A DNA stretch of 64,000 nucleotides, from NCBI GenBank assembly GCA_051362555.1, contig CM120640.1, positions 3,596,001 to 3,660,000 of the forward strand, in the 5' to 3' direction. Under the pieces are notes generated by a model. That model searched no databases, was not told the origin of the DNA, and worked only from the letters and a program-made list of their open reading frames with translations. The stretch is from Lingula anatina. Its lineage: Eukaryota; Animalia; Brachiopoda. Position numbers and translations under genes: made by a program. This document shows, in pieces, positions 1 to 64,000 of the stretch; within the stretch, counting starts at the first letter, position 1; each line of letters opens with the position of its first letter.

Positions 1-1429
1 CGCCAAATTAAAGCTAGGAAATAGAGATGTTTTATTGCTTTTTTTAATTTTCTAAATCAGAACACCTTTACTCCATCCTGTGAACAATCCACAAAAATCT
101 GCTTATTTCTTCTGTCTTGAGGAAAGAAAGAATATAAGATATGACAAACTGTCTCCATTACTTTCATTTTTCAACTTTAAGAGAAAACATATATTCACAA
201 TGTTGAACAAGCAGGAGTCAAAATCATGGATTTTGTTCGCACAAAAATGTGTCTTTCCTGCGGAAAAAAGAGAAAAGATGGAGCTTTCTCTTTTATTTGT
301 AAAAAAAAAAAAGATTTTCATAATGGCTTAAAGTGGCACATTAAGTGGACATAGTTTCGTATCCAGTGTCTCTTGTGGTCCACCTTGGTCGCCACATGGC
401 ATGTGGTGTTTTCTAGGTCTCTTACCGACAACTATAGATACAACCACACAAGAAAGAGTTAGAATGACAAGGACCAAAATATAAATGCAGTAACCGCTGT
501 ATGGTAAACACGCCTTCCTCTGACGTATGAGGAATTTTACTTTCCATACATTCCATTTCATAAACTTTGTTTCCTCTTGTTTTATTGTCACATTTTCCAT
601 ATTCTTAAGGTAATTAAGACGTTACCCCTCTCCTTCCGACGCATCTTTTTAAATTACGATTTTAGATATGTCCAGAGCGCTTTGAAAAAAGAAAAATGAA
701 ACAGTATATATAATTATATATAACAATATATAACATAATTATTCACTTACACGTGATTTATTTGATCTTTGGATAACTTATTTACATATACAATTTTTTT
801 TTCTGAAAATATCAACCATCATATTGTGACAATCATTACATGGCAATTAGCTCATAATAAGTCATTTAACTCACTGGCCTTTATTTATTACAGACGCGTT
901 CATTCTGTTATCACAAAACGCATGACAAAACGCAGCTGTGCATCAAATTTGTCCTTAAGGTATTATAAATGGCAAAGAGATTCATTCGAGACTTAATGTT
1001 AAATCAAGCGGGATTTCTCGGGACTTGGAGGAGAGTGAGATCAGAAATAATGGCAAACTAGCGAGTACGGTCCGGTAACAAACGTAAGCTAAGAGAATCT
1101 ATCCACTGATATTTTTGGTTGTTTTCTCTCAGGTTCTGTCGAATAACAGTCTATTGCACAACTATACGAATCCATCATGTTTTGGCATCACTTTTATACT
1201 GCTTTCACACTTAACGCTTAAGAGTTAACCCAACCTCGTGCGGATTTTTCGCACATTTTCTGGTCACGTATGACGGCACGCAGTACCTAAATCCTCGGAT
1301 AATTTCCATTTTCATCAGCCATAACGTCTCTTCTCCGACGGGACGGTCAAGCCATTACAATAAAAAAAACACCAAGGAGAAAACATCTATTAAAGCCAGT
1401 TTATCATGGTGGACTGATACAGGCGGCTC

Positions 1430-2668
1430 TCAAACAAGAGAGTTCGGTTTAATAGCTGGTCTTTGCAATAATCTAGGTGATGACACCACGGGTAAAGCGT
1501 GGCGATGTTCTATTTGTTCTCGTTGTTTTAATACAGCCTTATCTTTCTTGACAAATTTGTTTTCAGAAGTCTGTCGTTCCGGAGCTGAGTGGAGCTGGCT
1601 GATGTCGGGCAGACTTTTGGCCATGTAACGCAAATCACTAAAATCATCTGTTGAGGCAAATGTTGGAATATGTCTGCCTTGCTCCATGAACCCAACATGC
1701 TTTTGGTTGTGTCCTTCTCCATGTTCACACTTATCTATTTTGTATCCACTACCTGTATCGGTACCCAACATATTTGAAAACACTTCTTGCTTTTTTGTCT
1801 GTGTGTCTATAATGTCTGTATTTGGTCTCTTAGAACCATTCGATTGCACCAGATTGCTTTTTGTTTCCTGACAACGGTCCCTCTCTTGCGCCAAGTCGCG
1901 CAGCGCCATCTGGAAGGGGCGGGACCCATGGGGCAGCGGGGGTCGACCAACACCAAAATTAACGGGAGAGAGAGCATTCAGGCAACGGTCGATGTAGGTA
2001 TCGGTGGAAAGGTTTGGCAAAGAACCGCCGATATTGGATTGTTTTAAAGTTCCGCCCGTCCAATTCTGACGTTTTGGCACAAACCCCGTTTTCCAAAGCT
2101 TCTCCGTACTTCCGAGAGGGGTCACGTGAGTTGAGCCCCCTGGAGAATCCCGGGGGGTGCTGCGAGGACTGGTCCGTGGGGTGCTGCGCGGCGTGCTTTT
2201 AGGGGACGCATCTGGTGATAACATAGGACTGTGCTGGGACGCTGGCAAGGCAGACACAACACGGCGTCTTGGGTGTGGTTCCATTTCCGGCACCGTCAAC
2301 AAATATCTGGGAGCGTTTTTACGCCGCAATATACGTGGTGAGAGTAGAGCACTCATTGGCATTGCTTTTATACCCTGCCTGCGTTTGCTTAAGTAGTCGT
2401 CCATGCACCCAAAACTCTTAGACCGTACCCTGTAGTCCTGCGTCTCCTCACCATCTTCCTCCTCTTCCTCTAAGACGGAGAAAAGGGTCGTTGGGGCCTG
2501 CAAAGTTGACTGTTTTATGGGAAAGTGTAAGACGCTGTCATGGTCAGATGTTCCCGCAACCGTCAACCCTATTCCTTCCTTAAGACGCTGCTGTAGCTTT
2601 TTGCCTCGATTACCTGAAAACTTAACTTGCCCCTTGTCATGTGCTTCAAACTGTCTGGAATTCTGCAT
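1430..2668 (-). CDS. Orphan 412-aa Ser/Pro/Arg-rich, probably disordered protein, coded in one large terminal exon
   Basis: 1.24-kb open frame that is more GC-rich than its flanks. A minus-strand polypyrimidine+AG acceptor at 2726-2725 opens the exon at 2724, with the frame open from there to the ATG at 2668. Contains SPxx/TPR repeats (SPDASPKSTPRSTPRTSPRSTPRDSP), GGSLPNL, KSLPDI and RSKSF motifs. No domain recognised. Confidence 0.7.
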   Translation of the reverse strand: MQNSRQFEAHDKGQVKFSGNRGKKLQQRLKEGIGLTVAGTSDHDSVLHFPIKQSTLQAPTTLFSVLEEEEEDGEETQDYRVRSKSFGCMDDYLSKRRQGIKAMPMSALLSPRILRRKNAPRYLLTVPEMEPHPRRRVVSALPASQHSPMLSPDASPKSTPRSTPRTSPRSTPRDSPGGSTHVTPLGSTEKLWKTGFVPKRQNWTGGTLKQSNIGGSLPNLSTDTYIDRCLNALSPVNFGVGRPPLPHGSRPFQMALRDLAQERDRCQETKSNLVQSNGSKRPNTDIIDTQTKKQEVFSNMLGTDTGSGYKIDKCEHGEGHNQKHVGFMEQGRHIPTFASTDDFSDLRYMAKSLPDISQLHSAPERQTSENKFVKKDKAVLKQREQIEHRHALPVVSSPRLLQRPAIKPNSLV

Positions 2669-2898
2669 CCTTCCCTTGTAGCTACCTTTTACGGCGCGAT
2701 AGGTTGGCGCGATATTAATATCACCTATAAAAGAAAAGAAGAAAACGATTACGATTATTGACTTTGGCTGAGGTCAATATATGGTGTTTTGCAGATCTCA
2801 GAATAGTGATATCGTACCGCACTCAAAGGCTATTTGACCCAGTATAGCACAACAAATGTGGAAAATCTGCTGCAATGTAGTGAACTGACCTGCCTAAT

Positions 2899-5526
2899 AA
2901 GGTCGCGCGTCAAGGTTATTTTCAGTTGCACCCTGGATTACGCACGCTTGCTCCGCAAGGTGTCGCCTGTGGTGGGGGGGCATCACAGCCCATATGGTTA
3001 CTGTGGCGAAGGTGACAGGTACTTCCAAACATTTTTTCATAACTTTCATTTTTCCTTATTCTATTCATGAATTTGATATTTACGGCAATTGAAAATGTGG
3101 CACCGGCAAAAGTGAATCTAGGTGCGTTGACAGGCCGCACAGGTGTCCCCAATTAACCGCCGACAGAGAAGAGACCCCAAACATTAAACAACACAACCTG
3201 TAGATATTGGAAATTTGGAGAAAGTTAAGCAACTGAGGCTTTATTAGATTTGGACAGAAATCGGGGGTAATGCCCAGTGACATGCCAAACCCCTAAGTTC
3301 AAGTCTTGGCCCTTGACACCTGTAACGCACCCCTTAGTCAAGAATCTGAACAAATCAATGTTGGGCAGGTACAGGGTATACTCTATTTTCTACAGGTGTT
3401 TTGTGATTTTATCAACTTGATTGTCAAGTGCCAGACCTTTTGTTCTCAGGTACTAGTAGCAAACTTTATCAGATAACAATCTGACACTAACCAAGCTGCA
3501 CTAACAGCGCTGTAAACCCAGTTATCAATGCTGTCATCTTTACCTGTATCTTTACCGGTATTATGCCAGTGGTACGTTTGATACATTTGAGTAAGGAAAT
3601 ACGCTTTTATGCTTACATTCATTTGTAATACGTTAGCATTAACCTGTTAATAAAAACTTGGAAACTTTCAATGTTATTACACAATAACAGTATATAATGA
3701 TGGGAGATGTTATGATTAAATGCTTAGAAGAATAATAAAAACAAATTATGTGAAATATAAAATGAATTGATTTTATTTGGGTTATTTATTTATTTATTTC
3801 AAACCATTTAATTATCAAACATGAAGCTTATTTTAAGAAACATTCGCAGATATATGAAATATAACCCTGCTGGTACACAGATCTACAGTTCTAAAATGCA
3901 AATACCAAGTACCTTTCACACACCACTCATGAGATGTGAATAATCATATGTATAAAGTAGTAAAAATATCACAAAATGTGTGTAAGCAAGATATTTCTAC
4001 AAGTAACCTCATTAATCAGTCAGGAAACTTCATAATGCGCCCAATAAATGTAGAAATTTGAGCCAGAGAAATTCTACATACAGGCATGACAGATTTACCA
4101 TATATTGCCATCAACCCTTAACTGAATGGGCATAGAAAGAACAAAGTGAGTCTCCCTCCCATTAAAAATGAGAAATAAAAATAAATAAATAAATAACAGA
4201 TACTGTCATTCTTAATACTGAAAAACAATGGCACCTTGCAGCCTTCACTGCCTCACTATTTGCAGACAATGTTCTAGTCACTGTAACTGTGTACTTTTGA
4301 TGAGGCATAGATGCTAGAATAACTTCTTTGAAGTATATTTTGAAGGTCTCTTTTGTCATAAATCTGCCACGTATAACCTGAATGTACAATACATATTGCG
4401 ATTCACACCACAGCAGCTTGTCTTAGTAAGGACTCAACCAGTTTGAAAACTTGTGGCATAGCTTCAGGACAAGATCACACCATCGATCCTTGCTGTGATG
4501 ATGGATCTACTAGTACATTATCTATGTCTTGTCCTCCTAGTTTCTCTAATACCATTTCCCCTGATCTATGCTCACATCAATCTCTACAGCTTTACCAACT
4601 GCTACACAGTTTTTACATCCGAAAGTATAAAGCAAAAATTGTAATAAAGCACTATCAATTTACTTGTTAGATATTGAATCGAGGGCAAGAGAAAAATGCA
4701 GAAACCTCATATCATAATCAAGATAATTGAAAATCAAATATGCATAATCAAATTAATAGCTTTAATTGTACATACTACTGATGATTTAATCTTTTAAACT
4801 TCAGCATAAATTTCATTTGTTAAAGCATAGACACTTTATTAAAATGTGCTTGAACAAATAATAATAATAATAATAAACAACCTGCACACAAGATGGAACA
4901 TGGAGGTCAATTGCCACAAAATAAGTTGATTTGTACTTGGTAGCCTGAGAAATAGTATCAGGTATTAATTTGAGCAGTAAATTGAGTAATAATACCACAG
5001 AGTTAACAATGACACAAGCATATGGTGTTGTGTAACAAAATTCATGCATTACTTGCTGTGGCAGTGTCCTCTTCAACCTATCGTGCACCGCAGGTTTTGA
5101 TTTTCAATGTCATCAAAAATGTTTATTGTTGTTAGTTTGATTTACGTATCTTCTATTCAAATAATATCGTTTGGAAAATAACTAACTGATTTAATTATGC
5201 TTTTGCAACATGAAATCATCATTAACTTTGCCGGTTCACGTGTATACAGTACCTTGCTATCAGTGCTGCTCTTTTCTCCCTAACTCGTCACTGACAGGCT
5301 AACCACATCGTTTCAAAACAACGTTGGTATGCTCCTTTACTTTTGGTGTTGGCAGTTTCGCCCCGGGGACATCGTTTTTGGTTAAAAACAACGTATCGTT
5401 TTCACCCATCTATACATTGCTCCTGTACAAAATGGCCGCTCGCTGCCCCCCCCCCCCCCCCCAAGGGAAAAATCGTAGCACGTGGGTAGTTACGCAAGAC
5501 CTGTGACGTATAACGCGCGCAAGGTT
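2899..5526. mobile_element. Non-autonomous ISL2EU-like (PHIS group) DNA transposon, copy 1
   Basis: Matches 14693-17324 throughout apart from poly-C length (17 vs 21). Termini AAGG...GGTT are flanked by AT on both sides. Carries a decayed SAP+SWIM ORF on the minus strand and a possible THAP remnant (CGTGKSESRCVDRPH, 3096-3140) on the plus strand. Confidence 0.8.
4230..5409 (-). pseudogene. Decayed transposon accessory protein (SAP domain + SWIM zinc-finger region, YqaJ-type ORF); also present in copy 2 at +11794
   Basis: ATG at 5409 gives MGENDTLFLTKNDVPGAKLPTPKVKEHTNVVLKR, then after a frameshift WLACQ*RVREKRAALIAR with a GT donor at 5252. A downstream segment reads CKNCVAVGKAVEIDVSIDQGKWY*, then YFKEVILASMPHQKYTVTV..LSANSEAVKAARCHC (CxC start of a SWIM). 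Stops and frameshifts are present. Confidence 0.65.
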
Positions 5527-6480
5527 ATTTCTGTCCACTGGAGCAGCAATTAGCCATTGGAGAAAACGGGATTTAAAAACTTGTAGTATAACTATCGTAT
5601 AACAGCTTGTCTTCTCCCGGTTAATATTAAAGAAGTTTGTTTTTCACGGTAGCGTTCTGACCTTACACCAGCTCCAATTTAATCGCAATTTGTTCGAGAA
5701 CAAAAGTGAGGATCGTTTACTTTAAACTCCTTGCCATATTGGAGATATTTTGCCAGGTGATTGATGTGATTGCACTCTAAAAATCAGCCGTGAACAGCAC
5801 CGCCTCGGTTAAGGATTCGAAGTACGTTGAGCGGAGCATAAATATAAAGATGGCGTTCACCATAGAACACTTCATTGGGTCCCTTGGCCTTGTGACATTA
5901 AACGCTATTGACGACTAATTTCTAATGCGTATCCTGTCTTATTTTGAAAGTCGGTATGCAGTAATAATCCGTTGAAGTATTTTACTGATTTTAATATTGA
6001 GAGCAAATAAAGCTACCAAACAAAGGCATCGATCTTTTTCATTCTCCCCTGTATGGAAACATGGCCGGCTGTTTAGTTGCTGAGTTTTGTCAATATCGGA
6101 AATAATTGCCGTATTTGACCCCAGGTTAAAAAAGTGCCCCTGCCTCTCTCATCGGTTTCAATTAGTAGACAAGTACTCAAAAGTGGCGGTGGAGGTGTTT
6201 ACCCTATCGATATTTTGTAAGCACCTTCGTCTCAATCAGGTGATTCGACACGGACGCTTGAATCGGGTTTACTAGTGCAGCAGACAAGTCAGTGTTCTGT
6301 CCTATCGTTTGTCTGCTCTGCCCTTGAAGACAATATCGTCATCCGACGGAATGCGACCGGCGGGTAAATTGAGATGAAAAGCAAAGAAACATATAATACC
6401 AAGCTGCTCTGTAACCACTGGTAGGTTTCTAGCCTGCTTTTGGGTATTTATGAATAAAAAAAAACGAATAAATAAAGTAA

Positions 6481-6738
6481 GGACTCATTCCCACTTAAAT
6501 CATCGTTCTATACATAGACCAATCTATCTTCGCGGGAACTCTCGCAGAATCCAATCAGATTAACAGATTAACGCTCCTACTCCTAGCGCTGAGCAGACTA
6601 CAGAACTGTTGGTGATTATATGAGTACATTGGAAACAATAGGAGGAGTGTTAATCTGTTTATCTGATTGCATTCAGCGAGAGTCTCTGCGGAGTTGGATC
6701 GATCTACGTAGAATGATAGTTTCATTGGGAATGAGCCC
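6481..6738. mobile_element. Palindromic MITE (Tourist/PIF-Harbinger-like)
   Basis: TIRs GGACTCATTCCCA / TGGGAATGAGCCC with long internal inverted complementarity. A related copy lies at 51084-51320. Confidence 0.75.
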
Positions 6739-8378
6739 TCTTAAGTGTTAGCATGATACTACTATGTAAACAGTGAAATACATTTATATTAGCTGTATTT
6801 TTTAAACACATACCTCAAGTACATAGGGAAAAGGATAAATTCCGCCGGTCAAGGGTAAATGTTTCAAGTGAATGGTTTACACTGGTGTGCGAGTTTCTTT
6901 TAACACTATCAATCTCTCGCTGTAATGATATATGTCAGACTTCGAAGTACAAAAGTCGTTTTTACATTTTTCTGGTGTCATAAGTCCCGGGCATAAGTCA
7001 CAAAAAAGAGGTCTGCCGTTATTGTTTATACCAGCTAACTCATGTTGCGCACTCACTGCGTTTTATACGATCCGATTGAGTGATAGAAAGCAATGAATTT
7101 AGATATGTCTTGTCATTCAATTCTGCCCCGAGGGCAGTTCAAATACCAGCACCGCGTCCAGCTAAACGAACAATTTAACCCTCACTTAAATGTCACTTAG
7201 TAGTAGTTCTTTTAACAATTGGAAATGTTTAATCATAGTGCGTGTAAACACACAGATTCGTCATAACCTACGTGTGTGATATGGCTATATCTCAATTTTA
7301 CTGTTATTGGAACGTTGCAAAGGATGCCCAATAAACAGTCCGATGTATTTTCTTAGGATCTAGATGCTAAATGTCTCAACTTATCACTGAAGGCAAAATC
7401 GCAGTACAGTTGCTTACCTTAATTCAGTAAAAAAAGCTCTTTTCTCTCCCTCTCTGTAACCCTGTAGTTACACTAGCTCTGAACGTTACATATTGTTACA
7501 GCCTCTCCTCAGATTGTCTATTCCTGAGGCCGTAGCTCATTCACTAGGCTCTGTCGTTTGCAGCCAGTATTTGTATTGTTGTCCCAAGCGAAATCAGTGA
7601 CATTTGGAAGCTATTGACTGGACCCAGAGAATGATAAGAGCTTATGAGCAGTTCGGCTCAGGGGATTGCTCCTATCTGAATAGGGTTGGCTCCGCTGTAG
7701 ATACTGCTGCATTCAAATCTCAAGCAGTCCTTTATAACGTTAATTTTTACTCACGGGATTTCGCCAGTCGTCGTAAAATCCTGGGTTTTATAGACTGAGC
7801 ACAAAGAAGTAATTGTAAAAACATCTATGATATTCAAAATAGATTGTGGAATTGTCCGATTTTTGTCAACCTTTCGAACCCGCTTTACATTTTATGTAAG
7901 GTTTGGCAAGCTCTTCCATTGAGGTTTTCCGTGAAAAAACACACTACACTGATTGTGACGTGGTGCATCTAATACAATGGGGGATCAACTGACACATTTG
8001 GAGAGAGAGAGAGAGGCCTACATTTTTATCCTTAAATCATGTGCCTATACTAATTATATCGTCATATATGGCAAATTAATATAAAAATAAAATCAACATG
8101 AAAAGGACATAAAAATTCTAGAAATACATTTGTGTAAAATTTCTTACAATATATCATATAATTTTCTAAATATGAAGAAAAACTTTAAGAAAAAACGAAT
8201 TAAATTGGAAACTGAGGTTCCGTGTACATTCATACAGATCAGGGTAAGGGTGACGTAATTGGGTCAAAGTATAGAACGGGGTTTGCCTGTACAAAGTACT
8301 GAGAATAATGACGTTACACATTTGAAAAAAAGATATATTTTAACTGGTAGTGTAGAAGATGGCAGACTGCTGATTGTG

Positions 8379-10267
8379 AATGGGATATTCTCTCGTTTTT
8401 TCAAAATAGGAAGAGGGTGTCGACAGGGTGACCCTGCATCCCCATATATATTTAATTTATGCGCAGAAATAATAGGCATTTTTATAAGACAGGAAAAAAC
8501 ATTAGAAGAATTGGTGTAGAAGAGAAGAGATAAAATTATTACAATATGCCCATGATACAGTGGTATTTTTAGACGGCTCAGAGAAATCGCTAAAAAGTGC
8601 TTTAGACCTTTTGTTCCAATTTTCCAAATATTCCGGGTTAAAACCAAATATTTCCAAAAGAAAAGCAGTATGGATTGGCTGAAAAATGAATAGTAAGGAA
8701 GTCTTGTGTAGAAATGAAAAATTAGACTGGACAAATGAACCTGTATCTGTTCTAGGTTTTACCTTTACAGCTGAACTTGATTGTATAGAAGAACGCAATT
8801 ATAACATTAAGTTGGCTGTCATTAAAAAAGAGATTAATAACTGGTCAAAAAGGTGTCTATCCACCCTGGGAAAAATAAAGGTGGTTAAATCACTATTGAT
8901 ACCAAAGTTTACTCATCTGTTCACGTCACTACCAGGTCCCAGTGCCCAATGGATAAAAGAGTTTAACTCTATTCTTTTCAAATTCATTTGGGAAAAATGA
9001 TAGGGTATCAATAAAGACAATTATTCAAGACTTCGAAAATGGGGGCTGTAGAATGGTGCATTTGGAATCATATATTAAAGCTTTAAAATTAACTTGGATT
9101 CGCAGATTACTATCGAATACTAACCAATACGGAAGGATTTTTACCGAAATTACAAGCTGTGACATGACGTCGCTCTGTCAGTTCGGGCCTGTATATGCGA
9201 AACAATGCCGGGAAACCACGACAAATTTATTTTGGAAAGAATTATTTTTATATTACTCACAGTATGCTAGCGTAATACAGGAAAATGACCCACAAGATTT
9301 TCTGGAGGCTCCATTGTGGTATAGTCCGAGTATTTTGATCTAAAACAAGGCCGTATTCTTAAAACCATTATATGAGAAGGGCTTCCGGGTGGTGCTCGAC
9401 TTGCTTGATTCAAACGGCAACGTGCTTTCATATAGAGAAATCACGGATGCATACAAAATACGCCTTCCATTTACAAAATATTTTGGCCTAAGAAATGCTA
9501 TCTATAATGCATTTCCCAATTTAAAAGGAATAACAGTTACACAGAAAACTTATAACCTGAAAATACCCAAACCGCTTATGATTATATGGAAAAACAAAAA
9601 AGGCTATTAAGCGATTTATGATACGTTTATTAAAAAAACTGTACGAAACCCCTAAAACTGAAATAAAATGGGAAAGGTTCTTTAATAAAGTAATAACATG
9701 GAATCTTAGCTACAATCGTCTCCTGACAGATATAAAAGAATCCAAACTCAGATGGTTTAAATTTTAATGTATTCATAGAATTCTAGGGACAAAACTCTTA
9801 CTGTTCAAATATAAAATAGTTGATAATCCTCATTGCAATTTATGTAGCACAAGGATGGAAACAATTGAACATCTATTCGTTGATTGTGATCTCGCAAAAA
9901 ACTTGTGGAAGCAAATCAAAAACTGGTTTAGGGAAGAAAAGGGAGCCAATATTCATATTTCTGCATCGGATATTATTCTTGGAAACAATGATGAGAAATT
10001 GAATTTATTAATTTCCCAGGTAAAATATTACATTTACAGTAAATCAAAAAATGGGGGACATCTGTCCTTCAGGGACATCGAATGCTATCTGTGTTAGAAA
10101 AAATGCTGTGCTTATCAAAATATCATATTTATTAATGAAAATGATGAGCCATCAGTAGTAGTTATGTGTGTATGTATGTGTGAGTGTGAGAGAGAAGTAA
10201 GCGAGGGGTAACAAAGAAGTATTGTATACTGTAGTATACATTTCTTAAGTTAAATAAAAAAAAAGAA
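8379..10267 (+). mobile_element. 5'-truncated, decayed L1/Tx1-clade non-LTR retrotransposon
   Basis: RT motifs RGCRQGDPASPYIF, QYAHDT and FSKYSGLKPN, plus a C-terminal zf-RVT (C..C..ETIEHLFVDC), with several stops and frameshifts. A-rich tail; 15-bp TSD AGACTGCTGATTGTG at 8364-8378 and 10268-10282. The empty site survives in unit B at 19466-19480. Confidence 0.93.
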
Positions 10268-10569
10268 AGACTGCTGATTGTGTTACATTGATGGAGTGCG
10301 GCTGCAGCATTGTATATATTGACATTATTGTGTCGAATTCCGTGGACCAGCTAGCACATTAAAAAATCTCTTCGGGTGCCGTGCGACACTTGCAATTTGC
10401 CGAGTTTTAAAATATTCAAAGTTTCTCTTAGTTCTAGGTTGATTGCTGTTGTGGAATAGCGTATATTTGTAATGGTTTATGAGAACTCTCATCAGTTTCT
10501 GCTGTCTGTTTCTTCTTTTCCCATTCAAAAAGAAAGGCAGACGATGTCAACTGTTTAACCTTTGCTGCT

Positions 10570-10785
10570 TTATTTGACACTGCAGTCATATAACGTGGTG
10601 CTTCTGAATATAGCCTTTTTTAACTTCAGGAGGTACATATTCACTATCACATACATCCCTGTTGGACTATGTCTTTCATAGGCTCTACATGGAATCATTT
10701 CCTCAGTTTTGTATGTAAGTTTCTCTGTATTTTTTGTTGTATTTATTATGGTCTCAGTTGCCTTTGTGGTAACGTCTAAGTCCAT
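10570..10785 (-). pseudogene. Frameshifted counterpart of the unidentified 96-aa ORF at 19902-20192
   Basis: Nucleotide similarity to 19990-20242, with frame-breaking indels relative to it. Product unknown. Confidence 0.25.
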
Positions 10786-11964
10786 CTACTAGCCAGTCAA
10801 AAGATCACAAATTTCTTTCACCTGTTTTCCTCTTTTTTATTTTTTATTTATTTTTTATTTTTATTTATTTTTATTTATTTTGCTCCTTCTTTGGCCTCTT
10901 TTGCCTCAAATTATTAGCTTTACTTTGCCTGCTATATTTTCTATTTTAGTCACGATCAACTTAAAACTGGTAACACGAAGTACTTGGATTTCAAATGATG
11001 CATATTTTCCTTGAAATATTCTGTAAAAAGAAATCGTAAAAGCAAGTAGCAATTTATTTCGAGTAATAAATTAGAATTTTAATTTGTATTAAGGGGGGCG
11101 GGGCTGGGGGCTTAATTTTTCAATCAGTCCGGAAGGAGGTCACGAAAAAATATATGAATGTTATCACAGGGGGGTCTCGAATTTTTTGTCATACGGGCAT
11201 TTTTCCTCCCCCCCCCCCCCCCCCCAACCCCTCCGACTTAAATATTGACCGGTGCCTAAATGACTGAGTGTAAAAGAAAGCTGAAAACAACTTTTCGATT
11301 AGGCAAAAAAAACTAGCCTATTTTGGGTTATTCATAAAGATTAATTGATTAATTAATTAATTCATTAATTTAGTTGTCAAAAGATAACCCACCCACAAAA
11401 TAATTTTTTAGTTGATTTCAAAATTCATTTTGGCTAAAAATAGCCCTAAATGGAAAAAAAGTTACTCATAACTTTTGTCACTTGTTTTTGTCAAGATGGC
11501 TGTGCGTAGAGTGATACCCAAGGCCAGAAATAATTAGGCCCTACATAACCTTTTTACGCAAAAAAAAAACAAAGAAGTGCCTAAAATTACCCCCGTCACC
11601 AGCCAATAATGTTGAATCGCGGCTGCTAGTAATAAAAGGGAGAAGCAATCCGTTCGAAGGATCAGTGTTTTCCCTGATAAATTGTCATGTTCACCGCCGA
11701 ACTTATGTTGCTGGCACATCTTTATCTCTGAGTTCGGGTTTGTCACGTTGCACGCTATCTATAGCAGACTATTGATAAACTTACTGTTTATTTTGTTGCT
11801 GTGACAGCGTCGATTACAGGTTGTAGGAAGTTTTAGGTGGGATAAAGTATTTTCACATTCATCCTTCCAAGTCAGAATCGAACTTACACTTGTTGAGCTG
11901 ACAACATTTGATTTTTGGTTTTTGAAAGAATAAGTTGAATAAGGAAACGCCCTTAAATATTACA

Positions 11965-12904
11965 ATGAGCGACGAAGCAAATGTCAGCTGGGGTGAAAGT
12001 GATGAAAATGGCATAGAACAGCTAAGACGCAAACTTACGGAACTAAATGGCCAACGCCCAGTATCCATGGATGATGGCTACGGTAGTCAGCGATCATCGA
12101 CAATGTCCGACATTTTAACAGAGGACGTCCTAGCCAGCGTTGGTCAAGGAGAACAGAGCAAGTTCGCAGAACCCGGTGCCGCCAATCCGCGATCTTCAAT
12201 GGGAAGTAGTGGTGGGAGAGCCTCTTCCTCTCCTTTCAGTCGCCAAAATTATGTTACTGTAAATGAGAGCCAAGGCGTTCACGTTGGGGACAAATATAAG
12301 ACCGTTTACGTTTACCAGTACACCTACGGCCCTGGTTCGGTAGTGTACCATCACAAACCCACTTCTACAGGTAACCACCTCGTTAATAGAAAAAAACCGG
12401 GCTTAATGAAACAATTAACTGTGAACTGATTCACAGAAATTTGATAAATCAAATTGCGTACACACATGTTTATTTCTTTACATCACAGAGCTATATGTTT
12501 GATTCCAGATCATAAAATTTTGATCTATTTACTGAAAGTATTCAAACATTTGCTTTCACTTTTCAGAAGAAGAACAAGGTGCCACAGGCGAGGTAAAAAG
12601 AATTTCTGTTAACTTATCATACAAAGAGGACTCTGGTCCCAACGGTGATACATTTTCCCAGGTTCTAAACCAGAAGATTGAGTCCAATTTTCACGTGAAA
12701 AACTGCAGAGTCATAGTAAAGCAGCTGCCTGCCATGTCTTTTGATATAGAAGCGGACGAAGTCACAGCCGCCAAACTGACAAGCGACGTAGGGATGGAAA
12801 AGTTGAGAAATATTATTACTGAGGTGCTGAATGAAATGCCCAACGCTTGTTTCGGGAAGCAACTGGAAGGCCGAAAAATGAAAGTAGAAATAGTTTATGG
12901 ATGA
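11965..12904 (+). CDS. RHIM-like-motif protein, paralog A (247 aa; exons 11965-12370, 12567-12904)
   Basis: The phase-1 intron (ACAG|GTAAC ... TTTTCAG|AA) joins two open frames. Indels relative to paralog B preserve the frame. Motifs: DDGYGS (12070-12087) and VTVNESQGVHVGDKYK (VHVG at 12277-12288). The upstream TTG at 11935 corresponds to the ATG of paralog B. Confidence 0.8.
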
Positions 12905-13335
12905 ATTAATGTTGTTATTTTTTAATATCCAGACAGGCTCAATACAACTGATACAAGCTAGTCCTATTCGGCTCAGGGACAGAATTACTGGCATCGGCAC
13001 ACAGCTTCCCGCTACTATTACTCGGTACTACCCCAGATAAAGCATGTGCGAGAAAAGTGATAGAAACTGTAATTAAAGAGGACGCCACCATAATATGACC
13101 TATATATATTGTATTATATTATAGGCCTATATATATATATGACTGCTTTCTCAAGGCAGAAGTACCATGATAAATTTTATGGTGGATCCAGGACATTAAA
13201 AAGGAGGCTGGCAAATTTTTTTGACGCATTTCGCTCCTTTCATATTAAATTTAAATTTATTCATTTTTGGGAAGTGGTTCAATTTGCAGCATATTGTAAT
13301 AGTTTTATGGGGTAAAAATTAAACTCTGCTCATGT

Positions 13336-13530
13336 TGATTGGGAATGAGTCCGCCATTTTGTTTTGGAAAAACCCTCCTCCTTCACACGCCTATTTTTGG
13401 GCCCTGTTATAAACGGGATTTTCAAAAGGTCAGATTGACGCAGGAAGGTCGGGAAGTTGACCTGTTTACACCAGAATTCACTTATTATCTCTAGACTTTA
13501 TCTTTGACGGGACATTACTTCCTGGTTTGA
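13336..13530. promoter_or_regulatory. Enhancer/promoter-like module downstream of paralog A (CCAAT, YY1, kB-like and ETS-like sites)
   Basis: GATTGG; CCGCCATTTT (13351-13360); GGAAAAACCC, the reverse complement of GGGTTTTTCC (13366-13375); GGGATTTTCA (13415-13424); CAGGAAG, GGGAAGT and ACTTCCTGG. The module is conserved in unit B. Confidence 0.45.
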
Positions 13531-13893
13531 TGTGCTAAATAGGGCATTGTGAAATGCCAAAATTAATACAGAAGTTAATTAGATATCATTTAACAATCAG
13601 TACGCGTCTTCAGATATGAAGAGATTTAATTTATGACTAGCGCGCCAGAAGTTAATAAAGTAAAAGTAATGGTATTGTCTTTGTATTAATTTTCAGCTTA
13701 TAAAGTTGTAATATATTTTATTAAGCTCATTTCTTTTGAATTCATATATCGTAGTTCTTTTATACAGTATACTTTGAAGTAAAACATGCTGTGAAAGGTG
13801 GGGAGTCGTATTGTGTATTTTGGTATTTTGTCAGTGTCAAGTCGTTTATCAGTGTCAAATAAGCTGTAATCTTGTCTATGTATTTACTCTGTC

Positions 13894-13929
<36 letters not shown>

Positions 13930-14692
13930 CAGGAGGTCATTTATCATTGTGACTTTGCCATGTCATGATATAATCGAGATTTACATTATTATATTAATGA
14001 CTACAACATATGTATTTATAATGAAATAAAATGATAATTTCCAACCTTATTTTTTAAACCCAACAACAGTTGCTCCCGAAGGCTCATCAAGTGTACATTT
14101 CTGCTGTATTTCTGCTGCGGTTTCTGTTCTTCCCTTTTTTTACTGTTTACGTTGTTAATTTCTGTAGAATTTGTGTCAAAAACGGTTAATGGGCTTACTA
14201 TCACCCGTATTCGGCTATTTGTATTACAAAAGGAATTTCCTAATAGGTCTAGATTGAATCTAGAAGAACAGGAATTTTTCCAGTTTATAACAGGATCTTA
14301 GTAAGAAAAATCTCCCCCGAAGAGCCTTTTTGGAAGCAGCGCTTCGTAAACGAATTCAGACTTGAGAAACTGTAAAATGAAGGGCGGACCTTTTTAAAAA
14401 GTCGGACAAGAAGCTCAAATCTAGCACACAGAACGCACGCACCGTGTCTAAATAAACATGAGTGTCGCTTTCATAACGTAATTAACCCGTTATGCGAACG
14501 TTAAAATTAAGCAATTAAACCTTCAATTCTCTTTTCACCCACATTCCCCCTGGAATCAAATCAAAGAGAAAAAATCCTGCTCCATGAAGTAGTCGATCTT
14601 TTCATTACTCGGTATGACGTGATCCGTACTTAATGGTGTTGCATTGTCCTTTTCTTCATCAATATGGCCACTGTGCCTTCCCCTCTTTCAAT

Positions 14693-17324
14693 AAGGTCGC
14701 GCGTCAAGGTTATTTTCAGTTGCACCCTGGATTACGCACGCTTGCTCCGCAAGGTGTCGCCTGTGGTGGGGGGGCATCACAGCCCATATGGTTACTGTGG
14801 CGAAGGTGACAGGTACTTCCAAACATTTTTTCATAACTTTCATTTTTCCTTATTCTATTCATGAATTTGATATTTACGGCAATTGAAAATGTGGCACCGG
14901 CAAAAGTGAATCTAGGTGCGTTGACAGGCCGCACAGGTGTCCCCAATTAACCGCCGACAGAGAAGAGACCCCAAACATTAAACAACACAACCTGTAGATA
15001 TTGGAAATTTGGAGAAAGTTAAGCAACTGAGGCTTTATTAGATTTGGACAGAAATCGGGGGTAATGCCCAGTGACATGCCAAACCCCTAAGTTCAAGTCT
15101 TGGCCCTTGACACCTGTAACGCACCCCTTAGTCAAGAATCTGAACAAATCAATGTTGGGCAGGTACAGGGTATACTCTATTTTCTACAGGTGTTTTGTGA
15201 TTTTATCAACTTGATTGTCAAGTGCCAGACCTTTTGTTCTCAGGTACTAGTAGCAAACTTTATCAGATAACAATCTGACACTAACCAAGCTGCACTAACA
15301 GCGCTGTAAACCCAGTTATCAATGCTGTCATCTTTACCTGTATCTTTACCGGTATTATGCCAGTGGTACGTTTGATACATTTGAGTAAGGAAATACGCTT
15401 TTATGCTTACATTCATTTGTAATACGTTAGCATTAACCTGTTAATAAAAACTTGGAAACTTTCAATGTTATTACACAATAACAGTATATAATGATGGGAG
15501 ATGTTATGATTAAATGCTTAGAAGAATAATAAAAACAAATTATGTGAAATATAAAATGAATTGATTTTATTTGGGTTATTTATTTATTTATTTCAAACCA
15601 TTTAATTATCAAACATGAAGCTTATTTTAAGAAACATTCGCAGATATATGAAATATAACCCTGCTGGTACACAGATCTACAGTTCTAAAATGCAAATACC
15701 AAGTACCTTTCACACACCACTCATGAGATGTGAATAATCATATGTATAAAGTAGTAAAAATATCACAAAATGTGTGTAAGCAAGATATTTCTACAAGTAA
15801 CCTCATTAATCAGTCAGGAAACTTCATAATGCGCCCAATAAATGTAGAAATTTGAGCCAGAGAAATTCTACATACAGGCATGACAGATTTACCATATATT
15901 GCCATCAACCCTTAACTGAATGGGCATAGAAAGAACAAAGTGAGTCTCCCTCCCATTAAAAATGAGAAATAAAAATAAATAAATAAATAACAGATACTGT
16001 CATTCTTAATACTGAAAAACAATGGCACCTTGCAGCCTTCACTGCCTCACTATTTGCAGACAATGTTCTAGTCACTGTAACTGTGTACTTTTGATGAGGC
16101 ATAGATGCTAGAATAACTTCTTTGAAGTATATTTTGAAGGTCTCTTTTGTCATAAATCTGCCACGTATAACCTGAATGTACAATACATATTGCGATTCAC
16201 ACCACAGCAGCTTGTCTTAGTAAGGACTCAACCAGTTTGAAAACTTGTGGCATAGCTTCAGGACAAGATCACACCATCGATCCTTGCTGTGATGATGGAT
16301 CTACTAGTACATTATCTATGTCTTGTCCTCCTAGTTTCTCTAATACCATTTCCCCTGATCTATGCTCACATCAATCTCTACAGCTTTACCAACTGCTACA
16401 CAGTTTTTACATCCGAAAGTATAAAGCAAAAATTGTAATAAAGCACTATCAATTTACTTGTTAGATATTGAATCGAGGGCAAGAGAAAAATGCAGAAACC
16501 TCATATCATAATCAAGATAATTGAAAATCAAATATGCATAATCAAATTAATAGCTTTAATTGTACATACTACTGATGATTTAATCTTTTAAACTTCAGCA
16601 TAAATTTCATTTGTTAAAGCATAGACACTTTATTAAAATGTGCTTGAACAAATAATAATAATAATAATAAACAACCTGCACACAAGATGGAACATGGAGG
16701 TCAATTGCCACAAAATAAGTTGATTTGTACTTGGTAGCCTGAGAAATAGTATCAGGTATTAATTTGAGCAGTAAATTGAGTAATAATACCACAGAGTTAA
16801 CAATGACACAAGCATATGGTGTTGTGTAACAAAATTCATGCATTACTTGCTGTGGCAGTGTCCTCTTCAACCTATCGTGCACCGCAGGTTTTGATTTTCA
16901 ATGTCATCAAAAATGTTTATTGTTGTTAGTTTGATTTACGTATCTTCTATTCAAATAATATCGTTTGGAAAATAACTAACTGATTTAATTATGCTTTTGC
17001 AACATGAAATCATCATTAACTTTGCCGGTTCACGTGTATACAGTACCTTGCTATCAGTGCTGCTCTTTTCTCCCTAACTCGTCACTGACAGGCTAACCAC
17101 ATCGTTTCAAAACAACGTTGGTATGCTCCTTTACTTTTGGTGTTGGCAGTTTCGCCCCGGGGACATCGTTTTTGGTTAAAAACAACGTATCGTTTTCACC
17201 CATCTATACATTGCTCCTGTACAAAATGGCCGCTCGCTGCCCCCCCCCCCCCCCCCCCCCAAGGGAAAAATCGTAGCACGTGGGTAGTTACGCAAGACCT
17301 GTGACGTATAACGCGCGCAAGGTT
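14693..17324. mobile_element. Non-autonomous ISL2EU-like DNA transposon, copy 2
   Basis: Identical to copy 1 by eye except for the poly-C run. AT flanks at 14691-14692 and 17325-17326. The empty site is visible in unit B (TTTTCAACTATAGTC, ~24125-24139). Confidence 0.85.
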
Positions 17325-17369
17325 ATTATAGTCTTTAAACCTTGAGTTCACAAAATTGTTTAAGCCTTA

Positions 17370-17920
17370 TGCCCCTATTTCACACAGACCACGAATCCCA
17401 CGAATGGCCATGAATTGACAAATTTCACGATTCGTGGTTGAATCGTAATCGGTTCGTGACGTTCTTAACAGATTCGTATATATTCGTAGTCAGTTCTTGC
17501 ACTTCTTGACCAACAGGAATTGGTGGCAAAAACTTTGATGCCCCTATTTCACACAGACCACGAATCCCACGAATCGCCAGGAGTTGAAAATTTCAGGATT
17601 CGTGGTTGAATCGTAATCAGTTCGTAAAGTTCTTAACAGATTCGTATATAATCGTAGTCAGTTCTTGGAATTCTTGATCAATCGGGAATTCGTGCAAAAA
17701 ATTTGAGCTGTTCAAAGTTTTGGCCACGAACTCCCGATTCCAAAAAATCGTATTGAATTTCTGGACAATATTCGTGCGATTCCAACCGAATCCTACGAAT
17801 ATTCGTGAGCGTGTCGAATTAGACCAGAAAATTGGCAAAATCTCACGAATCCTCACGCATCCTGAAATTTGTCAATTCCTGGTGATTCGTGGGATTCGTG
17901 GTCTGTGTAAAATAGGGGCC
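17370..17920. mobile_element. Tourist/PIF-Harbinger-like MITE with a duplicated left arm
   Basis: TIR GCCCCTATTTCACACAGACCACGAATCCCACGAAT occurs at 17371 and again at 17540, with its reverse complement ending at 17919. TTA TSD at 17367-17369 and 17921-17923. Unit B has a single CCTTA at the empty site (~24171). Confidence 0.85.
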
Positions 17921-18287
17921 TTACGCATAGACATCGGCGGAATAAATAATTAAATTTAATAAGAAACGATAAATTTTAACGAGAAAAAGTTATTATTTGA
18001 AATCAGCGGGCACGTCTCATGAATCTTATATAGTGTTGTTGTTGTCTGCTTTTCCCGCAGTTTTAAGTAGGTCACCAGTGACTTTGCAATGTCAGAGAGA
18101 GCTCCGTCAGTTAAAATCTCTTAAGAGATTTTAACAAAAAACCGTACGTTTAGGAAAAAAACCCTGGATTAACTTTGAATGCAGGAATGGGGTCGTTGGC
18201 CATTGGTAAGTACGGGAAAATTGCCGTTTTTTCCAGGAAAATCCAATTTTTGGCCAAAACGAAGAGTTATTATGACTTTAAGCAGCA

Positions 18288-18365
18288 TTTTAATGGCATC
18301 TGCTGTCTTGCTGATTGCCTCATTTCACAGAAGAAAATGGCGGGGTGTTTCGTATCGCTTTTGCT
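18288..18365. repeat. Short inverted copy of 24868-24937
   Basis: TTTTAATGGCATCTGC...ATTGCCTCATTTCACAGAAGAAAATGGCGGGGTGTTTCGTATCG is the reverse complement of CGATACAAAACACCCCGCCATTTTCTTGTGTGAAATGAGGCAATGCAGATGCCATTAAAA, allowing a small indel. Confidence 0.8.
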
Positions 18366-18646
18366 GTATACAAAACATCCATCGAACAACATGTACAATA
18401 TATATGAGTGCTCCTAAAAGATGTTAAAAATATAAATAAGTCACCTATAACTTCAATTTGACAATATTTCCTTGTACCAGCTAACAGCCTCTTTAATACT
18501 TCTCAGGATAAGAAATTATTTTATTATCTCCTACTTCTTACCAACCATTCACTGGCCAATCTCATATTTTAAACCTACCCCCCCCCCCCCCCCCCCCCGA
18601 ACTTCCAATGCAAGCTAAATAAACAACCCATACACTTGTAATCATG

Positions 18647-18935
18647 GAGGGCATTCAAACAGATGATCCTTGGAACTACTGGTCCGTGGATCAAATATAG
18701 CAGACCCTACATTAAAAAAACGCCGACAATCAGCTGATGGTCTCCCCACTTCCGCACGCACCATTAAACGGATTTAATCTCGGCTCTGAGGTTTAATCGC
18801 TAGACCCCTGCAAGGACAGCGCATTCAGAGGTGGGGAGACCATTAGTGAATTAGTCAGCTCTTCTTTCATGTAGGGATGGCCATATTTGATCCGCGGATC
18901 ACAAGATCCAAGGATCGTCTGTTGTGAATGCCCTC
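18647..18935. mobile_element. Palindromic MITE
   Basis: TIRs GAGGGCATTCA / TGAATGCCCTC with long complementary arms. Absent from the paralogous position at ~27445. Confidence 0.8.
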
Positions 18936-19901
18936 ATGGTCTTAATACAGTGCTGGACCCTTCATACACGTATCATGGGTACAACATACAGCACCTCTTA
19001 TCACATGAACTGAGCTATCTATTTATATTGCAACTTCCTCCACCTTGATCAAAATACATGAACGTTGTCACTGATTTAGAGAAAAAAATTAAACATTCGA
19101 TAATAATTTCATACAAGATCAAGAAATGCTTATAAAATATTCTTAAACCAGCCAAGACCAGCCATAATTCTTCGAATAAAATCTTTGTGTCATCTTGTCT
19201 GAGCAATTCAAAGAATGAAATTTCTTACAATATGTCATATAAATTTCTAAATATTAAGAAAAAAACTTTGAATTAATTTGGAAACTGAGGCTCCTTGTAC
19301 ATGGAGGGAGTCTGGTCTCCATTAGATTCATACAGATCAAGGTAAGGCTGATGTAAGTGGGTCAATGTATAGAACAGGGCTTGCCTGTACAAAGTACGGG
19401 CAATAATGACGTCACACATTTGAAAAAAAAAAAGATATGTTCTAACTAGTAGGGTGGAAGTCGTAAGACTATTGATTGTGTTACGTTGACGGAGTGCAGC
19501 TGCAGCATTGTATATTTACACTATTGTGTTGAATTATTAACAAATCTTGTCTGATTTAATTTTTATTATATATTTCAATTTTTTTCAATATACTAGGTTC
19601 CTTTCATAAGAATGAATGGAAAAAATTCTGTATCTACAGTTAAACCCTGTCTTATTATAGAGTGCCTACACTGAAGAGAAAAATCAACAATGTTTACATT
19701 CATAATTTTTTTAATCATTATATTTTAACAAGAATCTTTTCATTAAAATATCCACATGAATGGAGTGTCTTTGACATACTTTTTATGCCATGCTTTTATA
19801 TAATTATAATACTTTTATATAATTAATTACTGGAACCCCTTTACGGGGCAGGACAAAACTGTTTTGAACAAACAGTATCTATGCTCATCACCCTTATTAA
19901 G

Positions 19902-20192
19902 TCATTCAAAATCATTTTCTGAATAATCGCTTGACGATTTAATAGAACTGTTATCAATTTCTGCTGGCTGTGCCTTCTTCCATTCAGATAGAAAGGCAGC
20001 CTGTTTTACCTTTGCTACTTTATTTAACACTGCAGTCATATAAAGTGGTGCTTCCAACTTCTCAATATACAGTGTAGCCTTTTTAACTTCAGGAAGTACA
20101 TATTCACTATCATATCCTTGTTGGACTATGTCTTTAAGAGGCTCTACGACTACGTGAAATCTCAGTTTTGTATGTAATGCTTCTCTGATCAT
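19902..20192 (-). CDS. Unidentified 96-aa ORF, divergent from paralog B; may be a decayed gene or TE fragment
   Basis: ATG-started ORF with protein-like composition. Its counterpart in unit A is frameshifted and no good splice acceptor was found. Confidence 0.25.
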   Translation of the reverse strand: MIREALHTKLRFHVVVEPLKDIVQQGYDSEYVLPEVKKATLYIEKLEAPLYMTAVLNKVAKVKQAAFLSEWKKAQPAEIDNSSIKSSSDYSENDFE

Positions 20193-20283
20193 ATTTGTTG
20201 TACTTATTATTGCCTCAGTTGCCTTAGTTGTCTAAGTCCATCTACTAGCCAGTCAAAAGATCACAAATTTCTTTCACCTGTTT

Positions 20284-20323
<40 letters not shown>

Positions 20324-21180
20324 ATCAGCTTTAGTTTGCCTGATATATTTTCTATATAAGTCACGATCAACTCTGTTTAATTAAAGCTGGCAACACGCAG
20401 TACTTGGATTTCAAATGATGCATCTTTTGCTTGAAATATTCTGTAAAAAGAAATCGTTAATGCAAGTAGCAATTTATTTCCAGTAACAAATTAGGATTAT
20501 AATTTTTATTGAGGGGGGACCCGAATTTTTCAATCGATACGGAAGTGGGTCCCGAAAAATATAAATGCTATCAGAGGGGAGTCTCGAATTTTTTGTCATA
20601 CGGGCATTTTTCCTCCACCCCACCCCCTCCGAATTAAATAATGACCGGTGCCTAAATGACTGAGTGTAAAAGAAAGCTGGAAACAACTTTTCGATTAGGC
20701 AAAAAACTAGCCTATTTTGGGTTATCCATTAAGATTAATTAATTGGATTAATTGGATGTGCGTAAAGTGATACCCAAGACCAGAAATAATTGCATAACCT
20801 TTCTACGCAAAAAAAAAAGGGGGGGGGGGCTAAAATTCCCCCCGTCACCAGCCAATAATAATCACGTCTGCTTGTAATAAAAGGGAGAAGCCATTCGTTC
20901 GAGCGAACAATATTTTTGCTGATAAATTGCCATGTTCACTCACTACTGCACTTTCCTGAATAGGTAGCTGACACATCGCTATCTGTGAGCTCGGGTGTTG
21001 TCACGTTGCACGCTATCTATAGCTAACTGTTGATAAACAGTAACTGTGACAGTGTCGATTACAGATAGCAGGAAGTTTTAGATGGGATAAATACTTTCAC
21101 ATTCCTTCTTCCAAGTCAGAATCGAACTTAACACTTGTTGAGCTGTCTACATTTAATTTTCGGTTTTTGAAAGGAATAAG

Positions 21181-22228
21181 ATGAATAAGGAAACGCCCTT
21201 AAATATTAAAGTGAGCGACGAAGATAATGTCAGCGAGGATGAAAGTGATGAAAATGGCGATGAATTCAAACAAGGTATAGAACAGCTGAGACGCAAACTT
21301 AAAAATACAGAAGTAAAGGCTCAACGCCCAGTATCCAAGGATGATGGCTACGGTAGTCAGCGTTCATCGACAAGGTCCGACGTCTCGTCTTGTCGGCTAT
21401 CTGCACTCGAAGCAGACATCTTAACAGAGGACGTCCTAGCCAGCGTTGGTCAAGGAAAACAGAGCAAGACCGCGGAACCTGGTGCTAATTCGCTGTCTTC
21501 TATGGGAAGTAGTGTTGGGAGAGCTTCGTCCTCTCCGAATTTCAGTCGCCAAAGTAATTTCACCGCCACTGTAAAGGAGAGCCAAGGCGTTCACGTTGGG
21601 GACAAATTTAAGACCGTTAACGTTCACCACCACACCTACGGCCCTGGCTCGGTAGTGCACATTCACCAACAAACTTCTACATGTACAGGTAACGATGTCG
21701 TTAAATAGAAAAAAACGGCCTTAATGAAATAATAAACAATAAACTTTTAAATGATTCACGGAAATGTGAATAATCAAATTGCTCACATCTATTTATTTGT
21801 TTACATCACTATGCTATATTGTTTGATTCCAGATTATAAAATATTGATACTCGTCTATTTACTTAAAGTATTCAAACATATGCTTTCACTTTTCAGAAGA
21901 AGAACAAGGTGCCACAGGCAAGGTGAAAAGAATTTCTGTGAAATTATTAAACAAAGAGGACTCAGGTCCCAACGGTGATACATTTTCCCAGGTTCTAAAC
22001 CAGAAGATTGAGTCCAATTTTCACGTGAAAAACTGCAGAGTCATAGTAAAGCAGCTGCCTGCCATGTCTTTTGATATAGAAGCGGACGACGTCACAGCCG
22101 CCAAACTGACAAGCGACGTGGGGATGGAAAAGTTGAGAAATATTATCACTGAGATGCTGAATGACAACGCTTGTTTCGGGACGCAACTGGAAGGCCGAGA
22201 AATAAAAGTAGAAATAGTTTATGGATGA
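21181..22228 (+). CDS. RHIM-like-motif protein, paralog B (279 aa; exons 21181-21688, 21897-22228)
   Basis: ATG at 21181 and the same phase-1 intron as paralog A. DDGYGS at 21340-21357; ATVKESQGVHVGDKFKTVNVHHH (VHVG at 21589-21600). The C-terminal ~100-aa alpha/beta domain is nearly identical to that of A. Confidence 0.85.
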
Positions 22229-22639
22229 ATTAATGTTGTTAGTTTTTATCCAGACAGGCTCAATACAACTGACACAAGCTAGTCCTATTAGGCTCAGGGA
22301 CAGAATTACTGGCATCGACACACAGCTTCCCGCTTCTGTTACTCGGTACTACCCCAGATGAAGCATGTGCGAGAAAAGTGATAGAAACTGTAATTAAAGA
22401 GGACGCCACCATAATATGACCTATGTATATAGTATAATATTATATATCGGAGTACTTAAAGGAGAAGTACGATAATAAAGTTTATGGAGGATCCAGGACA
22501 TTAAAAAGGAGGCTGGCAAATTCTTTTGACACCTTCCGCTTCTTTGCTATAGATTTTAATTTATTCATTTTTGGAAAGTGGATCTATTTGCAGCATATTG
22601 TAATAGTTTTATGGGGTAAAGATCTAACTCTGCTCATGT

Positions 22640-22850
22640 TGATTGGGACTGAGTCCGCCATTTTGTTTTGGAAAAACCTCCCCACCCACTCGCCAATGTT
22701 TGAGGCCTGTTACAAACGGGACTTTCCAACGTTCAGGTTGAAGCAGGAAGGTCGGGAAGTTGACCTGCTTACACCAGGATTTACTTATTATCTCTAGACT
22801 TTTCCCCTGACGGGACAATAAGGGGGAACTTACTACACTATACTTCCTGG
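22640..22850. promoter_or_regulatory. Enhancer/promoter-like module downstream of paralog B with a canonical kB site
   Basis: GGGACTTTCC at 22718-22727, CCGCCATTTT at 22655-22664, GATTGG, CAGGAAG and ACTTCCTGG. Confidence 0.5.
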
Positions 22851-23510
22851 TCTGATGCGCTACATTGTGAAATATCAGAGTTAATACAAAAGTTAATTAA
22901 GTATCATTTAATTATCAGAAGTATGCGACTTCAGATATGAAGAGATTTAATTTATGACGAGCGCGCCAGAAGTAAATAGAATAAAAGTAATGGTATTATC
23001 TTTGTATTAAGTTTCACCCTATACAGTTGTAAGATATTCTTATTAAGCACATTTTTCTTGAATTCAGATATCCCAGTTCTACTAGTAATATACAATAGAC
23101 TTAGAAAAAAATTCTGCTGTGAGAGTTGAGGAGTCGTATTGTGTATTTGTGTATTTTGTCAAGTCGGCTATCAGTGTCAGGTCGTTTATCAGTCTCAAAT
23201 AAGCTGTAATCTTGTCAATGTATTTACTCAGTCGTTTCTTTCTTTCTTTTTTTTTTAAATTTACCTGGAGGTCATTTATCATTCCGACTTTGCCGCGCAT
23301 GATTTTATGTAAAAGGGTTATGTCATGATCGAGATTTACATTATCATATCAATGACTACAGCATATGTATATATTTATATGATGAAATAAAATGATAAAT
23401 TTCTACATCATTTGTTTACCCAACAACCGTTGCTCCCAAAGACTCATCAAGGATACATTTTTGCTACAAGTTGGGTTGTATCACAATATGTTGCGGTTTC
23501 TGTTCTTTTT

Positions 23511-23547
<37 letters not shown>

Positions 23548-24945
23548 TTTTTATTTATTTTATTTTTTTTTTACTGTTAACGTTGTTAATTTCTGTAGAA
23601 TTTGCGTCAAAAACAGATAATGGGCCTACTGTCACCCGTATTCGGCTATTTGTATTTCAAAAGGAATTCCCTAACAGGTCGAGATTGAATCATGAAGAAC
23701 AGGAAGTTTACCAGTTTATAACAGGATCTTGAAATGAAAAAATCTCCCCCGATGAGCCTTTTTGGAGACAGCGCTTCGTAAACAAATTCAGACTTGAGAA
23801 ACTGTAAACTGAAGGGCGGATCTTTTTTAAAAGTCGGACAAAAAGCCCAACTCCAGCACACGGTACACACGCACCGTGTCTAAATAAATGTGATTGTCGC
23901 TTTCGTAATATACTTAACCCGTTCTACGAGCGTTAAAATTAAGCAATTAAACCTTAAATATTCTTTTCTCCCACATTCTCCCTGGAAGAAAATCAAAGAG
24001 AAATAATCTGTGTCATGAAGAATTCGATCTTTATTGTTATTACTCGATATGAAGTGATCCGTACTTTATGCTGGTGCATTGTCCTTTTTTTTCTTCACAA
24101 ATGAGCCCACTGTGCCTTTTCCCCTTTTCAACTATAGTCTTCAAACCTTGAGTTCACAAGATCGCGTAAGCCTTACAGCTACACATCCGTGGAATAAATA
24201 GATGAATTTAATAAGAAACGATAAACAAAGCCACTCAGGTCCCCTCTCTAATTTTAACGAGAAAAAGTTATTTTTCGAAATCACGGGGCACGCCTCGATA
24301 GCAAGTCTCGTTATTTTCCACGTGTTATGATATCAGACGAAACACGTGACTGCATGATTATAAATTTTATGAACAAATTTTATTCAACTTGTCACACACT
24401 GATAGATCTACTGGAGATAGTGGGGGAAGGTATATGACGTGCACCTATCACGTGATCGTGACGATTTCAGTAAGAGATGCTAATACACGTACACCCAGCA
24501 GTTTGCACGTATCAAGGAGTTTGTGAATCTATTTCATGAAAAGCGCTTCTTTGAAAAATTTTATTTAAAAATGAATTTTTAGTTGAGAAACTACAACTTG
24601 GTCAACTGCCACTGGCCTTCTATGTGATAGGGGGTCTGTCTGTGTGCACGGAAGGCCCTTTTCACGTCCAACGGTATACTTACTGATACATTCTGGCCCG
24701 GTTCACAATGAGCTTCCACTTTGACTTAACATCAGGAAGGGGACGTGAGAGGGAGAAAAACCAAGATAAGGGCACTCCATGGGATTTTCCCGCCAAAATT
24801 AATATCTAGAGATTCTCTCTGCGCCTTTGAAAATCCCCAACAGTCATAATCATGTCTTGTGGAGCTAAAACAAAAACGATACAAAACACCCCGCCATTTT
24901 CTTGTGTGAAATGAGGCAATGCAGATGCCATTAAAATTCCATTTA

Positions 24946-26679
24946 AACTAGAGGATCAGAGAGGCGATACCGCCTCCTGGTATTGTACCACCAGCTGGAG
25001 TAAGCACATTCGAATGGGAAGGAAAAAGAAGGGGGAGAGGTTGACAAGCTGCATGAAATGCAGTAAACAAGGGTTATCATTTTTTATAGATAATTATTAT
25101 ATTTTTAAATCAGGTGGGAAAAAGTTAAAGGTCAAATACAAGGATGTAGTATCATTGTGAATGTAGGACTTCCTCTCTAACTGTAATGGAAACAATATTT
25201 CAAAGTTTGTTTATATTTGGGTTAAGTTCAATAGTAACTATGGGCATTTCTCTGTCAGTATATTTTATAAGGGTGGGAAAATTTGCAAACTACAGTTCAT
25301 GGTGAAAAATAGGTCAAAGGTCAATTTCAAAGTAAAAGTTTCCCAGTATATGACTTCCTATTCAAGATCAATAGCAACTATTGCTAGTTTTGGAGATATA
25401 AGGGAGTGAATTTTTTTTAGTGCAGTTCATTATGAAAAGTAGGTCACAGATCAATTTGAAGGTCAAAGGCTAATTTCAAAGTTACAGTAAGACCCCATTT
25501 CCACAGATTTTAGATCGATCTATCCCCATGGGGAGTCTCACTAGATTACTGTCAGCTTAGCTGGCTTAAGTGCCTGTCCTGCCTACTAAAAGCTGTAAGG
25601 GGATAATTAAATTCTGTGTGTGGTTGGCTAACTGCAGGGAGTTAGGTCGATCAAGTAAGATCGATCTTAATCTATGGGAATGTGCTCTAAGATTGTCAGT
25701 ATATCACTTCCTATTCAAGTTCAATGGTAACTATGGGTGTATCTCTGCTAGTTTTGATGATATAAGGACCAGAAAACTTGCAAAGTGAAGTTCATCATGA
25801 AAAGTAGGTCAAAGGTCAATATCAAGGTCACAGTTAGATTGCTAGTTAATGACTTCCTATTCAAATGCTATGGGTGTATCTCTGCTAATTTTGGGAGTAT
25901 TTTTTCATTTTATGTTAACTACTGAATATTGCATTGTTGTACTATTTAATAATGTGCAACTCCTAAACCGTATGGAAAATAAGAAAATGGACACCACCTC
26001 CAGTATTGTGCTTGACAAGCTGTACTTCATGCAAAAAACAAGACGTCTCTAGTGTATACAGTTCCACAATTACAGAGTTTTTAGTTTTGGCATCAAATGA
26101 CTGCTTCTCCCGTGAAAATGCACCGATTGACCCCAAACCCACGAAGATGAAGGGAGTCCCTAAATAGTAGCCCTCACTGTAATATGAAAGCTTAGGTCTA
26201 TGTAGTTTCTGAAAATTGGCACAAACAATTCTTTTTTTGCAGAAAATTCCCATTTTTAGAAAATTTTGGCCTGTTTGACCTTGAAATAAAGGTCAAATGT
26301 CAAATCCAAGGGCATATTTGGAAACTCCATATATGACTTTTGGTCAGACCTCTATAGTAACTTTTTCCATAATTCCTTCAGTTTGGGAGATATTTAGCAT
26401 CAAATTTTCAAAAATTTTGACAAGGGTGCATTTCAGTGAGCATCACACCCAGACCAATGCACCAACTGAGACAAAAATACCAGGGGGTTCAAGTTGAGAT
26501 TATATGTGACCTAAATCCAAGAGATGGGGACACAGGTCTTTGCGGTCTAGGAGGAGAAGCGGTAACGGTGACTTGTTTCCGGCGCCCGACTGCGGAGCCG
26601 CAGGAGCCGGCGGAGCTGTACGAGACGGGCCGGGACTAAAACCATGAGTACCGCCAGCGTATACGCTGGTGGTACTAAC
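24946..26679 (+). mobile_element. Non-autonomous Helentron/Helitron-like element (HINE-type), boundaries approximate
   Basis: Starts AACTAGAG, has internal degenerate AAGGTCAA/TGACC repeats and a GC-rich short-repeat patch, and ends in a 3' hairpin AGTACCGCCAGCG-TATA-CGCTGGTGGTACT (26647-26676). Absent from unit A. A related start fragment lies at ~42671. Confidence 0.55.
25491..25687. mobile_element. Palindromic MITE nested in the Helentron-like element
   Basis: Imperfect TIRs GACCCCATTTCCACAGATT / AATCTATGGGAATGTGCTC with TAA on both sides. Confidence 0.7.
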
Positions 26680-28015
26680 TAAAGTATCAAATCAAAAATG
26701 GAATAAAACTTTAACATTAAATCCAAGTGCAGGGACGGGTCAAGCATTGCTTCACGAGTAGGTGCACGTTTCAAATGCTTTCGCCCCAAACCCTGTTTAT
26801 CAATTTTGAAACAAAACAAAAGGATGACAATCATTCAAATTTATTTATTTGTGACCCTCAAAACCCACCTAATAATAAAAGACTGAGGCCCAGTTGGTCA
26901 TTTCCTGACCTATGCCAATTTCAGTACTAACTTAATGTTAGTGATAAGATTGAACGATGCACCCATGATCCATTTATTTATAATTATATTTATATACATA
27001 TCAAACATAAGTCCATATATAAGGCATGCTGTATCGTCAGCTCATGCCAAGTAAAAAAACTCCACCACATTGGCGAATCAGGAGACTATGTCACTTCCTG
27101 ATATTTGACTGGACAATACATATCAGTACTGGATTAAATAAAATTATCAGTAAACAAGTACACTATTAAAAAAACTTTAAGCTATCAAAGTTCACTGTAA
27201 TGTAGTGTACCAGATGAGAACTGCCATATACAAAACATTTACTGAACGACATGTACAATATAAATGAGTGCTCCTAAACGTTGTTAAAAATATAAATAAG
27301 TCACCTATAACTTCAATTTGATAATATTTGCCACAGATAACAGCCTCTTTAATACTACTCAGGCTGACAAATTATTTTATTTATTTATTTATCTCTTACT
27401 AAACAGTCACTGGCCAATCTCATATTTTGAACCTAACCCCCCCCCTCTCATGGTCTTAATACAGTACTGGACCCTTCATACGTGTATCATGGGTACAACA
27501 TACAGCACCTCTTATCACATGAACTGAGCTATCTATTTATATTGCAACTTCCTCCACCTTGATAATTGGTAAATGGTCAAATAAGATACATGACTGTTGT
27601 CACCAATTTAGAAAAAAATTAAAAGATTCTTATCACATCTTGAACATTCGATAATAATTAATCTTTAATTGCTATAGCTAGCCAGAATAACTTTACTATG
27701 ACAATGCATTAGGGAGCCAAGAAAAGACCAGCCATTCTTCTTCCCATAAAATCTTTGTGTCATCTTGTTTGAGCAATTCAAAGAATGAAATCAAACTCAG
27801 CATTTCATATAAACAGTGTGCTCGGTCAGCCATAGTTTAATGAACTATATAAAAAGACACTGTATTTGTTTAGCCATGTTAATTTGTTGGCTAGAATCTA
27901 AATATTACAACATATACATTTCACGTAGCCACTTGTTGAAAGCACTGATATTCATCAGCAATGGGATGTTCCCCCTGTAGATATCCCACAGTGCAATATC
28001 ATCATGGCTCCCACA

Positions 28016-43102
<15,087 letters not shown>

Positions 43103-43665
43103 CTTGGTTCCACAGAGCCTTTCCTTCTCAATGAGAAATATTTCCGAAATGAATGGAAAATAAAAACAATAACAAAGATTCACTTTTCCTCTTCGTCAGC
43201 ACCCACCATCTTAAATCTCTAACTTTCTCGTGAGATGTGGTGACATTTTCTTTCGGCAGCGAAAGTAAGTACCCCAAATAACGCTAAAATAAACGACTTG
43301 AAAACTCATTTAACTGATAAATGAATCTTGAAGAGGGGACATGAACTGATAATGTAGGAAACTAAACAGAAAATATAAAGTCATGTGACTTCAGCGTGAT
43401 CATAACAACTGAGGAAATCGAGGTCAATGGTCACACGTGGCCTCGGGTATAAGAGGACAAATCGAGATCTCAGATATGATAGGGGCAGAACGGATGTAAG
43501 CACGAGAAAACTCGTCGTTGGCACTTTTCACTTTGTGGTCTTCAATCACAACTGGTGTTTTGTACCATATTACTGTTCGGAATTTCTGTAAAGTACTGAT
43601 CCAGGACAGACCATTATTTTCTTGCCTCAACTCCAGGTTTTAATTTCATAACACAAGAAGTGAGT
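43103..43665. promoter_or_regulatory. Bidirectional CpG-rich promoter region between TBC1D9 and GLRX2
   Basis: Head-to-head genes with a local CpG enrichment in otherwise CpG-poor DNA. Plus-strand donors GTAAGT (43265) and GTGAGT (~43660) suggest alternative non-coding first exons of GLRX2. Confidence 0.6.
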
Positions 43666-43838
43666 AACTACTGTGTCTGTTTGATTTATATAATTTAGAT
43701 TGGAGTGTTCGAGAGAAATTGGGGTGTTGTGGAGTTTGTACTTATTGCCCTGCTGTTAACTAGTAGATTTACAGTAGATTTTTATTTGCCTGGTTTACTC
43801 TGCTAGTTACCTTAATTGTTGTTCTGGTATTGGTATTA

Positions 43839-44016
43839 TGCTGCATTCAGAACAGCGGGCTGACTATATAGTCTGCAGGCCATATATGGCGACCGACTAA
43901 AAGCTTGCCATCTAATCTGCTAATAGACTTTGAATAGATTTTCCATGGGGAAGTATTAAAGTGGGTGGGCCATATTTGACCTGTGGACTAGTTAATGTGC
44001 TGTTCTGAATGTGGCC
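43839..44016. mobile_element. Tourist-like palindromic MITE
   Basis: TIRs GCTGCATTCAGAACAGC / GCTGTTCTGAATGTGGC with TTA on both sides. Confidence 0.75.
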
Positions 44017-44206
44017 TTACTCTCTTATGTGTGCACTTATTAAATATAGCACAATATAATACAGTATACTGCATTATGAATGATGCAGAATATTATGGAA
44101 TATCAATACCATGAAAATTTGCATCACTACTGGTATAGCATGAAAAATCATGTGTTAATATATTAAGATATGTTCTGTTTTATTTCTCTTTGCATAACCA
44201 GCACAG

Positions 44207-45711
44207 ATGTTGAGAACAAGAACTGAGGCTTTGAGGCACATCTGGAGAGTAAACCGCTGTCTCACGTACCACAATCAAGAGAAGTTCAGTGCTGTTAGTG
44301 TATCCCAACACAATTTTGGTTGTCTCAGCAAACACAACCAGGACAGTCTCACCAAACACAATCTAGCTAAGTTCCACTCTGGTTCAGTTGTCAGTATGGG
44401 AGGCAGGGTATCTCAGCCATCTCCAGCCATTCATCAGTTTATAAATGAAGAAGTTTCTAAGAATTGTGTCACAATTTTCTCTAAGACAAGCTGCGGTTTT
44501 TGCAAGAGGACCAAAAGATTACTGGACCAGCTAGAAGTGCCGTACAAATCCATAGAGTTGAACTGCAGAGATGATGGACCACTTATACAACAGGAATTAC
44601 AAGTTATGACTGGTTCATCTACAGTGAGTATAAACACAGTAATATTTCTAAGGAACCATTCAGAATGAGTTACGCCAACCTAGTTAATGCGCACTAACTC
44701 CATGAACTCTTGCTAAAGGCAATCAGATTAACAGACTTAGGAACCATTCCCGTAACCCTATCGTTCTAACAGGATCAATTTTCTCTCCGAGGGGATTCTC
44801 GCTAAATTGCATTCAGTTTAAGCGTGCACAAAAGTTAATTACACCCCTGGCAGCTTTAGTGGATGTGACAGACATTTTAGCTGCTTGAACTGAATGCAAT
44901 CTAGTGAGAATCCTCTCGGAGTTATTTCGATCCAGCTAGTACAATAGGATTATGGGTACCCAGTCTACTCAACCTCTAACTTCCAACTTACTTGGATAAT
45001 CACCTGCTTTTCTGTATTCTATCATATGCCAGAACGAGGTGTGTAAGTCTGTTAATCAGGGCTCCGTATCTCGAAAGGTTCGCTATGTTGCACACGTGCG
45101 CAAGCGTCTCGATTCCATGGCCCCATATCTCGAAATAGAATCAGTTATGGAATCGAGACACTTGCGCATGTGCGCAACATAGCGAACCTTTCGAGATACG
45201 GAGCCCTTATTGCATTGGAGTAAGTGAGCATTAACTAGTTTGACAAAACTCATTCTTCATGTTTCCTTAAAAGCTGAAGTGCAGTACATACCAAGACATA
45301 CTGAAACTGTTCTACTGGTAATGACTGATAAAATCAATGTCATGTGCATTAATTCTCCCCTTATATATTGTGATGTCCTGACATGTTGCTGAATTTGATG
45401 TTATAAAGGTGATTAGGTAAACAATGGCATTGTCATATTAATTTCAGTTATTTTTAAGTTATTATACAATTTGTTTGTTTTTCTGGACTGATATTAGACA
45501 TTAATTCTTTGATGTTCTTATTAGATAACTTTTGATACCCACTTTTTTGTGCCAATTTCTTGGGGTGATTTCAACAATACAAATGGCTTATTGTTCATTT
45601 CAGGTCCCCAGTGTGTTTGTGAATGGCCAGTACATAGGAGGCAGTGATGACACCAACAGGCTGCAAAAAGAGGGGAAGCTTCTACCACTAGTCAGACAGT
45701 GTATGCCATGA
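44207..45711 (+). CDS. GLRX2: Glutaredoxin-2-like dithiol glutaredoxin with a mitochondrial-type presequence (exons 44207-44623, 45604-45711)
   Basis: VTIFSKTSCGFCKRTK active site, TG.ST|VPSVFVNGQYIGGSDD glutathione-binding motifs and an Arg-rich, acid-poor N-terminus. Confidence 0.9.
44652..45266. mobile_element. Three nested palindromic MITEs in the GLRX2 intron (outer 44652-45266; inner ~44740-44965 and 45059-45206)
   Basis: Outer TIRs GGAACCATTCAGAATGAGTT / AACTCATTCTTCATGTTTCC. The element at 45059-45206 is a near-perfect hairpin (GGGCTCCGTATCTCGAAAGGTTCGCTATGTTGC...) flanked by TCA/TTA. Confidence 0.8.
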
Positions 45712-47572
45712 GGGACCAAACATTACTTGTGTTGTATTCCAGACTTCCATCTCGCCCTGCTATTGACAGTGCTGTTTTACAATAGGGCTGCATATTCTGT
45801 ATATATGTTGCTTTTTTTTTAAATAACTGACTTTTTTGTAATTTTTTCAGTCCAGAGCTCAAGTTAAAAACTACCTCAAACTGTAGCACGTGCCCTGTAC
45901 AGTTAAGCAAAAACTCACTCCGTCAAAACATGAATTTTTAGCAAATTATGAGCAACTTGTAACTGCAGTTAACAAAGTGTTTTTCTTCTGATATTGAAAG
46001 GTGCTTTGAGCTATGACAAATCATACCATGACCCCCTGTATTTCAATATTTATGTATGGGGTATTTGCAGGACTACATGCAGGAGTTAAGTACAGAAGAA
46101 TGCAACAGATATATTCTTGAGGTTGTCAAAGATTCCCTGGTACTGCTCAACCGTCAATCAAGTTCTACTCTCAAAACTACCCTAGGAGTATGTTTTAGTA
46201 TTATGGAGTATGTTTTAGTTAGATTATTTTTTCATGAAACACATGAACAATTGCATACATTCCTTCCTTTGACATCTTTCCAGCTGCAATTGTGCTGGAA
46301 TAGGATTTTTATTTTCTCTTGTTTTTACTTCATAACATCATTGGCTGATGATATAAAGTTCTCTTTGACAATGTCAAGGGGCTTTTGAAGAACTGCATTT
46401 TAACACTAAGTGAATTTGCTGGAATGAAAACAGTTCTTTAAACATACAGGGTTTTTATTGAGTTTACTATTCAGTTGAATTAAAATGGAACAGGGTTTTT
46501 CAGTTTCTCCTGTAAAGATGGTAAAAGTAGTTGTGTTTAAGGTGTTTTTATGAAGGATTGAAACATCTAACCAGCAAAACGTGTTAACACTCTTCAGAAA
46601 CAATTGATTTTATACCACTCTATGCAGTAGCACTTGAAAACCCCTTAAAATCCCATTACCTACACATTTGAAAAAAAAAAACAAAATATAAGAAAAACAA
46701 CTAGCATTTGTGGTATGTTTTGATTGTTTTTATTGTATACATTTTGGTTTTTATCCATATATAGAATCTAAGAAAGTAAAACTTTTTTGACCAATATAAT
46801 TGTTATTCATTTTCATTTATAATACATGTCACTTGCATGACAATGTGACTATATATATATATAGAGAGAGAGAGAGTGAATGAGTATTGTCATAACGAAA
46901 AAAAAAAAAAACGACTGATGCGATCAGTGGTACATTTCATTTCAGCTTCTGTTTTTACTTAATTCTCAACACTTTAACTAACACTTGATATAATTTAATG
47001 CCATTATATTTATAACTTTGTTGACATTTGCAGCAGTTGTCAAGTAATTGTTAGTGTATGCCAGCTGAAAATTCTTGTCTCCTGTCCAAGTTAGACTAGT
47101 CCCACTTGGTTAACATGATGGGATTATTGTTAGATTTAAATTTATTAAGTGTTTCCCTTAACATTCATTAAATGCACTACAGTGGAAAAGGATGACCATT
47201 GTCATCCGTGAAAGACACAAGTGTAGGTAGAAATATATCTATAGGAGATGATTGACTACATTTTTCTTGTCCTTTTTTCCATCAAGGCCATATTTGCCCA
47301 GTTGTCCTTTGCTCAATTCTCTGCTCAGAATATCTCCATTCAATTTTGTAATTTGACAAAATTTCCCCATGCCTACCCTGAGTTTTGTTCCAGCTGAAGG
47401 TAATCTCATTTTCCTAGATACCCAGGTAACCTTCAGCCAAAATACTTAACAGTCAAGTGGAAATGGATAAGTAGATGGTTTTGCCTTTTGAGACAACCTG
47501 GACCCAGGATACCTATGCCTAGGGCTCTCTCTTTGTGGCACTTCATGCGTCAGCTTTAATCCTCCTTGTCTC

Positions 47573-50500
47573 CTATGCCATGCTGCCCCGCGCAGTTTGC
47601 AGAGGAGCTTTATTTTTCTCTTTTATTATGTATTCGTGATCAACTCCTGGAAAAAAGTGCATTTATGAGTCTTTTCCTAAAGACAGCAGAAACTGCTTAC
47701 ACAAAGAACTTAATTTAAAGGACAAAATAAACATTAATGGATGTATATGATTTTGTGACTTAAATGTACAATGTCCACAGCATATGTACTGAATGAGGTG
47801 CTTATGACCCATCAAAACCAGGAATCACACATACATTATAGTTGCAAGAGAAGGCAATGCACTGTTCAAATGTGAAGATGGAAGAAAACTGATCTTGAAA
47901 AGGCATTTCCATAATTTTTTAAAATTATTGAAAGAAGTGAAACTGAAGTTGGGCATTAAGGAAAAAGTACTAATAAAGTGATCGTGATCCATTTCAGTTC
48001 TTGTTTTTTTTAATAAAGGAACACTCTGACAATACTGTGACAAAAAGCAGACAAAACTGAACAGGCTTGTGTTTTCTTTATTTAATGAATTAAAATGTGA
48101 AAGTTTTTACCATTTGTGTGATTCATGTTTGAGCAGCTTTTGGCGTGGGTTAAGGCATGAAGATCAAATCCTGGGAATGAACTGGAAAATAAAGATAAAT
48201 AATACTAATAAATATTAATATTTTAAACTGACATTTACCCTGCAGTCCTCACTATCTCAATATCAATCAGTATAGCTGAAAAAAAGATTTTCAAAATATC
48301 TCTCATGTTACGTATAGGTAATAAAATCTTAATTTTAAAAATGTGGCATGTATATTATAAAATTATCTGGCTACCTCTTCCTCTGGAGTTCCTTTTTTCC
48401 TGCCACTTCAAGATGTGACTTCAGGGTGTTGTCTGCCTCTTCTTTGTCTGTACTGCCATTTTTAACCCCAGCCAGCCAGTATGTATTCATTGTACCTTTA
48501 CCCTGGAGAGAGAAACAGGATTCAATGTTGTATCATAGAAAGTTATTTGATTACTGAAATGAATAAAACTGATGAAACAAGCTTTTAAAAATATGAAGTA
48601 CATGTGTCATTCTCTGTGGGTTATAGTGGTAGCTTCAAAACCACTCTGTACTTCTGTGATATAATATTATGTTCTATTTCAGGCAAGTTGTCTAGTAACT
48701 CAAGAAAGCAATTGGCATTGTGTTAGGTGTGCACATTGTGCATTGTGGCTGGTTTGGCTGACAAAAGCAGGTGCTGGCACCCAATACATTCTCTATAGTT
48801 CTCAGAATCTCAACAATGCTACATGTGCATGCCTTGCATATCGCAGCACCAAAGGAAGTAGAAGCTATAGAGTTCCCCCATGACAGGGTGGGACTCACAT
48901 TTGACTGATAGGCACAGGTTCCCAACCTCTCCATTGTACTTAACAATAGTTCTTTATGTGCAATTTATACTGCCATGAAACCGGTCAGTTGTTGGAAGTG
49001 TTTTCTTAACTTAAAACTCTTTAAAAGAAGTCATCAATTTCTTGTGTGTGAGTGTGTGCTTTTTTCGCCCATTTTTTCACTGTTTGTTTCAATCTAATGA
49101 AGTTGTTTTTAAATGAAATTTAGAAAACATTCAGGGAATTTATTCCTATAAGGAACTTGAATTTCAAAAACATGATTATCAAAAGTTGAATAATAACATC
49201 AAACCTTTGCCTTATATAGGCTTAGATAGGTAATATGCTGTAAACTGACATTCGCCCCCCCTCCCCCCCCCCCCCCATCACACACACACACACACAAAAA
49301 ATGAAAAACAAATAAAAGAAAAAAGAATGAAAAAAATGAAAAATTTTTCCACAATCAGAAAAATAAATCAGAAAAATAAAGTCAAAACTGAAGAATTAGA
49401 AAATTTGCAAATGTTATTCCATTGCCTAATTGTTATTATATCTACAGACATATTAACCCAATGCATGACATAATTCATAATTTGCAATGAAATGTACATT
49501 TATACTTGATCTCTCGTCACACCTCTAAAAAGCCATCTATGCACTGTGTATGGGCAGCTGAAAGACAGAGAGCACAGTCAGCCCCTATGCCTTCCTGTTC
49601 CCCATATGTGTTCACTTCACTAAAATTGGCCTTATGCCACTTTCTATTAACAGGTTGAAACAATAACAAACCAGAGAGACGGGGAGTTGGAACAGTTTAA
49701 AGAAACGGCCCCTCAGCATAGCTAGCAAGCAGAAAATTGCTTTCTCTGGCATCAAATTGAGTAAGGTCCATCAGCACTGGGCCAATATGAGGAGGGCTGC
49801 TGGTGTAACACTGTCAAATTGAAGTATTCTTACTGTGCCACACACCCACACAAATAAGGAGTACAGACCAGCAGCAACATGAGGTAAGTGGAACACTTGG
49901 AGGAGGAACTGAATGAACCCTGGTAAAGCACGAACTGTGGAGGTAAATTGATAAACAGACTTGTGTGTTTTGGGAAAACATGTCAGTGAGATGGCATAAG
50001 GGATATTACATGAAGTGTATGGTGCTTGCATGGTAAAGAAATCTTTGTTGTACATGTAGTTTATCAAGGTTGATGGAGTGAAAGGAATGAAAAATGAGAT
50101 TTATTATGATAGTGGAGCTTTGCTACGTGGCAATTACAAAAAAGTTATACATATATGATTGCCTTTGTGTGAAATATTATTAAGTTATCCAATGCAGAAA
50201 TAATTTTTATGATTTTAATAAGGTCCACATTTAAAGGCCAAATCTGTCGCAACTACCCCTTCATTTTGTTGGCACCAGTGAGTTGGTAGAACAGCAGGAG
50301 AAATCCACATAGCATTTGCAAGACCAGACATGTTCCTGCATGATTCTCGAGGCAGTGCACTTTGTGGTAGTTAGCTAATTGGGACGGTGTCTAAGAGACG
50401 CTAGTTTTGATGTGGTTACAAAAGAAACCTGTTGGTATTTTCAATGCAGGCAGTACAAAAATCACAAAAAAAATGTTTTTGTATCCATTTACTGCAATGA

Positions 50501-53500
50501 GATAGTCAAGACAAAGGAAAAAGCAGTTAAGTAATGTCACTTAACTGTTACTGAGAACAAAAGGAAATAGATCACATAATGCGCTAACTCAAGGCAACAA
50601 TCTGTTGACTGTGTACTTAAATACTATCAGGATACACAGGTTCCGGATTAAGAACACATTTCAAGATGTTTGAAGTGTGCTTATTTATAATTCAGGAGCC
50701 AAGCACTTAAAAGACCATATAAAATTACAGAAATTTTCTCACCAACTGCTTTTCATTGTTTCATTCAAAAGATTAGCTATAAATTTACTCCAACCAAAGG
50801 ACCTCTGTATTTGATCCACAGAGAAATGTTAAAACCAGAAAAGCACAAAAGCATACTTATAAATATATCAATCTAAAAATTACTACCAAAGATGGCATAC
50901 AGATAACATTCGCATACAAAGTTTCTCTTTGTACTTTCATCAAAGTCTTCCGTCTGTTCAGTTTAGTCCTAGTGATTGAAAGTATGATATGAACCAGCAG
51001 ATCGAACCACCCTGGCTTTTGAATTGAGAACCCCACATTTAGTGAAAATACCACCAAAGAAGTGTTAGAAAATACAACACCAAGGACTCATTCCCAAGTT
51101 AACTATTGTTTTATGTAGCTCCATCCATGGGGGCTCTTGCTGAATGCAGTCAGATTAACTGATTAACACTCCTCCTCTTGACTTTGAGTAGAATGCAGAA
51201 AAGCAGGTGATTATACAAATATGTTGGAAACAAGAGGAGAAGGTGTGTTGATTTGTTTATCTGACGTTAGAGTTGGATCAATGTACAAAGAACCACCCAA
51301 GCTTCATTGGGAATGAGCCGTAAGGGCACAATACCACCAAAGAAGTGCCAGAAAGTAACTACACTAATTGTAAATGGGTTTTCAGTCCCTACTGCCTGAC
51401 CCTGCTGCTGCTGCTCATCACCTGGCTCGGTGGGACCCCAGCCCAGTCGCAGAGTCGAAGTACATGTGCCAGTATGGAGTTTCGCAAGCTGTCCCCAGAG
51501 CTGCAGAATGAACACACCTGCCTCTTGCTGGAGCAGATCAAACAGGAGATGCAACAGGACAAAGAGGACAGGCAGAATTTATTCAGGAGCATTTTAGGGT
51601 GAGTGCTCACACAGTAGGGCAGGGTCACCGGTTTTGGTAATTGATTCAGAAACCTTGGTATAGTGTTTTAAATAAATGGTATTATTTAATATAAATTTGA
51701 AATTGGTCTTTTTGGTCTGGAAATCAAAATCTGCTCTAATGGCATATTTTTCTCACCAGTGAGTTGCCTTCATCCTCTTAGATATCTATTTGACAATATT
51801 CCTTTCCAGTTGATCTACTTTATTGGGACATCAACATCCCTACAAGGAGGTTTTATCTTGTGAAAGTTACCAACATCTAACATGACTGATGTTAAAATTT
51901 TTCCAAACACAAGTTTTTCATTGGGTCATTTGCCTTCAGGTCTACTGGTACTCTTCATAATGTTTCATTAGCAGAAAAAGCCTTTATGGAAAATTACCAG
52001 ATCCCAATATTTTATAAATAAACATCACACATTTGCCAGAAGATTACAACTCATTCATGTAACTTTACACAGCTGATGAGATGTTTGGATGGCATTTGAG
52101 TCTGATCACCAACCAGATGGTAGACTTTTTCTTGTGAAGCTTGTCCAACAAAAAGGGTTTGCATGTTTCAAAAATATTTCAAATGGGTTTATTGTAAAAA
52201 AAAAAAAAAAAGAAAAAACATATTTTCAATTGTACATATATATATATATATAATATTTCAAAAGACATATTTTAGACTAAATCAGAAAATAAAATATATT
52301 CTTGGAGCAATAACATCCAAGTTTTACCATTTAGAGCAAACCCCAAATCCCGCCATTGCATTCAACAAGCTGTTTTCCATCAGTTTAAAACAGTCGCATT
52401 GGTATTGTTCTCATGCGAAGGTCAGTCTGCAGGCTCAACCCCAGCCTTTCACAACGCTAGTTTTAATTGGGTGCAGGTATCACACTGCCCTATTATTGCA
52501 AATAAACCAGATTATATACCAAGACAAGGCCCCCAGTCAGCTGCCTGGTAACACAAAATGTGATTGCAAGAGAACAACATTAAGTGACATCTGAAACTGA
52601 TAGACTGTATGTCCAGTAGTCCACACACTGGCAAGCACCCCATGGCTTGTCCAGAAGAATAACCTGCACTGTGTTGCACATATGGTCAATTGTGTCATAA
52701 AACCCCTTGAACCTGAAGCTAGAGCTTTAAAGAGGTTAGGGCTACCACCTGAGTATGAACCACCGGCTGGGAGTGTGTTTGAAAGTGAGGCAATCTTTCC
52801 AGTTTGTTCACCATTTTTTTTTTGCAGAGAACTTGTATGTTATGAGAAGAATTTGAAGCACCTGAAGGGCAAATAATTATTTGAAATATGCAGGGTTTGG
52901 ACAAAGTATAAAACAGCTGTGGAAATGCACCGATTAACCCCAAATCAGATCAGATTCGTTCTGAAGGTACAAAAATGTAACTTGATGCTTAAGATGTTAA
53001 AGTTTGTGTTAAATGGTGGACACAAACTTACAACAAATAAAAAGTGGTTGATTTTCCATTTGACCTGAAAATGTGTTAAGGTCCAAGTCAAGCAAAAATA
53101 TGACTTAAAAAATTCTTTCTATATCATTTTCACCTTAAATGTGTACACGTACAGTGTTATAACCATACCCTGGTTTAGGAGAGCCGTCTTCTACAATTAA
53201 AAGTATTAGAATTCCCAAACCATTGTCATTGTAAACCACATCAAATGGTCTCCAAAGCTAATCATAGGATGGTTAACTATTTAACAAAGAAGATAAAAAC
53301 TTTTGGATCAACAATGGGTGAAGGACACTCCATTTATTTGGCTAAAATATGGTACTACACAAGTGTCATTTATCTGGCACATGTACAAGGTGAACCTCTA
53401 TACATATTTAGGGTAGAAATGTGCAGTCTTCCCTTAAAATTCAGCTGTAAAATGAGACACAGATGTGGAAAAATTTTGCCAAATTTAGAGAACCACAAAG

Positions 53501-56500
53501 CTACATGCTTGTGTATAATACTCGTCAGAACAGGAGAAAGAGTACGTGTCTGTAATATGCAGTATTAATGTTCGAAAAAAACAAAAAAGAAAACACTTTT
53601 CAGTATTTTCAGTCTTACTCTTTTCTACATTGTTGAAGCATTTTCAGCAAAGTGTTGACACAGTATTATTAACAGCTGATATATTTACACATTATACCAG
53701 TATGATGCCTTTTTTGTTATGGTTAACCCTGAAAAAAATACTGATTCTGTTTTCAATGCCAATGTTACTTGCAGGGTTCTGACAGCAGTAGAAAAGAAGC
53801 TTGGAATAGTAAAAGATATGGCCAAAGAACAGTTTGCCAAAGATTCTGCCAAAGCACTGTTCTATATACCAAGAGATCTCCCTTTAAAATTAGGTAAGCA
53901 AACATACAGATTTGTTTAATTCAAGATTCCCTCATGAGTAAAATGTAAATAATTATCAAGAAAACAATAAATAAACAATTGATAACCCATCTTCTTAAAC
54001 TACATCCATGCCATGTACGAAGCTGTGTGAAAATGGGTTACTTACAGAGTTTTTTATGTGTTGAAAAAAATTTTTCAATTTTTATTATAATTAATTATAT
54101 ATATATATATATTGGGGGGGGGGGGTGATATATGTTCATTTTTAAATTATCCAAAACAACGTATATTTTTAACAATATTAAAATCTCTGTGGGGCCCACA
54201 CATACATCTCTGCTATCAGGCGTTACCTAGATGTTCTTACATTTTAAAGTTTCTTTTATACAAGTTGTACAGTTGTGTTTAAAGCATGGCTCAATTAAAT
54301 AAGACAAACATTATTAATGAAATACAAATCTAATTTTATTTTGACACATGGAAGTGCTTTGTTCCGTTTCAAAACCTGTTTTTTTTTTTCTTACCTGTTT
54401 TTCTCCAGTCAATTTTTATATCTTATATGTTGACATGTTATATGCAGGAAAGTGGTTTGTAACACTATTCTTGCAGAATTAGTCATCTATTAGCATACAA
54501 ATTACAAATAAGTTAAAAGTTAAATCAATGGCATTTCCTTCTTTCTTTGAAAAAGAAATAAGTGTGGGCACAGATGTGTATTTTCCTTAAGTTTTTAATT
54601 CCCCAAATTTAAAAGGACAACAGTACAGTGCCAAAATAAATCATTCTCTTGAAACTTATGTAAATGTTTTACTTGAATGATTACGTTAGTCATGATTTTC
54701 TAGCCCTTGGAATACAAGTAGTTTTAAGTTATATAATAGAAAAGTGAACAAATTTATGTTGTTTTGAATTTTTGTAATTATAGATTGTATGGATCTACTT
54801 CGCACTGGCAAAATTCACAAGTCAGGAGTCTATCCTCTCAGGATGGATAATGGTGAGATCAACTTGGTACGCTGCGATATGGACTCTGAAGGTGGAGGGT
54901 GGACAGTAATACAACGCCGTGCTGATGGCTCTGTAAATTTCACTCGCTTTTGGAATGAATACAAGGAGGGTTTTGGCGATCCCAACACAGAATTTTGGCT
55001 TGGTCTTGAAAAAATTCACCGCATGACAAATGGGAAGCAATATGGTCTGAGAATTGATATGTGGGACTGGGAAGGCAATAAGGCTTATGCATTTTATGAA
55101 AAATTTGTGGTGGATAGCGAGGAATACAACTACCGCCTGCATGCCAGCGGGTACCATGGAACGGCAGGAGACTCCATTAACACATATCACGATAATGTAA
55201 TGTTCAGCACCCCAGACAGTGACAATGATGACTGGTACGGACATTGTGCAAAGAAGGATGCCTCGGGATGGTGGTTCAAAGACTGCAGTTACGCCTCATT
55301 AAATGGACAATATAACGAAGGTGGGAGAAGTCGTATTGGCCCCGATGGCCTCTTCAGTGGAATTCATTGGTACCATTGGAAAGAGGATTATACCTACTCT
55401 CTGAAGCAAGTGGAAATGAAAATTAAGCCAATTAAAGACTTCTAGTGCTGTAGGTAATCTATAATCCATGTTTGGGCTGACAGGGGCCAAGCACCTTTAT
55501 TTTAGGAGTATCAGAACAAAAAATTACTATCTCCATGCATTCATATACATCACATCCATTGCACTGCTAATTCACTTACATTATTCAAAGAAACTACAAA
55601 GATCATAGAATAAGGACCATGAATATTTCATTAGATATCATTCCATTCTGACACCCGTAGAACTCTATTTGGAAATGCAACCATGTTTGGATAAGTTATT
55701 TTGCTACTCATAAAATGTAAATAGGTCTCATAGAAGAAACCCTTGGTCTTTGATATCCACACGTACATAAGCCATAAGTATTTTAATGTAGATAATTTAA
55801 GTTCTATCTTTCACACTTTGTTAAAGCCAGCACACCAACAGTCCCTTGAGGGATATAATGAAAATCTATTCAACATACTCCTTGGCCCTTTTGACATCAA
55901 GAAGTATACTTCAGCATTGTACCATGTTTAGGTTGTACTGATACACTTAAATGGCCTGGTTATGAGTCACCTTATTGGAGCCTACTATATGCACTCAACA
56001 CTGCCAATCTATTTAACTATAAACAACAGGAATCAAAAAAGGTGAAAGGGAGTAAACCCACTAGGATGTAATGGCATGTGTAAGTCAGGACCTCTAAAAG
56101 TGTACCGGTATACCATGTGTCACTCTTTTATGACTTAAAAGTATATCACTTGTGAAATGGGCCTCAGACAGTATGAGCAAGAAGTCTTGTAACCACATGA
56201 ATCATGTACAGTAATGCTTCTGTATATCCAAATATATACATGTAACTATTCTATTAACCGTGTATGTGGGGCAAAATGGCTGTTGTGGTTTTATGTGCAA
56301 TTGATGAGTTTATTTGCCATCCTAGTAAACTAATATTCCTAAAAAGATGTTTTCGTTTGTCTAAAAAGGTCTGTTATTTCTTTCAAAATGTGTGAAAACT
56401 TGTTGTGCTTTCTATCTAAGCAAAAAGTTCCAAGAGCAAATTATGATTGGCAGCAGCAATGGGAAATTCTTGTTATCATTTATTTTATTTTTGAGGGAAG

Positions 56501-59500
56501 GGGGTGGTTTTCCACTGGGGCACAGACTTGGATTTACCTTCAGGTTGCTATGTGTAAGCAGTCTAAAATCTGATTTGACTTCAAACTGGCAAAATGAAAA
56601 TATATATTCAAATACCATATCTCATAGTGAGGGTCAAAATCCACTAGTCCGGGTTTAGGTCTTTGGCTAAAGTTGAAATCACACTTCTGGAACTAACTAA
56701 GATGTAAATGTTTGTAATATAAACCCTAAGTGCTTAATGCTGTTCTAATTAGCCTCCAGTTTTACTTCATCCTTTGCCTGTTTTCTTTGACCTGCCCAAG
56801 GGCAATATTTCTTCACAATACCAGCTATACAACCTAGGTGGAGTTTTTCTGAGGTATTTTACTCCAGACAGAGACTTGTATCCAGCACAAGCTCTGAAAC
56901 TTGAAATAATACATGGAACAGAGCACAGTGATTATATATGTGCTGACCATCTCTGATGATGATGTTTTTTAAAATTGCACCCACGTAGAATTTTTTTGAA
57001 TGCTTATTGTTGTGAGGACAAAAAAATCATATTTATAATTTATTTTTTCTTTTAAAATTTCCATTTTTAATGCGTACACAGCCAGTGATCTCATATTGTT
57101 TGATAAAATCTATTGCAAAAAGTGTTCTATCTTTCTTGATTAGGTGAAAGTGCCTCATCACTTGTTTGACATTTTCTTTCAAATAGTCTAAACAATTCAC
57201 CTATTACAAAGTATTTTAAATCTCCTTAATTGCCACAGTCAATTGTTTTTTCAAAGTTTAAAAGTTTCCCAAAAGAAATATAAAACTAGTGGTACTACAC
57301 AGAACGTCCCTGACAAACCACAAGTATGTTTCTGCAGGATTTTTTTTAAACTTCAGCTCTCTACTCTCCTAACGCTGCACAGTTTTCTCAGCATACTGAA
57401 TACTTCATTCATGGAGCCTTGAAGAGAATTACTATATTGGATTAAGTAAATTGATCTTGATAAGAGCCACTCAGTAAACCCCAGCTCCATGGCAGGTGGC
57501 AGTGTTCACAGTAATGGCTAGAACTGGTGGCATTTGCTGGGCAATTTTTAGAAATTTGTAGCTGTAAGTGGGTACTATTTAGGATGGAATTTAAGAATTA
57601 AAGTGAAAAATTTAAATTTGCTTCAGGTGCTTTGGTTTGTATAATCTCCAGGGATGCTCGAAATTGACAGAATTTCTCTCAAAGTGATGCTCTATACCTA
57701 AATGCATGCCAGAGTTCAGAGACAAGGTGAATTCTTGAGGCTTTGTACAGATGTTTTGTTTAAGAAACCTGGAGACATGGCCAACCCCCAAACAACTTGT
57801 TTTGCCAGAGAAATGCAGGGAACTAATTGCTGCTTTCCAACTGCTGATGTAAAATACAATTTGTTGAGAAAATACCAAGTGTTTATAAAATGGGTATACA
57901 GCACAATGCTACTGAAAAACAAGAGAACAATTCTTAGGAACATTTTGTACACATGCAGCATGTCCAACATTTGTGTCAATAATATTATGGTTGCCATGGC
58001 AATTTTGTCATATGTCTAGCAAATGTGTCAACATGTCCACACCTGTCATAGTAACACTGTCATGTGTCCAGCATTTGTGTCAATATATTTTCCATTGCCA
58101 TTTCAACATTTTGAAAAGGCAAAAAAACAAAACCAGTTTTCACAATTAATCTTTATCATTTCTAATCAAAAAGGTTATTTGCCATGTTTCAGAGACATGC
58201 AACAAAAATGTGTAAGAGAAAATACCTGAGTTAGAAAAAATGTAAAATTGGGTTACAACAAAACTGTAGTCAATTTGTCAAATGGTGTTATGTGTACTTT
58301 GTGACAGCGCCATAAATCAAATACCCTGCAAGTCCAGAGAGCTCAGGATTTCCTGCATTAAAAACCTGTTCCATTGTTTTCCCCAATTTTTTTACTATTA
58401 GTTCCCCCACAAGCATCAGTTAACATCTTATCATAAACAGAACAACTGTTTTATGTGTTGTACATAATATTTCATATCTTATGTATCAAGTCCGCTAAAG
58501 TTGGCAAACATGCCACCCAGTGGCTGCATTAAAGCTGGATAAGTAACACTGATCTGGCTGTACGTAAAACTTAACAGCTGAAGAAAGTGGCAACGAATTC
58601 ACATCTTGCTTTCTACCAGAATCTTAATATGAAAAGGAAATGAAAAAGTTAACATTTCCGAATGATATAGGACCCATGGAATTGTCCTGCTCTGGTGAAC
58701 CAATGCACCATGGCATATATTTCTCTTCTAAGGCCACTAAAGCAGCTGTCCTGGTGATATATGAACTCTCACTTATAGGTCACTGTTCTGCCAAGTTTAC
58801 ACAGAGTGACTTGAGCCAATGGTAGGCAAAAATTGGTGGTTTTCCTTTTCCTGACACAAATTTTCTAAATAATGTAATGGCTTATTTGATCTTTTCAATG
58901 CAAAAAATTATGAATTTTACAAATACTGAACTTTTTGAAGATTTTCAAAATTAGAAGACTCCTATATAGTGGTAGCAACAAACTGAAAAGCAAGTCACCC
59001 TATGGTTCTTTTTTATTCAGAAAAAAAGCACCAGGGATGCTACACATATTTTTAATGATTCTAAAATAATATATCTGAAAAACTGTTCATTTTTTCCCAC
59101 TGGAAATATCAAGTCATTACTGAAGGACAATAAAGAACACTGTCTGACTGCACCACCTATTTTGTTTGAAAAAACTTTCATTTATGCTCCATTGTGAAGT
59201 CAAGTTGATCTAGAACTGATATGATAAATACAATTTCTATAACACAATTCTGATCATCTCTCTAATCAAGAAGTGCATGTAAATGGTGAACAAATAAGTT
59301 TGCTGATATTTCCATGACAGAATCATGACAAGGATTTCATTGGATGCGTCAAGAACGTAAGAGTATACAATCCTTGATAAAACATTCTCACCACATTCTA
59401 TCACTGAGCTATGAAACCAAGTGGTGAAATTGGCACTTTCAACAAGTAACACATCATTTCAGACCATTAAGAAATGCTTGGAAGAGGAAAACTGGCTCCA

Positions 59501-62500
59501 CTTCAAAAGAAGAAGGCGACAGGAGCTGCCATGCTGGTTGGGAACCTAAGCCTGATTTCACCTAACTTCACCGTAATGTTACACTTGGTATTTGTACATG
59601 TATTTGATGTGCATGTGCTAGTACAATCAGACAAAAAAAAAAAAAAAAAAAAAAAAACCATACACTCTAGCACTCCAGAGGGACTCCAATTTTGGACTCT
59701 CTTACTCATCCCCCTCTTTTTTCACTAAAATTGCTAAATTAAAAAGTCAAACTCACAGATTTTTATATATTAATTATATTAACAAATGAGCTGGAAGCAA
59801 AATGGAATTTCACTGAAATGGAATAATTTCTAAACTTGTCCTGGTCACAAACAACCTTCACATAGGTTGAGATACACTGCATTAATGCCACAAAAACCAT
59901 TTATCTTTATAATCTACTTTCTATCTCAATTTTCAAACCAGCTGAGCTAACACTTATGCCCTTGACCAACCCTGCTGGGCTCTCTTGAGGAGCGTCATCT
60001 ATCAATCAATTTATCTCATAATCCAGACCAGTTGGCAGTCTACATGTACTTCTGACCAAATGTGACTAGTTTGTTTTATGTGCTTCAACTGCAATGGTTT
60101 TATAGAAAAGTCAACTCCATATTGCATACCCCAGACTATCAACATACATCAGAGACCATTAATTTGTATTAATGCCACCACTTGACTGAACCAAAGAGTT
60201 TCTATTAAAACTATTTGACTTTTACCACATTTATTTCTACGGTATCACAACTCCCCCCCCCCCTCCCCCCATCCCCACCATCTCCACTTTAAGTAGCTCC
60301 CTCTATATTTCTTACTTTTATACTGACAGTACCCCTGGGTATAATGTTGAACTCTGTGGCATCCAGGCAGCGCTTACAGGTCTCACTTACATGGATCTGG
60401 TCAGCCTGAAAGAGAAAATCAACTAGGATGTATAATGTTGAACTATGTGGCATCCAGGCAGTGCTTACAGGTCTCACTCACATGGATTTGGTCAGCCTGA
60501 AACAGAACATCAGCAAGGTTGTGTAATGTTGTTTTGATTGCCTGCAAATACTAAAACCATTTATTATGACTTTTGCAAGTTAATGAAGAACGTATTAGGA
60601 CTGGCTGAATTTAGCTTTATACATATGTGATCATTTGAAAGCAGTAGACTGACGAGAGCATCCGCTGCATGTATAGCTCTATTTGCATGTGTGTAACAAA
60701 AAAGACCACCTTTATTCCACAAACTAACTTTTTTCAGTGATAACCAGCACTTTACTGAATAACCTGAAAAGTGTTATTAATAATAATAAAAAAGAACCAT
60801 CAGTTTTTCCCTATTATCAGTGTTATTTTGAAATAAGAAAAGAAATCTTCATTAAAACTTTAAAAGTAAAATTTTGAAAGACCCTGCAGTCAAATTAAGT
60901 GTGTGCACCTGTATGTGTGAACAAACATACACACATTTCCTTGTTTTTTAGGAACATCTAAATTTCTCTTATGTTAAAATCAAGACTGCATAGAAAGTAA
61001 CTAAATGCTGTACACACAACACAGATATGAATGCGTTAGAGAAGATCTCACAATGCTGTGATTACATCACAATTCTTAAGCACACCCAAACACATTCAAT
61101 GAAATCTTGTGTGTGTATTTCTTTTATTTAAAACATATTCTCTATTTCACTGCAGTAGAAGTTAGGTATATATTACTCCCTTACCCTCATCAAGTCCAAG
61201 TCATCTTATACATGCTAACATATTCAAGAGCACACTATTAAAATGCATTTCATATATATATTGTGCTCTAATAGTACTTACTTCTCCATGTGTTTGCATC
61301 CTAGCTGCTGTGTTGACAGTATCACCAAATAGACAGTATTGAGGCATCCTCTTACCCACCACACCTGCCACTATACCCCCTGTGTGCATGCCTAAAATGT
61401 CAATTGTTACCCCAATCAAATATATATATAATATGGATTATATTTGATGGCCAATGTGCTGTACTGAATCTTCCTGTCAACTATAAATTGAACCATCAGT
61501 GGACATACCTGAAGTAAAGGTAATTACAGCTCAGTAAAGAAATTGGCCATGAAATATCGCTTCTTAAACATCTGGAACAACAAGAACTAGTTACAGGTTT
61601 TACAAGATTAGTGGTACAGTGAATGTCTCTAGTGTTTACAATTGAAGTTACTAGGAAATCCTCAATTCATCATGGGACTTGGGAGCAAACTCACATAACT
61701 GTACACTGTAAACTTGCAAATTTAAACCGATTTCTGTAAAATTCTATTTACCAGCTCTTAGTAGAAAATGATTTCCTGGTTTGTCCGGGTTCCTTAGTGT
61801 TTTCACTTTCTCTAGCAGTTCTAACACACAGTGTGCCACATTAGCAGCATGGTTGGGCTCTCTGTCAGGCACTCCTCCTGCTACCATGTAGACAGCATCA
61901 CCCAGGGTCTCCACCTGTTTCAAATGCATTTAAATATGCAAATAAATACGTATAAAAAAATCAATACAAAAAATATTGTAGAACTATGCTGAATGCCACC
62001 CTGCATAGGGTTCAAGTGGCAAAATATTTTAAAACTTGCTCACATCATTTTTTTTTTTCATGTAATAACCTTGGACATATTATGTCCAAGTACTAACTAA
62101 TCTTTTGAATTGTGAATTCTAAATATTAAAAAGTTTGATATTTTAAAAACCCTTTTATTTTCATGTTACAAAGTCACTTTTGGGATTTAATTACTAAAAA
62201 ACAAAAATCTCACTAAGTCCTTATAAATAAATCAATAAAAAATAAATTTGCTTGACAATTCCATTAACTAAGATGGGACTTAATTTTTGTGTGGTGTAGC
62301 ACCTCCACTAATGTTCTGATACCAGTGGTGAAGAAAACTTACTTTGAAAACTTTGTATTTGTCACTGACACTGTCAAACAGAGTGAAGGCACTATTGATC
62401 ACTTGGACAGACTCCATGGCGCTGACATGTGCACATACCTCTGTGAACCCAATAAGGTAGCTGAAGCCTATGGTCACAGAGTCAAACACCTGAAATACAA

Positions 62501-62888
62501 GGTTTTAAAATGCTCCTTTTTTACATCAGTTTAATCACTTATTCCCCATCATCCATTTAACCACGTATTGCTTCTTCTCCTTCTTTTTCATTTCTTTGAG
62601 GAAAAAATAACAAAATTTAAAATTATTTCAAAAGATATTTCACAAATAACACATTTGTTTTTTCTTTTTCATTTTGAGATATGCCCATTTTCCATAAATT
62701 ATATAATACTTCACCATATACCTATAGTTTCCCTCACTCACCTCACAAGTGTTGATGGGGTCCTCCCCATTCTTCAGCCGGACAGCTATAGACTTTGGGA
62801 TCATAGAGTACAGCAGAGACTCCGACTTCTGTTTCCATTCATCCAATTTCTTCATGTTATCTGTTATGTGTTCCACCTCTTCAACTTG
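47573..62888 (-). CDS. Atypical soluble guanylate cyclase (Gyc88E/89D-like), 3' part; 5' exons probably lie beyond the window
   Basis: Exons 62888-62742 ([25 protein letters not shown]), 62489-62343, 61914-61752 ([14 protein letters not shown]), 61391-61282 ([19 protein letters not shown]), 60405-60316, 48502-48375 ([10 protein letters not shown]), 48181-48111 and 47646-47573 (stop). Splice phases are consistent. Confidence 0.92.
49879..55445 (+). CDS. Secreted fibrinogen-related protein (signal peptide + coiled coil + FBG/FReD domain; angiopoietin-like/ficolin-like architecture)
   Basis: Exons 49879-49883 (ATGAG|GTAAGT), 51386-51598, 53775-53893 and 54784-55445 join in frame: [18 protein letters not shown]... 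then [66 protein letters not shown]. Confidence 0.93.
51084..51320. mobile_element. Diverged MITE of the same family as 6481-6738
   Basis: GGACTCATTCCCA / TGGGAATGAGCCG termini with CAA/TAA flanks and shared internal sequence. Confidence 0.7.
60340..60531 (-). repeat. 91-bp tandem duplication of an intron/exon (acceptor) junction of the guanylate cyclase gene
   Basis: 60340-60430 and 60431-60521 are close copies. Each contains TTTCAG|GCTGACCA; exon starts are 60405 and 60496. Confidence 0.9.
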
Positions 62889-63046
62889 CTGAAAATATTG
62901 GAACACTCACTGTCAATATCATGTTTTATTAGGATATAAAATTCATTACCTCTGCCTTTGATTTTAATAGCCTTTCTCAAAAAGTTACAGGTGGATTTTA
63001 AGAAAAATTATACCTGTAAGAGAGGCCAGAAATCAATCAAATCAAC

Positions 63047-63081
<35 letters not shown>

Positions 63082-63593
63082 TAATGAGGAAGGGTGTGCT
63101 CTCTAATTGCTTTTTTAGTTAGTTAAACATTTTCCTGTAAATATTAATGTTTCTTTTGTACATGTTGAACTGCATGATAACTGCATTGCTCAGCGAACAA
63201 AGTGTCTTTTTCATAAAGCTAATCTTTAAAACTTGGAAACAGACAGGAAATGATTTTATAGTGACAGGGAAGTGACAGAGCACACACATTATATAGCAGA
63301 TAGTAAACCACTATGGTGTCAATCAAGTTATAATTTTGTAAGGTAAACCTTCAAACTGACAGTCAATGCCAACGTAATTAAATATCAAGTTTTACTTAGT
63401 CAATAATATTGATTGATGCAGTGTTATTGTAAAATGATTAAAAATGACAATGGGGACAGAGACACAAGTTTGATATGACTTGTTTCTTTATAAATATCTG
63501 AAGGTTTTATTAGTACACATCTTGGTTTGCTATACATTACTGACAATGTGTTCTGCAACCAGAGGTCAGAAAATAAAACTTTACTTTAAAGGG

Positions 63594-63686
63594 TATGTGT
63601 TCGTATGTACACCCATGTGTGCATGTGTATGTGCGTGCATGTCTACATATGCGTGCATGTGCATGTGTGTGTGTGTGTGTGTGTGT
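63594..63686. repeat. (GT)n-rich microsatellite; a (CA)n tract also lies at 31949-31981
   Basis: Read directly from the sequence. Confidence 0.9.
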
Positions 63687-64000
63687 AAAAGAGGGGGCTA
63701 TAATTTTTTGTTAAATTTAATGTTAAAGCCAAAAGGAGTTTTTGATTGTGTATGTTCAGTTTCAGTTAAAATGAAAACCTGTCCAAAAACAGATTACAGA
63801 CACTGTAAGAGTCACATGACATTACCTCAAACTGCATTTTGTCATTTTCAGTCTATTCTTAATGAATACATCTGATTGGTTTCACTCCCTGGCTGTCCTA
63901 GCTTTAGATTCACATGAGAAATCTTGACATACAGGCGGATATTAAGTTTACCAAGAACCACTGGCCATCAACACAACTATTAACACCTGTCAATCAAGGG

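What the first reader, a model, noticed from the sequence alone, without database searches (positions are those of the whole stretch)
11965..22228. Candidate new innate-immune amyloid adaptor pair: degron + RHIM-like motif + possible TRADD-N-like domain
Seen: two intact two-exon paralogs (247 and 279 aa) with frame-preserving indels. Each has an acidic/Ser-rich disordered N-terminus, then (V/A)TV(N/K)ESQGVHVGDK(Y/F)KTV(Y/N)V...TYGPGSVV(Y/H), then a conserved ~100-aa alpha/beta domain. Established: RHIMs (RIPK1/RIPK3/TRIF/ZBP1 core (I/V)Q(I/V/L)G) and insect cryptic RHIMs (PGRP-LE VHIG, Imd LHFG, PGRP-LC VxxG, Pirk) are preceded by a beta-strand-S-x-x pattern and nucleate signalling amyloids upstream of NF-kB or cell death. 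Inference: VHVG here is such a core. The C-terminal helix-strand-strand-helix-helix-strand pattern resembles invertebrate TRADD-N-like domains (weak, by eye only). With no kinase, death, TIR or PGRP domain, these may be minimal amyloid adaptors or Pirk-like feedback inhibitors not matching a gene I recognise.
Basis: partly seen in the sequence, partly recalled or inferred. Interest (0 to 1): 0.88.

Follow-up and report, generated by a model that had tools for sequence, protein, structure and literature searches.

The report
Brachiopod RHIM-plus-TRADD-N gene pair
Two duplicated, intact genes of the lamp shell Lingula encode a small unstudied protein that joins a likely amyloid-forming immune motif (RHIM type) to a probable TRADD-N signalling domain, so it may tune inflammation or cell-death signalling in a way not yet described.

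Summary
In detail: two intact two-exon paralogs (247 and 279 aa) in a tandem duplication, matching uncharacterised Lingula anatina LOC112042323/LOC106151129. A B-like transcript is spliced as predicted in public RNA; copy A has almost no reads. Coding indels keep the frame (7 of 7) and pN/pS is about 0.5.

The motif G-V-H-V-G-D sits in the register of the RIPK RHIM aliphatic tetrad (fully in A, Ala at -8 in B) with the His of Imd-type cryptic RHIMs. Natural variants (IHVG, probably VHFG) keep h-H-h-G. Pfam RHIM does not hit, and amyloid formation is untested.

Exon 2 folds as a ferredoxin-like domain with a split second helix. TRADD-N clusters rank first in both ESM Atlas searches (below the naming bar), and a P-x-x-S turn fits the NCOA6 clade. 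Sequence-profile tests were negative or weak.

Best reading (0.45): a short-lived RHIM-docking modulator of RIPK1/Imd-like signalling, in which a RHIM replaces the CARD/DED usually paired with invertebrate TRADD-N. It is more likely a dampener than an activator.

The parts
11965..12370 (+). Copy A exon 1 (coding): acidic/Ser-rich low-complexity N-terminus, degron-like motif, RHIM-like motif
   Evidence: alignment; RNA depth at most 0.3 in 4 of 4 runs
12070..12087 (+). Copy A DDGYGS, beta-TrCP-degron-like (consensus recalled), residues 36-41
   Evidence: 1-5% by shuffle
12253..12345 (+). Copy A RHIM-like region: Val at -8, -6, 0, +2; G-V-H-V-G core at 12274-12288; then a beta-prone strand, a GPG turn and SVV
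12371..12566 (+). Copy A intron, GT-AG, phase 1
   Evidence: no joint seen for this copy itself
12567..12904 (+). Copy A exon 2 (coding): TRADD-N-like ferredoxin-fold domain 12596-12901; P-x-x-S turn 12728-12742
21093..21104 (-). IRF-element-like site (1 mismatch to a recalled consensus) at the 5' end of RNA coverage of copy B; A's counterpart at 11849-11860 has 2 mismatches
   Evidence: the only site with at most 1 mismatch among 19 with at most 2 (11.3 expected); a consensus match only
21181..21688 (+). Copy B exon 1 (coding); DDGYGS at 21340-21357
21562..21657 (+). Copy B RHIM-like region: Ala at -8, Val at -6, 0, +2; G-V-H-V-G core at 21586-21600
   Evidence: read variants 21586 G>A, 21595 G>T, 21607 T>A
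21689..21896 (+). Copy B intron, GT-AG, phase 1
   Evidence: joint 21679->21894 in 16, 7 and 2 reads, read as this intron in an allele six bases shorter before the donor, like P0001/P0002
21897..22228 (+). Copy B exon 2 (coding): TRADD-N-like domain 21926-22225; P-A-M-S turn 22058-22069; S-x-x-G-M-E-K-L helix start 22112-22135
   Evidence: protein identical to this part of P0001/P0002
22229..23410 (+). Copy B 3' UTR: 10 ATTTA pentamers (3.8 expected from the window mean), one exact kappa-B-type site at 22718-22727, AATAAA at 23386
   Evidence: kappa-B sites not enriched in the window: 3 vs 2.9 expected
10476..14691 (+). Duplicated block holding copy A; partner block 19938-24131 holds copy B (77-86% identity); similarity resumes after the inserted element at 17328

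Best explanation
These are two intact paralogs of a spliced Lingula gene whose product is likely a short-lived modulator of RHIM-amyloid immune signalling, predicted to dock through its G-V-H-V-G motif onto RHIM fibrils and to present a probable TRADD-N domain. Steps. (1) Shown: two-exon gene, tandem duplication, purifying selection overall, low and variable expression. (2) Predicted: exon 2 is a ferredoxin-like fold with a split second helix, most like the NCOA6 clade of TRADD-N, with the family serine in a P-x-x-S turn. (3) Inferred: the motif in the low-complexity arm forms RHIM-type cross-beta stacks, with itself or with the RHIM of the Lingula RIPK1-like kinase or an Imd-like protein. (4) Inferred: the RHIM does the recruiting job that a CARD, DED or death domain does in other invertebrate TRADD-N proteins. 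(5) Inferred, weakest: with no effector domain, a degron-like motif, an AU-rich 3' UTR and an IRF-like site at the start, it acts as an inducible, Pirk-like feedback dampener or decoy rather than an activator (about 3:2). Component odds: real gene 0.97, TRADD-N superfamily 0.75, working RHIM-type motif 0.6.
For: Gene. RHIM register: the DMS paper defines aliphatic residues at -8, -6, 0, +2 with flanking Gly (RIPK3 V450, I452, G457, V458, V460, G461, D462). Copy A has V, V, G, V, V, G, D there: pattern in 0.4% of 20,000 shuffles and 5 times in 84,317 residues of bacterial ORFs. Core G-h-x-h-G signature; shrimp Imd VHIG and fly Imd LHFG. P0001 has IHVG, and X7-X9 reads change the third core codon's first base towards Phe, so the core stays h-H-h-G. 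TRADD-N: Atlas feature hits 1 and 3 are NCOA6_TRADD-N/TRADD-like_N clusters (0.81, 0.79); structure hit 1 is the TRADD-like_N part of a DED protein, TM 0.61 over 103 residues, against 0.47-0.58 over 84-91 for other folds. AF2 model pLDDT 74 with helices 64-70 and 73-88 fits the kinked-helix description. P-x-x-S-h-x-h and S-x-x-G-h-E-K-L match by eye the published alignment (1-1.6% and 0.1% by shuffle, patterns chosen after looking). Context: Lingula has 31-33 TRADD-N proteins, often CARD/DED/Death + TRADD-N; in amphioxus RHIMs occupy positions usually held by CARD-like domains; Lingula RIPK1-like proteins keep a RHIM.
Against: No Pfam RHIM, TRADD-like_N or NCOA6_TRADD-N hit was listed (filters drop most matches above E about 0.1). 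Both Atlas results are under the tool's naming bars; a third of shuffled proteins reach a feature score of 0.8, and the two searches count as one source. A profile of 48 cyanobacterial TRADD-like_N domains scores the domain 0.1 bit, matched by 364 of 1000 shuffles; hhalign probability 0.4%. A glocal profile gives B 20.8 (3 of 500 shuffles and 8 of 2216 decoys as high) but A 14.9 (75 of 2216; reversed A 14.4), with members at 60 or more, and the alignment is out of register. No BLAST alignment to the one bacterial NCOA6-type domain compared. The canonical G-S turn is absent. TRADD-N usually lies between two globular domains, here it is terminal. Three of four sequences have Ala at -8, the core has His for Gln, the Asn-x-apolar extension starts later than in RIPKs, and Lys residues follow the core, which would disfavour in-register homo-stacks (principle). 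The motif region is not more conserved than non-coding DNA between A and B. phmmer of the motifs finds no RIPK fibril chain in the PDB. The Gly before the core appears changed in X7-X9 reads. No infection data; copy A barely expressed in 4 of 4 runs.
Confidence: 0.45

Rival explanations
1. Exon 2 is a TRADD-N-like domain but the VHVG motif is fortuitous. The protein is a stand-alone interaction module with a disordered, phospho-regulated arm, for example a small NCOA6-like nuclear cofactor.
For: The closest feature cluster is NCOA6_TRADD-N; NCOA6 is a low-complexity protein with one TRADD-N domain and a transcription role. VxxG alone is common (3-4 per protein, 2.6 per 270 aa in bacterial ORFs). 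Motif-region pN equals the non-coding rate. A basic LRRKL patch lies near the N-terminus (sequence).
Against: Full RHIM register in copy A; the ESQG(V/I)HVGDK and TYGPGSVV blocks are nearly invariant in 4 of 4 sequences while their flanks vary; core changes are conservative.
Confidence: 0.22
2. The RHIM-like motif is real, but exon 2 is another ferredoxin-like domain (SEA/SoMP-, ACT- or RRM-like), so the protein is a RHIM adaptor of a different kind.
Against: A true PF20694 domain modelled as a control (pLDDT 85) also lists no TRADD-N entry and gives the same generic classes, so these searches do not discriminate. The Atlas ranks TRADD-N first twice.
Confidence: 0.15
3. The gene is a truncated offshoot of a larger Lingula TRADD-N gene, weakly constrained and without a role of its own; copy A is on its way to silence.
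For: Invertebrate TRADD-N genes are shuffled next to retrotransposons, and a LINE reverse-transcriptase remnant lies just upstream of block A (zf-RVT). pN/pS is only about 0.5. Copy A has almost no reads. No homologue outside Lingula among 74 and 85 candidates.
Against: Frame kept through 7 of 7 indels and in the three listed coding indels of the RNA alleles. Complete transcript with poly(A) signal. Exon 2 protein identical between copy B and both RefSeq proteins. No longer parent protein was found (weak tests).
Confidence: 0.12
4. Exon 2 derives from a transposase (IS200/Y1-like).
Confidence: 0.02

Closest known systems
Invertebrate TRADD-N expansions (Kaur et al. 2021, PMC8195603): Lingula CARD+TRADD-N, DED+TRADD-N and solo TRADD-N proteins; bivalve NCOA6-clade expansion
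   Same: Predicted RRM-like two-layer fold with split helix; Ser in the beta2-beta3 turn in the P-x-x-S form of the NCOA6 clade; sessile marine host with a known expansion; interaction module placed N-terminal of TRADD-N; nearby mobile elements.
   Different: No death-fold or effector domain; TRADD-N is C-terminal; short insertions after strand 3 and before strand 4; a RHIM-like motif stands where CARD/DED usually is. Neither RefSeq accession is in the paper's supplements as searched (file 4 was cut when stored, file 13 not searched). The Lingula members seen there are DEDD2-clade or bacterial-like, not NCOA6-clade.
RHIM of RIPK1/RIPK3/ZBP1/TRIF (Pfam PF12721)
   Same: G-h-x-h-G-D core; aliphatic residues at -8/-6/0/+2 in copy A; set in a low-complexity region.
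   Different: His instead of Gln; Ala at -8 in three of four sequences; Lys-rich downstream strand; no Pfam hit; no kinase, Z-alpha, TIR or death domain.
Arthropod cryptic RHIM proteins Imd, PGRP-LC/LE and Pirk
   Same: h-H-h-G core as in shrimp Imd (VHIG) and fly Imd (LHFG). Imd is likewise a non-globular arm plus one C-terminal interaction domain; Pirk is an effector-less RHIM-bearing inhibitor.
   Different: The C-terminal domain is TRADD-N-like, not a death or PGRP domain; no sequence homology shown; no partner or amyloid test; spiralian host.
Vertebrate TRADD
   Same: Two-module adaptor with a TRADD-N domain and one homotypic recruitment module.
   Different: Order reversed and the death domain replaced by a RHIM-like motif; TRAF binding untested, and MATH domains are not universal partners of TRADD-N.

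Membership tests
RHIM / cryptic RHIM | Core (V/I)-Q-(V/I/L/C)-G (canonical RHIM) | tested here: not met
   Core is VHVG or IHVG, His for Gln (definition)
RHIM / cryptic RHIM | Cryptic core (V/I)xxG with invariant Gly; G-h-x-h-G signature | tested here: met
   4 of 4 proteins (definitions). VxxG alone is common
RHIM / cryptic RHIM | Aliphatic tetrad at -8, -6, 0, +2 | tested here: inconclusive
   Full in copy A; Ala at -8 in B, P0001 and P0002
RHIM / cryptic RHIM | Match to Pfam RHIM model or to solved RHIM chains | tested here: not met
   No hit listed; short divergent RHIMs are known to escape profiles
RHIM / cryptic RHIM | Flanked by unstructured sequence | tested here: inconclusive
   N-terminal arm 18-19% Ser with low beta propensity; whole-protein Atlas pLDDT 0.51; no disorder predictor run
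RHIM / cryptic RHIM | Core-dependent amyloid formation and homotypic binding | not testable with these tools
   Needs experiment
TRADD-N superfamily (PF09034/PF20694/PF13820) | RRM/ferredoxin-like beta-alpha-beta-beta-alpha-beta fold with kinked helices | tested here: met
   AF2 single-sequence model, pLDDT 74; ferredoxin-like hits; split second helix; first helix not shown kinked
TRADD-N superfamily (PF09034/PF20694/PF13820) | uS motif (tiny residue + Ser) in the beta2-beta3 turn | tested here: inconclusive
   Ser present before strand 3 as P-A-M-S, like NCOA6-clade P-x-x-S (by eye); the residue before Ser is Met, not tiny; another register would put P-A at G-S
TRADD-N superfamily (PF09034/PF20694/PF13820) | Significant sequence-profile match | tested here: not met
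   Pfam; own cyanobacterial profile; an NCOA6-clade profile could not be built
TRADD-N superfamily (PF09034/PF20694/PF13820) | Closest structural or embedding neighbour is TRADD-N | tested here: inconclusive
   Rank 1 in both Atlas searches but under the naming bars; PDB searches uninformative by control
TRADD-N superfamily (PF09034/PF20694/PF13820) | Binding of a TRAF MATH domain (vertebrate TRADD) | not testable with these tools
   No Lingula TRAF sequence in hand
beta-TrCP degron | D-(S/D)-G-h-x-S consensus (recalled) | tested here: met
   DDGYGS in 4 of 4 proteins; 1-5% by shuffle; function not tested

The most novel reading that the evidence does not exclude
Lingula has a minimal amyloid adaptor in which a RHIM replaces the death-fold domain of the invertebrate 'death fold + TRADD-N' unit: a TRADD equivalent recruited by prion-like templating. 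It would be a non-kinase RHIM partner for spiralian RIPK1, show Imd-type cryptic RHIM signalling outside arthropods, and join two immune toolkits (amyloid motifs and TRADD-N) so far described apart. A bacterial NLR-like protein with TRADD-N followed by amyloid-like repeats (L293) hints that the pairing recurs.
Probability: 0.4. Interest if true: 0.78.

Novelty: new variant of a known kind. Interest (0 to 1): 0.56.

Why it matters
RHIM amyloid signalling is studied in vertebrates, arthropods, fungi and bacteria. For spiralians, one paper reports no RHIM-bearing PGRP or Imd in molluscs and brachiopods and no RHIM gene in two nemerteans, while another finds a RHIM on the Lingula and zebra mussel RIPK1-like kinases, which leaves the partners open. 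A small RHIM + TRADD-N protein supplies a testable partner or regulator. It also offers a two-module system for asking what invertebrate TRADD-N domains bind when no effector is attached. Full-text searches did not list this pairing: 'RHIM + TRADD-N + invertebrate' 0 papers; 'TRADD-N + RHIM' 6 papers, none on it by title or abstract; 'Lingula anatina + RHIM' 6 papers, none on it by title or abstract. The Lingula immune survey of Gerdol et al. 2018 was not read and could mention these genes. The reach is limited: the gene is so far known from one genus only.

Tried and rejected
No whole genome was held for the window, so copy number and partners in Lingula could not be counted. No RNA holder was listed by index; raw reads were laid instead. 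Word-based homologue searches gave only P0001 among 74 and 85 candidates and no candidate for the motif in proteins of 476-2000 aa; these are weak for distant kin. Pfam, NCBIfam and PDB sequence searches gave nothing significant; the best PDB hit of the motif is a pectate lyase at E=5. Foldseek against PDB and BFVD: no match at E<=0.001. VIA-align did not list the TRADD-N entries among the rows shown for the query or for a true TRADD-like_N control, so that absence is uninformative. The cyanobacterial TRADD-like_N set held 48 loci; 38 of the 48 went into alignment A3, leaving out partial or near-duplicate rows; tests were negative or weak, and this is probably the wrong clade. PF20694 was not found in 401 genomes of the phylum of G037. 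PF13820 passed its cut-off in 1 of 401 and 1 of 301 genomes, too few for a profile. The domain as query against 37 bacterial genomes gave only E>0.1. kappa-B sites are not enriched. TRAF2-type (P/S/A/T)-x-(Q/E)-E sites at the exon junction (consensus recalled) are too common to count. A recalled likeness to the PGRP-LC motif could not be checked (0 papers; Kleino et al. 2017 not held). Transposase origin rejected (see rivals). The minus-strand frame at 19905-20231 is broken in block A and had no reads in 4 of 4 runs, so it is not part of this gene.

Full report
1. The observation. The window holds two copies of a two-exon gene on the + strand: A (11965-12370, 12567-12904; 247 aa) and B (21181-21688, 21897-22228; 279 aa), each with a GT-AG phase-1 intron and an open frame. 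They lie in duplicated blocks 10476-14691 and 19938-24131 of 77-86% identity. A 2.6-kb element sits at the right end of block A and similarity resumes beyond it. Exon 2 finds one protein among 74 candidates, Lingula anatina LOC112042323; its cluster holds a second uncharacterised locus, LOC106151129. Both are 271 aa and B-like, with exon 2 identical to B's at protein level. So the window comes from a Lingula genome (inference from that match), and the genes are annotated but unnamed. No whole genome was held.

2. Is it a working gene? Between A and B, 7 of 7 coding indels are multiples of three against 7 of 32 in intron and flanks (p=2e-4). pN is 0.079 and pS 0.154 over 244 codons (p=0.004). 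The domain has pN 0.038 against 0.12 in non-coding DNA, but its pS is also low (0.062) and low divergence runs on into the 3' UTR, so gene conversion may contribute. Seven of nine listed RNA runs were laid. Five cover B and two do not; the intron is skipped in 16, 7 and 2 reads of X7, X8 and X9. The joint is reported as 21679 to 21894, which I read as the predicted intron in an allele six bases shorter before the donor, as in P0001/P0002. Coverage starts near 21090 and ends near 23400, next to an AATAAA at 23386; no upstream joint was listed, so the two-exon model looks complete at this depth. Caveat: X7-X9 reads are 85-99% alike and mix letters of A and B, so they show a diverged allele or orthologue; only X2 (8 of 18 reads at 99% or more) and X1 point to B itself, at low depth. 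Copy A exon 1 had depth of at most 0.3 in 4 of 4 runs.

3. The motif. VxxG alone means little (3-4 per protein). A sharper, independent yardstick comes from a deep mutational scan of RIPK1/RIPK3 (bioRxiv 10.64898/2026.02.19.706818, passages): nucleation depends on aliphatic residues at -8, -6, 0 and +2 of the core, with Gly on either side. Copy A has Val at all four, Gly at -1 and +3 and Asp at +4, as RIPK3 does; this pattern arises in 0.4% of 20,000 shuffles and 5 times in 84,317 residues of bacterial ORFs. B, P0001 and P0002 have Ala at -8 and otherwise match (1.2-1.5% by shuffle without that position). RHIM, fungal PP and bacterial BASS3 share G-h-Q-h-G (bioRxiv 10.1101/2020.01.06.895854, passages). 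Here His replaces Gln, as in the cores of shrimp Imd (VHIG) and fly Imd (LHFG) (PMC10268257, passages). Variation in the core is conservative: IHVG in P0001, and a first-base change giving probably VHFG in 23 of 23 X7 reads (only 40 of 209 variant rows were shown, so other changes in these codons may be hidden). I put a working RHIM-type motif at about 0.6.

4. The domain. AlphaFold2 from one sequence gives pLDDT 74 and the order strand 10-17, helix 26-41, strands 46-51 and 57-62, helices 64-70 and 73-88, strand 103-108: a ferredoxin-like fold with a split second helix. Kaur et al. 2021 (PMC8195603; passages and section 3 parts 4, 5, 7) describe TRADD-N as such a fold with kinked helices and a Ser in the strand 2-3 turn. 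In the ESM Atlas, residues 160-271 of P0001 rank NCOA6_TRADD-N/TRADD-like_N clusters first and third by features (0.81, 0.79), and a TRADD-like_N domain first by structure (TM 0.61 over 103 residues; others 0.47-0.58 over 84-91). Both are below the tool's naming bars and count as one source. By eye against the paper's alignment (supplement 2, parts 198-200), the turn P-A-M-S-F-D-I fits the P-x-x-S-h-x-h form of the NCOA6 clade, and S-D-V-G-M-E-K-L resembles a helix start common in the DEDD2 and cyanobacterial clades (1-1.6% and 0.1% by shuffle, chosen after looking). Objective sequence tests do not confirm this. Pfam is silent. A profile of 48 cyanobacterial PF20694 domains gives 0.1 bit (364 of 1000 shuffles as high), hhalign against 38 of them 0.4%, and a glocal profile a weak signal for B only. 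An NCOA6-clade profile could not be built. PDB fold searches list generic ferredoxin-like proteins, but so does a true PF20694 control model, so they neither support nor oppose. I put TRADD-N superfamily at about 0.75.

5. How it most likely works. The two assignments lean on each other. Lingula has 31-33 TRADD-N proteins, many with an N-terminal CARD, DED or death domain (I saw 61 of 65 Lingula mentions in supplement 4, which was cut when stored; neither RefSeq accession was found). In amphioxus, RHIMs stand where CARD-like domains usually do (PMC4262963, parts 1-2 of 4). A RHIM before a TRADD-N is thus the expected swap. Lingula RIPK1-like proteins keep a RHIM (PMC12119088, passages; the supplement search left 19 of 31 files unsearched and found nothing), which supplies a possible partner. 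I infer that the arm is templated onto RHIM fibrils and the domain then recruits or occludes a partner. The sign is uncertain. There is no effector domain; DDGYGS resembles a beta-TrCP degron (consensus recalled; 4 of 4 proteins; 1-5% by shuffle); each 3' region has 10 ATTTA against 3.7-3.8 expected, near the 95th percentile of the window (the two copies are not independent); the window's best match to a recalled IRF element lies at B's start; and expression is low and uneven. These fit a short-lived, inducible dampener like Pirk slightly better than an activator, about 3:2. kappa-B sites are not enriched. None of this is functional evidence.

6. Known versus new. The parts are known kinds; the combination was not listed in the full-text searches (listings and abstract starts only). 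Kleino et al. 2017 was not held and Gerdol et al. 2018 was not read; bioRxiv supplements were closed, and figures with RHIM alignments could not be seen. By the tests run, the protein cannot be filed as a canonical RHIM protein (His core, no Pfam hit) or as a proven TRADD-N member; it reads as a cryptic-RHIM, TRADD-N-like protein. Other papers seen: PMC9835746, PMC13506858, PMC9387487 (passages).

7. Verdict. A real, spliced, Lingula-restricted (as far as found) gene pair with a plausible new adaptor architecture. Best explanation 0.45; novelty: new variant of a known kind; interest 0.56.

Noticed in passing
window 2896-5529 and 14690-17327: Two copies of a 2.6-kb element, 99.85% identical, with imperfect terminal inverted repeats; absent from the matching site in block B. 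It yields a spliced minus-strand RNA (introns about 16412-17047 and 16737-17046) with no long ORF in the isoform tested: a young non-autonomous transposon or lncRNA.
   Followed up: partly
L293:4515-7409 (minus; G1038, same class as G037): Bacterial NLR-like protein, cut at the contig end: NCOA6-type TRADD-N, then two repeats of an h-V-G-R-D-K-I motif in beta-prone sequence that looks like a bacterial amyloid signalling motif (by eye), then NB-ARC and TPRs. TRADD-N next to an amyloid-like motif, as in this finding.
   Followed up: partly
window 28019-38950 (minus): Multi-exon gene with GRAM, RabGAP-TBC and EF-hand domains (TBC1D8/9-like by domain order; name recalled). A 71-bp tandem array at 34253-34891 repeats part of a TBC exon, including its splice donor.
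   Followed up: no
window 8683-10094: Fragmented LINE-type reverse transcriptase remnant (zf-RVT hit) just upstream of block A.
   Followed up: no
window 44198-44665 and 54768-55442: Glutaredoxin exon, and a fibrinogen C-terminal (FReD) exon.
   Followed up: no
window 1433-2773 (minus): 447-codon open frame, low-complexity and Ser/Pro/Arg-rich, with no Pfam hit; probably a large exon of another gene.
   Followed up: no
window 19905-20231 (minus) and about 10440-10770: A 109-codon open frame at the left end of block B whose counterpart in block A is broken; no reads, no Pfam hit; possibly a decayed exon.
   Followed up: partly
RNA runs X7-X9 on window 21088-23415: Reads differ from copy B at many fixed sites and mix features of A and B, which suggests a diverged Lingula population or cryptic species with one ancestral-type copy, or gene conversion between the copies.
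   Followed up: no
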